DNA of 64,000 bases from Phycisphaerae bacterium. Lineage in GTDB: Bacteria; Planctomycetota; Phycisphaerae; UBA1845; Fen-1342. Below, piece by piece: positions 1-64,000 of the stretch. A program made the position numbers and the translations under genes. The notes beneath the pieces are model-generated. The model worked only from the letters and a program-made list of their open reading frames with translations, was not told the DNA's origin and did not search any database. Within the stretch, counting starts at the first letter, position 1. Each line of letters opens with the position of its first letter. The stretch lies in contig JASFQK010000013.1 in assembly GCA_050115495.1 (NCBI GenBank), forward strand, positions 32,001-96,000, written 5' to 3'.

Positions 1-234
1 CCGGGCGGAGAATACGACCGAGCCCAGGCGTGGCTCCGTGATCCGGTGCCGCGCACTCTGCCATACGATGATGCCGACAATCGGCATGGCCAGCATGGGG
101 ATCAGCACGCCGCAGGACCACCCGACGCCGATGAGGACGATCGTCGTCCCGGCCACGATGTCCAGCAGTCCATCCTGCCAGAAGGCGCGGAAGATGCGTT
201 TCTCTGTTGCGGCGAGGTTCGGTCCTCTGAACAT
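1..234 (-). CDS. Membrane protein, runs off the window start (5' part only)
   Basis: Manual translation from ATG at 234: MFRGPNLAATEKRIFRAFWQDGLLDIVAGTTIVLIGVGW...ITEPRLGSVVFSAR; two hydrophobic stretches; AGGAGG RBS just upstream. Confidence 0.75.
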   Translation of the reverse strand, partial: MFRGPNLAATEKRIFRAFWQDGLLDIVAGTTIVLIGVGWSCGVLIPMLAMPIVGIIVWQSARHRITEPRLGSVVFSAR

Positions 235-323
235 GACCACCTCCTGCACCTGCCGGCCGAGCCTTCTCCGTCTCAGTCGGAGCCGCTGCGGCAGGTGTGC
301 GTCGCAGGTTAGTCTGTGTCGCA

Positions 324-352
324 AATATATCATCGGTGCAAACCGGCGTCAA
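324..352 (-). promoter_or_regulatory. sigma70-like promoter TTGACG-N17-TATATT for the gene at 234
   Basis: Consensus-like hexamers with 17-nt spacer in an AT-rich patch. Confidence 0.55.
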
Positions 353-447
353 CTTGTTTCTTCTGTGGGATTCTGTATCCGTTACGGGCCCGGTTGCTGC
401 GGGGGTGGCGGGGCGTCGGCGACGAGGTTTCGGATCGGGCCGGCGGC

Positions 448-1311
448 CTATTGCCAACAGCGGGCGTGGTCGGCGGCGAATTGCTCGAAGCGATTCGCCG
501 GTCGGCTGAGAAGCTGTGCGGCGTCCGCGCTAACCGGCTCGCAGGCGCCCATGCGCACGAGGCGATACATCGCCAGGAGCCGCTCGATGTGGCGGTCGGT
601 GAAGCCCGCCGAGCGGAGCACGTTACGCGTCGTGTCATCGTCGATCGGCAGGTATTGGACGTCGTGCCCGATCGCGCGGGTGATGGCGGCGGCCACCTCG
701 TGATAGTCGATCGCCTCGGGGCCGGTCAGCGTGTAGGAGCGGTTCTGGTGCGATGGCGCGTCGAGCAGCACACGGGCGGCGACGGCGGCGACGTCCCGGG
801 CGTCGATGAACGAGAGCCGGGCGTCCGCCGCGGGCAGGGCAATACGACGGGCGTCTCGTATGGCCTGGCACAGCGAGCCGGTGGAGTGGACCTGCATGAA
901 GAAGTTCGGGCGGAGGTGGGTAAACGGAATTCCCGACGTCTCGATCAACAGCTCGACCTTGCGCAGCGAGAAATCGGGCCGCTCCGGCGTGCCCATCGCC
1001 GAGAGGTGCACGACGTGCTGCACACCCGCGGATCGCATGGCCTCGATGAAGGGACCGGCGAACTTGTCGGCGTCGTCGTCCCCGGGAAGCGAGATCATGA
1101 AAACGCGGTCGATGCCGTCGAGTGCGCCAGCGGAGCTCTCCGGTCGTTCGAGGTCGAATTCGACCCAATGCGCCGCGGTACCGACGATGTCCATGGCCCG
1201 CCGCGGATCACGCGTGGCGCCGCGCACGGCGACATCGTGCACGCTCAGTTCGCCCAATAGCAGACGGCCAACTGTCCCGGTCGCACCCAGCACGAGTGTT
1301 CTGTTCGTCAC
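448..1311 (-). CDS. NmrA-like / atypical SDR NAD(P)-binding oxidoreductase
   Basis: N-terminal GATGTVG Rossmann motif, LRPNFFMQ, FIDARDVA, YTLTGPE. Confidence 0.9.
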   Translation of the reverse strand: MTNRTLVLGATGTVGRLLLGELSVHDVAVRGATRDPRRAMDIVGTAAHWVEFDLERPESSAGALDGIDRVFMISLPGDDDADKFAGPFIEAMRSAGVQHVVHLSAMGTPERPDFSLRKVELLIETSGIPFTHLRPNFFMQVHSTGSLCQAIRDARRIALPAADARLSFIDARDVAAVAARVLLDAPSHQNRSYTLTGPEAIDYHEVAAAITRAIGHDVQYLPIDDDTTRNVLRSAGFTDRHIERLLAMYRLVRMGACEPVSADAAQLLSRPANRFEQFAADHARCWQ

Positions 1312-1333
1312 GTCCGTTCCTCTCGCAAGGCGT

Positions 1334-1957
1334 CTAGTCGGCGGACGCCTCGAACACCGCCCGCAGTCCGGTCAGGTGATACCGAGTGAGCATCGCCAGC
1401 GCTTCGCGAATGTCCCGCTCGCGTCTGAACTTCAGGAGGATCGCCGACGCCGCCCGAATGAAATTGCGGTACGTCAGGTCGAGGCACACGCGGTGCGCCC
1501 GGGTGAGCACCAACTCCGGTGAGACTGAACGGAAATGCTCCAGCGCCAGTGACTTTAGCAGGCTGACCACCTTCTCCGGCACATCCGCCAGCGGGCTACC
1601 CGCGACACCGCTGGTCAGGATGATCATGCGCAGCCGATTGCGGGCGGAGAAGTCGAGCAACTCGGCGGAGATGCGCTGGTATGCCGCGCCCGCCGGCAAC
1701 GAGCGGATGTCGTCCACACCGTCCAGGGCGCGGACCTTCCTCGTCATCAGGTCGAACAGCTCGCGCACGAACGAATCCGGCACCACTTCGGCGAGCAGGT
1801 CTTCCTTGCTCCGAAAGTACCGATAGAGATTGCCGGTCGCGATGCCCGCCTCTGCCGCGATTTCAGCGATCGTGGCCTTCTGGTAGCCATGCCGGGCAAA
1901 CAGCCGGAGGGCGGCGGCGACGATTCGCTCGCGGATCTCATCCTTCAGCCGCTGCAC
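1334..1957 (-). CDS. TetR/AcrR family transcriptional regulator
   Basis: IVAAALRLFARHGYQKATIAEIAAEAGIATGNLYRYFRSKEDL HTH. Confidence 0.92.
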   Translation of the reverse strand: MQRLKDEIRERIVAAALRLFARHGYQKATIAEIAAEAGIATGNLYRYFRSKEDLLAEVVPDSFVRELFDLMTRKVRALDGVDDIRSLPAGAAYQRISAELLDFSARNRLRMIILTSGVAGSPLADVPEKVVSLLKSLALEHFRSVSPELVLTRAHRVCLDLTYRNFIRAASAILLKFRRERDIREALAMLTRYHLTGLRAVFEASAD

Positions 1958-1983
1958 CGCCGAGTTCCTCCGCCCCGCTCAAT

Positions 1984-2002
1984 AGCGAATTTATCATTCA
2001 CT
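1984..2002. promoter_or_regulatory. Candidate TetR operator (imperfect inverted repeat AGCGAAT-N5-ATTCACT)
   Basis: AT-rich inverted repeat about 27 bp upstream of the TetR start. Confidence 0.4.
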
Positions 2003-2169
2003 TTTGGAGACGATATCGCCTGCGGGCCGGGTCGTCAAGGGATTTCCCCTTCCGACGGGGCCCGGCCCGCGTCGCCTCGACCGCGCTTACCCGGCTGAAC
2101 TCGATCGAAATCGCCCTGTTGATTCTCGCGGCCTACTTCCACGATCAGGGCACGATTGTAGGCGCGTCG

Positions 2170-2338
2170 CTGATCCCGCTGACCGAGCCGGAGGTCCGGC
2201 GACTGCTGTTGACGATCATCTGGCCGCGGCTGACGAACATCGAACGGGCGCTTGTGTGGAGCGACTGGCGCCGCCACCACCAAGCTCTCGCCCGCGCAGC
2301 CCACTATCGCAGAAGAACCGATGCGCAGCTGTAGTACT
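2170..2338 (+). mobile_element. IS701-family transposase 3' remnant with right end
   Basis: LIPLTEPEVRRLL...WSDWRRHHQALARAAHYRRR resembles the IS701 C-terminal tail; ends in CTGTAGTACT; no catalytic domain. Confidence 0.7.
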
Positions 2339-2352
2339 CGGCGCGATCCGGT

Positions 2353-4151
2353 CTACGGCGCGAGTACGCGATACAGCTCGAAGGGCGCGGAGCCGTCCGT
2401 CTGGAGCGGCGAGCGGGCGACCGGCAGGAACCAGCCGGGGTGCAACTCCTGCAATTGCGCGAACGCGTTGGCGTATGGCAGCCGGTCGAGGGTGCGCAGC
2501 GGCACGACGTGCGTCGCGCCACTCTCACGCAGGAAGTCGAGCAGCCGGGCGCGCGTGAACAGCTCGATCGTGCGAAACCTGCCCGCCCACTCGCCGCGCC
2601 CACAGGCCCAGACTGGGCGCTCCGGGCCGTACGACGTGCGAATCTGCGTCGCGCCGTCAGTCGGCAACTGCGGCACGCACTTGCGACCCGTGCGCAGGTA
2701 CAGATACGAGTAGTGCGCGTTGCTGACGATGGCGTCGGGCGGCGTGTGGTCGCGGAGCAGCGCGACGATCGCCTCCTGCTGCGCGATCATGTGCTCGAAC
2801 TTGCGCTTGACGTCGCGGGCGCCGAGCGTGAACGGGCCGAGCGCAAGCAGTGCGAGCCCGGCGCCGACGAACGTTGTGAGTACGCGCGCGGTCGCGTGCC
2901 CCTCGCGCCGGCCGAAGCGCGCGAGGCGCGGGGCGTCGCCGGCTGAGCGGTGCTTCGGCCAACCGCCGAGCAGCGTCGCCAGTGCGACGTACAGACCCGC
3001 CAGCAGCCAACCGAATAGCAGCGGCGCCAGCACGACGAGGAACCGCAGCGGTTCGAACGGCCACGGCAGGATCAGCGCCAGATAGGCGGCGGCGTACAGA
3101 TGCGCGGCGGCGCCGCCGCGGCGCCAGGTGACGAGCGTGCCGAGCAGCATCACGCCGGCGATGAGCCCCGCCGGGACCAGCACGAGCGCTGTGCCGACCG
3201 GGACACGCTGCAACAGGCCGACGAGGGCGCCCTCGTTGACCGGCACGAGGATCAGCGCCAAGCTGAGCAGCAGATCGGGCGCGTTGACCCACGCAACCCA
3301 CAGGTGCGTCGTCCACGACGCGAGCCACGCCGAGTAATCCAGGTCATAGACGAGGGCGGCGTTCAGCGGATTGCACGCGTTGCGGGCCGCGGCCCACGTA
3401 CGCCAGGCCTGCCAGCCCGCGGCAGCGCACAGGAATCCGCCCAGGGCCGCCAACGTCAGGCCCCAGCGTCGCTTCAGGAGCAGCGCGAGCAGCAGCCCTC
3501 CGACGAGCGCGATCGCGACCGAGCGTGTGAGTACGGCGCCGCCCAGCAGCAAGGCCAGCAGGGCGATGTGCCACAGGCCGGTGCGACAGACCCGCGGCGC
3601 GGGGGCGTCGGGCTTCGCGGCGGACCGTGGCGCGGCACTCTGCGCGGCCAGCCACAGCGCGGGCATTGAGAGCGCCACGTACAGCGGCTCGGACATCGCC
3701 GTGCCGAGCACGCCGAGCGTCGCGAACGAGACGAAGCCCAGGACCACAGCCAGCAGGGCGAGCGGGCGCGGGAGGCGCCACGCGTCGCGCATCAGCCGGT
3801 ATGCGAACCAGGAACCGACGGTCCAGAGCGTGACGTTCAGCCAGCGCACGAGCACGATGTTCTGCGGGAAGCGCGCGTCGGCGCGCCAGATCAGCGATAG
3901 CAGGGCCGGATAGAGAACCGGGTACTTCGTCTGGTGCGGTTCGGCGGGAAACTGCATCAGGCGGTAGCCGTGGCGGCGAGGGCCCGGCCGGTCACCAGGT
4001 ACGCCGTGTCGTCCATCCACAGGCCCGCGATGCGCGGCGCCGCGTGTAGCAGCGCGCCGACGCCGACCGCCACGAGCGCGAGCATCGCCAGCGCGGTCCA
4101 ATCCGGCCGCGGGGCGGGCGAGGGAGGGATGTTACCTGGCGTGCTCGACAA
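2353..4151 (-). pseudogene. GT-C fold (ArnT/PMT-like) membrane glycosyltransferase, frameshifted near 3970
   Basis: TM plus WMDDTAYLVTGRALAA in ORF 3957-4151 continues in another frame as HGYRLMQFPAEPHQTKYPVLYP; many TM helices; MSEPLY motif. Confidence 0.7.
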
Positions 4152-4295
4152 TGCGGGAGTCCACGTCGCGTCGCCCAGACTGGCCGCCGCGGATCACGCG
4201 GGCATCATAGCGGCGCGGCCGCGGGCCAACAGGAAACCCCGGCGGCCTTGCGGCCGCCGGGGGTGTTTGGGCAAAGCGATACCAAGGCGATGAAA

Positions 4296-5048
4296 CTACC
4301 GACGGCGAATCAGCAGCCCCGCCATGCCGAGCAGCAGGAGGCTGCCCGGTTCGGGCGTCACGCCGATGGCAAATGAGAGCATGTTGTACGTCGCCGTCGA
4401 GAACGAGTACCAGCCCGGGCCGTTCGGGAACACGGTGGAGTCCGTGCCACTCCAGTACCATTCGTCGCGGTCGCTGGAGCCGATGTTCGGGGGATAGCGG
4501 GTCAGCGCGCCGACTCCGACCGCATTCCCCTCGTAGGCCGTGATCTGCTCGGTCACGAAGAGGTGGTCGTGGCCCGTGAGGTCGATCGTGAAGGCCTGGT
4601 CGATGTCGCTTAACGTGACGCGAGCGGTGTGGCCGCCCAAAACCGCCCCCGTGGTCGCCAGGCTGAAGCCGCCAATGTAGTCGCGGTTGTTGTAATCGTA
4701 GAAGTTGATATCGAAGGTGCAGTTGGCGATGACCTGGTTAAACATGGGGGAGGGGTTGCAGACGAAGAAGCTGAACGAGCGCAGCACACCCGTCCCTTCG
4801 GTCCGCACTTCGTCGCCCCAAAGGGACGTCACATCGTACGAGTTGACCGAGGCCACAGGCACGCCGTCGTCGCCGGTCATATTGTTGTTGTCGTAGATCC
4901 ACACGGGGTCGGCGCGCGTCCCATCGCCGGCGGCGAGCGACACATTCCACTCGTCCACGTTGTCGTACGACGGCGACAAGACGTCGCCGAACGCGAGCGC
5001 CGGCAGCATCAGTGCGGCGACTGCCAGAATCCCAGTGATCCTTCTCAT
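4296..5048 (-). CDS. PEP-CTERM sorting domain protein (copy 1)
   Basis: Signal peptide; C-terminal TPEPGSLLLLGMAGLLIRRR; GGAGG RBS. Confidence 0.9.
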   Translation of the reverse strand: MRRITGILAVAALMLPALAFGDVLSPSYDNVDEWNVSLAAGDGTRADPVWIYDNNNMTGDDGVPVASVNSYDVTSLWGDEVRTEGTGVLRSFSFFVCNPSPMFNQVIANCTFDINFYDYNNRDYIGGFSLATTGAVLGGHTARVTLSDIDQAFTIDLTGHDHLFVTEQITAYEGNAVGVGALTRYPPNIGSSDRDEWYWSGTDSTVFPNGPGWYSFSTATYNMLSFAIGVTPEPGSLLLLGMAGLLIRRR

Positions 5049-5189
5049 CTTCGTCCTCCTCTACTCCTTAGAAGACGTGCGCACGGGTCAAAGTGCAGGA
5101 ACGCTCTGCATTCGGCTCTGAACCACTGCCTCGCACGTACCTACCTACTCGGCGCGCGGCCGACGGCCGCACTGCGCGAACCGAATCTC

Positions 5190-5218
5190 AGCATAGCAGC
5201 GGGCGCATTACTTGTCAA
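5190..5218 (-). promoter_or_regulatory. sigma70 promoter TTGACA-N17-TATGCT of PEP-CTERM copy 1
   Basis: Near-consensus hexamers; conserved in copy 2. Confidence 0.75.
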
Positions 5219-5278
5219 TATAATTCTCATTGAGCGTTGAAAGAGCATTTGCTTCTGCCTTGTTGAGAGTCTCGCAGG

Positions 5279-5332
5279 GAAAAGGGGACATTCAACGTTT
5301 TTGCTGAAGACAAAGTAGGATGTCCTCATTTC
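5279..5332. repeat. REP-like imperfect inverted repeat (GGGGACATTCAAC...GTAGGATGTCC)
   Basis: AT-rich palindromic segment between the two duplication units. Confidence 0.5.
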
Positions 5333-5632
5333 TTTGCGGTGTCGTCCATCCACAGGCCCGCGATGCGCGGCGCTGCGTGCAGCAGCGTGCCGACGCAAAC
5401 CGCCACGAGCGCGAGTATCGCCAGCGCGGTCCAAGCCGGCCGCGGGGCGGGCTAGGGGGTGATGTTACCTGGCGTGCTCGACAATGCGGGAGTCCACGTC
5501 GCGTCGCCCAGACTGGCCGCCGCCGGGGATCACGCGGGTATCATAGCGGCGCGGCCGCGGGCCAACAGGAAACCCCGGCGGCCTTGCGGCCGCCGGGGGT
5601 GTGTGGGCAAAGCGCACAGTAAGGCGATGAAA

Positions 5633-6400
5633 CTACCGACGGCGAATCAGCAGACCCGCCATGCCGAGCAGCAGGAGGCTGCCCGGCTCGGGCGTCACGC
5701 CGATGGCAAACCCGAGCATGTTGTACGTTGCCGTCGAGAACGAGTACCAGCCCGGGCCGTCCGGGAACACGGTGGAGTCCGTGCCACTCCAGTACCACTC
5801 GTCCCGGTCGCTGGAGCCGATGTTCGGGGGATAGAAGGTCAGCGCGGCGACTCCGGCCGGATTATTCCCCTCGTAGGACGTGATCTGCCAAGTCACGAAG
5901 AGGTGATCGTGGGACGTGAGGTCGACCGTGAAGGTCTGGTCGATGTCGCTGATCGTGGCGCGACCGGCTTGGCCGCCCAAAATCGCCCACCCGGTCTCCT
6001 GGCTGAAGCCGCCAATGTAGTCACGGCTGTCGTAATCGTAGAAGTTAATTTCGAAGGTCGGGTTGGCGATGACTTGGTTGAGTTGGGGGGAGGGGTTGCC
6101 GATGTGGAAGCTGAACGAGCGCAGCACACCCGTCCCTTCGGTCCACACTTCGTCGCCCCAAAGGGACTTCACGTCGTACGACGCAATCGTACCCATCCAC
6201 GAGCCGCTGCTGCCGCAGGAATTGTTGTTGTCGTAGATCCACGCGGGCTCGGCGCGCGTCCCGCCGCCGGAAGCGGCCGACACATTCCACTCTTCGAACG
6301 TGTCGAGGTCGTACGACAGCGTCGCGACGTCGCCGAACGCGAGCGCCGGCAGCATCAGTGCGGCGACTGCCAGAATCCCAGTGATCCTTCTCATCTTCAT
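5633..6400 (-). CDS. PEP-CTERM sorting domain protein (copy 2)
   Basis: Paralogue of 4296-5048 with the same C-terminal PEP tail. Confidence 0.9.
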   Translation of the reverse strand: MKMRRITGILAVAALMLPALAFGDVATLSYDLDTFEEWNVSAASGGGTRAEPAWIYDNNNSCGSSGSWMGTIASYDVKSLWGDEVWTEGTGVLRSFSFHIGNPSPQLNQVIANPTFEINFYDYDSRDYIGGFSQETGWAILGGQAGRATISDIDQTFTVDLTSHDHLFVTWQITSYEGNNPAGVAALTFYPPNIGSSDRDEWYWSGTDSTVFPDGPGWYSFSTATYNMLGFAIGVTPEPGSLLLLGMAGLLIRRR

Positions 6401-6535
6401 CCTCCTCTACTCCTTAGAAGACGTGCGCACGGGTCAAAGTGCAGGAACGCTCTGCATTCGGCTCTGAACCACTGCCTTGCACGTCCCTACCTACTCGGCA
6501 CGCGGCCGACGGCCGCGCCGCACAAGCCGAATTTC

Positions 6536-6564
6536 AGCATAGCAGCGTGCGCATTGCTCGTCAA
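6536..6564 (-). promoter_or_regulatory. sigma70 promoter TTGACG-N17-TATGCT of PEP-CTERM copy 2
   Basis: Matches the copy 1 promoter. Confidence 0.7.
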
Positions 6565-6635
6565 GATAATTCTCATTGAGCTTTGAAAGATCATTTACTC
6601 TTGCTTTGTTGAGCGCCCCGGTTATATTGGAATGG

Positions 6636-7877
6636 ATGCGTCGATTTGTAGACAGGCCGAGTTTGGCGGTTGGTGCGTCGCCAAGCATCGAAAAAACGAT
6701 TAGTCTCGTCGGCAAGAGGCTCACGGGGGCTATTCGCGCGGTGCTTGACGCCATCCCCGGCTACCCGTGCGGTCCACAGGAGTTGGCACGCACCCTCGGC
6801 ATCAACAAAGACCTATCCGGGCGTGCGCTGAATGCGTCTGATAAAAAAGACCCTCTTGCCGCCTTGCATCAGATGCCCGGACCAGCACCGCTTCGACAGC
6901 TCCTGAACGCCGCTCTGCGGAAAGGGGTCGCCAAGAGACTGATCGATGAGGCGGCGGAGGCGGTGCGACAATTCGATCTGCTGATTCGGCAACAGGCTGG
7001 CGACCGCGTGTCGCTCGATGGCATTATCAGCACATGGCTACCCGGCGCCCGCGAAAGATTCGAGATGTTCAACAAACAAGCCGTCCACCGCGGGATGGGG
7101 CAACTCAAGGGGGTGATGGCCGACGTGACGATCCAGACCGCGCTGCTGTACCCAGCGGCCGATGGCGAGCGTGTGGACGGCGTCTGGATTGCCGGCTCTG
7201 TGGGATTGCGGCGGATTCGCCCGACGGTGGTCGTGCATTACTGCTCGCATCGCCTGGCGCCGGACGCCCCTCGGGATTGCCCGCTCACCCTTGACGGCGA
7301 GCCGGTGGTTGGGCTTCGCGGACTGCTGCTTGAAGAATTCTGCTCATCCCCTCTTCCGGTCTTCGACGCGCGTCACCAAGGCACTGCTGTGCATTACACC
7401 TTGGCTGGCGACGCGGTGGGACCGGCTTCCGCGGTCGACCTGCTCTTTGCCGAATTGACGCTTGGCTGCATGCCGCGTTATCGGGATGCTGGCCAACTGA
7501 AGAAACACGGAGCATCGGCCGAAATCACGACCCCCACCAAGACGCTCATCTTTGACGCGTTCCTACACGAGCAGGTATATCCGGGATTGCAGCCCGAACT
7601 CGTGCTCTACGACACGGCGGTCAACGGCCTCGCCGACTTGAATGACCCGACCAGAGATATCGACCGCCTCGATGTGAACGAGACCGTCGAATCGCTGGGC
7701 TGGGGCGCGGCGATGTTTCGCGTCCCGGAGGTTGGCGACTACGTCGAAATCCTCCGTCACATTTTCGGCAGGATCGGCCGGGACGATCGTGAGTTCCGCG
7801 GCTACCGTTGTAAGGTGCAGTACCCTATCTATGGTTCGCAGCTCTGCATGGCTTTCACACCACCAGAAAAACCCTGA
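6636..7877 (+). CDS. Uncharacterised ~415-aa protein with N-terminal HTH-like segment (putative regulator, paralogue A); start uncertain
   Basis: PQELARTLGINKDLSGRAL...DPLAALHQMPGPAPLR; similar to 20535, 36405 and 42144. Confidence 0.8.
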   Translation: MRRFVDRPSLAVGASPSIEKTISLVGKRLTGAIRAVLDAIPGYPCGPQELARTLGINKDLSGRALNASDKKDPLAALHQMPGPAPLRQLLNAALRKGVAKRLIDEAAEAVRQFDLLIRQQAGDRVSLDGIISTWLPGARERFEMFNKQAVHRGMGQLKGVMADVTIQTALLYPAADGERVDGVWIAGSVGLRRIRPTVVVHYCSHRLAPDAPRDCPLTLDGEPVVGLRGLLLEEFCSSPLPVFDARHQGTAVHYTLAGDAVGPASAVDLLFAELTLGCMPRYRDAGQLKKHGASAEITTPTKTLIFDAFLHEQVYPGLQPELVLYDTAVNGLADLNDPTRDIDRLDVNETVESLGWGAAMFRVPEVGDYVEILRHIFGRIGRDDREFRGYRCKVQYPIYGSQLCMAFTPPEKP

Positions 7878-8077
7878 ACTCGACTCTCGCCTGTATTGCG
7901 TGAACCGATCGCCGCTCAACTACGCTGTGCCCCGCAAGCTGATGGGCACTCACCGCGCCTTTGTGCTTTGGGTGACTCCACGCTCACGAAATGGCTGTTC
8001 AGCGCGCCAGCAAACGCGGCGGGTGGAGCGAGGTCGTACCCGCCGCGTTGTGTTGCTGGTGATGTGATGGGCGGGCG

Positions 8078-9436
8078 TCAGGCCCGCATCGCGCCTCCGC
8101 CAATTCGGTCGAGCGGGAAGGGCGGTGAGGCCAGGGCCCGCACGGCCAGGGACATGAGCACCGCCTCGTTGTCGTCGCCGGCGATGCGGTTGGTCCGCAC
8201 GGCGCCGCACTGCTCGCAGCGGTGCACCAGGGTCCAATCGCCGCCGGGACGGGCCCAGATGGCGATGGGTTCCATCGCGCCGCCGCAACCGGCCGCCCGA
8301 TCGCCGGGACGAACGTCGAGGTGGACGCTCCAGAGGCATAGCGGGCAGTGATTGCGCTGCCGCGTGCCCTGGGCGTCGTAGGGGACGGGGGCGCCGCAGC
8401 GGACGCAGGCGAAGCCGCTGCCCGCGGGGGCTTCGGACGCCAAACGCTCTCCCGCGTCGCCGCCACGCCGCCGGTCATCACCCTTCGCCGCGAGCCGCAA
8501 GTAGCTCTGATATCGGCGGGGGTCGATGGTGCCGTCGGCGACGGCTGCCTTCACGGCACACCCTTTCTCGTGCGTGTGCGTGCAGTCGGCGCGGAAGCGG
8601 CAGCGGTCGAGCAGGGGGCGCATCTCGACGAAGCCGGCGGCGATGTCCCGCGCCGCCGACTCGGCGAGGCCGAACTCGCGAATGCCCGGCGTGTCGATGA
8701 GGAGGCCGCCTTCCGGCCAGGCGGTGGCGACGACCTCCGTCGTCGTGTGCCGGCCCTTGTGCGTGCGGCCGCTGATCGTCTGCGTACGCCGGGCGGTCTC
8801 GCCCGTCAGCAGGTTGGCCAGGGTGGTTTTGCCGACGCCGGACTTGCCGACGAGGACGCACGTTCGGCCGGCGAGCTGCGTTCGCAAGGCTGCGACGCTG
8901 TCGGGGTCATCCATGGCAACCAGTGCGACCGGATAGTCCAGACGCTCATAGAGTGCCGCATCACGGCGAATGGCAGCAGCAGCGGGCAGATCGGCCTTCG
9001 TCAGGCAGATCAGTGCCGGGATACCTTCCGCCTCGGCGGTGACGAGGTAACGGTCGACCAATGGCCATTTCGGCTTCGGGTCGGCGACGGCCGTCACGAT
9101 CACGAGGCGGTCGACGTTCGCCGCCAGGACCTGCTCGCCCGGCCGCGGGCCGGCGGCGCGGCGGCGCAGGGCGTTACGCCGTTGCTGTATTGCCTGCACG
9201 ACGCCGGTGTCGTCGGCGACGGCGGACAAAGCAACGAGATCGCCGACGACAGGCTGCTGCTCGGCGTGGCGCAGGCTGCCGGCCGGCGTGCAACGCAGCA
9301 CGGTGCCGGCGGCCGTGACGTCCAGATGTTCGCGCAGGCGTCGAACGACGACGCCCATCAACGTATCGGAAGGCGACGGCCGCCCGGCCGCCGCGGTAAC
9401 TTCATCAAAACCCACGGGAATACTCCGTAATGGCAA
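8078..9436 (-). CDS. rsgA: RsgA-type GTPase fused to a C-terminal RNHCP domain; start uncertain
   Basis: TKADL, GKSGVGKTT, GRHTTT, DTPG, CRFRADCTHTHEKGC; then CVRC...RNHCPLCLWSVH...CGGAMEPIA...HRCEQCG. Confidence 0.88.
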   Translation of the reverse strand: MPLRSIPVGFDEVTAAAGRPSPSDTLMGVVVRRLREHLDVTAAGTVLRCTPAGSLRHAEQQPVVGDLVALSAVADDTGVVQAIQQRRNALRRRAAGPRPGEQVLAANVDRLVIVTAVADPKPKWPLVDRYLVTAEAEGIPALICLTKADLPAAAAIRRDAALYERLDYPVALVAMDDPDSVAALRTQLAGRTCVLVGKSGVGKTTLANLLTGETARRTQTISGRTHKGRHTTTEVVATAWPEGGLLIDTPGIREFGLAESAARDIAAGFVEMRPLLDRCRFRADCTHTHEKGCAVKAAVADGTIDPRRYQSYLRLAAKGDDRRRGGDAGERLASEAPAGSGFACVRCGAPVPYDAQGTRQRNHCPLCLWSVHLDVRPGDRAAGCGGAMEPIAIWARPGGDWTLVHRCEQCGAVRTNRIAGDDNEAVLMSLAVRALASPPFPLDRIGGGAMRA

Positions 9437-9905
9437 TTCGTGCCGTTTCGGTCTCGATCGTTCAGACAGATCACAAAGCGCAGGCCACGAGCCACACGGG
9501 TCACTTTGGTTGACATCCAGTACTCCTGTTTTCGGGGGCTATGGCGCGGCGTTCGCCGCACCGGTTGGGACAAACCGCCGCCGGCGCGTCAAAACGCCGC
9601 GCCGCGGCAACGAGATCCGATAACGTTGTGATCAGGGGGATCAGTGCGCACAGCCACGGAGGGCAATGGAACGACGCGCGCGAGACAACTCAGCGCTGTC
9701 TGGGGCGGTCGTGCGGCCGTGCGAGTGTCTTAGGCAATGGTCAACATCAGTCAGTTACTCTACAGAACCCCCGTTGCGGATGCAAGGCTGAATTCGCCGC
9801 CGGCGCACGCCGTCCCGTGCCGCATGATCACGGTTCGTGTGGGTGCCGATCGAATGACGGCGAGTCGCCGAACGCCGCTTCGTGAGCGTTGATTGACGCG
9901 GGCAG

Positions 9906-11423
9906 TTACGCGGCACGCCGGAGTCGAAGACCCTTCGGCACGACGATTCGGTCGATGAGCTCGAAGAACCCTTGCACCAGCAGGGCGAGAATCGCCGCCG
10001 GGATGGCGCCCTGCATGATCACGCCGTAGTCGTTGAGGCGGATGCCGGTGAAGATCGGTTCGCCGAAGCCGCCGGCGCCGATGAAGCCACCGAGCGTGGC
10101 GAAGCCGACATTGATGACGGCTGCCGTCTTGACCCCCGCCAGGATCATCCGCGAGGCGAGTGGCAGCTCGATCCGCCACAGCCGCACCCAGGGGCCCAGC
10201 CCGAGCGCGACGGCCGATTCCTGCAACTGCGGCGAGATGCTGCGGAGGCCGGTAAGCGTGTTCCGGACGATCGGCAGCAGGGAGTAGAGGAAGAGCGCTA
10301 CGACCGCCTGCGGATAGCCGAGCTCGTCGGAGAAATAGCTCACCGGGCGGATCAGGAGCACGAGCAGGGCGATGGCGGGGATGGTCTGGATGATGCCGAC
10401 GACGCCGAGGATCGGTTGGGCGAGTTGTGCCTTACGGGCGCCGATGACGCCGAGCGGAATCGCTACGAGCATCGCGGCGGCTAACGACACGGCCACCATG
10501 TTCAGGTGCTCCAGGGCATAGCGGATGATGTCCCGGGAGAGGCTCCGCTCGCGAACGGCGGAATGGATGCCCCGCGCCGTGGCCAGGAACTCCGCGGCGA
10601 CGCGGCCTTCGTCGGCTCCGTCGAGCTCGACGCGCGCGTTCATGTTCATCATCGCCGTCTCGTCGATCGTGCCCTCCAGGGCGTGGAGTGCGGCGATGAG
10701 TTGCGGCGCACGCTGGGCCAGCTCGTCGCGGTACACGTATACGGCGTGATATTGCGGGAAATGCTCGAGGTCGTCTTCGAGCCGCCGCAGATCGAGGCTG
10801 CGGATCTTCGCGTCGGTGGCGTACAGGTCGGTGACCTGAATCACGCCCTTGTCGATGGCCTCGTAGGCGAGGGCGTGCTCCAGGCCGCGGACGTCCTGCT
10901 GCGGCAGTTGATAGCGTTGGGCGAGTGCGTCCCAGCCATCCGCACGCTTCATGAACTCGTTGCTGAAACGCAGGATGAGGTCGGGATGATCGCGCAAGTC
11001 GCTGATGCGGCGGATGCCCATGTCGGCGGCCACGTCTTCCTTCATCCCGATGACGTACGTGTTGTTGAAGCCGAGCGGTTCGGTCATCTGCAGACCGGAC
11101 TCGGCCAGCTTCGCACGCAGGGCGGCCACGCCGCGGACACCCTGGCCGGCGAAGATCTCTTCGCTCATCGTGCCCGTGTACTCGGGATAGATGTCGATCT
11201 GTCCGGCCAGCAACGCTTCCCAGAGCAGCCGCGTGCCGCCCAGGCCCTCGACGTGCTCGGCCGTGAGTCCCTCACTGTCCGCCAGATGCGCGACGATCTC
11301 CGCCAGGATGACGGATTCGGTGAAGGCCTTCGAGCCGACGCGCACCGCCTGGGCCTGATCCGCGCTGGCCGGGGCCAGCAGTCTCAAGACGACCAGCAGC
11401 AGAATGCAGCGTGGCCCGTTCAA
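9906..11423 (-). CDS. Glycine betaine/osmoprotectant ABC transporter, fused substrate-binding and permease
   Basis: VGSKAFTES, IDIYPEYTGT, GFNNTY; permease with ESAVALG loop and IGAGGFG. Confidence 0.92.
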   Translation of the reverse strand: MNGPRCILLLVVLRLLAPASADQAQAVRVGSKAFTESVILAEIVAHLADSEGLTAEHVEGLGGTRLLWEALLAGQIDIYPEYTGTMSEEIFAGQGVRGVAALRAKLAESGLQMTEPLGFNNTYVIGMKEDVAADMGIRRISDLRDHPDLILRFSNEFMKRADGWDALAQRYQLPQQDVRGLEHALAYEAIDKGVIQVTDLYATDAKIRSLDLRRLEDDLEHFPQYHAVYVYRDELAQRAPQLIAALHALEGTIDETAMMNMNARVELDGADEGRVAAEFLATARGIHSAVRERSLSRDIIRYALEHLNMVAVSLAAAMLVAIPLGVIGARKAQLAQPILGVVGIIQTIPAIALLVLLIRPVSYFSDELGYPQAVVALFLYSLLPIVRNTLTGLRSISPQLQESAVALGLGPWVRLWRIELPLASRMILAGVKTAAVINVGFATLGGFIGAGGFGEPIFTGIRLNDYGVIMQGAIPAAILALLVQGFFELIDRIVVPKGLRLRRAA

Positions 11424-12172
11424 TGGATGGCCTCCGACGAGGATTCCAGCGGGCTGCGCTGGGCGTTGACGAACTCGGTGACGAATGCGTTGGCGGGCGA
11501 ATCGAGCAGCTCGCGGAAGGAACCGAGCTGGATGATCCGGCCTGCGCGCATCAGGACGATCGTGTCGCCGAAGTAGCCGGCCTCACCGAGATCGTGCGTG
11601 ACCATGACGACCGTCTTGCCCAGGGCGCGGAAGATGGAGCGCAGCTCCGCCTGGAGCCTGCTGCGGATCATGGGGTCAAGTGCCCCGAGCGGTTCGTCCA
11701 TCAGCAGCACGTCCGGGTCGAGCATGAGTGCCCGCATGAGGCTGACCCGTTGGCGTTGACCACCGGAGAGCTGGGCCGGGTAGCGATCGAGTCCGTCCGC
11801 GGGGAAGTGCGTCAGCTCGATGAGTTCGTTCAGTCGCTGCGTGATGCGTTCGGCGTTCCACCCCAGGTGGCGGGCGACGAGGGCCGCATTGCCGCGCGCG
11901 GTTAGATGAGGGAACAGGCCGCCATCCTGGATTACGTACCCCATCCGGCGGCGCAGCAGCATGGCATTGCTCGGCGTGAGTGCCTCGTCCTCAAAGAGGA
12001 TGTGGCCGGTGTCGGGGCGGATGAGTCCGATCATCAGACGCAGCAACGTGGACTTGCCGCAGCCGCTCGGGCCGATGAGGACGGTGGTCCGGCCCGCTTC
12101 GATCGTCAGGTCGAGCGGGTGCAGCGCTGCCACCGCGCCGAAGCGTTTCGAGATGTCGTGTAGTTCGAACAC
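11420..12172 (-). CDS. Osmoprotectant ABC transporter ATP-binding protein
   Basis: GPSGCGKS, GYVIQDGGLFPH, LSGGQ, LLMDEP; 4-bp overlap with the next gene. Confidence 0.93.
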   Translation of the reverse strand: MFELHDISKRFGAVAALHPLDLTIEAGRTTVLIGPSGCGKSTLLRLMIGLIRPDTGHILFEDEALTPSNAMLLRRRMGYVIQDGGLFPHLTARGNAALVARHLGWNAERITQRLNELIELTHFPADGLDRYPAQLSGGQRQRVSLMRALMLDPDVLLMDEPLGALDPMIRSRLQAELRSIFRALGKTVVMVTHDLGEAGYFGDTIVLMRAGRIIQLGSFRELLDSPANAFVTEFVNAQRSPLESSSEAIH

Positions 12173-12245
12173 GTTTCATCCGGGCGCGGGCGAGGATGTG
12201 CGGTGCACGACTGCGGGGCGCAGGCGTCGCCGCCTCCGGGCCGCG

Positions 12246-12560
12246 CTAGTCGTCGACGTCGTCCTCTGCGTCGAGGTCGTCGTCGGGCTCGTCGAGCTCG
12301 CCGCTTTCGACCGCCTCGATCATCTCAACGAGCCACTCCAGGTCGCCCGCCTCCATGTCCAGCTCGACGCGTAGCACGACGAGTTCGTCCTCCTCGCTGG
12401 CGGCGGTCGCCAGGTCCCATTCGTGGCGCCCGTAGACGACCTCCTCGTCGTGGGTGGCCGCGTCAATGGCGATGACGACGTCCGCCTCCGCGAGCAGCTC
12501 GCGGCATTCACGCCCGCGCAGTTCGTCGATCGAGATCGTCGCTCCGTCGAAGTTACTCAC
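12246..12560 (-). CDS. Small very acidic hypothetical protein
   Basis: Coding-like composition, D/E-rich; AAGG before the GTG start. Confidence 0.65.
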   Translation of the reverse strand: MSNFDGATISIDELRGRECRELLAEADVVIAIDAATHDEEVVYGRHEWDLATAASEEDELVVLRVELDMEAGDLEWLVEMIEAVESGELDEPDDDLDAEDDVDD

Positions 12561-13022
12561 CTTGCGTCACCTTCCGCCGGGCCGCCGAATGCCTGATACC
12601 CAACCGGCTTCGGTCCGTCGCCCTGCTCGTTCACTACTGGGTGGCGACGGCGTTGTCCTCGGCGGCCGGCGGCCCCGTCACCACGCCCCCGACCCCATGG
12701 ATTTAGATTGAACTCAAACTATATGATAGGTCGCCCGAACGTGCAAACGGAGGGTGGATGCGACGGCATGAACATAACATGTTTATGGGTATGCGGTTGT
12801 GCGTGTGTGTCTGTTTCGGCCGGTGCCGCGTTTTCAATTGTGACGAATCTTGCGGCGGGACGTGCGGGCTGTGTGGGGCGCTGATCGTGCGTTCGTTGGG
12901 GGGCGCGCCGCACCGGCTCGCCGGCGGGCCGGTTCACGTCCCGCGGGCGGTCACGGTGTGATCTTGCAGTGGCGGCCGCGGGCTGCGGCAACGAGCCGGC
13001 TGGTCCAGCGAGACCCGCGTGG

Positions 13023-14054
13023 CTACCGCCGCACTTGCCTGACGGCCAGCCCGAGGCTCGTGGTCAGCAGGAGGAGCGAGCCGGGCTCCGGTACGCGGGC
13101 GACGCGGAAGCCGGAGTCCATCGAGTCGTGCGTCGGCCTGCCGTAGTCGAACCGGCAGCCGGCGTTCATGAAGTCGTTGATCACGTCGATGTAGGATCCG
13201 CCGCGCAGGCCGCGAACCGTGCCCTGGGTGCCGGTAAACACGGCCTCGTTCCATTCCCACACGTTGCCGCCCTGGTCGAACGTCCCGTAGCAACCCCCGG
13301 ACAGCGAGAAGAAACCGACTTCCGTCCGCCAGTAGGGGGCCCCGATGGTGTGATCGCCGTCGTAGTAGTTGGCCGTATTGCCTGTGTCGCCTTCCGGGTT
13401 CCCGTTGTTCGGCGTCGTGTCCGAGCCGGTGGGGTAGTTGTAGTAGTGGCCCGTCACGCCGTCGTTGTAGTGATAGGCGGCCTTGTACCACTCATCCTCG
13501 GACGGGATGGCCCACGTCGCGTTCGGCTTGCGCACGACGGCCAGCAGGGCGGCCCGCGTCACCGCCCCGTTCAGGAAGTACGAGCCGTCCTCGGTTGTCG
13601 TCAGGTCCTGAACGCCGCTCGGCTGGCCGTTGTGCAGCCAGTTTACGAAACGGGCCGCGTCGCCCCAGTTGGTGTAGTTAACCGGGCGATTGGCCCACTC
13701 CGCGGCGACCGAGTACGTGAAGCTGCCCGACGAGCCGCTGCGCTGAATCCGGCAGCCGAACGAGTCGCTGAACATGGCGGTGTTGTACAGACCGTACGTG
13801 TCCGTGCGGGCCACGGCGTTGAGAAACTCCGTGTACTGCCCGGCGGTGACCTCGTACTTGCCGATGGCGTAGACGTAATCTACCGCGCCGCAGACGCGGT
13901 CGGGACCGTAGCCGCCCGGTGCGCTGGCCCCGGAGATCTCGCCGACGTTGCCGGGATTACCGATCGTCACGGTTTGGATGTCCACCGCGTGCGCGACGGA
14001 GGCGATGACCAATAGCACGGCGACCTGCGCTACGAACTTCCTTACTCCGCTCAT
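13023..14054 (-). CDS. FGE-sulfatase (SUMF1-like) domain PEP-CTERM protein
   Basis: IGKYEVT, NRPVNY, IPSEDEWYKAAY, YGTFDQGGNVWEW, GFRVA, VPEPGSLLLL. Confidence 0.92.
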   Translation of the reverse strand: MSGVRKFVAQVAVLLVIASVAHAVDIQTVTIGNPGNVGEISGASAPGGYGPDRVCGAVDYVYAIGKYEVTAGQYTEFLNAVARTDTYGLYNTAMFSDSFGCRIQRSGSSGSFTYSVAAEWANRPVNYTNWGDAARFVNWLHNGQPSGVQDLTTTEDGSYFLNGAVTRAALLAVVRKPNATWAIPSEDEWYKAAYHYNDGVTGHYYNYPTGSDTTPNNGNPEGDTGNTANYYDGDHTIGAPYWRTEVGFFSLSGGCYGTFDQGGNVWEWNEAVFTGTQGTVRGLRGGSYIDVINDFMNAGCRFDYGRPTHDSMDSGFRVARVPEPGSLLLLTTSLGLAVRQVRR

Positions 14055-14136
14055 CGTGTGTTCTCCAACTGCAAAGGTGCTGACCCCGGGCCAATGAGCA
14101 GTGGCCGGCTTTCCCGGCGCGCGCTCCTGCGCCGTT

Positions 14137-14167
14137 CACTTCGAATTGGGGCGGCAGAATCGCTCAC
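14137..14167 (-). promoter_or_regulatory. Candidate ECF-dependent promoter GTGAGCGA-N14-TTCGAAGTG
   Basis: Same motif and spacing at 17169-17199. Confidence 0.6.
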
Positions 14168-14239
14168 GGAAGGCGTGAAATCAGGGATGATTCACGCGTG
14201 TTTTCGGGGATGGTGGCAGGGGGGCATACGCCGCGGTCG

Positions 14240-17128
14240 TCACTGAGCCTCGCCGGGTAGGCGGTCGCGCCACTCGGTGGCGTCGGCGGGTTTGCCCCAG
14301 GTCTCATAAAAAGCGGCGATGCGGCGGATGGCGCGCAGTGTCGTGTCACTGGTCTTGCCGTGACGGGCCTGGATGGCAGGCAGTGCGTCCAGGAACATGC
14401 GCTCCGCCTCGTCGAAGCGCTCCTGGGCGAGCAGGTACTCGCCGCGAAGGCTCATGAGACAGCCGGGGCAGGGGCCTTTCTGTCCGTCAGCCTGTTGCCG
14501 CTCGGCGATGTCGATGGCCTGCTGGAATAACGCCGCCGCTTCGGGCGCGTGCCCTTGCTGCTGCCGACAACGGGCCAGGGCGACCGTGGGTCCGATCAAC
14601 TGCACGTCGCTGTCGCCGTACGCCTGTCGGTGGGCGGCGAGCACCTGGCGGATCATCTCTTCCTGTTCGCCCATCCGCCCCTGCTGCCAGAGCACGTTGA
14701 GCAGCAGGTACATGCACTCCAGCGAATCCTCGTGCAGGTCGCCCAGTTCGCGGCGCAGGACGGGGAGGGCCTCGTGCAGCAGTTTTTCCGCTTCGGCGGT
14801 CTTGCCCAGCGTCGCCAGCGGCCTGGCCAAGCCCGCCATGCACCGGCACGTGTAGCGATGGTTCCTGCCGTGCAGACGCTCCAGCCCGGCCAGCGCGTCG
14901 CGGTAGATCTGCTCCGCGTCGGACCAGTGACCTTCGGCGGCGAGCGCCCACGCCACGTTCTCCATCGACTCCAGCGTTTCCGGATGATCGCGTCCCAGCA
15001 GGCGTCGCCGGACTTCGACAGCCTTCGTGATCAGCGGCATGGCTTCGGCCGTTCGCTGCTCGTGGAGGTGCAGGACGCCCAGAATGTGCATCGACTCCGC
15101 CGTGTAGACGCTTTCTTCGCCGTACACGCGCATGCTCGTGCGCAGCGCCTCCTCGCTGAGCGCGCGGGCCTCGTCCAGGTGGTCGAGGCGTTGCAGCAGC
15201 CAGGACAGCGCGTTCAGCGCCACCAGCGTCTTGGGATGCTCGTCGCCGTAGAGCCGGCGGAAGCTATCGAGTGCCTGTCGGCAGTATGGCTCCGCGGCCT
15301 GCCAGCGCCCGCCGGATTGCAGCGTCCACGCCAGATAGGCCATCGCGTTGACCGTGTGGGCGTGGTCCGGACCGAGGGCTTGCTGGCCGAGCGACATGGC
15401 CTCGCGCAGCAGCGGCTCCGCCTCCGACAGCTTGCTGTCGTACATCAGGGCTTTGCCCAGGCTGTTCATGGAGGCGATCGTGTCGGCGTGCGCGTCCCCG
15501 AGCGTTGCGCGACGCAGATCGACCGCGGTCGCCAGGAGTGGCTGCGCCTTGCCGAAGAGGCCCAGGTTTGTGTAGACGCGGCCGACGATGTCCAGGAGCC
15601 GGGCCTGGATCTCGGGCTGTTCCTTCAGGTTGCGCTGGATGTTCTCGGCGGCGGCGTCCAGCATCTCGCGCGCTGTTCCGCCGGAGCCGTCCGTTTGCAG
15701 GGGATCCGCCGCTTCGAGCAGGGCGGTGAGGATCTGGGCGACCTCGGCTGCGGTCTGCGCCTCTGCCTGGGCGAGCCGCTCCGCTTTCTGAGCGCGGACG
15801 GTGTTGGCCTCGGCGGTTTGGCGTTCGTGCTGGGCGTGGGCGCGGAGCACGTCCGCCTGAGCGTACAAGACGCTCATCCAGATGCCGAAAGCCAGCAGGA
15901 TGCCCAGCACCACCGCGGCCGAGGCGAACGCCGCCTTGTGGCGTTTCGCCAGCTTGCGTAGTTGATATGTCAGTCCGGGCGGACCGGCCGTCACGGGCTC
16001 GTCGCGCAGGTATCGTTGGACGTCCTCGGATAAGGCCACGGCGGCGTCGTACCGCCGATCGCGGTCCTTCTCCAGCGCCTTCATGACGATCCAGTCCAGG
16101 TCGCCGCGCAGCGTCCTGGCCAGACTGCCGGGTTCGATCCGCCGGGCGCGGGCTACGCGGGCGAGCGTGTCGCCGAGGCCACCGACGCGACGCGACGGCG
16201 TCGGCGGTTCGCGCTCGCGCACGACGCGCTGCATCTCGGCGTACGACGTGTCGCGCAGCGCCTGCGTGTCGAAGGGCGTGACGCCGGCCAGTAGCTCGTA
16301 CAGCAGCACGCCGAGCGAGTAGATGTCACTGCGCGTGTCGACGTCCAGTTCGCCCATGCTCACCTGTTCGGGGCTGACGTACTCCGGCGTGCCCACGAAT
16401 TGGCGGAAACCTGTTTGCAGGGTCTTTTCGGTCAGCGATTCGTGCATCGCCTTGGCGATGCCGAAGTCGATCACCTTGGGCGCGGGCACGCCGTCGCGTA
16501 GCGTGACCAGGACGTTGGACGGCTTGATGTCGCGGTGGATGACGCCCTTCTGGTGGGCGTGGTGCACCGCTTGGCACACTTGGACGAAGAGCGCCGCCCG
16601 CTCGCGAATGGTCGCCCAGTGCTCGTCGCAGTATTCGGTGATCGGAGCGCCGCGGACCAGCTCCATCACGAAGTAGGGCCGGCCGCCTTCCGTCGCGCCG
16701 GCGTCGAGCACGCTGGCGATGTGGGGATGCTCCATCATCGCCAGGGCCTGCCGCTCGGCTTCGAAGCGGGCGATGACCTGCCGGGTGTCCATGCCCAGCT
16801 TCACGATTTTCAGGGCGACCGTTCGCCGGACGGGCCGCTCCTGCTGCGCCATGTAGACTGCCCCGAAGCCGCCCTCACCCAGCAGCTCGAGCAGCTTGTA
16901 CGGGCCGATCGACTGGCCGATCAGCTCGTTGTCGCTGCGGTCCAGCTCTTCGACCGCGTGGAGCGAGGCGATCGTGTGGCTGTCCAGGTGGGCCAGCAGC
17001 GAGTCGACCTCCGCCCGGACGTCCGACTCATCGCAGGCGGCGTCGAGGAAGGCCGGACGCTCGTCGGGCGGCAGAACGGCCGCCTCGTGAAAGAGCTCCT
17101 CTACCTTTCTCTGGAGTGCCGCGTTCAT
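14240..17128 (-). CDS. Ser/Thr protein kinase with TM helix and TPR repeats
   Basis: LGEGGFGAVY, VALK, HRDIKPSN, DFGIAK, GTPEY; TPR repeats of the HPxT type; start set at MNAALQ. Confidence 0.95.
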   Translation of the reverse strand: MNAALQRKVEELFHEAAVLPPDERPAFLDAACDESDVRAEVDSLLAHLDSHTIASLHAVEELDRSDNELIGQSIGPYKLLELLGEGGFGAVYMAQQERPVRRTVALKIVKLGMDTRQVIARFEAERQALAMMEHPHIASVLDAGATEGGRPYFVMELVRGAPITEYCDEHWATIRERAALFVQVCQAVHHAHQKGVIHRDIKPSNVLVTLRDGVPAPKVIDFGIAKAMHESLTEKTLQTGFRQFVGTPEYVSPEQVSMGELDVDTRSDIYSLGVLLYELLAGVTPFDTQALRDTSYAEMQRVVREREPPTPSRRVGGLGDTLARVARARRIEPGSLARTLRGDLDWIVMKALEKDRDRRYDAAVALSEDVQRYLRDEPVTAGPPGLTYQLRKLAKRHKAAFASAAVVLGILLAFGIWMSVLYAQADVLRAHAQHERQTAEANTVRAQKAERLAQAEAQTAAEVAQILTALLEAADPLQTDGSGGTAREMLDAAAENIQRNLKEQPEIQARLLDIVGRVYTNLGLFGKAQPLLATAVDLRRATLGDAHADTIASMNSLGKALMYDSKLSEAEPLLREAMSLGQQALGPDHAHTVNAMAYLAWTLQSGGRWQAAEPYCRQALDSFRRLYGDEHPKTLVALNALSWLLQRLDHLDEARALSEEALRTSMRVYGEESVYTAESMHILGVLHLHEQRTAEAMPLITKAVEVRRRLLGRDHPETLESMENVAWALAAEGHWSDAEQIYRDALAGLERLHGRNHRYTCRCMAGLARPLATLGKTAEAEKLLHEALPVLRRELGDLHEDSLECMYLLLNVLWQQGRMGEQEEMIRQVLAAHRQAYGDSDVQLIGPTVALARCRQQQGHAPEAAALFQQAIDIAERQQADGQKGPCPGCLMSLRGEYLLAQERFDEAERMFLDALPAIQARHGKTSDTTLRAIRRIAAFYETWGKPADATEWRDRLPGEAQ

Positions 17129-17168
17129 GTGCGTGCCTCGGAATCGTTGCTTCGGCCGAGCCACCACC

Positions 17169-17199
17169 CAATTCGAAATCGGCGGCTCATTTCGCTCAC
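17169..17199 (-). promoter_or_regulatory. Candidate ECF-dependent promoter GTGAGCGA-N14-TTCGAATTG
   Basis: Twin of 14137-14167. Confidence 0.6.
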
Positions 17200-17253
17200 G
17201 GTGCTGGCGTCTGAATCCGTCGGTCCGGCGAAGCGGCAGTACGCCGCGCGTGT

Positions 17254-17847
17254 TCAGGCCGAGTCGCCTCCGGCGAGTTCGCGCTCCAGCCAGGTGCGGA
17301 TGAACCGCCACTCGCGTCCCACCGTCGCCACCGAGATGCCGAGCGCCTCCGCGGTCTCCGCCGTCGTCATCCGGGCGAAGTAGCGCAGGTTGATGATTTG
17401 CCCTTTGCGCGGGTCCTCGCGTTCGAGTCGGCGAATCGCCTCGTCGATGGCCAGGACCTCGCGCGAAGGTGCGTCGGCCGCCGGCTCGTTCAGCTCGTTG
17501 TCGAGGCGTCGCAGGCCGCCGCCCTCCTTCAGAGAGGACTTGTGCCGCGCCTGCTCCACGAGGATGTGCCGCATCGCCCGGGCGGCGGCGGCGAAGAAAT
17601 GGGCACGATCGCCCCAGCCCGGGTCCTCGCGACCCACGAGACGCATGTAAGCCTCGTGAACCAGGGCCGTGGCCTGTAGCGTCTGGCCCGGCGGGAGCTT
17701 CCGCAGCCGCGCCTGGGCCAGTTGTCTCAACTCATCGTACACGAGTGGCAGCAGGTCCCGCGCGGCTTCGCGACCGCCGGCGAAGTCGCGGAGAATCTGT
17801 GTGACTGGATTGGTATCGTTGTCTGGCAAGTGCTGCCGCCGGTGCAT
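17254..17847 (-). CDS. ECF sigma factor, planctomycete kinase-associated type
   Basis: LLPLVYDELRQLA, TLQATALVHEAYMRL, HFFAAAARAMRHILVE, C-terminal HTH. Confidence 0.93.
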   Translation of the reverse strand: MHRRQHLPDNDTNPVTQILRDFAGGREAARDLLPLVYDELRQLAQARLRKLPPGQTLQATALVHEAYMRLVGREDPGWGDRAHFFAAAARAMRHILVEQARHKSSLKEGGGLRRLDNELNEPAADAPSREVLAIDEAIRRLEREDPRKGQIINLRYFARMTTAETAEALGISVATVGREWRFIRTWLERELAGGDSA

Positions 17848-18080
17848 CCTCTCCGGCGCCGCGCCGGCGAGCCCGCCGCACGGCCCCGGCGCATGATTTG
17901 CGCCTCGTATCCTGCCGTCGACTCGATCCTATCGTGGCAGCCCGGCGGGCACAATCGCGGTTGTCGGGTCGGCGCTCAGCGTCGGTCGGCAGTTGCGGCG
18001 GCGGGCCGACTCGATCTCTCGAAGTCAACAGCCGGCCGACCAACTGACGACCGCATCCGCGTGCGCGCCGTCGCCCCGCA

Positions 18081-18995
18081 TCAAGGATCGCAGGCGAATC
18101 GGAACGCGTCGTCCAGGTCGGGCGGCAATACCAGCGTCTGAAAAGAACGATCGCGCGCGTCCTCGCAGAGGGCGGCGCGCCGTACGGCGTTATTCACGAA
18201 CTCAGCCGCGTACTCGGCGTTGAAGACCGGCTTCCCGGCGTCGATGAACGGTTGCAGGGCGTCGCATTCGTCGTACTCGTGGCACTGTTCGTTCACGCAG
18301 AAGTCGAAATACGCGACCAGCTCCGGAACCTGGTCGACGTCATTCTTGAGGCCGACACTGAGCCCGCGGGCGTGCGCCTCGTTGGCCAGGAAGCGGTTGA
18401 AGTCGAGCTGGTCTGCCGGTGTCAGAGCAAAGCCGCTGTCGTTGTCATAGGCATCGACATTGTCGGGCTCGACGCCGTCGCAACCGCGCTGCACCGCCAG
18501 ATCGAGCCTCGCCTGCATGATCCGCCGGACGTTCGCGGAGCGGATGTCGAGCCAGCGCTCGTCCACGTAGTCCTCGAGCGTGTTACCCAGCTCTGCCGCC
18601 AGGAACTCGTCGGCGTCCGGGCGGAAGTCCTCGAACGTGCCGGCGGAGAAGTAGCAGATCACCCGGCGACCCTGGGCGTGCAGCTCTTCGATGGGTTCCG
18701 GGGACGAATCGAACAGGTCGATGTCGTACACGTCGACGTCGTAAGTCGTGTTGATCCGGCCGTCGGCGTCAGTCTGGAGCTGCCACTGCCACGTCGTGTC
18801 CACGCCGGGCTGATACCATTCGCCCTGTGCGGGCGGCGGCGTGTTCGTATCGCCGGAGGAATCCCCCGCGCCATCGTCCGGCCCGTCGGCTGCCGGCGGG
18901 CAGCCAAACAACACACTGGCCAAACCAACCAGCACGAGCAGCAGCACGCTGCGTGCGTTGGGCAAACCTCTGTTCTGAGGATTTCGTGAGAGCAT
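18081..18995 (-). CDS. GH114 endo-alpha-1,4-polygalactosaminidase-like lipoprotein
   Basis: WQWQL, YDIDLFD, ICYFSAGT, GCDGVEPDNVD, GLKND, NEQC; LFGC lipobox. Confidence 0.88.
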   Translation of the reverse strand: MLSRNPQNRGLPNARSVLLLVLVGLASVLFGCPPAADGPDDGAGDSSGDTNTPPPAQGEWYQPGVDTTWQWQLQTDADGRINTTYDVDVYDIDLFDSSPEPIEELHAQGRRVICYFSAGTFEDFRPDADEFLAAELGNTLEDYVDERWLDIRSANVRRIMQARLDLAVQRGCDGVEPDNVDAYDNDSGFALTPADQLDFNRFLANEAHARGLSVGLKNDVDQVPELVAYFDFCVNEQCHEYDECDALQPFIDAGKPVFNAEYAAEFVNNAVRRAALCEDARDRSFQTLVLPPDLDDAFRFACDP

Positions 18996-19179
18996 CGGCA
19001 TGAGACCAGCGATTCTGACAGCTCTGCCTGCTATTCTACGCATCCCCCGCAGGCAGAACGAGCACGCATTCGCGCGGTCAACGGACCGTCCCCGTGCCGG
19101 GGTGTGCTGCTGGACGGCGGCCCGGAAGACGCTACGCTGAGGTTTGCTGGATACTTCAGTTATCCGGGAGCGTGCAGCC

Positions 19180-19656
19180 ATGATCGACTTCAAACCGGAT
19201 ACCAGTGCTCCGCCGCCGGGCTTGAGGACGTTGGCGCAGCTCGAAGAGGATCTCGGGCTCATGCTGCCGGAGGAGTACGTCGCGCTGCTCCGGCAATCGA
19301 ACGGCGGCGTGCCCGTGTGTGGCTGTTTTGAGTGCGACGGGCAGGAGCGATTGGTCGAGCGGTTCCTGTGCATACTGGATACGCCGGAAGAGGACGAGGC
19401 GCACGGCCCGTATGACGTGAGCGTGGTCTGGTCGCAGGTCGGCGAGCGACTCGTGGACGATCCCGCCCTGGTCGGCACGAACGTGTTGCCCATCGCCGCG
19501 TTGTCCGCGGGCGACCTCGTCTGCCTGGACTTCCGCGAAGATCCTGCCACGCCGGCGGTGGTCGTCTGGGATCACGAACAGAGCGCGGAGCTGCATCCGC
19601 GCCTCGTGCGCGTGGCGGATTCGCTGCTGGATTTCCTGCGGATGCTGCGTCCTTGA
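19180..19656 (+). CDS. SMI1/KNR4 (SUKH) family immunity-type protein
   Basis: LEEDLGLMLPEEYVALLRQSNGG, LPIA...GDLVCLDF, VVVWDHE, VADS. Confidence 0.85.
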   Translation: MIDFKPDTSAPPPGLRTLAQLEEDLGLMLPEEYVALLRQSNGGVPVCGCFECDGQERLVERFLCILDTPEEDEAHGPYDVSVVWSQVGERLVDDPALVGTNVLPIAALSAGDLVCLDFREDPATPAVVVWDHEQSAELHPRLVRVADSLLDFLRMLRP

Positions 19657-19703
19657 ACCGCTTCGATCGCGAGTAGGTTCAGGATGCTCCCGAGGAGCGG
19701 CGT

Positions 19704-20468
19704 ATGACCGACGTTCAGATTATCGACACGGACGCCGCGACCGTCGGCGAGCACGCGTTCTGCGGCTTCAAGGATCCCAGGAGCGAAGGGCACAAGCGAA
19801 AGACCGCCTGGCTGAAGCAGCGCTTCACCGAGGGATTGAGATTCAAGGTGTTGCAGGTCGACGGCGTCGACGCCGGCATGATCGAGTACGCTCCCGGCGA
19901 GCACACCTGGCGGCCGATCGAGGCGGTGGGCTACCTGGTCATCCACTGCATCATGATCAACCGGAAGGAGTACAAGGGGCACGGCTACGGCCTGCGGCTC
20001 GTGGAAGAGTGCGTGAGCGACGCCCGGCGGGCCGGCAAGCACGGCGTTGCGGTCGTGACCAGCAGGGGCACGTGGATGGCGAGTCCGGAGGTCTTTCTGC
20101 GCAACGGCTTCAAGTGCGTGGACACCGCGCCGCCCTCGTTCGAGCTGCTGGCCAGGAAGTTGCGCAAGGCGCCGTCGCCGACGTTCCGGACGGGGTGGGA
20201 GGACACGCTGCGACAGTGCGGCTCGGGGCTCACGATCATCACGTCTGACCAGTGTCCGTGCATCGCCAAGGCGATCGGCGATATTCGGCAGGCCTGCCGG
20301 ACGCTACGGATTCGCCCGAAGGTCGTGGAGCTGACGACAGGTGAAGAGGCCCGCGCCGCACCGTCGGCCTACGGCATCTTCAACGTGATCTACAAGGGCC
20401 GCGTCGTGGCCGACCATCCGATCAGCAGCACGCGCTTCCTGAACATCATGCGGGGACTGCGGAAGTAG
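19704..20468 (+). CDS. GNAT acetyltransferase with YoaP-like C-terminus
   Basis: MIEYAPGE, IHCI...YKGHGYG, SDQCPC, APSAYGIF. Confidence 0.85.
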   Translation: MTDVQIIDTDAATVGEHAFCGFKDPRSEGHKRKTAWLKQRFTEGLRFKVLQVDGVDAGMIEYAPGEHTWRPIEAVGYLVIHCIMINRKEYKGHGYGLRLVEECVSDARRAGKHGVAVVTSRGTWMASPEVFLRNGFKCVDTAPPSFELLARKLRKAPSPTFRTGWEDTLRQCGSGLTIITSDQCPCIAKAIGDIRQACRTLRIRPKVVELTTGEEARAAPSAYGIFNVIYKGRVVADHPISSTRFLNIMRGLRK

Positions 20469-20534
20469 TCCGGTGATGCCACGGCACCGGGGGGTACTCC
20501 GTGAGACTTCGCGGCCGCGGGCCGTTGTGGAGGG

Positions 20535-21797
20535 TCACTCGCTGGGTTGATCGTCGCCGGGCAGACGTCCATCTGCATCTGTTGGGGCCGGTCGCAGGCG
20601 ATTGCTCATGCGCACTTCGCTCTGGATGATCGGGTATTCCATGCGGAAGCGGTAGACGTCGAAGCGTTGCGGCTCCCAGCCCAGACGCTCGAACACATAG
20701 GACACCATGTCCGCGTAGCGCGGCACCTCGGGCGTGTGCAGCGCATCAGTCGCCTTGCCCATGTACTGCACGGTGTCCGTAAGCGGCAGGCGAATGGAGG
20801 AGTTGTACGGTCCGGAGGCGAAGTTGCTGTAGATGACGAGCTCCGGCTCCAGACGCCCATACAGTTCTTCGTGGACGAACTGGTCGAAGATGAGCAGCTC
20901 AGACGCGGTACCCACCTGGGCCACGTAGCTCGCGCTGCTGTCTGTCTCACAGCAGTAATAGGAACCGCCGCGCCGAACGATCTCGCCCGTGATGCACGTG
21001 ACGGCTCCGGTCTTGCCGGCGCGACCCGGCGACAGCGTCCACTGCAATGACTCTGCCACGTGGCTGTATTCGAGCTTCGGACGCGGTTGACTCATGAAGA
21101 GCTTCGCCGCCACATCGTCCGGGTTTTCCACGTCGTACAGCGGCTCGAACGGGGCATCGGACGGCACAACCCCCGAGTCGGTGCGGCAGCGGGCCAGACC
21201 GAGCGGCCAACGCACGTCGGGCCGGAGACGTTGCACGCCGACGAGTCCCCGCATTGCGGCGTGATCCACCCGCCCGGGGGTCTTCGAGAAGTTGACGAAC
21301 GAGGCTCGCAACTGCGCCTCGGCCGACACGCCCCAGATGTAGCTGTTCGCCTCGTACGCGAGCCGGCGGTGGGCCAGGTCCATCTCCGCGCGACCCTCGT
21401 CTGAGTGGGCGGCCAGCATCCGGTCGAGCCGTCTGCGACTGCCGGCGTGGATGCGGACCAGGTTGTCATAGTCGGCGAGGGCGGCGGCCGCCGTCTCGGT
21501 AAGGGCCACGGGAACGCCTTGCTTCTTCGCGGCCCGCAGGAAGATCCGCACGCCGCCGGTACCGGGGATGTAGCGGGCGGCGTCGAACGGGTTGGGGTAG
21601 CGGATGACGTTGAAGATTCGCCAACTGAGCCCCTTATCGATCTTAAGCGTGTGCTGGAGCTCGGACGCCCGCGTAATGGACTGGGGCAGGGCCGCGATAA
21701 TCTCGGTGAATGTCCGCCGAATGCGTCCGACGGCGTCGACCGTGTGCTCATCGAACGGCGGGGGTGAGTCCTTCTTCTCGGGGGTCTCCGTCTTCAT
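20535..21797 (-). CDS. Uncharacterised HTH-like putative regulator, paralogue B (most divergent)
   Basis: ASELQHTLKIDKGLSWRIF...IPG; C-terminal FDVYRFRMEYPI matches the other paralogues. Confidence 0.8.
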   Translation of the reverse strand: MKTETPEKKDSPPPFDEHTVDAVGRIRRTFTEIIAALPQSITRASELQHTLKIDKGLSWRIFNVIRYPNPFDAARYIPGTGGVRIFLRAAKKQGVPVALTETAAAALADYDNLVRIHAGSRRRLDRMLAAHSDEGRAEMDLAHRRLAYEANSYIWGVSAEAQLRASFVNFSKTPGRVDHAAMRGLVGVQRLRPDVRWPLGLARCRTDSGVVPSDAPFEPLYDVENPDDVAAKLFMSQPRPKLEYSHVAESLQWTLSPGRAGKTGAVTCITGEIVRRGGSYYCCETDSSASYVAQVGTASELLIFDQFVHEELYGRLEPELVIYSNFASGPYNSSIRLPLTDTVQYMGKATDALHTPEVPRYADMVSYVFERLGWEPQRFDVYRFRMEYPIIQSEVRMSNRLRPAPTDADGRLPGDDQPSE

Positions 21798-21852
21798 GGT
21801 TGCGACTCTAATCGGTTCTGAGGGAAATATCAAGTGAAGTTTTTAAAAACTA

Positions 21853-21881
21853 TTGACAAGCACTTCCCCAAAAACTATCGT
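21853..21881 (+). promoter_or_regulatory. sigma70 promoter TTGACA-N17-TATCGT towards the HAF-repeat genes
   Basis: Consensus -35; adjacent palindrome AGTTTTTAAAAACT at 21838-21851. Confidence 0.7.
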
Positions 21882-22286
21882 GAACCTGACGTCGATGGCC
21901 ATGAGCAACGCTTTCGGCCGTTGACTGCTGCGATCGAGAGGAGTTGTCCGTGTTGTGTTTGCCTGCGAGCACGCCCGTTTTCCGCCGCTCGAACCGGTTC
22001 ACTGTCGCCGGCGAGAGCAGTCCGGCGGCGCGGACGACGGGTGGGTGCCTGGCGCGATGCAGCAACGCCGGGCCGCGGCAGGCATGCCTGGCAACCGGGG
22101 ACAGACCGAACGGAGACGTCATGGTGTGAGGTTGGTTCCGGGGGGCGAGGGGAGTGAGGAGAAGGAAGCGGATTACCCGGCATCAACAGGAATCAGCGGA
22201 GTGTAGGGAGGCGCCGTCTGCAAGCGGTTTGCAGTAGTCCACAAACGAAGAGGTAGGTTGTTACTTCGGTAGGAGGAGACGTTTCA

Positions 22287-23414
22287 ATGACTTCGAACCT
22301 TCAGAGAATCAGTTGCGTGTTGACGACCGTCGCGGTGCTGACGTTCACCGGTGCGGCATTCGGCGGTTGGACGTTCATCGACCTTGGTAGCCTCGACGGA
22401 CGGGGGTGCCTCGGTGTCGACGTGAACAACGCCGGCCAGGTGACCGGCTACTCCACGTACGAAGGGGGAGGGGACTTCGACTATCACCCGTTCATCTGGG
22501 AGAACGGCAGCATGATCGATCTCGGCACGATCGGTGATGCGTACCTGGCGCAGCCCACGGCCATCAGTGAGGCCGGGCAGGTAGCGGGTTGGTCCAAGAT
22601 CCAGCCTTACCCGGATAACCACGCGTTTTTCTGGGAAAACGGAACCATGACCGATCTGGGAACGTTGGGCGGCAGCCAGACCTGGGGCGAGGGCGTCAAC
22701 AGCGCCGGCCATGTGGTCGGGTACCAGAGCACGCCGGGTTGTGCCTTCCTGTGGGATGGGACGACGATGCAGGACCTGAACAGCTCGTCCAACCCCGACT
22801 GGCAGCTCACGGGCGCCCTCGACATCAATGATTCGGAGCAAATCGTAGGCCAGGGCAACATCGATGGTTCCACCAGGGCCTTTCTGTACGACGCCGGCGT
22901 GATCACCAATCTGGGCGTCCTGGGCACTGGGGATAACAGCTCGGCGAACGCCATTTCCGAGTCCGGAATCATCGTGGGCCGCTCGACGAACGGGGAGACG
23001 TACCGGCCGGGGCCGGGGCCCATGACGCGTCCGGTCAACCATGGTTTCCTGTGGCAGGACGGCGTCATGACCGACCTGGGTACGCTCGGCGGGATTCTGA
23101 GCGAGGCGTTCGACGTGAACGCATCCGGCCAGGTGGTCGGCAAGGCGAACTACACTGAGGGAGACTTCCACCACCACCACGCCTTTCTGTGGGACGACGG
23201 CGTCATGATCGACCTCAATGACCTGCTCCCGGCCGGCAGCGAATGGGAACTGAGGGAGGCCACGGGCATCAACGATCTCGGGTACATCGTTGGGTGGGGG
23301 ATGGTGAACGGGGTGGAGCGTGGGTTCATCCTCGTTCCCGAGCCCAGCACGCTGACCTGTCTGCTCGGCCTGGGCGCACTCCTGTTCGCTCGCGGACGGC
23401 GGAACGCGTCCTAG
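22287..23414 (+). CDS. HAF-repeat PEP-CTERM extracellular protein
   Basis: Repeated HAF(F/L)W..G.MTDLGTLGG..A..IN..GQVVG; VPEPSTL tail. Confidence 0.92.
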   Translation: MTSNLQRISCVLTTVAVLTFTGAAFGGWTFIDLGSLDGRGCLGVDVNNAGQVTGYSTYEGGGDFDYHPFIWENGSMIDLGTIGDAYLAQPTAISEAGQVAGWSKIQPYPDNHAFFWENGTMTDLGTLGGSQTWGEGVNSAGHVVGYQSTPGCAFLWDGTTMQDLNSSSNPDWQLTGALDINDSEQIVGQGNIDGSTRAFLYDAGVITNLGVLGTGDNSSANAISESGIIVGRSTNGETYRPGPGPMTRPVNHGFLWQDGVMTDLGTLGGILSEAFDVNASGQVVGKANYTEGDFHHHHAFLWDDGVMIDLNDLLPAGSEWELREATGINDLGYIVGWGMVNGVERGFILVPEPSTLTCLLGLGALLFARGRRNAS

Positions 23415-23479
23415 CCGCTTTGGATCTGGAGTGGGGATGTTGTGACCCTGATACCCTCTCGCCGTGATGACGGCGAAGG

Positions 23480-24544
23480 ATGGAGAAAACGATGCGATCT
23501 CTGAGTCTTCTGGCAGCGATCATGATGGCGCTGAGCGCGCCGGCGCTCGCTTCGGTGTCCTATACCATCACCGACCTGGGTACGCTGACGTCGGTCCCGT
23601 ACAGCAATGCACGCACCTTGAACGAGAACGGGCAAGTCGGTGGCTACTCGGCGGGGGCCGACCACTACTCGCGGGCCTTTTTCTGGGAAGACGGCGTGAT
23701 GACCGATCTGGGACTCTTCTCGGCCCAGGCTTCGTTCGCCTGGGACATGAACAGCTCCGGTCAGATGGCTATCAGGACAGTCGGCCCGGACTCCGCCTGG
23801 GTGTGGGACAACGGTAGCGTCACTTACATCTCGCCGCTGCCGGGCGGATCGTCCAATGAAGCGTACGGTATCAACGATGCCGGCCAGGTCGCGGGTCGAT
23901 CGGCGACGAGCGTTGGCCAGCGGGCGTTCCTGTGGGACGACGGCTCCTTGTGGAGCCTCGGTACCCTCGGCGGGAACTACAGTTCCGCCCATGACATCAA
24001 TAACGCCGGCCAGGTGGCTGGTACGTCTGCCAACGCGAGCGGAGTATGGCATGCCTTCCTTTGGGACGACGGCGTGATGACCGACCTGGGTACGCTCGGC
24101 GGCCCAAGTAGCGCCGGGATCGCCATGAACGACGCCGGCCACGTCGTGGGCCGGTCGTGGCTGCCCGAAGGTGGACCCTACCGGGCGTTCCTGTACCGGG
24201 ACGGAGCGATGGCCAACCTGGGCTCGCTCGGCGGAGAGTTCGCCGATGCCCTGGGAATCAACAACCTGGATCAGGTCGTCGGCCACTCCTTGTTGGCCGG
24301 TGGCGCCCAACGCGCCTTCATCTGGGATGACGGCGTGATGACCGACCTGAATGACCTGCTCGTGGACGGCGGCGCGTGGGAACTGACGGAGGCCGCCGAC
24401 ATCAACGATGCGGGCCAGATCGTCGGTGTGGGGTACATCAACGGGGACGAACACGCCTTCCTGCTGACCCCTGTTCCCGAACCGGCGACGCTCAGCCTGC
24501 TGAGCCTCGGCGCCCTGGCGCTGCTCCGCCGGCGACGCGCCTGA
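23480..24544 (+). CDS. HAF-repeat PEP-CTERM extracellular protein
   Basis: Same repeats; VPEPATLSLLSLGALALLRRRRA. Confidence 0.92.
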   Translation: MEKTMRSLSLLAAIMMALSAPALASVSYTITDLGTLTSVPYSNARTLNENGQVGGYSAGADHYSRAFFWEDGVMTDLGLFSAQASFAWDMNSSGQMAIRTVGPDSAWVWDNGSVTYISPLPGGSSNEAYGINDAGQVAGRSATSVGQRAFLWDDGSLWSLGTLGGNYSSAHDINNAGQVAGTSANASGVWHAFLWDDGVMTDLGTLGGPSSAGIAMNDAGHVVGRSWLPEGGPYRAFLYRDGAMANLGSLGGEFADALGINNLDQVVGHSLLAGGAQRAFIWDDGVMTDLNDLLVDGGAWELTEAADINDAGQIVGVGYINGDEHAFLLTPVPEPATLSLLSLGALALLRRRRA

Positions 24545-24574
24545 TTCTTGAACGCGTGTTTGTGACCTCCTCAA

Positions 24575-24610
24575 CGAAAGGCCCTTCGGCGAAAGCCGGA
24601 GGGCCTTTCG
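24575..24610 (+). terminator. Intrinsic terminator-like hairpin
   Basis: CGAAAGGCCCTTCGGC-GAAA-GCCGGAGGGCCTTTCG directly after the HAF genes. Confidence 0.75.
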
Positions 24611-24762
24611 CGTTACAAAACGCGGTCAGGCAATCGGTTTCGGCTCCGTGCGTTCTTCGGGCTGCCAAGAGCGTCAGTCGAATACGCACCGCTCTGCACG
24701 TTGGTCGGCATGAATGACCGCCATCGCGCACCAGTCATTCCAGGCTGCGATATACTCCCATC

Positions 24763-25686
24763 ATGGACATTCTCAACGCCATCGGAAACACGTCGATCGT
24801 GCGGCTTCGCCGGGTCGTGCCGGCGGATTGTGCGGACGTCCTCGTCAAGCTCGAATGGGAGAACCCCACGGGCAGCATGAAGGACCGCATGGCCAACGCC
24901 GTGATCTCCCGGGCTGAGCAGGACGGCCGGCTCCGGCCCGGCGACACGGTCGTCGAGTACACCGGCGGCAGCACGGGGGCGTCACTCGCCCTGGTCTGTG
25001 CGGCGAAGGGCTACCGCCTGCACATCGTCAGCTCCGACGCGTTCAGCCGGGAGAAGCTCGACCACATGGCGGCACTCGGGGCGGAGCTGACGCTCGTGCC
25101 CAGCGAGGGCGGCCGCACGACGAAGAAGCTCATCCTGGACATGATCGAAACCGCCCGCGGGATCAGTCGGGAGCCGCACACCTACTGGACCGACCAGCTC
25201 AACAACCACGACAGCATTGCCGGCTACCACGGGCTGGGCGAAGAGATCTGGGGCCAGACGAACGGGGCGGTGGACGCGTTCGCGCACTGCGTCGGGACGG
25301 CGGCCTCGTCGCGCGGCGTGGCGACGGCGTTGAAGCAGCACCGGCCGGATATCCGCTGCGTCGCGGTCGAGCCCGCCGAGTCGGCCGTACTTTCCGGCGG
25401 TCAGCCCGGGCCGCACAAGATCGAAGGCGTCGGCATCGGCTACACGCCGCCGCTGTGGGACCCGTCGGTGATGGACGAGATCCTGCCGGTCGGCACGGAC
25501 GAGGCGAAGGAGATGGCCCGGCGGCTGGCCCGCGAGGAGGGCCTCTTCGCCGGCACGTCGTCCGGCGCGAACGTCATCGCGGCAATCCAGTTGGCCAAAC
25601 GGCTCGGCCCCGGCCGCACCGTCGTCACGCTACTGGCCGACTCGGGCCTGAAATACGTGAGCACGGATGTGTACCGCCGGCGCTAG
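24763..25686 (+). CDS. Cysteine synthase family PLP enzyme
   Basis: [43 protein letters not shown]. Confidence 0.9.
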
Positions 25687-26594
25687 CGTTCGTCGGGCGG
25701 CGAGGACGGCTCGGGACCTGCGGTCCGCACTGCCTTGCCGCATTCCGGGCATCGCCCGCTGACGTTGCCGGTCAGGTCGTAGCCGCACTCCGGGCACCGC
25801 CCGGGTTCGCGGTGCGGCCAATACGCCGCCCACCAGAGCAGGGCGGTCGGCAGGCCGACGAGCAGCAATGGCAGCCAGAGGGGAATGCGCGACCACGGAC
25901 TCGGCAGCGGGTCCCTGCGGATACTCCAGTTCGGCCACCAATCGGGGTTCCAGTAGACTCCGGTCGAGAATAGTGGTGTCCCAGCCTTGGCAAACAACGG
26001 CGCGTGCTGTTTGCCGATGCCGTGGCAACCTACTACGCCAGACCCGACGACGACCGTCCGCGTCTGGCCCTGCACGACAAGTGACCACGGCAATGAGGCC
26101 AGAATCACGAGCACAATGGCGACACTGATCGCCGTCAGGCCCAGCCTGATTCCTCGTCCCATCCCGTGCCTGCTGCTGCGCCGAATCCACCGCGTGAAAC
26201 CGGCGAGGACCTTCCAAACGCCCCGTCGATCCTTGAACCAGAGCACAGCGCCCGGGATTCCGCAGAGGGTGAACGGCATCCAGAGTGGGATGCGCGCATA
26301 GTCGTAGTAAGCATAGCCTTCCCAATCGAACGACCCGCCGAAGCGCCAATACCAGGTGTGCTTCGAGACACGCCACCCAGGGGGCTTGCCGTAATGCCCC
26401 TTGCCGTGCTCCCAGATCGCCGATGGCCACCAGAACGAGACCGAGCCCAGACTCAGCGAGACCTCGTAGCGTTGCGCCGGGCTGACCCACGTGATCTCGC
26501 GACCGGAACTGGCGATGAACGCCGCGACGAGCAGAACGCACGCCGCCGTACAAAGCCACTTCGCCGTCTTTCGTATACGGGTTCCCCACACCAT
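25683..26594 (-). CDS. Membrane protein with C-terminal double-CxxC zinc ribbon
   Basis: [20 protein letters not shown]; repeated RIPLW(M/L)P TM motif. Confidence 0.75.
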
Positions 26595-26685
26595 GCCCGC
26601 ATTCTAGCACATGAGCCGGTCTTGCCGCGACAGTGAATTGCAGACACTGCCCCGGCCCGACCGGCCACGCGCAGGCCGGATTGGG

Positions 26686-26967
26686 TTACGTCTGGTCTGG
26701 CGGGGCGGGACCCTGCGACTTGTAGAGCATCTCCACCACGTCACCGACGGTCCGGACTTCTTGCGCTTCGACATCCGGGACCGCCAGGTCGAAAGCATCC
26801 TCCACTTCCATTATGAACTCGACCACATCGAGGCTGTCGTAGTTCAGGTCGGCCAGAAAGGACGTCTGTTCGGTGATCATCGCCGGATCGGCGTTGACCT
26901 GGGCCGCGGCGAGCTCGCGCACCTTCTCGAAGATCTCCGGCCAGGATTTCGGCGCCGGCATGGTCAT
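26686..26967 (-). CDS. Acyl carrier protein
   Basis: DLNYDSLDVVEFIMEVEDAF...TVGD. Confidence 0.9.
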   Translation of the reverse strand: MTMPAPKSWPEIFEKVRELAAAQVNADPAMITEQTSFLADLNYDSLDVVEFIMEVEDAFDLAVPDVEAQEVRTVGDVVEMLYKSQGPAPPDQT

Positions 26968-26974
26968 ACTCCTT

Positions 26975-27346
26975 CTACGGCACGCGGCCGGTGTCGGTTG
27001 CGGCTTCGGCGGTGCGGAGGGCGACCACCAGCTTGCGGACGGTCCGGAAGTCCGGCTCGGTCTTGCCGCGTTCGATGCGGTTTAACGTTTCCGTGCGGAT
27101 GCCGGCGCGGTCCGCCAACGCCGCTTGCGTCAGGCCAGCCGCCCGTCGGCGTTGGCGAATCCGCTCCGCCAGGGGCACACCCTCTTCCTCAAGCGCTGCC
27201 AATGGGCCGGTCGCGCCGGCCGATCGGCCGCCGCCGACGACGCCGGCCCGCTTGCCCAGCGTGACGAGCTGCGCCTCGCGCAGAATCGCGTAGGCCACGC
27301 CACCGAGCACCACTACGGCGTAATCCAGGCGTTTCGTCTTCGCCAT
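26975..27346 (-). CDS. XRE-family HTH regulator
   Basis: RRRAAGLTQAALADRAGIRTETLNRIERGK; GGAGG RBS before MAKTKR. Confidence 0.88.
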   Translation of the reverse strand: MAKTKRLDYAVVVLGGVAYAILREAQLVTLGKRAGVVGGGRSAGATGPLAALEEEGVPLAERIRQRRRAAGLTQAALADRAGIRTETLNRIERGKTEPDFRTVRKLVVALRTAEAATDTGRVP

Positions 27347-27530
27347 GAGCACCTCCATGGGAAGTATGGCGGGGCATGTATCAAAAATCAAGTTTAATGA
27401 TCTATAAATCATATTTGAGCATCAAGCGGCGTGCGGTCGGCGACACGAATCAGCCGCTTCGTCATCCACCGCCGGCGGTCTAGAATATGGGCAGAGCTGG
27501 ACAAGCGCGGCAGCGAGGGAGGTTTCGGCC

Positions 27531-29816
27531 GTGTCGAGATCAGTATTCGTTCGCGGGGGGGTACTTGGCCTGTTCATGTGGTGCGGTCTGTCGGGTGCGG
27601 TCGCCCAGATGCCGGCGACGACGTTCGTGCGGCAGGTCGAGGACACCCGCCGGCTGAGCGACGCGGAGGCCCTCGACAAGCTTGAAGCGCTGCTCACGCC
27701 CGACCTCGCCGAGGCGCAGCGGCAGCAGTGCTACCAAGAGATCGCGGCCCGCCTGGGGAAGTTCGATCCGCCCGTGCCGAACGCCGCCGAGAAGAAGATG
27801 CTCGAGCAGGCGCGGGCCGGCAGCGACTACACGGACGAAGTGCTGCTCGGTCGCTACGCCATCGTGCTCGCCGGCCGGGAGTACGCCGACGAGGCCCGCC
27901 GGTGCGGCTTCATGACGCAGCTCGACATGTCGTACATCGTCCTGCGCGACACGTTCTCCCTCGACCCGGTTGGGAAGCGCGGGCACCGCTACGTGATCTG
28001 GTTTCCGCGGAACAAGCCGCGCGGCTTCACGACCAACGGCGGGTCGCTGCACGTGTGGGTCGGCCAGGCCGAGGCCGAGCGCCCCGACGGCCTGCTACGC
28101 TACGTGCACGAGTTCGGCCACTCGTTCGTCTGGGACTTCATGGGTAACCCGATTTTCGCCGGCGGGTTCACGGAGGGCTGGTGCGACTTCTGCAAGCTGA
28201 TCGCCGCCGAGCGGCTGGCGGTGCTCGGCGAGCCGTTCGCCGAGGCCGGACCGAAGCTGCGCGCGTCGTTTCGCCGGGCGGGACGGGAGGAGTACCTGCG
28301 GACACGACTGCCGATTGAGGAGATCATCGACTATGCTCCGTCGATGTCACTCCTCGTGGAGTTGCTCGAAACGACACGCTCGGGGAACGGGACCCTCGAT
28401 TGGAGCCCATTCAATCGCATGCTGGCGGATCTGGCGGCGGACTCGATCAAACGGCCGCCGCATTGCATGTGGCCGGCGTGGCATGCCGCCCTGTACCTGC
28501 AGTACTTCGATCGGGACGACGTGCTGCCCATCCTGCGTGAGTATCGCTATCCGCCGGAGGCGCTGGCCCCGCTGACGCCGGACGCGGCCACGGCGCTGGC
28601 CGACGGGGGCGAGGTCGTCCGCGAGTGGCGCGTGCTCGGGCCCATCCCGGATCCGGCGGAGGGACGCCTGCGGGACGATCCCCTGGACGTGGCGAATTTC
28701 GAGGTGCGCGACGCGTACGAGATCGACGGGCACACGTATCGCTGGCGGACGGTCACCGCCAACAAGCAGGGCGTCGTCGAGCTCGGCAAACTCGAAGGTG
28801 CCCGCGAGTCGTGCCGCTTCTGCCTGGTGGCCGATCTGCCCGTCGAGCGTCCGACACCCGCCGCGTTCTACATCGGCAGCGACGATGACGCCGCGGTGTG
28901 GCTCGACGGCACGCTGCTGTACACGTTCAGCGGCAACCGCGGCACGAAGCCGCGTGATCCGGACCGGGCGTGCGGTCTGATGCGTGCGGGCAAGATCGTT
29001 GCTCTCGTGGCCAACCGCGGCGGCGCGACCGGCTTCCACTTGCGCGTGGACACCGACTCGCCGTACACACGCATCTATCCCGGCTTGTTGCACGACGGCG
29101 ATCAGGCGTGCCGGCTGGGGCTCGTCGAGTACCTGGCCTCGCGGATCTTCGACGGCGACTGCGCGACGGCACTGCTGCTGGAGGCGCTGGGCGACGCCGA
29201 CCCGCGGGTGCGAGCCCGCGCTGCGTGGGGACTCGGCGGCCGGCGGAACGACGCTGAGGTCGTCAAAGGCTTGCTCAGCGCCTGGTCCACAGAGAACGAC
29301 GCCGATGTGGCGGAAGCCATGGGCGACGCCCTGTCCGAGCTGCTGTTTCAGCCATTGCGTTCGGCCAGCGCGGCCCGGCGCTGGTGGAACAGCAACGAGA
29401 AGGACTGGGTGCCGGCGTTCCACGTCGAGTGCGAGCGGGCGGTACCGCTCGGCGACCGCATCGGCGGGTTCTACGGGAATCAGGATGGCGCTTACGGCGG
29501 CCAGACGATCGACCGCGGCTGGGGCTCAGGGCGGGAAGACGAGCTGCGTGTACGCCTGTACGCGCCCGCTGACGGTCGGCGCCGGCTGGTTATTCGCTAC
29601 CGGGCGAACAAGGACTGCCACCTGCGCGTTCGCGTCCAGCGCGGGCCGGAGACCGTGTTTGACCGGGCGAAGGTCGAATTGTCGGCGACGTCGAAGGACG
29701 ACTGGAGCCGCGCCTACATCGAGCTGACGCAGCTCAAAGCGGGCTGGTACACCGTGATCCTCTCCGATCCGAGCGGCCAACCGCTGCTGGACGTGATCGG
29801 CTGGGCGGCGCGATGA
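27531..29816 (+). CDS. Secreted multidomain protein: HEXXH metallopeptidase-like, PA14-like, HEAT, beta-sandwich
   Basis: YVHEFGHSF...FTEGWCDF; GSDDDAAVWLDG; LGDADPRVRARAAWGLG. Confidence 0.75.
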   Translation: MSRSVFVRGGVLGLFMWCGLSGAVAQMPATTFVRQVEDTRRLSDAEALDKLEALLTPDLAEAQRQQCYQEIAARLGKFDPPVPNAAEKKMLEQARAGSDYTDEVLLGRYAIVLAGREYADEARRCGFMTQLDMSYIVLRDTFSLDPVGKRGHRYVIWFPRNKPRGFTTNGGSLHVWVGQAEAERPDGLLRYVHEFGHSFVWDFMGNPIFAGGFTEGWCDFCKLIAAERLAVLGEPFAEAGPKLRASFRRAGREEYLRTRLPIEEIIDYAPSMSLLVELLETTRSGNGTLDWSPFNRMLADLAADSIKRPPHCMWPAWHAALYLQYFDRDDVLPILREYRYPPEALAPLTPDAATALADGGEVVREWRVLGPIPDPAEGRLRDDPLDVANFEVRDAYEIDGHTYRWRTVTANKQGVVELGKLEGARESCRFCLVADLPVERPTPAAFYIGSDDDAAVWLDGTLLYTFSGNRGTKPRDPDRACGLMRAGKIVALVANRGGATGFHLRVDTDSPYTRIYPGLLHDGDQACRLGLVEYLASRIFDGDCATALLLEALGDADPRVRARAAWGLGGRRNDAEVVKGLLSAWSTENDADVAEAMGDALSELLFQPLRSASAARRWWNSNEKDWVPAFHVECERAVPLGDRIGGFYGNQDGAYGGQTIDRGWGSGREDELRVRLYAPADGRRRLVIRYRANKDCHLRVRVQRGPETVFDRAKVELSATSKDDWSRAYIELTQLKAGWYTVILSDPSGQPLLDVIGWAAR

Positions 29817-29832
29817 GCAGCGCCGCGGCAGG

Positions 29833-30537
29833 CTACGGGCTCATGTGGAACTTGCCATCCTGGGCGAGGAAGTGTGTGATAACGCCGGTGTCGGTGGCGC
29901 CGCGGCACCAGTAACGGGCGGGCAGGGGCATGTGGCCGCCGATGTACTGGAACTTCGGCGAGTCGGGATCGGGCCCGACGCTCCAGATGGCGTAGCGCAC
30001 GGGCGTTTCCAGCGGGTCGGTCCAGTACCGCCCCTCGTCGCCGGCGCAATCGGGGAAATCCTGCGGGACCCACAAGTTGGCTCCGTGCGGCGGTTCGAGC
30101 AGCGTGGTCTCGTTGACGATGGCCGCGCCAGGGGCGCGATACTTGTACGTCTGCCGCGGCTGAAAGACATCGTACATCTGCACGACGTCGATGAACGACT
30201 CTTCGCCCGTGGGGCCGGCGACCAGCGACCGTTGCCCGGGCAGGTAATGCTGCTGGGCGAGCTCCACGGGCATGTCGTACGCATTCCGCATGCTGCACGA
30301 GAAGCGTGACGGCGGCAGATGATCGGCGTTGTTGTGGAGGTAGAGCTCGAGGCCGAGGTCGATGTTGCGCAGGTCCGCGTGGGCCTTGACACGCCGCGCC
30401 GCCACGCGGGCCGAGCGCAGAGTGGGCAGCAGGATCGCCAGCAGCACGACGATGATGGCGATCACGACGAGCAGCTCGACGAGCGTGAAGGCTCGCGGGC
30501 GGCGCGGCGCGTGTTTCTCAAGGCTTCCGGCGGACAT
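29833..30537 (-). CDS. Prepilin-type N-terminal cleavage/methylation domain protein
   Basis: [32 protein letters not shown]. Confidence 0.9.
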
Positions 30538-30555
30538 GTCGGCGGACCTCGTCCG

Positions 30556-31713
30556 TTAGCTCCCCTGCAAGCTGCGGATGAACGGCGTGATGTCGAAGTT
30601 GTCGACGACGCCGTCCCCGTTCACGTCCGCGCAGCGGTAGCAACCGTCGGGATAGACGTTCGCGAACTCCGTCTCATCGTGGCCGACGGCGTAGATGAAC
30701 GGACTGATGTCGAAGTTGTTCGGCGTGCCGTCGCCGTTGATGTCGCCGCGCAGGGCGAGCGGCGGGTCGAAGTCGGCCGCGTTCATCGCCATCAGGTAGT
30801 AGCCGCCGATGCCGGTCCAGGCGGCCTGGTTCAGGATGCCGACGACGCTGAACGTGCCGAGCGGCGGGCAGGTCTGGTCGAAGCTCGGGTTGAACCCGAG
30901 GTGGATGGTCAGTGAGCGGCCGGTGCCGTCGACGAGCAGAAGGTCGGTGTCCGTGCCCCAACCCTGCGTTTCGTCGAGCCAGACGCCGCTGATCTCGATA
31001 CGCGTGGACTGGTAGCGCTCGCCGCCGGTCTGACGCGTCACGTCGAAGTAGAACGCACCGGTCTCATCTTCGAGATCGGCGAGCGTGATCGCGGCCGGTT
31101 CGGGCAGGCCGAAGCCGCGCTGTAGGCAGACGATCTCGAAATCGTGGGCGTTGCCCAGTTCGCCGGTTTCCGGATCGCGGTCGTTGATGTGCTGCTCGTT
31201 GACGTTCATCTTGCCCTGGTAGTTCATGCCGGCTCGGGCCCGGATCTCGATGAGATCGCCGGCGCGGGGCTCGAAGCCGTCCGGGTAGCCGGCGTGGTTG
31301 ATGCGGTCGAGCTCGGCGAGCCATTCGGCGTCGGTGTAGCTGCCGGCCGGGTCGTTGATCCAGGGGATGTTGCCGTAGTTCTGGCCCATCCAGCAGGAGG
31401 TACCGCCGAAGTCGCCGTCGTCGTAGGTCTCGTTGGGGTCGTCCCAGGCCTGGACGAAGATCTCCCACTGGCCGCCGAGGTACCACTCGACGTAGTACTG
31501 GAAGTCGGGGGCGGGATCGAGCCAGTCCTCGTAGTTGTTCAGGACGATGCCGCGCAGCCGCACGGGGAAGTCGGCGCTGGGATAGGCGCTGCTGCCGTCC
31601 GCGTTGACGGCCTGGTAGTCGCTGTGCCGGATGAGGTCGACGGTTGGCCAGTCCTCGCCGACGGCGGAGAAGGTGACAAGACCGATGCCTAGGGTCACAA
31701 TGAGCTTGCGCAT
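30556..31713 (-). CDS. Secreted acidic protein with C-terminal dockerin-like domain
   Basis: Signal peptide; [17 protein letters not shown]...ADVNGDGVVDNFDITPF. Confidence 0.85.
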   Translation of the reverse strand: MRKLIVTLGIGLVTFSAVGEDWPTVDLIRHSDYQAVNADGSSAYPSADFPVRLRGIVLNNYEDWLDPAPDFQYYVEWYLGGQWEIFVQAWDDPNETYDDGDFGGTSCWMGQNYGNIPWINDPAGSYTDAEWLAELDRINHAGYPDGFEPRAGDLIEIRARAGMNYQGKMNVNEQHINDRDPETGELGNAHDFEIVCLQRGFGLPEPAAITLADLEDETGAFYFDVTRQTGGERYQSTRIEISGVWLDETQGWGTDTDLLLVDGTGRSLTIHLGFNPSFDQTCPPLGTFSVVGILNQAAWTGIGGYYLMAMNAADFDPPLALRGDINGDGTPNNFDISPFIYAVGHDETEFANVYPDGCYRCADVNGDGVVDNFDITPFIRSLQGS

Positions 31714-31725
31714 GTTCCACTCCTG

Positions 31726-31752
31726 TTAACACGAACGTGAAATTCGTAACAC
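31726..31752 (-). promoter_or_regulatory. Candidate NikR operator GTGTTAC-N13-GTGTTAA
   Basis: Two half-sites 13 bp apart, abutting the RBS of the gene downstream of nikR. Confidence 0.6.
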
Positions 31753-31834
31753 CACAAGGCGATGATAGCGGGGCAGGGGGTGACGGGCAATCGCCCTTCG
31801 GCGAAGGGTGCCGGCCGCCGGCGGGGCAGGGGGG

Positions 31835-32254
31835 TCAGTGCAGCCGGGCGCCGGTCGAGCTCATGGCCAGTTCGGCGTGGAGCACGCCGCGCTGCTGGCG
31901 GAGCCGGTCAGTTAGGCCGCGGATGCGCGGGGCGGCGCCGCGGGCCATGATCATCTCGGCGCAGAGCTCGTGGGTCAGGTGCACGTGCGTCGTGGCCAGG
32001 ATGTTCTCGTGGTGGTCGTGCTGAATGTCGAGCAGCTTGTCACTGAGCTGCCGGGCATGGTGGTTGTAGATGAGCGTGATGGTGCCGACGACCTCCTGGT
32101 GCTCGTCGGCCCATTGCTGCTCGACGAGCCGCTCGCGGATCAGGTCGCGGATGTACTCGGAGCGGTTGGTGTAGCGGCTGGCCTTGACCAGCTTCGCCAG
32201 TTGCCGCAGCAGCGGCTTTTCCAGCGAGATGCTCAGACGCACGAGATCGGACAT
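31835..32254 (-). CDS. nikR: Nickel-responsive regulator NikR
   Basis: LVRLSISL RHH strand, YTNRSEYIRDLIR, YNHH, IQHDHH, THVHLTHELCAE. Confidence 0.95.
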   Translation of the reverse strand: MSDLVRLSISLEKPLLRQLAKLVKASRYTNRSEYIRDLIRERLVEQQWADEHQEVVGTITLIYNHHARQLSDKLLDIQHDHHENILATTHVHLTHELCAEMIMARGAAPRIRGLTDRLRQQRGVLHAELAMSSTGARLH

Positions 32255-32561
32255 AGGCGAACCTCAACAAGGGCCACGGGCTGCAGGCTAATGCGCTCTG
32301 GGCTCCGCTTCAACCGGGTGGCGGGCGTTGGGTCTCCCGCGGGTGGCCAGCCTGGCGTGCGCCCGAGCGGGCGGGCCGCCGCGCGAAAGAAGGCCCCGGC
32401 GTGGGTTCACGTCGGGGCTTCCGTGCAGACGGCGCCGGTGGAGGGGGGGCGCCGTGATGGAGTGGGAAGGACCAGTGGTTCCTCGGCGGGGCGTTGACGT
32501 GCCCGGACGACGGCGGGTGCCGCCTGCCGCGTCGCCGTCAGCATACCGCCGGGAATGGCGT

Positions 32562-32605
32562 GCCCTGGAGACGCGGACCGGCTGGGAGGGTCCGCGCTCC
32601 AGGGC
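32562..32605. terminator. Long hairpin downstream of dockerin gene (copy 1)
   Basis: GCCCTGGAGACGCGGACC...GGTCCGCGCTCCAGGGC; second copy at 37850-37893. Confidence 0.55.
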
Positions 32606-32668
32606 GAGGAGGTACACACGATCGCGACCGCACGCGGGCCCCCGCACCCGCGCGGGCCGATTCACGCA

Positions 32669-34270
32669 TTACGGCTCAACGAGCAGGCCAACGAACGGCG
32701 AGATGTCGAAGTTGTTCACCACACTGTCGCCGTTGCAGTCGCCGTTGAGGATATCGCACTCCGGATACGCCGCCGCGTACTCGGTCGGGTTGGTCACCGC
32801 CAGCACGAACGGCGAGATGTCGAAGTTGTTCACCACGCCGTCGCAGTTCATGTCGCCGATGATGTTCGGTTCCAGCCACGTGACCCAGATGCCCTGCGGT
32901 TCATAAGCACCGCTGCGAGCCTCGTACACGAGCATCATGCTGTCTTCATTCGCCTCGATCTCGCTCAACTCGGCCAGCGACTGGTCGGAGACGTCCATCT
33001 GTCCGTCCCACTCGCTGCCGGTGTACCACATGGACGTAGTAGAGGCGCCCGGGCCACTCAGCGCCGCCACGGCGTTCGAGTCATTCAGCATGCTCATCCG
33101 CACCGGACTGAGCGGGTCGAACGCCACATCCGGAAACTCCGCCGGCTGCCAGCCACCAGCGATCTTGTACGTGAGCGAGCAGAGTTTCTGCTCGCCGCCG
33201 ATGTAGACCGGCGTCAGCAGGGTGACGTCGCCCGCCGCGTTCACGACCACATCGCCGAAGTACTCCATGCCCGAGGCGCAGTCGAGCTCCAGCAGGTACT
33301 CCGCCGTTAGCCAGACACCGCTACACGTTCGACTTGCGCACAGCCAGGTCGTACCGCTCTCGACCCTCTCCCAGAACACCGTCGCGTCACCGTTGTCGTC
33401 CACGACGCCGCGCAGATGCCCCGGATTCTCGCCGAACACGACCGTACAATCGACTGCCTGTGGCACCGGCAGGCCCGGCTCCCACGCCAGATTGCTCGAA
33501 TCGAAACGATGCGCGTAGAGCCGAAACGCCCCCAGCATCTCGCGCGCCATGTAGAACAGGTACACCGCCGTGCCGGACTCGTTCTGAATGATAGTCGGCA
33601 ATATGCCGACATGTGTGCCAGTGGGAGCCATCGCCTCCGGCGTGCTCCATGCCGCTCCCTGTCCACTTGCCGGACACGTGCAACTGTGCACCTCCTCCAT
33701 TGCCACGTGCGCCTCGACCAGGTTTCCCGCCGAATCCACTCCGATGTTGAGCGACTGGATGTGAACATACCGCGCAGCATCGAGTGCCTCGTAGCCCACG
33801 GTCCATCCCGAACCGGGCACATAATGTGCCGCATTGACGAGGAAGAAGTCCATCTCGTACGTATCATGGCTCAGAAAGAGAAGCGTGATGTGGCCCTGCG
33901 GGTCAATCACCGCCGTGGACGCCAAGCCGATTGGCGCCACGTAGAACTCCATCCAATCGAACGCCGTCACGAAGTCCGCAGCGATGACTTCGGGGTCCTC
34001 CCACGTTCCCTCGCTCGCATCGAATCTCCGTGCAACCTGCTGGTACGTGCTCCCGCCGGGCTCTCCAGTGAATACCCAGGCGTCACCCTCGCTGCCGAAC
34101 AGCGTTGCCCCCAGGAGACTATAGGGCGCCGTCAGTTGTACGGGCTCCGCCCAGTGATGCGTCTCTGCGCCCCCGTTACCCCACGCCAGGCCGGGACACG
34201 CCAGACCGAGCGCGACTCCACACAGTACTGCCAGTATTACCCTGCGATTATGATCTCGTGATGTTCTCAC
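32669..34270 (-). CDS. Secreted beta-rich (propeller-like) protein with C-terminal dockerin
   Basis: Signal peptide; repeated D..G/W motifs; [18 protein letters not shown] duplicated. Confidence 0.85.
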   Translation of the reverse strand: MRTSRDHNRRVILAVLCGVALGLACPGLAWGNGGAETHHWAEPVQLTAPYSLLGATLFGSEGDAWVFTGEPGGSTYQQVARRFDASEGTWEDPEVIAADFVTAFDWMEFYVAPIGLASTAVIDPQGHITLLFLSHDTYEMDFFLVNAAHYVPGSGWTVGYEALDAARYVHIQSLNIGVDSAGNLVEAHVAMEEVHSCTCPASGQGAAWSTPEAMAPTGTHVGILPTIIQNESGTAVYLFYMAREMLGAFRLYAHRFDSSNLAWEPGLPVPQAVDCTVVFGENPGHLRGVVDDNGDATVFWERVESGTTWLCASRTCSGVWLTAEYLLELDCASGMEYFGDVVVNAAGDVTLLTPVYIGGEQKLCSLTYKIAGGWQPAEFPDVAFDPLSPVRMSMLNDSNAVAALSGPGASTTSMWYTGSEWDGQMDVSDQSLAELSEIEANEDSMMLVYEARSGAYEPQGIWVTWLEPNIIGDMNCDGVVNNFDISPFVLAVTNPTEYAAAYPECDILNGDCNGDSVVNNFDISPFVGLLVEP

Positions 34271-34345
34271 CGAATGCTCCTTTCATTGTGCCAGCCCGCT
34301 ACGCTTCGGCTGGGCTCTGGACCCGCGGCTACTGCGTGCGACTGC

Positions 34346-36034
34346 TCACGGCGTTTCGCGCAGCCATGTCGTACGCACCGGGCTGTAGTCCCAGTCCTCA
34401 TGGTTCTCGTACATCAATACCGCCGTGCCCTGCGCCCCGGCCAGATCCTGGAAGTACACAACGCATTCCTCGGGTAGCGGTAGCAGGTCCGGCGACCAGG
34501 ACGTACCGTCGTATTCCAGAGACACCAGACGCGCGTAGCCGTCTACACTGGTCACTGTCGTTGCCACGGCCTTGTCGCCGTCGTAGAAGCACACGCGGCA
34601 GCGCGTCACGAGGGCCATGCTGTTTCGTACCGGATACTGGGTAGCATCCCAACCGACGCCCGCCCGATAGCGTACGGTGTGCAAGTACTTGTAGTTGTTG
34701 GCGTCGCCCGGAAGTCGATTGTTGACAGTGAACACCGCAATTACGTCGCCCGCGTCGTTGATGTCGATATCTCCCCACACCGTGAGGTCGGGCGAACTTA
34801 TCGTTACTATTCGCGACAACTCTGTGGGGGCTTGCCAGGCTCCGCCTTCCGTACGGCTGCCGCAGACCGTATGACCGTCAGGCAATGCTCGTCGCTTCGC
34901 CCACACGACAGTCGCCTCACCGGCTTCGTCCACAACGGCCAGACACCCTCGCGCGCTGCCGCCGTCGTCCCGAACGCCTATCGATCCCGGCAACATCTGT
35001 GGCGCGGACCACTGTTTCGTGGCGGTGTCATATCGGTTGGCGAACATCGCCCACCACAAATCTGTAGGTTGGCCAAAATACGTCACGAATGAGGCCTCCC
35101 GGCTGACGATCGGCTTGACGTAGAGCAGATAGACCGCGGTGCCGGAACGGTTGCCCACAACATCCACGGCCAACGTCAGCGTGTTTGGGTGCCCACCCAG
35201 TGGTACTGTCGACTCGCTCCACGTACCGGTGCCGGCATCATAGACCGCGCACACCAGGAAAGCATGATCGGGGTCGTTCCAGAGCATGGCGATCACGTTT
35301 CCGTCCTGATCGGCTGCCAGGGATATGCTTTGCCAGAACGCGTCCGTGGAATAGACCAGCACCTCCTCCGACCAGCCTGTTGCCGGTTCGTAGCGCTTGG
35401 CATAGGCGGAGTAGGCGTGTGGATCCTCCTCAATCTTGCGATACATGACCGTTATGTTGTCGTTCCGATCGATCGCAATCCGCCCGATCGGCGCCGCTGA
35501 GGGGTCACCGAACGCGTCGTGCCCTTCAGACTGGCGTGCCCATCCGCCATAGACCGCCCAGGCACGTCGCAAGCCATCGCCGCCGTTGTTGTTCTCGAAG
35601 AAGACACCGTCTCCGTTGAACAGAGTGCTGTCGCCGAAATCCTGATAGTCGTCCCAGTAGACGTCGCCGCGCGTCTTCCGCGTCTCTTTGCTTTCGCCGC
35701 CGGCTCCGTCGCCGAGACCGCCCACCAAGTCTCCCGGGTCGCGGGCCAGCAGTTGGCCCGTTCGGGCGTCAATGAGGTACCCGTTGTCGAGCAGAATCAT
35801 GTGGCCGGCCGTACGCGTGATCGCGGGCGTTTTGTGTTCGGGCGTTCGCAGCTTCCACACGGTGGCCCCGTGCGCGTCCACCGCCGACACCGCGCCCGGC
35901 CCCATCCTGAACGAGAGTCCCGCCACCGCCACATCGCCGGCGTCCCGTGGCGGCTGCTCCGCCGCCGCTCCGGCGACCCAAACGGCCACCGCGAGCAGGG
36001 CGATCACTGCCTGAATAGCGCTTCTACTTCTCAC
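34346..36034 (-). CDS. Secreted beta-rich (propeller-like) protein, no dockerin
   Basis: Signal peptide; shares GTAVYLLY, VVDEAGEATVVW, GDIDINDAGD with its neighbours. Confidence 0.82.
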   Translation of the reverse strand: MRSRSAIQAVIALLAVAVWVAGAAAEQPPRDAGDVAVAGLSFRMGPGAVSAVDAHGATVWKLRTPEHKTPAITRTAGHMILLDNGYLIDARTGQLLARDPGDLVGGLGDGAGGESKETRKTRGDVYWDDYQDFGDSTLFNGDGVFFENNNGGDGLRRAWAVYGGWARQSEGHDAFGDPSAAPIGRIAIDRNDNITVMYRKIEEDPHAYSAYAKRYEPATGWSEEVLVYSTDAFWQSISLAADQDGNVIAMLWNDPDHAFLVCAVYDAGTGTWSESTVPLGGHPNTLTLAVDVVGNRSGTAVYLLYVKPIVSREASFVTYFGQPTDLWWAMFANRYDTATKQWSAPQMLPGSIGVRDDGGSARGCLAVVDEAGEATVVWAKRRALPDGHTVCGSRTEGGAWQAPTELSRIVTISSPDLTVWGDIDINDAGDVIAVFTVNNRLPGDANNYKYLHTVRYRAGVGWDATQYPVRNSMALVTRCRVCFYDGDKAVATTVTSVDGYARLVSLEYDGTSWSPDLLPLPEECVVYFQDLAGAQGTAVLMYENHEDWDYSPVRTTWLRETP

Positions 36035-36303
36035 TGCTTTCCTCCTTAGCGATGGAGAGGCTCAAGAACACCGCTTGCGACTCCGCAGCCGCCGCGGCTT
36101 CCACAGGGGAGGTCCATCCCGCCGCCCAATCGGCGGCAGGTCTCAACTCGGATGGGGGCCGCCGTCTCGCCGCCAATCCCGCGACGAAACCGGTTACGGC
36201 CGGATGACTTGGTGAACGATAGGAGCATTCACTTCGTCCTCAGCTCCCATTCGGCGGCCCAGCTCCACACAGAGCCAGGGTTGCCGCCCCCTCTGATATT
36301 CGT

Positions 36304-36332
36304 ACGATAACGGATTCTCCCTGAGAACTCAA
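36304..36332 (-). promoter_or_regulatory. sigma70-like promoter TTGAGT-N17-TATCGT overlapped by palindrome GATTCTC-cct-GAGAACT
   Basis: Same layout at 41787-41815. Confidence 0.65.
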
Positions 36333-36404
36333 TCCAAAAATCACGAAAGTTCTGGCCTTTTGCCCTTCACCCCCGTATAATCGGCACCGAATACGGTGGA
36401 TACT

Positions 36405-37661
36405 ATGGAAACAAGCACCGATACGAAACTTACCGGACCTACGGAACGGTCTGTTGGCCAGCGCATTTCCGCCGTCGGACGAGAGTTGACCACTGCCTTC
36501 GACGCGTTGGTCGCCGCCCTGCCCGGCCGAACACACAAGCCACAGGAACTCGCGCGGCTTCTCCACCTCGACAAGAACGTCACGCATCGGCTCGTGACGG
36601 CGATTCGCAAAGGTGATCCGCTCGCCACCGTGCATGCGATGCCCGGACCGGAACCTCTGCGACGCGTCGCCGCTGCCGCACGCCGCCATGCGGTGCCGGC
36701 CTCCGTCGCCGAGCGGGCCGAGCAGGCCATCGGGGCGTTCGAGGCGGTCATTAATGAGGGGGGCGATCGCGCCGGACTCGACGCCATCATCAGTGCCTGG
36801 CTACCGGACGCTCGCCGCCGATTCGAACGGCTTGCCAAGCAGTCGCTCTATCGTGGCGCTCGCCAGGTCAAAGGGCTCGCCGCCGACGTCAACTTCACCG
36901 CACACCTGATCCATCCGGCGGCAGACGCCGTGTGGTGTGATGCGGTGGACGTTTTCGGATACCTCGGTTTGCAGCGGATTCGCCCCGAGGCGTCGTTTAG
37001 CCTGGGCGTGCTTTGTGGCTCGTCCAACCCTGCCGCCTTGCCACGCACACTCACCGGCGAGACCGTCGAGGATCCGCATCAAACCCTGTGGCCGGAGTAC
37101 TGCTCACGCCCGGCCGTCGAGTTGACCGTCCATCAGATGCCGGCTGCCGCCGATCGCGTCTACGAGCTCAAGTGGAACGACGCCGTCGGCGTGAGTTCCG
37201 CCCGTGACGTCGTCATGCGGGAGTACATTCCGCAGGCGATGCGGGCGTCCCGCAATCCACAGACCGGACTGCGGAAGGCCGCGATCGAGGATTGTGTTAC
37301 GGTCCCCTCGAAAACCCTGATTCTCGATTTGCTGCTGCACAAGGACGTCTTCCCCGCCTGGCAACCGCAGGTCCGGGTCATGGAAACCGGCGCTCGCGGC
37401 CACGCCGATCCCAACGATCCGACGCGTGATTACGACGTCCTGCCACTGCTCGAACGCATCGAGCCACTCGGCCGCGGCGTCGGCCGCTTCCGGGCGGAGG
37501 AGATCCCGCACTACGTGGAGATGCTGGCCGAAGTGTGCGCCATCCGCGGCTGGAACCCCGACGACTTCCGCGGATTTCGAACCAGAATCGAATTCCCCGT
37601 GTTCAGCTCGCTGGTCCAGTTCGTCGTTACTTTGCCGGACCCACCGCCGTCAGCCGGGTAG
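36405..37661 (+). CDS. Uncharacterised HTH-like putative regulator, paralogue C
   Basis: PQELARLLHLDKNVTHRL...DPLATVHAMPGPEPLRR. Confidence 0.82.
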   Translation: METSTDTKLTGPTERSVGQRISAVGRELTTAFDALVAALPGRTHKPQELARLLHLDKNVTHRLVTAIRKGDPLATVHAMPGPEPLRRVAAAARRHAVPASVAERAEQAIGAFEAVINEGGDRAGLDAIISAWLPDARRRFERLAKQSLYRGARQVKGLAADVNFTAHLIHPAADAVWCDAVDVFGYLGLQRIRPEASFSLGVLCGSSNPAALPRTLTGETVEDPHQTLWPEYCSRPAVELTVHQMPAAADRVYELKWNDAVGVSSARDVVMREYIPQAMRASRNPQTGLRKAAIEDCVTVPSKTLILDLLLHKDVFPAWQPQVRVMETGARGHADPNDPTRDYDVLPLLERIEPLGRGVGRFRAEEIPHYVEMLAEVCAIRGWNPDDFRGFRTRIEFPVFSSLVQFVVTLPDPPPSAG

Positions 37662-37849
37662 TCCCATCGCCGATCCTGGGGACTTCCGCGCCGACGTGCT
37701 CCCCCCGCTAGCGTAAGATGCGTGCGCCACGAGCCCACGCCCGTTTCGATGCCGGTCTGGCGTCCCCGCCCCGGCTCCCTGGGGGCGGGGACACAGCTCC
37801 AGCAACCAGACCATTGATCTCGAACATCCCCCCACGAGTCGTGCACCGT

Positions 37850-37893
37850 GCCCTGGAGACGCGGACCGGCTGGGAAGGCCCGCGCTCCAGGGC
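37850..37893. terminator. Long hairpin (copy 2) between convergent genes
   Basis: Near-identical to 32562-32605. Confidence 0.55.
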
Positions 37894-37955
37894 GAGGAGG
37901 CACAGAGGATAACGGCTTTGCGCAGGCGCCTCGCCCGCGCAGGCCGATTCACGCA

Positions 37956-39563
37956 CTACGGCTCAACGAGCAGGCCAACGAACGGCGAGATGTCGAAGTT
38001 GTTCAACACGCCGTCGCCGTTACAGTCGCCGTTGAGGATGTCGCATTCCGGATAGGCCGTCGCGTACGCCGCCGGATTCGTCAGCGCCAGCACGAACGGC
38101 GAGATGTCGAAGTTGTTCACCACGCCGTCGCAGTTCATATCGCCGGCGAGGCTCGTTTCCAGCCACCTGACCCAGACGCCCTGATCCTCGAATGCATTGT
38201 CGCGCAATTCGTAGACCATCAGCCGCTGAGTCTCATTACCGCCGAAGACCGTGGTCTGGCTGTACCAGTCTGCGGATGCCACGTCCAGCGGACCCTGCCA
38301 CTGGGCACCGTCGTGCCGGATCGTGCCGAAGACCATGTCGTCGCTGTTCAGGGCCGCGCACAGCGTGCCGTCTTCCAGCACACACAGACGCACCGTGCCG
38401 GACGTATCGAAGGGGATGTCGAGGAGTTCAGGAGACTGCCACCCGGCGCCGGCCTTGTACATCACCGAACACAGCCGGTACACGCCGTCGACGAACGCCG
38501 GTGTCAGCAACGTGACATCGCCGGCGGCGTTGACGACCGCGTCGCCGAATAATTCCATACCGGACGGGCAGTCCATCTCCAGCGGGTATTCAGGCGCCTG
38601 CCACACGCCCCCGTCGGTGCGGTTGGCACACAGCCACGTCGATCCGCCGACCGTCCGCTCCCAGAATACGGTCGCCTCGCCGTCGTCATCTACAACGCCC
38701 CGCAGGTAAGCCTGTTCCTCGCCGACCAGGAACGTGCAACCGGTGGCGCCCGGCACTGCCTCGGCCGCAGACCAGGTCAGCGTGTTCCAGTCGAAGCGGT
38801 GCGCGTAGAGCTGGAACGGTTGAAGCTGACTGTTGATGCTGGCCATGTAGATCAGGTACGTCGCCGTGCGTGCCTGGTTCTGGATGATCTTCGGCGACAC
38901 GGCCAATGCATAGGCGGGTGAGACCACCTGCGACGAGCTCCAACTCGTGCCATGGAAGCTCGCCTGACACGAAGAGCTGTAGACCTCTCCCTCGAAAGAG
39001 TGTACCTCGACCAGGTTGCCGAGGGCGTCTGCTTCGACGCTGATCGACTGCATGGGGACGTACCGGCCCATGGCGATCACGTTCACGTCGCTGTCCCATC
39101 CGATGCCAGGTCGGTAGTTCCGGGCCAGCACCTCCACCAGCCACAGGTCATCATCCCACGACGGATATACCAGTGTGATGTTGCCCTGCGGGTCGATGGC
39201 GCTGGCCGCTCCGTACCCTACCGGCATGAAGTCGGCAGGGGGCACGGCGGGGTCTACGTACTCGTCACTGAGAATTTCCGGATCCTGCCACATCCCCGTC
39301 TGAGCGTCGTATCGAATCACGTAGTCACGGTAGTGCTGGGCCGTTATGGCGCAGGTGCCCGTGAATACCCAGACGTTCCCCTGACTATCGACTTCGACGT
39401 CGTTGAGCCAGTAACTGCCTACCTGCGTCGCCTCGCCCCAGCGATAGGGGCCGGCGAACAGCGAGCTTGCGCAGCACAGCGCCAGCCCGATTCCCCATAC
39501 GTGCAGGCGCAATGTCCTGCGAATGTGCTTTTGTGATACACTCACGTGCATTCTCCTTATCAT
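37956..39563 (-). CDS. Secreted beta-rich protein with dockerin; paralogue of 32669-34270
   Basis: Collinear similarity; nearly identical dockerin tail. Confidence 0.85.
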
Positions 39564-39715
39564 CTCTCGCGTTGATTCCGCGCAGTGTTATGATCCATGT
39601 TACGCTGCGTCACCGTACTGGTGATTCGGTGAGCGACCGCCTCGCCCATGCCCAACGCACGCGTCCCACGACTGGTTCACACCGCGCGCGGGTCGCGTGC
39701 CGACAACAGCGGTTC

Positions 39716-41473
39716 CTATGGCGCATCACGCAGCCACGTGCTCCGTCCCTCCCCCGTTAACCCCGGCTCATAGACCAGCACCGCCGTGCCTTGCGCGCCG
39801 CTCAGTGCCTGCATGTATATCTCGTCGACGCTGGGCAGAGCCAGCGGTGCCGCCGCCCAGGACGTTCCGTCGTACAGCAGGGATGTCAATTGCCAGGTGC
39901 CACCAACGTCCGTCATCGTCGTTGCCACTGCCTTGTCCGCGTCATAGAAACACACCCGCGTGCGCGTCCGCGTGAAGAATGGCTCACCCAGGCTGTAAGG
40001 CAGGTGATACTCAACAGGGCCCCAACCGACTCCGGCACGATAACGCACCGTGTGCGTCCAGGCTCCCCAGGGCTGCCCGTCTACCTCGTTGCCGGAGACG
40101 AAGGCTGCAATGATGTCGCCCGCCGCGTTGACGTCGATATCGCCCCATGGTTCCAGCGATTCGCTGTCGCCATCAACTTTGACCAGCTCCTCAGGCGCCT
40201 GCCAGACGCCTTGATCCGTGCGGCTTGCGCACAGTGTGGCGGCTTCCAGGTTGTAGACTCTCCGCTTCATCCAGAGCATGGTCGCCTCGCCAGCGTCGTC
40301 GACGACGACCAGCTTCTGCCCTAGTGCGCCGCTTTGCGCAGTGGCAGGAATCAGTTGCGGTGCGGACCACGTCCTGGTAGCCAGATCGAGCCGATGGGCA
40401 TAGTAGGCTGCCTGAGGATATGTGATTCGGCGATCGGAGAGATACTTCTGGTAGAGCAGGTACACGGCCATGCCCGAGCGATTACCGACCACCTCCGGGT
40501 TCGACATGAGTCCTGAACGCGCCCCGAACGGAATCGGAAGCTCGGTCCAGGTGCCCGCGGCCGCATCGTAATACATCGAAAGGGCGGACGAGCCCTCCGC
40601 GGTGCCGACGAGTTGAAGCACCAGAACCACGTTCCCATCTGCGTCTGCCGCTGCCGAGGCGATGCTATCTGTGTTTCCGGAAATCGCCGCATTCGCGCAC
40701 ACCACGGTCGGTGTCAACCAACCGGTCCCGGGTTCGTACCGGACGGCGTACATCGTCTGGACGTCGTTTGGCCTGCCTGTCGCGAATACGGTCAGGTTAT
40801 CGGAGGGGTCGAGCGCATAGGTGATGTAGGCAACGTCCACATCCTCAACGCTCAGGATGGGTACGGCGTCACCGAAAGTCTCATGACCCTCGGATCGACG
40901 AGCGAGAATGCCGAGGTGGTCGTTCACGTTGGCGCTGTAGAAGAGCCATGCGTGACGCAATCCCTGAACGCTGTTGTTCTCAAAGGCGACGCCGAAGTGG
41001 GATATCGAGCCAAGTGATTGCAGTGCACTCCAGTGGGCAGCACCACGCTGCTCTGTCGCTCCGTGATCGCCGTTCTCGCCGTGATCCGCGCCGGCGTTGC
41101 CGTGCGACCCGGGAGCGTACTGCTTCGCAGCCAGGATACGCCCACCGAGCACGTCGATGATCTGGCCATTATCCAACTCAATCATTCGGTCGCTCAGACG
41201 GCTCCACGACGGTGTTGTCCGCCCGTACGTAGGCATGCGCCAGGCCGTTGTGCCGTCCGGCCGGACCGCCTTCAAGATGCCCGGCTCGGCAACGAGGCTG
41301 ATCCCCTCCGAGAACCCCTGTTTCTGGGTTGCTGCGGGTGCCGGTGCGGCAGCCCCTCCGATCTGACCGCCCGATGCCGGCCCGTCCTTTGGCGGCGCCG
41401 CGAGCGCCGTCGCCAGCGCGGCCGCTGCCGACACTAGCGCGACCACTGCCCAAATACCAGTACTACTTCTCAC
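39716..41473 (-). CDS. Secreted beta-rich protein; paralogue of 34346-36034
   Basis: MRS start, LDNG, ARRSEGHETFGD, RVCFYDADKAVATT, GAQGTAVL, TWLR. Confidence 0.82.
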   Translation of the reverse strand: MRSSTGIWAVVALVSAAAALATALAAPPKDGPASGGQIGGAAAPAPAATQKQGFSEGISLVAEPGILKAVRPDGTTAWRMPTYGRTTPSWSRLSDRMIELDNGQIIDVLGGRILAAKQYAPGSHGNAGADHGENGDHGATEQRGAAHWSALQSLGSISHFGVAFENNSVQGLRHAWLFYSANVNDHLGILARRSEGHETFGDAVPILSVEDVDVAYITYALDPSDNLTVFATGRPNDVQTMYAVRYEPGTGWLTPTVVCANAAISGNTDSIASAAADADGNVVLVLQLVGTAEGSSALSMYYDAAAGTWTELPIPFGARSGLMSNPEVVGNRSGMAVYLLYQKYLSDRRITYPQAAYYAHRLDLATRTWSAPQLIPATAQSGALGQKLVVVDDAGEATMLWMKRRVYNLEAATLCASRTDQGVWQAPEELVKVDGDSESLEPWGDIDVNAAGDIIAAFVSGNEVDGQPWGAWTHTVRYRAGVGWGPVEYHLPYSLGEPFFTRTRTRVCFYDADKAVATTMTDVGGTWQLTSLLYDGTSWAAAPLALPSVDEIYMQALSGAQGTAVLVYEPGLTGEGRSTWLRDAP

Positions 41474-41786
41474 TGCTTTCCTCCTTCATATTGGAGAGGC
41501 TCGAGAGCGCCGCTCGCGGCTCCACAGCCGCCACGGCTTTCAGAGGTGGGATTCGCCCCGCGGCCCGATCGGCACCGGGCCTCAATTTGGCAGGGGCCCG
41601 GCGCTTCATCGCCAAGTCGGCGACGAAACCGCTCACGCCCGGACAGCCTAGTGAATGGCAAGTGCACCTACTTCGTCCTTCGTTCCCGTGTGGCTGCCCG
41701 GCTTCGCCCAGAGGCCGGCCCCTCGGCGCGGGAGGTCCATGAGCTGCATGGAACCTGCTGGCGCCAGTGCCCATCCTGATATTCGC

Positions 41787-41815
41787 ACGTTAGTGAATTC
41801 TCCCTGAGAAAACAA
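41787..41815 (-). promoter_or_regulatory. sigma70-like promoter TTGTTT-N17-TAACGT overlapped by AATTCTC-cct-GAGAAAA
   Basis: Homologous to 36304-36332. Confidence 0.6.
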
Positions 41816-42050
41816 TCCGAAAATCGTAAAAACATGGATTATCGAGACTACGCCTCCAGGCCGTCGGTGTCGAATGAGATTTCTGCCGGGGAAGCAACTC
41901 GGGCACTGGAGTGCCGGGAAACTGCGATCGAGCGTTTAATGGCTTATTTTTCAAGGACGGCGATCCCGGAGAGGCTGTCGCACAAGGATGTCTTCCTCGC
42001 CTAGCAGCCAAGAGGTCGCGTCATGGGGGCAGGTGGGCGTGTCTGTATCA

Positions 42051-42067
42051 GATTCTCACTGAGAATC
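42051..42067. promoter_or_regulatory. Perfect palindrome GATTCTC-act-GAGAATC upstream of paralogue D
   Basis: 7-bp perfect arms; followed by the same ATCnnAAAATC tail as the other two sites. Confidence 0.65.
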
Positions 42068-42143
42068 GCATCTAAAAATCACCATTCTAAATGGACTCTT
42101 CGAAAATCTACTTTACAATGATGCGGAGAGGAGAGCACAAACA

Positions 42144-43400
42144 ATGAGGACGGCAATCAACCTGGAAGTCGGCGGACCGAGCGATCATTCCGTCGGCGAG
42201 CTCATCTGTGACGTCGGGCGCGAACTGAGCAGCGCTTTCGACGAGTTGATTGCAGTGCTTCCGGAATCCGCTCGGAGACCACAACCGTTGGCCCAGTTGC
42301 TCGGCCTCGACAGGAACACCGCCCATCGGTTAATGACGGCGATCCGCAAGGGCGACCCCTTGGCCACCGTTCACGCGATACCCGGCCCGGAGCCGCTGCG
42401 CCGCGTGACGGCGGGCGCGCGACGCCACTTCGTTCCCACCCCGATTGCGGAGCGCGCTGAAAGAGCGATTGGGGCCTTTGAGGCGCTGATCAACAATGAG
42501 GGCGGCGACCGCGCCGGACTCGACGCGATCATCAGCGCCTGGTTACCGGACGCACGCCGCCGCTTCGAGCGGCTGGCCAAGCAGTGGGTCTACCGTGGCG
42601 CCCGGCAGGTCAAGGGGCTGGCCGCGGATGTCAATTTCACCGCACATATGATCCATCCGGCGAGCGCACTGTGGTGCGATGCAGTGGACGTCTTCGGCTA
42701 CCTGGGACTTCAGCGGATTCGGCCTGAGGCTTCGTTGCGATTGGGGGTCTTCAGCGGTTCGACACACCTTGAGGCCGGGCCACGCACGCTCAACGGCGAG
42801 CTCATCCAGGATCCGCATGAAATCCTGTGGCCGGAATACTGCTCACGCCCGCCGGTCGAGTTGACTGTGCACCAGATCCCGGAGGGCAGCAGGCGGGTCT
42901 ATGAGCTGAAGTGGCACAAGGCTGTTGGTGTGAGCTCTGCCCGAGACATCGTCATGCGGGAGTACATGTCGCAGGCAATCCGGCGGTGCCGGAATCCGGA
43001 GACGGGACTGCGGAAGGCTGCGATCGAGGATTGTGTCGCTGTGCCGACGAAGGCAATGATCCTTGACGTGCTGTTGCACAAGGACGTCTTTCCCGCCTGG
43101 CAACCGCAGGTCCGCATCATGGAGACCGGTGCCCGCGGCCACGCCGACCCCAACGATCCGACGCGTGATTTCGACATCCTGCCGCTGCTCGAGCGCATCG
43201 AGCCGCTCGGCCGCGGCGTCGGACGTTTTCGGGCGGAGGAGATCCCGCACTACGTGGAGATGCTGGCGGAAGTGTGCGCCATCCGCGGCTGGAACCCTGA
43301 CGACTTCCGCGGTTACCGAACCAGGATTGAGTTCCCCGTGTTCAGCTCGCTGGTTCAGTTCGTCGTCGACTTGCCGGACCCACCGTCATCCGCTACGTGA
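42144..43400 (+). CDS. Uncharacterised HTH-like putative regulator, paralogue D
   Basis: PQPLAQLLGLDRNTAHRL; C-terminal half nearly identical to paralogue C. Confidence 0.82.
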   Translation: MRTAINLEVGGPSDHSVGELICDVGRELSSAFDELIAVLPESARRPQPLAQLLGLDRNTAHRLMTAIRKGDPLATVHAIPGPEPLRRVTAGARRHFVPTPIAERAERAIGAFEALINNEGGDRAGLDAIISAWLPDARRRFERLAKQWVYRGARQVKGLAADVNFTAHMIHPASALWCDAVDVFGYLGLQRIRPEASLRLGVFSGSTHLEAGPRTLNGELIQDPHEILWPEYCSRPPVELTVHQIPEGSRRVYELKWHKAVGVSSARDIVMREYMSQAIRRCRNPETGLRKAAIEDCVAVPTKAMILDVLLHKDVFPAWQPQVRIMETGARGHADPNDPTRDFDILPLLERIEPLGRGVGRFRAEEIPHYVEMLAEVCAIRGWNPDDFRGYRTRIEFPVFSSLVQFVVDLPDPPSSAT

Positions 43401-43434
43401 GGTCCTGCCGGTGTCTTGCCGGGGGGCTTGCGAT

Positions 43435-43525
43435 CGGAGAGGGGGGGATTCGAACCCCCGGTAGAGCTTTGACGCCCTACGACGGTTTAGCAAACCGTTG
43501 CCTTCAGCCACTCGGCCACCTCTCC
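43435..43525 (-). tRNA. tRNA-Ser (GCT)
   Basis: GGAGAGG acceptor stem, ACGGT-TTGCTAA-ACCGT anticodon arm, long variable arm, GGTTCGAATCC; CCA not encoded. Confidence 0.95.
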
Positions 43526-43768
43526 AGGCGGCGGCGGGCGTGCCCGGCGGGCCGCGTCCGCATGCGCTCGGACCAGCATACCGCCGACCCGGGCCCCGGA
43601 CAAGCCCGCTGGCCGGCCGAGTGCCGGGCCTGCGGTCGCGACTCGGTACCGTGGCGCATAAAATGCCGTTTTTCGGCGACCGATGGGACCCCGGTTCCCG
43701 ATTGCTGCGGCGTCGCCGGCCGGCTCCCGCTTAGATGCGACGACCGACCAGGCACGAGGGACGCAACC

Positions 43769-44785
43769 ATGAAGCACCTGCCCGACCCACAGCTCAGCTT
43801 CGAGCCGCTGACACGCATGCTCTACGGTGCGATTCCGTCCAGGCTGTTGCTTGCGGCCATCGAGTTGGACGTGTTCTCGCACCTGACCCAGCCCCTGTCC
43901 GCCGAGGCGCTCGCCCCCCGGATGCACGCTTCGCCGGAGCGAGCAAGACCGTTCCTGGATGCGCTGGTTGCCAACGACCTGCTGGAGAAGCGCGCCGGCC
44001 GCTACGGCAATACGCCGATCGCGGAGGCCTTCCTCGTCAAAGGGCGGCCCACGTACCTCGGTGACGTGTTCCTCAACATCAGCGGGTACATGCAGCCCGC
44101 CTTCGAGGCGCTGACGGCGTTGGTCCAGGCCCGGCCGGCGCCACCCGGAGAGCCCCGCCAGCCGGGCGGGCCCGATCCGGAAACCCAGATCTACGCCAAC
44201 TACCAGCGCGCCGGCCGCGCGCAGCAGGCGGCGGCGATGATCAGCGAACTCCCCGAGTTTCCCCGCATGAGGAGGATGCTGGACCTGGGCGCCGGTGCCG
44301 GCCTCATCGGCCTGGCCATCGTCGCGGCCCATCCGACGATGACCGGCGTGCTCTTCGATCGGCCGGACGTCGTCCAGGTCGCGCAGCAGTACATCCACGA
44401 ATATGATCTGGCCGACCGCGTGACGACGATCGGCGGCGACTACGCGGTCGATCCGATCGGCGACGGTTACGACCTCATCTGGTCCAGCTACACGCTCAAC
44501 TTCCAGCGCGGCAATCTGGACCCGATCATGCACAAGATCCGCGCGGCCCTGACCCCTGGCGGCGTCTATGTCAGCATGTCCGAGGGCCTGACCCAGGACC
44601 GCACCAAGCCCGCCACGCTGGTCAACTCCATGCTGGCGCACAGCCTCGCCGGCAGCGAATTGACGTTCGACGACGGCGAGATCGCCCAGGCGATGCTGCG
44701 TGCCGGCTTTCGGTCCGTCCACAGCCGCCACGCGGCCAGCCCCTGCTGGCACGGCCCCGTGGTCGTCGACATCGCCCGACCATAG
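43769..44785 (+). CDS. SAM-dependent O-methyltransferase with N-terminal dimerisation domain
   Basis: AAIELDVFSHL, LDLGAGAG, LFDRPDV, GGDY, GYDLI, LTPGG. Confidence 0.9.
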   Translation: MKHLPDPQLSFEPLTRMLYGAIPSRLLLAAIELDVFSHLTQPLSAEALAPRMHASPERARPFLDALVANDLLEKRAGRYGNTPIAEAFLVKGRPTYLGDVFLNISGYMQPAFEALTALVQARPAPPGEPRQPGGPDPETQIYANYQRAGRAQQAAAMISELPEFPRMRRMLDLGAGAGLIGLAIVAAHPTMTGVLFDRPDVVQVAQQYIHEYDLADRVTTIGGDYAVDPIGDGYDLIWSSYTLNFQRGNLDPIMHKIRAALTPGGVYVSMSEGLTQDRTKPATLVNSMLAHSLAGSELTFDDGEIAQAMLRAGFRSVHSRHAASPCWHGPVVVDIARP

Positions 44786-44975
44786 CTGGACCGCCCCTCG
44801 CGGCTATGGGACCGTGCCTTGGGGCCTACGCCTGCCGACGGCTCGCCGTGACTTCGGGTAGTATCCCGGCCACCGTCGCCCTCTGACGCCGCGGCGCGTA
44901 GAATGACGTCTTTCGGCGACCGGCCGGGGTCGGACCCTGGCCCCCCGGCGTCGCCGCCGGCGCGTAACACCTGGC

Positions 44976-47900
44976 ATGGGGAATCCGTCGTTGGGCAGCG
45001 AGCTGTTCGCCAGCGGACTCGCGGACCACCGCGCGGTCGAGATTCCCGCGGAGCTCGACGCCGCTGCCCGTACGCGCTTCGTGACGCTCATCCGCACGGC
45101 GGTTGAGAAACAGGCGGCCCTCGCCAAGCAGCACCCCAAGATTCTCCGCGTCGATCCGCAGATCGAGGCCGACAAGCACCGCGTCGTGATCCGGCACGAG
45201 CCGGCCAGCCCGGCGGACGCCGCCGCCATCGTCGCCGCCGCGCCGCAGGCCGACCTGACGACGCTCTGGTGGGTCACCGCGTCGCTGGTGCCGGCCCTGG
45301 CCGCCGGTCACGAGCAGATGCTGGTCCACGGCGGCATCCACAATGGCGTGCTGTTCCTCGACCGTAGCGGTTGCCTCAAGGTCGGGGACTTCGGCATCGC
45401 GCCCGTGTACGAGGTCGTCTGCGGCGGGCGGGAACGCCGCCGCGTGGCCTGCATCATCGAGCCGGGCGGCGGGGCCGAGCGCGGCGCCAGCTCGGGGCGC
45501 TGGGCCCTGCTCACCGAGGACTCGCGGCGGCCGTACGGCTGGATCGCCCCGTATTTCTCGCACGAACTGCTGGAGAGCGAGGATCTCCGGCTCAACCCGA
45601 AATCCGACCAGTTCGCCCTGGGCACGCTGCTGTTCCTCTGGGCGACCGGCACGCACCCGTACGGCGCCGCCCTCGACGATCCATCGCTGAACTTCTACTT
45701 CCATTTCGAGCCGTTCGCCCTGGAGGAAGAGCGGCCGGAGTGGGCCGATGTCTTCAAGAAGCAGCGCAGCGGACTGACGTCTGCCACCGACCGCCCGCTG
45801 TGCGCCTGGGCCGATCTGGTCCGCCGGCTGCTCAGCAGCGAGCCGGCGGAGCGTTTCGCGAACATCAAGGAAGCGGGCGAGACGATCACCGAGCACGTTT
45901 CCGACTCGTGGGGTCGGGCGGTGCAGGCCATCAGCGCGGCCCTCGTGGACCTGGACGCCGGCCAGCCCGAGGCGTTTCTCACGCAGGTGGAGCCTTGTGC
46001 GGCTGACGACTCGCTGCCAGCGCCGTGGGCGACACGGCTGGCGGCGCTGGTCGCCGACGTGCAGGCCCAGAAGGACGTCATCATCCGCCGGAAGGAACTG
46101 GCGGCCCTGCTTCACCAGGCGGAAGAGACCTTTGCCAGTGGCGACCTGGAGCAGACCCGCCGGCTAGCCGAGGAAGCGGCCGCCGATCCGGCGGCGGACG
46201 ACGGGCTGCGGGACCGCAGCGCGGAGCTGCTCAGCGCCTGTCAGGAGCGCGAGGAGATCATCGAGCAGGCGGTTCGCGCCCAGGCCGACGAGGTCTTCAA
46301 CGCCGCCCGGCAGGCACTCGGTACGCAGGACTTCAACGATGCCCGACTCTGCCTCAATGCGCTCGTCCAGGACGAGGCCACGCCCGAGGCGATCATCCAG
46401 GAAGCTCGGCAGTTCCTCGATGAGATTGATCGCATCGAGCAGGACCACCGTCGCCGATCGGCCGAGTTGGACCAAGTCCGCCGCGACCTCTCCGGCGGTG
46501 AGCTGGATGCGGCGGAGCAGCGGCTGTCGGCACTGCGGGGTGAGGAGGGGCTTTCGGACGAGATGGCCGCGGCGGCCGGGCAGCTCGCGGATGAGATTGC
46601 GTCGCAGCGTGAGCGTCTGGCCGCCAGTCGGGCCGCACTGGACGCCGCCGAGTTGGCCTGGGAGGCCGCGGACCCGGCGGCGATGCAGGAAGCGCTCGCC
46701 GGCGTGTCGGCCGACCTCTGCGTCACGGAGATTGTGGAGCGGCACCAGGACCTCGCTGATCGTGCCGACGCCCTCGCCGCCACCATCGCGCAGCGGGACA
46801 CCGCAGAGCGCGTGCTCGCGGAAGGCAACGCGGCGGCGGCGGCAGCGGTGCTGGCCCGCGCCCTCGAAAACGCGACGTTGCCCGCCAGTCTCCGCCAGGA
46901 ACTGACCGAAGCCGCCGAGCACACGCAGGAAGTGCTCAGAGAGCAGCAGCAGCAGGCCGCGGACAACGCTCGCGATAGCCTGGCCCAGGCCGAGAGTGCC
47001 TTCGTCGCCGGCGACGAGGGCGCGGCCCGCGCGATCATCGAAGGCGTCGTGCTCGGCGCGCCGCATCTGCCCGACGAGCTGCGCAAGACCGCCGAGAAGT
47101 TGCAGGCTCGCTGCGACCGCTTCCGGGCGGCGACGGCGACGCTTGGCGAGATCGCCGACAAGCTGGGTCAGGATGAGCTCGATGCGGCGGCGGCATCGCT
47201 CGAACAGGTCGATACCGCCGGTTTGCCGGAGACGATCGAAACGCAGGCCGCCGACCTGCGACAGCAGCTTGCTGAGGCTCGCCGGCTTTTCGCCGAACGC
47301 CAGCGGGAGCGCCTGGCCGGTCAGATCGAAGACGCCGGCCGGCGGCTGGCCACGGGTGATGTCTCCGTCGAGCCGGTTCTGCGGGAAGTCGCGGGTTCGC
47401 CGCACTGCGACGCGGAGCTGACGAATCGCGTCGCCGCACTGCGGGCGGAGCTGGAGCAGGCGAAGGCCGTCACCAGCACGCTCGCCGCCGCCGAGGCCGC
47501 ACTCGCCCGGGACGATATCCAGGCGGCGCAGACGCTGCTCGCCAAGGGCGGCAAGGTCGAAGGCGAGCGGCTGGCGGCGCTGCCGGCGGAACTGCCCGGC
47601 TGGGCGATCAAGCGCGCCACCCAACTGCGGAAACGCATCGCCGAGGCTGAGGCCGAACGCCGCCGAAAGGTGCTGGCCGCGTGGCGGGCCGATCTCGAAG
47701 CTGCCGAAGCCGCGCTCAACGCCGGCGATCACGCCAAGGCGAAGCCGCTGCTGGCTCGTACCGGCAGCGATCTCGAACTGGACGAAGCACTGCATGCCCG
47801 ACAGGAGAAGCTGCAAGCGCTGGCCGCGGCGCTGGCGAAGTGCATGCCGCAGATCGAGGCCCTCGAGCAGCGCCTGCTTCAGGACGATGTTCACGCCGTC

Positions 47901-49916
47901 GGTCGCGAGGCGCAGGCGCTCCTCGCGGATACCTCACTGCCGGCGCCGGCCGGGGCCCGGCTGCGTCGTTTGATCAAGGACGCCACGACCCGCACGGTCA
48001 CGCGACGGCAGCAGATCGACATCGAGCTGCGCGACCTGACCGCCGAATTGGACCGTCACGGCCGACGGGCGCGCGACGTGCCCCGCCGGGCCGAGGCCAT
48101 TCGCGCCGACGCCCTGGCGACCGACGAGCAGCGGAAGGCCGCCGCCGAACTGGTCGCCCGTTTTGAGGCGATGCCGAAGCCGCGGCCGGTGCTGCCGCTG
48201 GTCGGCGTGGCGGCGGTCGTGCTGCTTGCCCTCGGTGGCGGAGCCTGGTTCCTGATGGGCAGCGGCGGCGGCAATGGGGGTGGTGGCGATGGCGGTGGGA
48301 ACTCGGGCGGCGGCAATAGTGGCGCTGTGGTGACTCCGGTGACGCCCACGCAGCCGCAGCCGGAGCCAGGACCAGAGCCCGTTGTGGAGACCCTACCCAC
48401 GGCGCTCGAGCGAGCGAACGAACATCCGCCAACTCTGCCGGCGCTGCCGCCGTTGGCGGACCTCGTCGCCGCCGACAGTGCCCCGCTGGCTGACTTGTTG
48501 CGGCTGGTGTTGACCGAGCAGGAGACCGCCGTCGCGTTTCGTAGCGACGCCCCGATCGAATGGTCAGAGGACCCGGCGGACGCATCTGTGGTCATCGCCG
48601 ACGTGCTGGCCGATACCGTCGCCGGCCCGCTCACGCTGGTCGTGACGGCGCGCTGTCCCGAAGAAGGCGACACGCCCACGGAGTGCAACGCGATACTGCC
48701 GGCCGATGAACTCGGCAAGATCGCCGACTGGCTGGCGTCTGAAGGGAGCGGTTTGACCGCGGTGTGGGAGCGGATCAGCGACGAGCAGCGGCAGCAGGTT
48801 CGCGGGCTGGTGGAGACGCTGGATGCGCAGCGCTGGTTCGCCGACGCACACGTGACGCTGCCGCAACCGGTCGTCGAGCCCGTCGTGGAACCGGTCGTTG
48901 CGCAGACGCCGCCGGCGGACCTGACCTTGACGCTGTTGCAGGCCGCCCAGACGAGCAGCCCTCCGCTGGCCGAGGTGTTGCAGACACTGCCGGCTGCGCG
49001 GGATGCGGCGTTGTCTCTGGACGTTGCGAACTGGGCCGCCGCCGCGGACGAGCCGACCCGCTATACGCAAACCGTTGACCTCGCCGCGCTCGCGGATGGC
49101 CTGACCGCAGGCGTGTACGCCCAGAACACCGCAGCAGCCGGCGAGCCCGCGACCTGGTCCGTCGGCCTGACCGATGAGGCCGTCGCGGCGCTGGCGGGCT
49201 GGGCTCGCGGCCGCGTCGAGCACGTGTTGCGCGAGCTTGGCAACGAAGGTGAGCTCGCCACGGCGTGGGACCGTCACGATGCCGTCGCGACGCAGCTTGC
49301 CACGCTCGGACAGACGCTCAACACCGACATGCTCCCGCCGGCCTGGGCGACGGCCCGCGCCGATCTTGGGCTTGCGGAGACCTGGGCCGACGGACCGCTC
49401 GACCCGCGGTTGGGCTATCCCGAGAGCCTGAAGAACGCCGAGACGCAGGCCGAGTTGCTGCTCGTCCGCGCGTATCCGACGAGCGAGATCTGGCAGCAAT
49501 TTTCGGGTCAGACGCCTCGCTGGTGGATCTTCTACGTCGACGCCCGCCCCGCCGGGCAGCCGGCGGAGACGTTCGCCGACGCGCGGGCCGCGGCCCGTGA
49601 GCAGTTCGGTCGCGGACTGCCCACGCACGACGAGTGGACGCTGGCTGCGCTGATGCTCGGCGGCGATGCAGCCACCGGCCTGCTCGGTGGCCGGTACGAG
49701 TGGAGCACGGGCGACGAAGGCGGGCCGGCCTGGGCGTGTGGCGGGCGCCCGGAAGATACCGGCGATCGCAGCCCCATCCCGGCGCCGCCCAGACCGCAGG
49801 CTTCCGTCGCCGAGCGACAAGCATGGCTCGCGAATCCGCTCGTCTCGCAACGCCGCGCGTACGGCGACGGCCTGGTCACGTACCGCACGGTGCTGCGTGT
49901 CTACGAGTCTCGTTAG
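44976..49916 (+). CDS. Large membrane protein: pseudokinase-like domain, helical repeat region, TM, degenerate FGE-like C-terminus
   Basis: VHGGIHNG, KVGDFG, SDQFALG, GTHPY; TM VLPLVGVAAVVLLALGGGAWF; LPTHDEW, GGRYEW. Confidence 0.8.
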   Translation: MGNPSLGSELFASGLADHRAVEIPAELDAAARTRFVTLIRTAVEKQAALAKQHPKILRVDPQIEADKHRVVIRHEPASPADAAAIVAAAPQADLTTLWWVTASLVPALAAGHEQMLVHGGIHNGVLFLDRSGCLKVGDFGIAPVYEVVCGGRERRRVACIIEPGGGAERGASSGRWALLTEDSRRPYGWIAPYFSHELLESEDLRLNPKSDQFALGTLLFLWATGTHPYGAALDDPSLNFYFHFEPFALEEERPEWADVFKKQRSGLTSATDRPLCAWADLVRRLLSSEPAERFANIKEAGETITEHVSDSWGRAVQAISAALVDLDAGQPEAFLTQVEPCAADDSLPAPWATRLAALVADVQAQKDVIIRRKELAALLHQAEETFASGDLEQTRRLAEEAAADPAADDGLRDRSAELLSACQEREEIIEQAVRAQADEVFNAARQALGTQDFNDARLCLNALVQDEATPEAIIQEARQFLDEIDRIEQDHRRRSAELDQVRRDLSGGELDAAEQRLSALRGEEGLSDEMAAAAGQLADEIASQRERLAASRAALDAAELAWEAADPAAMQEALAGVSADLCVTEIVERHQDLADRADALAATIAQRDTAERVLAEGNAAAAAAVLARALENATLPASLRQELTEAAEHTQEVLREQQQQAADNARDSLAQAESAFVAGDEGAARAIIEGVVLGAPHLPDELRKTAEKLQARCDRFRAATATLGEIADKLGQDELDAAAASLEQVDTAGLPETIETQAADLRQQLAEARRLFAERQRERLAGQIEDAGRRLATGDVSVEPVLREVAGSPHCDAELTNRVAALRAELEQAKAVTSTLAAAEAALARDDIQAAQTLLAKGGKVEGERLAALPAELPGWAIKRATQLRKRIAEAEAERRRKVLAAWRADLEAAEAALNAGDHAKAKPLLARTGSDLELDEALHARQEKLQALAAALAKCMPQIEALEQRLLQDDVHAVGREAQALLADTSLPAPAGARLRRLIKDATTRTVTRRQQIDIELRDLTAELDRHGRRARDVPRRAEAIRADALATDEQRKAAAELVARFEAMPKPRPVLPLVGVAAVVLLALGGGAWFLMGSGGGNGGGGDGGGNSGGGNSGAVVTPVTPTQPQPEPGPEPVVETLPTALERANEHPPTLPALPPLADLVAADSAPLADLLRLVLTEQETAVAFRSDAPIEWSEDPADASVVIADVLADTVAGPLTLVVTARCPEEGDTPTECNAILPADELGKIADWLASEGSGLTAVWERISDEQRQQVRGLVETLDAQRWFADAHVTLPQPVVEPVVEPVVAQTPPADLTLTLLQAAQTSSPPLAEVLQTLPAARDAALSLDVANWAAAADEPTRYTQTVDLAALADGLTAGVYAQNTAAAGEPATWSVGLTDEAVAALAGWARGRVEHVLRELGNEGELATAWDRHDAVATQLATLGQTLNTDMLPPAWATARADLGLAETWADGPLDPRLGYPESLKNAETQAELLLVRAYPTSEIWQQFSGQTPRWWIFYVDARPAGQPAETFADARAAAREQFGRGLPTHDEWTLAALMLGGDAATGLLGGRYEWSTGDEGGPAWACGGRPEDTGDRSPIPAPPRPQASVAERQAWLANPLVSQRRAYGDGLVTYRTVLRVYESR

Positions 49917-50009
49917 GCGACGCCCCGACCGCCGTTGGCCAGTCACCCGGCGGAGGGGTACGATGATGTTGTGGCACGCTCGGGGCGTGCGCTGATGGTG
50001 AGGTGTCCC

Positions 50010-50291
50010 ATGAAACGACGACTCACGCTGCTGCCGGTTGTGGCGGCGGCTCTATCCATCGCGGGGCTGCTGGTGGTGGCCGGGGGTTGCCATTCCGGTG
50101 GGCGTGCCGAGCGGCCGCCGGCGCGGCGGGCGCCCGCACGTCCTCACGGACACGCCGAATCGCTGGCCGGCCGCGATGCCGACCGGGCCCGGGCGGATCT
50201 CGACCGGCAGGAACGGGACTCTCGCACCCGCCCGCCGGCGGCACCGCCCGCGCACTCCGGCTCGCGCGCCGTGGACCAGCCGCGGCACTGA
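50010..50291 (+). CDS. Small putative lipoprotein
   Basis: MKRRLTLLPVVAAALSIAGLLVVAGGC; GAGGTG RBS. Confidence 0.55.
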   Translation: MKRRLTLLPVVAAALSIAGLLVVAGGCHSGGRAERPPARRAPARPHGHAESLAGRDADRARADLDRQERDSRTRPPAAPPAHSGSRAVDQPRH

Positions 50292-50309
50292 TCGACGTCG
50301 ACCGGCAGG

Positions 50310-52265
50310 TTGTGTGGAATGCCCCTGATCCAACGTCATTTGTCGTTCAGCGCCTTGTCGCCGAGCATCGTCGCGCCGTCTCCGCGCTGGTGTGCTGCGA
50401 TGCTCGTGCTGGCGGTGTCGATGCCGGCGGTGCTGGGCCAGGACCGCAGCGCCGATCGTCAGGCTCAAATCGACGCGCTCGATGCGCACGTGGCTCGGTT
50501 GGAGCCGCCGGCGACGCCCGAGGAACTCGTCGAGTTTTCCCGCCTGCTGTCCGAGCCCGAGGATCAGATCAACTGGCTGATCGCCCAGGTCACGCGCCTG
50601 GCCGAAAGCCGCCGGGCCGACGCCGTGAAGCTCCGCGACCTGACCGACCAACGCATCGACGCCTGGACCGCGCGCGGTGTCGCCAGCGTGGCCGCGCTGA
50701 AGGAAGCGCTTGCCGCCGCCTGTCCGGCGGAGCTACCGATCGCCGAGGTTCTCGATCCCGAGGAGCTCAAGGCGCGTCTGGTCGATCGTCTCAACGTCGC
50801 CGAACTGACCGATGCCGACAAGTTCCGGCTGCTGGCTCGCGGCGTGCCGTCGAGCAAGCTCGGCGTGCGCGGCACCGGGCGGGCCGGCACGTGGGATGTA
50901 CCGCGCGTGGTGTTGCAGCGTCTGGCGTCCGGGTCGGAGCACCGTTTGCCCGCGATGTGGGAATTGCTCGACCAGGACCGCAGTCTGCGTGAGGCCGCCA
51001 CGGCCACCGCAAATCAGACCGATCTGCCGCCACATGTCGCGGAGACTTTCGACATCGCCCGGGCATTGCTCGATCGGGCGATGGGGATCACGGACGGTCA
51101 GACGACGTCCGACACGTGGAAGACGCTGGCTGACACGCTCAGCGCGAATAGCGCCGACGCTGCCCTGTGGGAATGGGCCGCGGCAGCTCGACTCCTGCAA
51201 GCGGCGACGACACCGACGGCCGAAGCCCGCACGGCCGTGTTCGCCCAGGCCCGCGAGCACCTCGCGCCCGCCAGCACGGTGGCGGCCACGGTACCCAACG
51301 ACACCAGGTCGCTGGCGTCCGCGCTGGGTGCCTGGCTTGCCCGCGCCGACGAACCCACCTCGCCGCCGGCGGCCAGTGGCCTCCTGCCGCTACAGCTAGC
51401 CGCGCCCGCCGCCAATCAGACCCGCGCGGCGGCGGAAGCTGAACTCGCTCGTCTGTGGCCGCAGGCTCAGGCGGGCGACGAACGGGCGCTGAACAACGCG
51501 TTCGCCCAGATGCAGTACGCCAAGCTACGCGAGATCGGCTTGCCCGACGGGACGCCGTTGACCATCGCCGATGTACAGAAGCAGTTGTGCGAGCCTCATC
51601 ACGGAGCCGCCGTCCCCGGTGTGCACCTGTTCCTCGAAACGGTCGTCACGGCCAGCGGCGACTACTACGGTCTCGCGGTGCGCGCCGCGATCGGCTCGTT
51701 CTCGTCGCAGGACTCGTGGGAGGTGAAAGTCGTCGGCCCGGTACGATCGCGGTCAGAGCTGTTCGCGGCGGCACTGCCGGAGAAGGAGCGGCTCTCCAAG
51801 GGCCAGTTCGTCGTAGCTCCGGACGGACCGGGCCGCGTGGGCAAGGAGCTGGAGGACACCACCAGCCAGTTGGTAGCCTTCATCGAACCCTCGGACTCTG
51901 CCTTCGGTGACGAGGCGAACTGGCTGGTGTACGTACCTTCGGCGGCGGCGATGGCGGGAGACTCGCCGTGGACACTGGAGACGGCGCTGCGCCTCTGGTA
52001 TCGCACACTGCGCGCCCAGTCGTCCGCCGGCGCCGCGACGATGCTCGGTCGTCTGCCCCAGACGGGTGAGCCGGGGCATTGGCGTCTCGACTCACCGCTG
52101 CCCGACAAGCTGCTCTTCATGACGCTGGCTGTCGGCAGCGAGTACCCGACCAGTCTGCGATACACGCCCGACGGCAAGCAGTTTCGCCATCGCGTGATGA
52201 TCGGTCTCAAGGCCGGTGAGGTTCCTCCCAACGTGATCCTCCTCGGCGCTCGCCTGACGCCGTAG
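50310..52265 (+). CDS. Hypothetical secreted alanine-rich helical protein; start uncertain
   Basis: Long ORF with coding-like composition and signal-like N-terminus, in operon orientation. Confidence 0.7.
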   Translation: MCGMPLIQRHLSFSALSPSIVAPSPRWCAAMLVLAVSMPAVLGQDRSADRQAQIDALDAHVARLEPPATPEELVEFSRLLSEPEDQINWLIAQVTRLAESRRADAVKLRDLTDQRIDAWTARGVASVAALKEALAAACPAELPIAEVLDPEELKARLVDRLNVAELTDADKFRLLARGVPSSKLGVRGTGRAGTWDVPRVVLQRLASGSEHRLPAMWELLDQDRSLREAATATANQTDLPPHVAETFDIARALLDRAMGITDGQTTSDTWKTLADTLSANSADAALWEWAAAARLLQAATTPTAEARTAVFAQAREHLAPASTVAATVPNDTRSLASALGAWLARADEPTSPPAASGLLPLQLAAPAANQTRAAAEAELARLWPQAQAGDERALNNAFAQMQYAKLREIGLPDGTPLTIADVQKQLCEPHHGAAVPGVHLFLETVVTASGDYYGLAVRAAIGSFSSQDSWEVKVVGPVRSRSELFAAALPEKERLSKGQFVVAPDGPGRVGKELEDTTSQLVAFIEPSDSAFGDEANWLVYVPSAAAMAGDSPWTLETALRLWYRTLRAQSSAGAATMLGRLPQTGEPGHWRLDSPLPDKLLFMTLAVGSEYPTSLRYTPDGKQFRHRVMIGLKAGEVPPNVILLGARLTP

Positions 52266-52305
52266 GCAAAGCACTGGCGTCCCGCCGTGAAATCGGAGAA
52301 CCTCC

Positions 52306-53052
52306 GTGAGTGATCAGCCCGTTCGCGTCCTCGTCTGGGACGAGCATCCGCCGCACGCCTCGAAGAGCCTCTATCCGGACAGCATCAACGGCGCCGTCGC
52401 CGACGGTCTGCGCCAGCTCGGCGGCGAGCGGCTCGCCGTGCGGACGGCATCACTCGACGATCCGGAGCAGGGGGTCTCCGCCGAAGCGTTGGCCGCCGCG
52501 GATGTTCTCATTTGGTGGGGGCACATCCGCCACGCCGAAGTCACGGATGACGCCGCCGCCCGCGTGGCCGAGCGCGTGTGCGAGCACGGGCTGGGCTTCG
52601 TCGCCCTGCACTCCGCGCACTACTCGAAGCCGCTGCAACGCATCCTCGACTGCCCCGGCCACCTCAAGGGTGGCTGGCGCGAGGACGGGCAGCCCGAGGT
52701 CATTCGCGTCTGCGCCCCGCAGCATCCCATCGCCGCCGGCGTAAGCGATTTCACCCTCGCCGAGGAGGAAATGTACGGCGCCCCCTTCGCCGTCCCGCCG
52801 CCCGCGGTGGTTGTGCTGCAATCGTACTTCCCCGCCGGCGGCGAGTACTTTCCGTCGGGCATCGCCTGGACGGTCGGCCGCGGGATCGACCCAGACTTCA
52901 CGTCCGGTCCGGGGAAGGGCGTCGGCCAGGGCAGGGGCGTCGGGCGCGTCTTCTACTTCCGCCCCGGTCACGAGGCCAACCCCACGTTCCACGACCCCAA
53001 CGTCCGCCGCATTCTCCTCAACGCCGTCCTTTGGGCGGCGGGCCGGGACTGA
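52306..53052 (+). CDS. ThuA domain (trehalose utilisation-like) protein
   Basis: DVLIWWGH, GFVALHSAHYSK, EEMYG, GRVFYFRPGHE, NAVLWAA. Confidence 0.9.
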   Translation: MSDQPVRVLVWDEHPPHASKSLYPDSINGAVADGLRQLGGERLAVRTASLDDPEQGVSAEALAAADVLIWWGHIRHAEVTDDAAARVAERVCEHGLGFVALHSAHYSKPLQRILDCPGHLKGGWREDGQPEVIRVCAPQHPIAAGVSDFTLAEEEMYGAPFAVPPPAVVVLQSYFPAGGEYFPSGIAWTVGRGIDPDFTSGPGKGVGQGRGVGRVFYFRPGHEANPTFHDPNVRRILLNAVLWAAGRD

Positions 53053-53196
53053 GACGCTGCCGCATCCGCCCTGAGGTAGAATACGTGGAACGTGGCGCCG
53101 CGGCTTCGATCGGTGCCCCCGCCCGTCTTCCCTGCACCGCGCGATTGGTGCGCGCCCCAACCAGGACGAGAATTCGCCAACCATTAGCGTCGTGCT

Positions 53197-53937
53197 CTAC
53201 CAGTCTGTCTCGTCTGGTACATCCGCTGACAGATCGGCCAGATACTGACGCGCTTGGTCGACGCAGTCTTCGACGCCGCCGAAGAAGTTCCGCAGCGCGC
53301 GCATGGTCTTGACGAGCTGCTCCAAGTCGGTGCGCGGGATGGAGTTTTCCTGGGTTCGTCCGCGTTTGTCACGTCGATAGCGAAATGTTTGGGATCTCGG
53401 GTCGAACTGATGGAACTCGTTGATCAGCCGTTCCACTTGCTTGTCGGTGTCGTCAGTGGGGTCGGGTGGTTCGCCGAGCGCCGCGACCATCTGCCGCTTC
53501 GCCTCGTTCCAGAGCGGCATGAGGCCATGCTCCTTTTGTAGATCGACCTTGACATGGACGCAGTCCGAGTCGCCTATGATGGAGTGAGCATCCTCGATCA
53601 GGAACTTGAGCGACACCTCCAGGTAGTGGCGGTAGCAGTACAGCATAGGGAGATACACACCGCGAAACTCGCGTTCAGGCTGGATCTGCTTGAGGTCCTC
53701 CTGCTGGAGCAGGTCGAGGGCGAGATTCTCACCGCCCCGGAACCAACCATTGCGATAATCCAAGTCCCACAGCAGGTTGCGCACGTGGTCTCGGGACGGG
53801 TCTCCCGGGGACTGCCGGCAGGGCGGCGCATCTGCGGGTCTCTTTCGCCGCGGCTGTTTAGACGCAAAAGGCCTGTGTTTGCGGCTCGGCCAGTCGAAAT
53901 CGGCGGGGTCCATCATGTTCCACCTTCGGTCGATCAA
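53197..53937 (-). CDS. Hypothetical protein, HEPN-like helical family (tentative)
   Basis: PMLYCYRHYLEVSLK, HGLMPLW, FDPRSQTFRY; adjoins the antitoxin stop. Confidence 0.6.
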   Translation of the reverse strand: MIDRRWNMMDPADFDWPSRKHRPFASKQPRRKRPADAPPCRQSPGDPSRDHVRNLLWDLDYRNGWFRGGENLALDLLQQEDLKQIQPEREFRGVYLPMLYCYRHYLEVSLKFLIEDAHSIIGDSDCVHVKVDLQKEHGLMPLWNEAKRQMVAALGEPPDPTDDTDKQVERLINEFHQFDPRSQTFRYRRDKRGRTQENSIPRTDLEQLVKTMRALRNFFGGVEDCVDQARQYLADLSADVPDETDW

Positions 53938-54953
53938 TCATCGAGTGATAGGGACAAGCTGGCGGCATGCCGGTAGGAGATGAGGTTTTTCTCGGGAGTG
54001 TCTTTCCATGCAGGTTCCCGGTGCGATCGCTCGCTGATGGCCACCGAGCCGAGATCGTGGAACGTCTGCGCGACGTGCTCCAGAACAGCCCGTTCGTTCT
54101 CTGAGAACTCAACGTGGACATCCCAACTGGCCGGGCCCGCAAGTACCCTAACGTACTCGTATCCCTCGCTGAATGTGCCTTGTTCCACCTGGATGACGCC
54201 CTCGTCCTCGAGCGCCTCTTCGAGTGAGCCGTAGTCGACCGGAACGGGACCATAGGCGAGGCGGCGGTACGTCGTGCCAGTGAGTGACCGGCCGGTCTCC
54301 TTGTGGCACAGAAAATCCGCGTAGAACAGCAGCTTGTTGAGCTTCGTGCGCAACACTCCGCCGAGCTTGTGGCAGAACCACAGCACAGCAGCGGCATATC
54401 GCTCCTGGTCGAATGCCCTTCCACCGGTCACCTCGCTCGGGCCCAGGGGCTGAAACCGCGTGGCCGGCCGCAATTGCGCGCGCAGCTGAGACAGGGCGGC
54501 CTGTTCGGCTCGCTCTCGCTGCCAGTTGGAAAGCAAGTGCCCGCGTCGCTCCAGCAATGAGAGAATGGCGTCAGGCTTGTCGGCGAGACGAATCGTGTTG
54601 TCCTGAGTTTCTTCCTGCAGTCCGCCTTGTTCGTAGCGGTTGATTGTCGCCTCGCTCATCCCAAGCAGGGCAGCGAACGACTTCTGGCTCAACGCATAGC
54701 GGTCACGGATCTCACCGATCTCGTGCGGGAAAAGCAGCCCTTTCTGTCGTCGGTAGGCTGCGTAAGCCTCTCTCAGCAGACGCGCGTCCCGCTGTTCGTC
54801 GAACAGCTCTTCGCCACAGGTTGCGCACACCTCAACCTCGATCGGGAGTTCGACCTTGAGCCCCCGCACGTCGTAGGTATCAGTCTGTCGGCGAGCGACG
54901 AACTCGCGTTCGGTTTCGCAGCTCGGGCAGTAGTGCATCGCCATATCACTCAC
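53934..54953 (-). CDS. MqsA-like antitoxin (Zn finger + XRE HTH) fused to DUF4065/SocA-like (Panacea) domain
   Basis: CPSC...CATCGE; LSQKSFAALLGMSEATINRYEQG; TKLNKLLFYADF, YGPVP, ISERSH.E.AW. Confidence 0.88.
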   Translation of the reverse strand: MSDMAMHYCPSCETEREFVARRQTDTYDVRGLKVELPIEVEVCATCGEELFDEQRDARLLREAYAAYRRQKGLLFPHEIGEIRDRYALSQKSFAALLGMSEATINRYEQGGLQEETQDNTIRLADKPDAILSLLERRGHLLSNWQRERAEQAALSQLRAQLRPATRFQPLGPSEVTGGRAFDQERYAAAVLWFCHKLGGVLRTKLNKLLFYADFLCHKETGRSLTGTTYRRLAYGPVPVDYGSLEEALEDEGVIQVEQGTFSEGYEYVRVLAGPASWDVHVEFSENERAVLEHVAQTFHDLGSVAISERSHREPAWKDTPEKNLISYRHAASLSLSLDD

Positions 54954-55326
54954 CTCTCAGTGGATAGCGGAGCGCACGTTCAGCTCGGTGGAAGGACCAT
55001 ACCACTGCGCGACTAAGCTCCTTGTTCCTCGTGTCCGGCGCGAGACGCAACTTGATGTAGATTTCCTTGCCATCCAACTCGTAGCCGAAGATCCAGACAT
55101 CCCTCGACGGATCGTCATGCTCGGGTTCGGGGCCGGACGCGTAGTTTTCCACGCCCAGCTGAGCGAGGATTTCCTTTGCGCCATCGACCGAGAGCCCCAA
55201 ATCGACGAGCCCCTGGAGGTTTCTCTGCCGGTTCTTGAAATGAAACCAGCCGAATCCCATAGCCGTCTTGAACGACGTCAAGAACTCGACGACTTCCTGG
55301 CGCTTCCCATGGGCGCAACCCGTCAC
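54946..55326 (-). CDS. MqsR-like toxin (RelE fold)
   Basis: ENYASGPEP, VWIFG, EIYIKL, SFHRAE; upstream of and overlapping the antitoxin. Confidence 0.82.
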   Translation of the reverse strand: MTGCAHGKRQEVVEFLTSFKTAMGFGWFHFKNRQRNLQGLVDLGLSVDGAKEILAQLGVENYASGPEPEHDDPSRDVWIFGYELDGKEIYIKLRLAPDTRNKELSRAVVWSFHRAERALRYPLRGE

Positions 55327-55350
55327 TGGCTGGCTCCTTCCAGTCAGTAA

Positions 55351-55379
55351 ATACTATCATATGAAAGTGTTTTCGTCAA
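55351..55379 (-). promoter_or_regulatory. TA promoter TTGACG-N17-TAGTAT with near-palindrome ACTATCATATGAAAGT
   Basis: Palindrome at 55353-55368 overlaps the -10 and spacer. Confidence 0.7.
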
Positions 55380-55519
55380 GCCTTGCTCCCAGGCTCGCGC
55401 CAAGTGCTGATTATAGGACACTAACACGTCGTAATTAGGACCCTGGGCACCGCCTCTACCCACGGAGGTCGGGAGCGGGGACCATGCGAGCCGGCGGCAT
55501 ACCTGTTCGCGATTCGTGT

Positions 55520-55860
55520 CGTCAATGCACTCCGCGATGATCCGGAGCAAAGGGGCAACGATGTGGCCCCGGCTGCCGCCATCGTCGTTTGGTGGGGGCA
55601 CGTTTGCCATGCCGAAGTCACGGATGAAACCGCCGCCCGAGGTGGTTGCGCTGCAATCGTACTTCTCCGCCGGCGGCGAGTACTTTCCGCCGGGCGTGTC
55701 TTCTACTTCCGCCCCGGCCACGAGGCCAACCCTACGTTCCACGATCCCAACGTCCGCCGCATTCTCTTCAATGCCGTCCTTTGGGCGGCGGATCGGGACT
55801 AAGCGGCGCTGCCGAACCGGCTCTGCGGTAGAATGCGTGGAACGTGGCGCCGCGGCTTCG
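55520..55860 (+). pseudogene. Internally deleted degenerate copy of the ThuA gene and its 3' flank
   Basis: Blocks match about 52445-52564, 52795-52860 and 52938-53108. Confidence 0.85.
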
Positions 55861-55903
55861 CCCGGCGTCGATGTCACATCGTCACCGGGATGAGGTACGC
55901 ACC

Positions 55904-57346
55904 ATGCTCCGCCGCGACCTTCTCGCCCTCGCTCGTCTCGTTGCGGTTCTGACGATGGCTTGTCTGCTGGCCTGCCGGCCGGCGCCGCCTACGAACGGTG
56001 CCGAGCAAGCCGCCGAAGTGCCGGCGGACACAACCGCCAACGACACGGCCGGCGGCGACGAGGAAAGCCACAACGCCGTCACCGAGGTCACGCCCGGTCC
56101 GGACGTCGGCGGCACGCCGGGCGAACGCCTCCAGCCCACCGACCTTACGTACGAAGGCGCGTTCCGCCTGCCCGAGGACTTCAACTGGGGCGCCCGCGGG
56201 CTGTGCTTCTATCCCAACGGCGCCGGCGGCAACGGCTCGCTGCTCGTCACCGGCTTCGAGTTGCTGTTCGATCCCGCGCACCCGGGCGAGTCCTGCTACG
56301 ACCCGAACTGGGACTGCGGCGCCTACTGCGGCGAGGTGGCGATTCCCGCTCCGGCCCGGGCGGCCGACTGGCATGACCTGCCCGAAGCGACACTCCTGCG
56401 ACCGCTCACGCAGTTCGACGGCGATCTCGCCGCCACCGTGCACCGCGAGTACGTCCACGTCGAAGACCTCGCCTACGTCCCGCGCCGCGGCTCGCAGACG
56501 CAGGACAAGCTGTACGGTTCGCTCGTCGTCTGGTACGCCGAAGGCGCGTTTGGCGAAGACACATTCCCCACCGTGTGGCTGGCGAACCTCGACGGCACCG
56601 GCGCCCACGGCATGTTCCACATCGGCCCGCACGAGACGCCATTCCACGGCCGCAAGATGGGCGCGTACCTCTTCACGGTGCCCACGTGGTACGCGGACCA
56701 GTATCTCGGCGGGCGCACGCTCGTTACCGGACGTTGCCGCGGCACGCCAGCCGACGGCACCGAACCCGTGACGACTCGCGGCGGCTCGCAGGGGCCGACC
56801 TTGTTCGTGTTTCGCGCCTGCGACACCGACGATCCCACGGGCGACCTCGACGCGCTGCCCATGCTCTACTACCGCGTCAGCTTCCCCGGCTGTGCGGGTC
56901 CGAACGTCGGCGATCCGGCGAACTGCGACTACCCCGACTTCACCATGTGTGACGAATGGACCGGCGGGGCGTTCGTCGAGGGCACCGGTCGGCGGGCTAT
57001 CCTGCTGCTCGGCCACAAGGGCCTGGGCAACAACTGCTACGACGAGCCGCCCGTTAACTGCCACGATCCTTGCAGCGATGACCACGGCTACCACTGCCAG
57101 CCGTACGAGCGACAGGTCATCTTCTACGACGTGGATGCCCTCGGACAAACCGCCCTCGGCCAACACAACCCGTGGACCGTGCTACCTTACACGATCTGGC
57201 GGCCGACAGAGTTCTATCTCGGCCCGACGACCTGCTGGAACGCCGGCGGCATGGCCTTCGACCGCGAGAACCGGCGGCTGTTCATGGTGGAGCGTGGCCT
57301 GGACGATGACACCAACGCTGCCGTCGTGCACGTCTGGTCGCTGTAG
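55904..57346 (+). CDS. Cys-rich lipoprotein, unknown function
   Basis: LLAC lipobox; LTYEGAFRLP, GGMAFD beta-propeller-like motifs. Confidence 0.75.
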   Translation: MLRRDLLALARLVAVLTMACLLACRPAPPTNGAEQAAEVPADTTANDTAGGDEESHNAVTEVTPGPDVGGTPGERLQPTDLTYEGAFRLPEDFNWGARGLCFYPNGAGGNGSLLVTGFELLFDPAHPGESCYDPNWDCGAYCGEVAIPAPARAADWHDLPEATLLRPLTQFDGDLAATVHREYVHVEDLAYVPRRGSQTQDKLYGSLVVWYAEGAFGEDTFPTVWLANLDGTGAHGMFHIGPHETPFHGRKMGAYLFTVPTWYADQYLGGRTLVTGRCRGTPADGTEPVTTRGGSQGPTLFVFRACDTDDPTGDLDALPMLYYRVSFPGCAGPNVGDPANCDYPDFTMCDEWTGGAFVEGTGRRAILLLGHKGLGNNCYDEPPVNCHDPCSDDHGYHCQPYERQVIFYDVDALGQTALGQHNPWTVLPYTIWRPTEFYLGPTTCWNAGGMAFDRENRRLFMVERGLDDDTNAAVVHVWSL

Positions 57347-57379
57347 GCACCCGCGCCCCATCGCCGGGCAAGGAGACAC

Positions 57380-58282
57380 GTGATGAAGGATCATCCGCAC
57401 CGCAACCGCCTGTTCAGCGTGCTCGCGATCCACGTGGCGTTCATTTGTGTGGTGGGGATCATGCTGCTGGGCGGTTGTCCGCTATCGCTCTTCACGGGTT
57501 CGACCGGTACCACTGACGACCAGCCCGGCCCGAGCAGCAGTGCGGACGCCGACACCGACACGAACCCGGCCAGCGGAGGCTCGGGGAACATTGTCGCCGA
57601 CCACCAGGCGGCGGCAGACTTCGACGACGTGCCGACGGCGTACTTCGCCACGGCCAAGTCGCAATTCCGCATCTTCTACGGCCACACGTCGCACGGCAGC
57701 CAGGTGGTGACCGGGATGAACATGTTGGACACGGGCGCGGGCACGCTCAGCGTCGAAGAGGAAAGCGGCGACCTGGGGTACGCCGGCGATCTCGACTGGG
57801 TGGACGTCACGCGCGACGCGCTGGACCAGCCCGGCAGCGACATCAACATGGTCATGTGGTCCTGGTGCGGCGGCGTCAGCAGCAACACCACGCAGGGCAT
57901 CGACACCTACCTGGACGCCATGAACGAGCTCGAAGGCGATTACCCCAATGTGGTGTTTGTCTACATGACCGGGCACCTCGACGGCACCGGTCCGAACGGC
58001 AACCTCTACACCCGCAACAACCAGATCCGCGCCTACTGCGCCGCCCACAACAAGGTCCTCTTCGACTTCGCGGACATCGAGAGCTACGACCCTGACGGCA
58101 GCTACTACCCCGACGGCACCGACTGGTGCGAATGGTGCGAGACCTGGTGTGACACGCACGACTGCCCGGACCTGAATTGCACCGACGACAGCGGCTGCGC
58201 CCACTCGGTGTGCTTCAACTGCTACCAGAAAGGCCGCGCCTTCTGGTGGATGATGGCCCGCCTGGCTGGTTGGGACGGTTGA
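57380..58282 (+). CDS. Lipoprotein with possible SGNH-like hydrolase domain and Cys-rich tail
   Basis: LGGC lipobox; YGHTSHGSQ, MWSWCG, VYMTGH, FDFADIESYD, CAHS. Confidence 0.75.
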   Translation: MMKDHPHRNRLFSVLAIHVAFICVVGIMLLGGCPLSLFTGSTGTTDDQPGPSSSADADTDTNPASGGSGNIVADHQAAADFDDVPTAYFATAKSQFRIFYGHTSHGSQVVTGMNMLDTGAGTLSVEEESGDLGYAGDLDWVDVTRDALDQPGSDINMVMWSWCGGVSSNTTQGIDTYLDAMNELEGDYPNVVFVYMTGHLDGTGPNGNLYTRNNQIRAYCAAHNKVLFDFADIESYDPDGSYYPDGTDWCEWCETWCDTHDCPDLNCTDDSGCAHSVCFNCYQKGRAFWWMMARLAGWDG

Positions 58283-58339
58283 GCGACTCGCGCCTGCCAA
58301 ACACGGACGCGGCTCTTCACGGGTGGCTCAGAAAGGAAA

Positions 58340-58368
58340 AACCCCGCTCCGAGACCGGAAGCGGGGTT
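58340..58368 (-). terminator. Intrinsic terminator after tRNA-Ser(CGA)
   Basis: AACCCCGC...GCGGGGTT stem with T-rich tail on the minus strand. Confidence 0.7.
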
Positions 58369-58371
58369 CGA

Positions 58372-58458
58372 CGGAGAGGGCGGGATTCGAACCCGCGGTA
58401 CGGTTGCCCGTACACCGGTTTTCGAAACCGGCCCGATCGGCCACTCCGGCACCTCTCC
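58372..58458 (-). tRNA. tRNA-Ser (CGA)
   Basis: GGAGAGG acceptor, CCGGT-TTCGAAA-ACCGG anticodon arm, long variable arm, GGTTCGAATCC. Confidence 0.95.
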
Positions 58459-58630
58459 AGGCCTGCGTCGCCCGCCGCGACGGCCATCGCCGGCTGGACC
58501 GGGGGATAGGCCGCGCGACCGACGCGCGAACGGGCATTGTAACCGCCGAATCCCCCCCGGCCAAGCGGACGCAAGAACAGCCTTAAGCCCTGAGCCTTGA
58601 ACCAGAAGCTATCGGCCGTTTCCCCGCTCC

Positions 58631-58672
58631 GGCTGATGGCTGACGGCTGACGGCTGACGGCTGATGGCTAAC
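58631..58672. repeat. Heptamer tandem repeat (GGCTGAY-type) x6
   Basis: ggctgat ggctgac ggctgac ggctgac ggctgat ggctaac. Confidence 0.9.
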
Positions 58673-58677
58673 GGCCG

Positions 58678-60609
58678 CTACTGCGCATTCGGCCCGAGTT
58701 CGCGGACGTCGCCGACTCGGCGAGTGATGCCCATCTTGTCCATGTGCTCGATGATCGGCACCATGAACTTCCGCGAAGAGTCGGCCAGCGTCCGCAGATC
58801 GCCCAAGCCCAACGGACCTCGCTTGCGGATCGTCGACGTCACCAGGTCGATGAGTTCGTTCCACCGGCGTTCGTGCAGCCAGTACTCGCTCGATATCCGC
58901 TCCAGCCGCCCCTGCGTCGCCGCCAGGTCGATGAGCTGCCGCAGCCGCTTCTCGTTGCCCGGGCGGTAGCACGAGAGCTCGGTCAGCACCGGCGGCTGGT
59001 ACGCGGCGGCGTCGATCTGTTGCAGGATGCTGTCGAACAGGGCCTGGTCGCCGGGCGACATCTTCTGTCGCTCGCCCGCCGGCCGCACGTGCTCCAGATC
59101 CAGGATGAACGGGCCGGACTTGAGGAAGTGCTCGGCCAGGACCGGCCGCAGGCGCGGCGGGCACGCGCTGGGCATCCAGGCCGGCCACTGCGGCCGCGGC
59201 AGCCCGGGCAGACGCGGATTGTCCTGCATGTACGCCTTGAGCCGGACGAGCAGGTTGTCGGTGAGCGCCTCCAGCCACGCGTTGTGCACGTGCACGCGCA
59301 GCGACGCCGCCTCGAACAGGCGGATCTTGCCGCCGCCCATCAGCCGTTGGCACAGCTCCGCCGCCTCGGCCTCATCACGCAGCCCGGCCAGCATGGCCAG
59401 TTGCTGATAGTCGAGCGGCTGCCACTCGGCGTTGCGGATGACCTCTTCGAGCCGGGCCGGTGGTTGGCCGTCCAGCAGGGCTTCGAGCCCCTCGCGGTAG
59501 GCCGGTCGGCGAGCCGTCCACAAACGCGTCACCGGCCGCACGACGGCCCCGCCGCCGAGCGTCCGCCGGCCGCTCTCGTCGCGAAGGATGAAGCGCTCGT
59601 TCCAGACGGCGACGATCGGCTCGGCGGTCTTGAGCTGGCCGAAGACGCCGCGGATGTCCTGGTCGTCGGGCTTGTCCAGCAGGCGCAGCTCGGTGAGCAC
59701 CTCACTGGTGGCCATGTGCAGGCGGAGGCGCAGCGTCTGCCGGCGAGTCTTGCCGGGCATGCGCAGCCACGCGAGCCAGACGTCGAGATAGCGGGTGGCT
59801 TGCAGGTAGCCGGGCGTGGACAACGTGCAACCGCGGCCGGCGCCGGCCTGCTCGATGCCGGCGAGATTGACCGCCAGGCGGACCCGGCCGAAGGTCGCCT
59901 CGCGTGAGTCGTTGTGCACCTGGAGGTCGCGGACGCGGACGCGCTGTCCGCCCGGCCACAGCACGCACTCGTCCTCGCGGGCGACCGACCCGTGGGCGAC
60001 CGTGCCCGTGGCCACCGTCCCGCGCCCGGAGACCGTAAACGAGCGGTCGATCGGCATGCGGAACCACGTCTGCGGGGCTCGCCGGCGGCTGCGCTCGGTG
60101 GCCAGGCCGGCGAGCAGGTGGCCGAGCTCTTCGACGCCGCGGCCGTCTTCGGCCGACGTCCGCGCCCAGCCCACGGCTTCCAGCCCCAGGTCGGCGAGCA
60201 GCCCGCGGACCTCTTCTTCAACCTGGTCCGCCCACTCCTCGTCGACAAGGTCCATCTTGGTCAAAGCCACGACGCACTGCTTCACGCCGAGCAGGGCGAG
60301 CACTTCGGCGTGCTCACGTGTCTGGGGCATGACGGAGTCGTCGGCGGCGACGACCAGCAGGGCCAGGTCGATACCGCTCGCGCCGGCGAGCATGTTGCGG
60401 ATGAAGCGTTCGTGGCCGGGCACGTCGACGAACGAGATGTCGCAGCCGTCGATCCGGGCGTGGGCGAAGCCGAGGTCGATGGTCATGCCCCGGGCCTTCT
60501 CTTCGGGCAGGCGGTCCGGGTCAGACCCGGTCAGGGCCAGCACGAGCCGGCTCTTGCCATGATCGATGTGCCCGGCGGTCCCGACGACGAGATTGGCGGT
60601 CGCATCCAT
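58678..60609 (-). CDS. selB: Selenocysteine-specific elongation factor SelB
   Basis: GTAGHIDHGKS, DRLPEEKARGMTIDLGFA, DVPGHE, VMPQTREH, C-terminal SRKF..P..EH.D...TRRVGD.R. Confidence 0.95.
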   Translation of the reverse strand: MDATANLVVGTAGHIDHGKSRLVLALTGSDPDRLPEEKARGMTIDLGFAHARIDGCDISFVDVPGHERFIRNMLAGASGIDLALLVVAADDSVMPQTREHAEVLALLGVKQCVVALTKMDLVDEEWADQVEEEVRGLLADLGLEAVGWARTSAEDGRGVEELGHLLAGLATERSRRRAPQTWFRMPIDRSFTVSGRGTVATGTVAHGSVAREDECVLWPGGQRVRVRDLQVHNDSREATFGRVRLAVNLAGIEQAGAGRGCTLSTPGYLQATRYLDVWLAWLRMPGKTRRQTLRLRLHMATSEVLTELRLLDKPDDQDIRGVFGQLKTAEPIVAVWNERFILRDESGRRTLGGGAVVRPVTRLWTARRPAYREGLEALLDGQPPARLEEVIRNAEWQPLDYQQLAMLAGLRDEAEAAELCQRLMGGGKIRLFEAASLRVHVHNAWLEALTDNLLVRLKAYMQDNPRLPGLPRPQWPAWMPSACPPRLRPVLAEHFLKSGPFILDLEHVRPAGERQKMSPGDQALFDSILQQIDAAAYQPPVLTELSCYRPGNEKRLRQLIDLAATQGRLERISSEYWLHERRWNELIDLVTSTIRKRGPLGLGDLRTLADSSRKFMVPIIEHMDKMGITRRVGDVRELGPNAQ

Positions 60610-60639
60610 GGCCGGCATTGTACCGGCCGAGCCGCTGAT

Positions 60640-60960
60640 TGTGGCACCGGATTGCATCCGGTGCGTCGCCACCCGCTGATTCGCGAACCGCCCGTAGCGT
60701 CGGCCCCCGTGGCCGACGTCGATCTTCGACAAACGCGGGACTCGCAACGTAGCGGCCGGTCTCCGTGCCGGCCGCCGATTGCCAACAAGCGTTCGTCCCC
60801 GCTTTGTACCGGCAGGGAGGCGGTTTCTCCAGCAGTCCGCCGTATCCGCGATTCACCGGTCGCTTCCGCTCGCGGCTCGGACTGACGTCACTCGCGTTCG
60901 CGCGCAGCGTGGCATGCCGAAGCGCAGCGCCGGCATGTCTGCTCGTCGTGTCGGGGACAA
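60640..60960. repeat. REP-like palindrome mosaic, copy 1
   Basis: Collinear with 61689-62050, with an identical ~50-bp core. Confidence 0.85.
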
Positions 60961-60999
60961 TCCGCCCGCGCTTACCGCTTGGGCATGTCGCACACCGCT

Positions 61000-61542
61000 C
61001 TACTCTCCACTCTCTCCTGTTCTCCTCTCTCGCGCAGCGTTGATGGCTTCCGCCAGCCGTTCCGGCGTCGGCGAACCGATGAGCAGGGGGCGTTTGTCGG
61101 CGAGCTTCAGTTGCACGCCGCGGTTGCCGCGCAGGGTGTACGCCCATCCGCGGCCGTCGAGGGCGAAACGGATGCCCCAGCCGCCGTATTCGCCCAGTGG
61201 TTTGTACGTGCGTGCCTGGCAGTCGACGATGCTGTCGAGCGGCACCGTCCGCCCCCAGATCGGGAACAGGCGCACCCGGACGGCGTCGTCGCGCACCTCG
61301 ACGCTCAGCGTGGCCGACACCAGGAACGCCGGCAGGAGCAGCCCGAATAGCACCCAGAGGAAGACGACCAGCGTCGTCCCGCACCCGGGCGCGTCGCCGA
61401 CCGGCGATCGTTCCAGGACGATTTGGCTGACGAACAGCCACCAGCCGAACACCGCCAGCGGCAGCCCCACGACCCAGAACCCCGGATGCGGCCGCCGGTG
61501 GCGTTCTTCGTAGATAGTCGGGGACTGAATCGCGGAGATCAT
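61000..61542 (-). CDS. Small membrane protein with bPH-like domain (DUF6141-like)
   Basis: Two TM helices, EYGGWGIR, GNRGVQL, LLIGS; GGAAGG RBS before MISAIQ. Confidence 0.75.
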   Translation of the reverse strand: MISAIQSPTIYEERHRRPHPGFWVVGLPLAVFGWWLFVSQIVLERSPVGDAPGCGTTLVVFLWVLFGLLLPAFLVSATLSVEVRDDAVRVRLFPIWGRTVPLDSIVDCQARTYKPLGEYGGWGIRFALDGRGWAYTLRGNRGVQLKLADKRPLLIGSPTPERLAEAINAARERRTGESGE

Positions 61543-61688
61543 GGGAGCCTTCCTTCCAGTGCGCACAGCACCGCACACGCACCGCATACGTATACGCGGC
61601 GCACCCGTGATAATTGCGGCGGCGGTTTGGAACGGCGGCGTCTGAGCCGGAATCCCGGTCGGCACGCGCGTAGTGTTGGCACCCCAAA

Positions 61689-62125
61689 TGTGGCACCGGA
61701 TTGCATCCGGTGCGTCGTCACGCGCTCGCTCGCCGATCCGCGCGTGGCGCCGGCCCCCCGTGGCCGACGTCGATCTTCGACAAACGCGGGACTCGCAACG
61801 TAGCGGCTCCCGGCGCGCCGGGATGTCGGCCGTCGCTGTAGTGTCCGGGCTCCGCACCGGCCGTCGATCGCCAACGAGTATTCGCCCCCCCTCTGTCCGA
61901 GCCCCGACCGGCAGGGAGCGGTCTCTCCAGCAATCCACCGTATCCGCGCTTGACCGGTCGCTTCCGCTCGCGGCTCGGACTGTCGTCACTCGTGTCTGCG
62001 CAGTGTGGCATGCCGAAGCCTCGGGCGCCGGCATGTCTTCCTCTCGCGTCGAGAACACCATGCCCGCACCTCAGAGCTTGGGCATGCCAAACCCCGTAGT
62101 TTCCGGGCTTCGCACCGGACGTCTT
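61689..62125. repeat. REP-like palindrome mosaic, copy 2 (extended)
   Basis: See copy 1; carries extra GTAG-initiated palindromes. Confidence 0.85.
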
Positions 62126-62390
62126 CCGCAGCGGCCGATACAGGCGCACCCAACAGGGATTGGCGCGGCGCGAGTCAGGCGGGACGGCGGCCACTGCTCC
62201 GCGTCCCTGGTGACCGTCTGCCGCCGGAGTCTGGTATATGAGGCTGGGCGCGAGCCGCTATCACCAGTAGACTGCGGATGTGATATTCAGTGGGACGCTG
62301 TCAGGAGAAGAACCGTGTCATGCACGCACCGCAACAGCGCAGCTCGGAGGATTCGACGGTTCTGAGCGTGTTCTACGGAGGTAATGTGTT

Positions 62391-63185
62391 GTGCCGAGGC
62401 CTGCTCACGCCATCGCTGGTTGGGTTGCGGTTGTCTACACCATTTCTGAACGTCTTCTGAAGTTGTCTCAGAGTCGTGCGGGGCGCGAGTGCTATGGTCC
62501 GTCACCGTGGCAGTTTCGCGCAGACGGCAGAACGATATGGCGCGACGACGTCCGTGTCTGGATACCCGAATCCCAGACTGAGCGGATGGAGCGCGAGCGC
62601 CGCTTGGCTGAGGCCGAACGAGCCGAACGAGCCGCGCAGGAATACGTTCTTCGACACAATGCTGAATTGAACGACATCGTGCGACTTGCGCAGAGCCTCT
62701 GGGAGTATCCCGAGGCTCGTCCGAATGCCAAGACGGTTGCTCGCCTACAACGCCTTGTCACGAAGACTTCGGCGATCCGGAAGCTCCGCAACTTGGCCGA
62801 TCGAAGTCGTGTTGACCCAGTTCAGGGCCCCAAGCTCAGGCGTCCAACAAAACGAATGAAGGCAATGGCGGACTTGGCGGAGGTCTGGGATGCCTTGGCG
62901 AACCTGCACAGCGCTGCGCCCCGGGAAGAGCAGGCTGAGGCGCGACCGTCGGAGGCGTTGGTTCCCCAAGAGAGTGATCTCACGCACCCAGTGTGCGTGG
63001 CCGACATCGCCAGAAACCTGCCGCGGCAACACGGTGGCGGCCGGAGCGACAAACTCGGCGACAAGCTGAGGCGTATGAAGGCTCGGATGCAGAAACTCGC
63101 GGGCAGGTGGTACGTCGAGCGCGAGGACGCGCAGCGACTTCTACCCGCATACCGGAAGTGGGCTACTCGGCAGACCGACGAGTAA
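62391..63185 (+). CDS. Hypothetical protein with possible C-terminal excisionase-like HTH
   Basis: N-terminal ~150 aa paralogous to 63414-63908; tail QKLAGRWYVEREDAQRLL. Confidence 0.65.
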   Translation: MPRPAHAIAGWVAVVYTISERLLKLSQSRAGRECYGPSPWQFRADGRTIWRDDVRVWIPESQTERMERERRLAEAERAERAAQEYVLRHNAELNDIVRLAQSLWEYPEARPNAKTVARLQRLVTKTSAIRKLRNLADRSRVDPVQGPKLRRPTKRMKAMADLAEVWDALANLHSAAPREEQAEARPSEALVPQESDLTHPVCVADIARNLPRQHGGGRSDKLGDKLRRMKARMQKLAGRWYVEREDAQRLLPAYRKWATRQTDE

Positions 63186-63413
63186 CAGAACCGCGTCTCT
63201 TCCCCGGCTTGCCCCGCGATCCCCCATCATTCCCCACGCGGCCGTCCGCGAAAACCGTAAATCGTTGAAAAGCAAGGCGCTTCCAGCGGTGTCGCACGGC
63301 ACGACCTGTTTGGCTAATACTGTAGGTGCTGGGGCCGCACGGACGCGTCTCCGACGGCGACATGCTTTGGGCGCAGCGTCATCGTGGACGCTGCCTCGGA
63401 TAGGAGACTGACG

Positions 63414-63908
63414 ATGCCGAAGCCCCCACATGAGCTTGACCAGTGGGTTGCTGACATGTACGAACTGGCGACCATGTTCGCTGACTTGCTGAGTGATTCA
63501 CCATCACGCAATTGCTTCGGCCCGAGTGTCTGGGAGTGCTACGACCTCTTCAGTCGCTCTTCCCCTGAGACTCTGCCTCAGCGCATCAAGCGAGAACGGT
63601 GCGAGCAGGAGAGGGCGGCCGCCGCTCAGGCCGCAGAGACGTACCTGCAACGCCATAATGCGGCCCTACGAGAAGCGCGTCGCCTTGCCAACGCTTTGTG
63701 GGACTACTCGGAGTTGCGGCCCACAACGCGCGCACTTCAGCGGCTGATCGACGAGACGGAGAGTGTGCAGAATCTGCGAGACGTGAGGGATTTCTCGGGC
63801 GGCGAGGAAGCGTGCGCGACGTACGAGGCTCTTTCCAAGCGATGGGATGAGGAAGCGAACCGCCGAAGTGGGCCGCGACGCACGCCGAAGCTCCGGTTGT
63901 GGCCGTAG
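63414..63908 (+). CDS. Hypothetical protein, paralogue of the 62391 N-terminal domain
   Basis: MPKPPH..WVA..Y, CFGPSVW, RHNAAL, LWDY.E.RP; AGGAG RBS. Confidence 0.65.
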   Translation: MPKPPHELDQWVADMYELATMFADLLSDSPSRNCFGPSVWECYDLFSRSSPETLPQRIKRERCEQERAAAAQAAETYLQRHNAALREARRLANALWDYSELRPTTRALQRLIDETESVQNLRDVRDFSGGEEACATYEALSKRWDEEANRRSGPRRTPKLRLWP

Positions 63909-64000
63909 AGGCGCCAGTCACCAACGGTCGCAACCGATCGTTTCACTGACTCATCCCCCCGCCCCCACCATCTCCCCCACCAACCCCGCCGTAATCTCCA

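Follow-up and report, generated by a model that had tools for sequence, protein, structure and literature searches.

A family of proteins that has expanded to dozens of copies in a planctomycete genome is described here, and each copy probably acts as a gene switch of its own, whose DNA-binding code can be read. The sequences are best interpreted as encoding a set of local transcription factors that are orthogonal for the most part; the orthogonality would be only partial, since eight operator types serve 57 copies and many copies share a type. What appears to be new here, as judged from the sequences, is that each subfamily has its own palindrome (TTCTC-N3-GAGAA for R1, R3 and R4, and TTTY-N2-RAAA for R2), and that the palindrome type changes together with the recognition helix. 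R1 to R4 are the members in the window, the whole stretch of 64,000 nucleotides that was analysed.

The original prediction described four paralogous proteins of ~420 aa with a shared HTH-like block, a DP-x7-PG motif and a C-terminal F..[YF]R....[YF]P motif, and this description held. The four open reading frames lie where they had been placed (Table 1), the block and both motifs are present in R1 to R4, and the proteins align end to end with identities of 23-79% (BLASTP, E 1e-27 or better). The family was rightly called expanded, but four was too low a count, as the genome has 57 full-length genes and one fragment, versus 1-12 copies in the genomes of relatives. The median identity among the copies is 26%, and the family worldwide comprises 3,203 clusters at 50% identity. 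In quick IQ-TREE and FastTree trees, the regulators fall into two main clades, A (20 own-genome genes) and B (37, including R2). Searches of Pfam, NCBIfam and PHROGs gave no match at cut-off, so that a match to a characterised family was not found, and no receiver or AAA+ domain was matched in Pfam or NCBIfam. A PDB sequence search returned only weak matches in the HTH region (E 0.04 and 0.12). In the ESM Atlas, the whole protein matched only unnamed Planctomycetota clusters, and the C-domain query gave no usable named match; no name or description for the family was met in the searches made. Swapping of the N and C domains is not strongly indicated (identity correlation 0.77), and no fused, longer versions were found, which is weak evidence. 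The family may resemble XRE proteins of actinobacteria that have a beta-rich C-terminus.

Table 1. Features of the four loci in the window; promoters and domains are predicted.
Feature	Position	Strand	Remark
R1 regulator, 413 aa	6636..7877	+	recognition helix NKDLSGR
R1 palindrome	6570..6582	.	TTCTC-N3-GAGAA type with 2 mismatches
R1 cargo promoter	6536-6564	-	TTGACG-17-TATGCT
R1 own promoter	6601-6628	+	
R1 cargo 1, 255 aa	5633..6400	-	PEP-CTERM protein
R1 duplicated operator and promoter	5190..5236	-	TTGACA-17-TATGCT, before second PEP-CTERM gene
R1 cargo 2, 250 aa	4296..5048	-	PEP-CTERM protein, recent duplicate
R2 regulator, 420 aa	20535..21797	-	recognition helix DKGLSWR; clade B
R2 palindrome	21839..21850	.	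TTTY-N2-RAAA type
R2 cargo promoter	21853-21881	+	TTGACA-17-TATCGT
R2 own promoter	21805-21833	-	TTGATA-17-TAGAGT
R2 cargo 1	22287..23414	+	DUF3466/HAF-like repeat PEP-CTERM protein
R2 cargo 2	23480..24544	+	DUF3466/HAF-like repeat PEP-CTERM protein
R3 regulator, 418 aa	36405..37661	+	recognition helix DKNVTHR
R3 domains	residues 12-130, 134-156, 158-409		helical HTH domain (HTH 46-68), linker/dimer helix, beta-sandwich
R3 palindrome	36315..36327	.	TTCTC-N3-GAGAA, inside 17-bp spacer of cargo promoter
R3 cargo operon promoter (sigma-70)	36304..36332	-	TTGAGT-17-TATCGT
R3 cargo leader	36035..36303	-	long
R3 cargo 1, 562 aa	34346..36034	-	secreted beta-rich protein
R3 cargo 2, 533 aa	32669..34270	-	distant cargo-1 paralogue, C-terminal dockerin-like repeats
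R4 regulator, 418 aa	42144..43400	+	recognition helix DRNTAHR
R4 cargo-side palindrome	41798..41810	.	TTCTC-N3-GAGAA, in spacer of cargo promoter
R4 cargo promoter	41787-41815	-	TTGTTT-17-TAACGT
R4 second palindrome	42053..42065	.	upstream of own promoter
R4 own promoter	42092-42119	+	TGGACT-16-TACAAT
R4 cargo 1, 585 aa	39716..41473	-	secreted beta-rich protein
R4 cargo 2, 535 aa	37956..39563	-	dockerin-like repeats

As predicted, R1 to R4 are each arranged head-to-head with a pair of secreted-protein genes. The cargo was correctly given as PEP-CTERM proteins for R1, HAF-like PEP-CTERM proteins for R2 and beta-rich proteins for R3 and R4, but a dockerin in both genes of the last two pairs was not found: dockerin repeats occur only in the second gene, and the first cargo genes encode a signal peptide and neither a dockerin nor a PEP-CTERM signal. 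R3 cargo 1 gave no sequence match in Pfam, PHROG or the PDB. Across the genome, using our own gene caller and regular-expression labels for PEP-CTERM and dockerin, a divergent gene of either type faces 42/57 copies compared with 70/3,838 other non-cargo genes, so that the gene neighbourhoods are not random; the Fisher p of 5e-56 is overstated because the paralogues are related. The arrangement as a divergon is common and not universal, with a divergent upstream gene at 47/57 copies and a PEP-CTERM or dockerin gene directly downstream on the same strand at 10/57. In other genomes, a divergent PEP-CTERM or dockerin gene was seen at at least 26 of 85 loci, a lower bound as the flank was mostly 1.5 kb. 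One cargo family occurs with regulators of both main clades, which agrees with the predicted reuse of the regulator with different cargo. The genome has one exosortase.

R3 and R4 are 79% identical (dN/dS 0.16). Contigs from a sequencing run that is possibly the source match most of 30000-45000 with no differences and an even depth of 19-22, so the R3/R4 region is not a mis-assembly. Two further runs gave only short, low-depth pieces. The R3 and R4 cargo leaders share 72.5% identity over 240 nt, whereas the four-fold sites of cargo 1 are only 33% identical, and the R3 leader is likely a structured RNA. A leader RNA common to the whole family was considered and rejected, as leader similarity is confined to close relatives; the only Rfam matches in the window were two tRNA-Ser genes. 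At the R1 locus, the operator and promoter were duplicated along with the cargo gene and without the regulator, and the amino-acid changes in the duplicate are clustered (dN/dS about 1.1).

A three-part fold and a homodimer are predicted for the family. The model (pLDDT 93) has an HTH-bearing helical domain with helices at 12-37, 46-53, 57-68, 72-78 and 82-93, then a linker helix and lastly a beta-sandwich, with strand making up most of residues 158-409, and PQELARLLHLDKNVTHRL has HTH spacing, so that an HTH fold at the N-terminus is predicted as the earlier note had it. Sequence profiles match below their curated cut-offs: HTH_IclR in 8/86 members (best E 0.001; 14.4 bits vs a cut-off of 22 for R4), HTH_31 in 1/86 (E 0.0045) and other HTH families in 1-5, with no HTH_3 match at E 0.1 and no IclR C-domain match in the 86 members. 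The best structural neighbour of the N-domain is the domain with which ChiS binds DNA (DBD; PDB 7kpo; Z 7.2-7.3, rmsd 3.3, 98 aligned). XRE-family structures follow at Z 4.9-6.0 (2o38: Z 6.0, rmsd 3.3, 73 aligned), and those at 5.4-6.0 are tied with unrelated bundles. The structural HTH match is weak, as Z <8 for a helical domain may reflect a common arrangement. Foldseek gave nothing at E 0.001 or better either for the N-domain alone (single-sequence model, pLDDT 75) or against viral proteins. The C-terminal domain had been called undescribed, and for its fold this does not hold, as the predicted sandwich (residues 152-411) matches BDI_1141 (3kd4; Z 10.3, rmsd 3.2, 171 aligned), ribophorin I/Ost1 (Z 10.2), Lpg2210 (Z 8.8) and the N-terminal domain of M1 aminopeptidases (Z about 8), with 5-9% identity to these neighbours. 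The predicted homodimer scored 0.69 vs 0.00 for the best control, on a scale whose mark was reached by 20/30 solved homodimers and 1/23 single chains. Between dimer runs, no less than 89% of the contacts agree, with a pLDDT of 84 or more, and the predicted interface consists of the antiparallel linker helix (140-157) and loops of the sandwich.

DNA binding by the family is likely, judging from the palindromes. The log-likelihood of a palindrome found by EM was 97 for clade B and 63 for clade A, compared with 27-42 in AT-matched other divergent promoters, and 22/37 held-out clade B promoters were above the 95th percentile. The strict form TTT[CT]..[AG]AAA occurs at 13/37 clade B genes, 0/20 clade A genes and 1/391 background promoters. 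A single operator for the whole family was rejected, as TTCTCANTGAGAA fits only the group of R1, R3, R4 and C26. Using helix classes and eight motifs that were defined after data inspection, the cognate site was found in 66/115 classed genes and was missing in 49/115 (23/138 genes were unclassed), whereas 5,000 label shuffles gave a mean of 18 and a maximum of 29. In other genomes alone, the figure was 43/69 vs a shuffle maximum of 22. Operator types were also assigned using only the DNA, which gave labels for 66 of 122 non-redundant genes. In mutual information with these labels, columns 58 and 61 ranked 1st and 3rd of 391, and 13 of the 25 highest-ranking columns belong to the predicted interface (67/391 overall; p 4e-5). 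Operator type also follows the tree and may simply be co-inherited with helix 3, since nearest neighbours in the C-domain predict it as well as those in helix 3 (57/66 vs 53/66).

The site tracks the predicted sigma-70 promoter of the cargo, mostly at about -43 to -48, with its centre mostly 8.5-13.5 bp upstream of the -35 box. For example, the R1 centre is 12 nt upstream of the cargo -35, and that of R2 is 8.5 nt from the cargo -35 and 11.5 nt from the -35 of R2 itself. Genome-wide, 27/31 operator-promoter units have a family gene no more than 700 bp away and one further unit is the duplicated cargo promoter of R1, compared with 1 unit for reversed control patterns; the 8 other exact TTCTC-N3-GAGAA sites are all inside called genes. 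In the R3 and R4 loci, the site is inside the promoter spacer. The same position was found by scan in 4/7 of the His-Arg subgroup, and also in R4 and, by eye and with weaker -10 boxes, in the loci L047 and L048.

Taken together, we consider it quite probable that each member is a dimeric local transcription factor on a palindrome beside the promoter of the neighbouring surface-protein gene, and that it switches that gene or operon. The sequence-level basis for this proposal is the family itself, the cargo link, the clade-specific palindromes, the fixed promoter spacing and the near absence of the units elsewhere. The N-terminal HTH of the dimer would bind the palindrome beside the cargo sigma-70 promoter, with helix-3 residues 58, 61 and 62 presumably reading the half-site. 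The clade-specific dimer interface would set the half-site spacing (1-4 bp) and limit mixed dimers, which would allow many switches to coexist with limited cross-talk. This is in line with the one-component regulator of the original prediction, with its HTH-like N-terminus, predicted homodimer and clade-specific palindromes at the cargo promoter. Most members are somewhat favoured to be activators, as the site centre lies where it does upstream of the -35, and operons of the H-R-K-L-x-W-Q class are, with similar confidence, read as positively autoregulated, as the same distance is kept from the shared promoter. For the His-Arg subgroup, including R3 and R4, repression is the moderately favoured sign, as the site is in a normal 17-bp spacer. 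It is possible, and proposed tentatively by analogy with its structural neighbours, that the beta-sandwich serves as the input domain and senses a ligand in the cytoplasm, for which a peptide or a protein partner is the most plausible candidate. A more speculative and unlikely extension is a bank of dozens of self-reinforcing, mutually insulated latches, each with an operator code and a dimer interface of its own, in which the sandwich would read a peptide from the export of its own cargo (the signal peptide or the tail released by exosortase) and each surface protein would be turned on or off without DNA change.

By analogy with Rgg regulators, site position does not fix the sign of control, since Rgg2 activates and Rgg3, a repressor, represses from the same site. 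The two share one -35-proximal site (PMC3509411). It is conceivable, if rather doubtful, that all members are repressors, like a bank of lambda cI/XRE proteins, which would silence strong cargo promoters by sitting on the spacer or beside the -35 box until released by ligand or proteolysis. The cargo -35 boxes are often TTGACA-like, with 17-bp spacers, and near-consensus boxes at many loci are unusual for class II activation; the spacer sites of the His-Arg subgroup and the use of an activator's site by Rgg3 (PMC3509411) also fit. However, most sites are clear of the core promoter at about -43 to -48, which is the peak of activator sites in E. coli, and operon-type loci keep the distance to the -35 of the regulator itself. 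In E. coli, activator sites are reported to peak near -45 and -70 and repressors to overlap the polymerase site (PMC4280137).

It is very unlikely that the proteins are only autoregulators, or that the palindromes belong to another global factor, with the surface genes as passive island neighbours. Where a palindrome lies between two promoters, it could act on one or the other, a further site is found at the promoter of R4 itself, and regulator-direction -35 distances have a weak 10-10.5 bp periodicity (Rayleigh p 0.03-0.06), but the site keeps to the cargo-direction -35, which is 7-14 nt from its centre in 32/67, vs 7/67 in the regulator direction. This preference reverses where regulator and downstream cargo form an operon (0/8 vs 5/8), and the R1 site was copied with the cargo gene alone. 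The site also changes with the regulator clade, which a single global factor would not produce; motifs are not enriched before other PEP-CTERM or dockerin genes (16/239 vs 143/1,809), and a trans regulon was rejected on the same count and because the 8 other exact TTCTC-N3-GAGAA sites are inside called genes. Least probable is that the protein acts in recombination or mobility, moving or inverting the cassettes as a recombinase or mobility factor, with the palindromes as ends or binding sites. The high and uneven copy number, the cargo reshuffled between regulator clades and the tRNA-Ser 3' end 34 bp from the end of R4 would suit such a factor. Against it, there is no match to a recombinase or transposase family and no such fold among the neighbours listed, the median identity among copies is only 26%, each has one site at the promoter with no paired ends, and tRNA genes are not enriched (6/57 within 6 kb vs 11%). 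Conserved columns in 142 sequences have no catalytic-looking cluster, and several are at the predicted dimer interface.

Compared with known systems, the family has several distinct features. Rgg/RRNPP regulators (MmyB-like 3pxp) resemble it in an N-terminal HTH, a dimer, a divergent local target and a site adjoining the -35. Their C-terminal domain is all-helical and TPR-like. The Rgg2/3 site is reported to span -58 to -33 (PMC3509411). Unlike these peptide sensors, the R3 and R4 leaders have no conserved small-peptide ORF, and unlike XRE/Cro-type one-component regulators, the family has an all-beta sandwich in place of a TPR or PAS domain, no Pfam XRE match at cut-off and 57 copies in one genome. 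The controller (C) proteins of restriction-modification systems (C.PvuII, C.BclI, C.EcoT38IS) share an XRE-like helical domain (C.EcoT38IS, Z 4.9), and of their palindromic operators near the -35, the upstream one is described as activating and the one that overlaps the -35 as repressing (PMC2175313). They are bare small HTH proteins of 75-83 residues, whereas the family adds a 260-residue beta-sandwich and surface-protein targets. The ChiS DBD is likewise an HTH variant missed by sequence search, but it is helix-sheet-helix and reported at C-termini only (PMC8092284), whereas the family HTH has a plain turn, with neither model showing a strand between residues 12 and 130, and is N-terminal in the 57 own-genome copies and the homologue alignment. 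The sandwiches of 3kd4, ribophorin I/Ost1, Lpg2210 and M1 enzymes are extracytoplasmic or enzyme accessory domains, and none listed is HTH-fused. M1 aminopeptidases have an HExxH zinc catalytic domain. No zinc-peptidase domain was found in the family, as only the N-terminal sandwich aligns and HExxH is absent from the conserved columns. In Proteobacteria, PEP-CTERM genes are controlled by PrsK/PrsR/sigma-54 via a conserved upstream box (99/167 genes; PMC1569441). That arrangement is global, a single two-component enhancer system acting through one box, whereas every cassette here comes with a regulator, a palindrome and a sigma-70-type promoter of its own. The family would do gene by gene what that single circuit does. 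PrsR (TIGR02915) was not found over cut-off in this genome, which is 92% complete (best 393.5 vs 502.6 bits).

In conclusion, the family offers a predicted recognition code that pairs eight operator types with classes of recognition helix and includes predicted geometries for activation and repression. If true, nature would have supplied a set of transcription factor-operator pairs that are partly orthogonal and work on sigma-70-type promoters, and an extracytoplasmic-type beta-sandwich would have been reused inside the cell. Should the latch reading be true, the cells of a clonal population would carry surface proteins in a combinatorial mosaic, and surface variation would arise by a new route. 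We propose the family as a candidate first answer to how PEP-CTERM and dockerin proteins may be controlled in planctomycetes without a clear PrsR, with one dedicated regulator per cassette.

The four open reading frames of the original prediction, R1 to R4, were recovered at the positions listed in the table of features, and all are full-length homologues with 23-79% identity. Each lies head-to-head with a pair of genes for signal-peptide proteins, as had been claimed, but the dockerin-like repeats ascribed to two of these pairs were found only at the end of the second gene (R3 and R4). None of the four (0/4) had a Pfam match at the cut-off, and HTH_IclR matched R4 weakly below it (residues 46-65). 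The most hydrophobic 19-residue window has a median of 1.18 and exceeds 1.6 in 5/57 copies, which fits soluble proteins. Most of positions 30000-45000 is matched without differences at even depth by contigs of run X1, a possible source.

Features of the stretch and their positions
Feature	Positions	Strand	Content
PEP-CTERM tandem duplicate	4296-5048 / 5633-6400
R1	6636-7877	+	divergent from PEP-CTERM pair
RsgA GTPase	8078-9436	-	fused C-terminal RNHCP domain
Consecutive genes	13023-17847	-	ECF sigma factor, Ser/Thr kinase-TPR protein, FGE-sulfatase-like PEP-CTERM gene
R2	20535-21797	-	divergent from DUF3466/HAF-like PEP-CTERM pair
Candidate nickel-controlled surface capture operon	29833-32254	-	NikR, then dockerin protein, then prepilin-type gene
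R3 cargo leader	36035-36303	-
R3	36405-37661	+	divergent from beta-rich pair
R4 cargo leader	41474-41786	-
R4 intergenic region	41797-42080		about 255 bp longer than that of R3
R4	42144-43400	+	divergent from beta-rich pair
tRNA-Ser	43434-43526		34 bp from R4 end
MqsA-HTH-Panacea/SocA antitoxin-like gene	53934-54953		in the 15 kb between tRNA-Ser genes, with a kinase-like 1,646-aa protein
tRNA-Ser	58370-58459

Using an HMM built from R1-R4, 57 full-length copies and one fragment were found in the host genome (5.97 Mb, 92% complete, 0.85% contamination), with a median identity of 26%. Six congeners gave 2-5 matches each, with a maximum of 12 among relatives when fragments are counted, 1-8 copies occurred in 56/71 genomes of the same family (up to 25 candidates scored per genome), and 19/300 other genomes sampled across the phylum had at least 1-5 (lower bounds, with 6 candidates scored per genome). 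The profile matches 3,203 clusters at 50% identity, 2,007 of these at E 1e-30, and the named relatives belong to Planctomycetota/Phycisphaerae and one Armatimonas. For 35/57 host copies the closest match was among 85 copies from other genomes, which argues for many old subfamilies gathered or retained by the host, not for recent duplication of one.

The gene neighbourhood was counted with our own gene calls and regex labels for PEP-CTERM and dockerin. A divergent upstream gene is present in 47/57 regulators and is labelled PEP-CTERM or dockerin in 42/57, compared with 70/3,838 other non-cargo genes; such a gene lies directly downstream on the same strand in 10/57, and either arrangement is found in 51/57 when second genes are counted. 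In other genomes, at least 26/85 loci have a divergent PEP/dockerin gene, a lower bound set by short flanks. The 63 adjacent genes form 43 clusters, one cargo family can accompany regulators of both main clades, and the R3/R4 cargo family recurs downstream of two clade B regulators. Proteins similar to the 13023-17847 set make up the largest cargo cluster (6 copies), and that set itself is apparently under another control module.

The palindrome TTCTC-N3-GAGAA emerged when the intergenic regions of R3 and R4 were aligned, and R1 and C26, another copy, carry it too. In the tree, 20 of the 57 copies form clade A and 37 form clade B (where helix 3, the recognition helix, is mostly L-x-W), and palindromic EM gave gAATCTC-N3-GAGATTc for clade A (log-likelihood 63) and aNNTTTC-N2-GAAANNt for clade B (97), against 27-42 in AT-matched other divergent promoters. 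Held-out clade B regions exceeded the background 95th percentile in 22/37. With loci from other genomes included, eight operator types were resolved. The classes were drawn post hoc, with the data already seen. Of the 138 genes with sufficient upstream DNA, 115 could be classed, and 66 of these have the cognate site, whereas label shuffles gave 18 on average and never more than 29. The Armatimonas member, which lies outside Planctomycetota, is divergent from a prepilin-type gene and has a tandem array of three TTTC-N2-GAAA sites, and the M-N-V/L-x-C-K class (G000:C10:10079-11338, L084, L089 and L091) showed no clear palindrome and, by eye, a short direct-repeat-like element upstream.

Operator types by helix 3 class
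Helix class	Operator
K-D/T-L-S-S/G-R and K-N/S-V-x-H-R	TTCTC-N3-GAGAA
K-V-L-x-S-R	GTTTCC-N-GGAAAC
R-T-L-A-S-R	TGCTCT-N-AGAGCA
R-N-L-S-S-R	TATCC-N-GGATA
R-A/V-V/T-x-S-K	TGTAA-N4-TTACA
K/R-N-L-x-W	TTCCC-N2-GGGAA
H-R-K-L-x-W-Q	GTTTC-N-GAAAC
Other L-x-W	TTTC-N2-GAAA

The AlphaFold2 model (86 sequences; pLDDT 93, pTM 0.88) is made of helices over residues 12-130, followed by one long helix at 134-156 and a domain rich in strands at 158-409. The C-domain resembles 3kd4 (Z 10.3, rmsd 3.2, 171 aligned), ribophorin I/Ost1 (Z 10.2), Lpg2210 (8.8) and M1-aminopeptidase N-terminal domains (about 8). The best neighbours of the N-domain were the DNA-binding domain of ChiS, at Z 7.3, and members of the XRE family, at Z 6.0 or below, a weak match because unrelated bundles tie with the XRE-level scores. 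A homodimer was predicted with a score of 0.69 (best control 0.00; the mark was reached by 20/30 solved homodimers and 1/23 single chains), with at least 89% of contacts shared between runs and pLDDT of at least 84. Its interface comprises the antiparallel linker helix and sandwich loops, and includes the conserved G120, G157, R193, G262 and L346. When operator type was assigned from DNA alone (66/122 non-redundant genes), helix 3 columns 58 and 61 ranked 1st and 3rd of 391 by mutual information, and predicted interface columns made up 13 of the top 25 (p 4e-5). Predictions of operator type from the C-domain were as good (57/66) as those from helix 3 (53/66), which makes the operator a clade-level trait; that helix 3 reads the operator directly is what we infer from general HTH knowledge.

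A scan for full TTGnnn-16/18-TAnnnT promoters (82 genes with a site) found one starting at a distance of 7-14 nt from the site centre towards the cargo in 32/67 and towards the regulator in 7/67, and these figures swap (0/8 and 5/8) in the class with cargo downstream of the regulator. Genome-wide, 31 of 860 promoter-like sites have a palindrome in operator geometry, compared with 1 unit for reversed control patterns; 27/31 have a family gene no more than 700 bp away, and one more belongs to the second PEP-CTERM gene of R1, a recent duplicate that carried operator and promoter along. On these figures, control would be local and directed at the cargo. The two duplicates have near-identical leaders and tails and clustered, multi-base amino-acid changes (pN 0.13, pS 0.12, dN/dS about 1.1), which suggests relaxed or diversifying selection on the surface protein.

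Most site centres are at about -43 to -48, which matches the peak near -45 of activator sites in E. coli, where repressors overlap the polymerase site (PMC4280137), and on this geometry we somewhat favour activation by most members. In the His-Arg class, which includes R3 and R4, the site falls within the 17-bp spacer in 4/7 (scan) and also on the R4 cargo side, and to the same degree we favour repression by R3 and R4. Dual action is possible, since Rgg2 and Rgg3 have opposite effects from one common -35-proximal site (PMC3509411) and C.PvuII serves as both activator and repressor through neighbouring operators (PMC2175313). The R2 site could drive both promoters, as it lies 8.5 nt from the -35 of the cargo and 11.5 nt from that of R2 itself. 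In the R4 intergenic region a 29-nt operator block is repeated, and each of two promoters retains a site. The R3 and R4 cargo leaders are 72.5% identical over 240 nt, versus 33% at cargo-1 four-fold sites, and had no Rfam match; their consensus fold, fitted to the same two sequences on which it is scored, has 67 pairs (44 same, 18 one-sided, 5 two-sided changes, 0 broken), and they may provide a second layer of control, at the RNA level. The proposed mechanism is weakest at its input: that the sandwich binds a peptide or a protein is a tentative guess from structural neighbours, and the sandwich may serve chiefly dimer specificity.

Rgg and C-protein regulators work in a similar mode, but their defining features are absent from the family, as are those of ChiS, IclR and PrsR. 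In Proteobacteria PEP-CTERM genes are controlled by PrsK/PrsR/sigma-54 (PMC1569441); in the host genome (92% complete) a single exosortase was found, and no PrsR scored above the cut-off. The available part of a study of planctomycete dockerins describes them without any such regulator (PMC6461901), and no description of the family was found among the open-access papers listed. In conclusion, the protein family is real, and each member would act on its own cassette as a dimeric transcription factor, a role that we consider likely.
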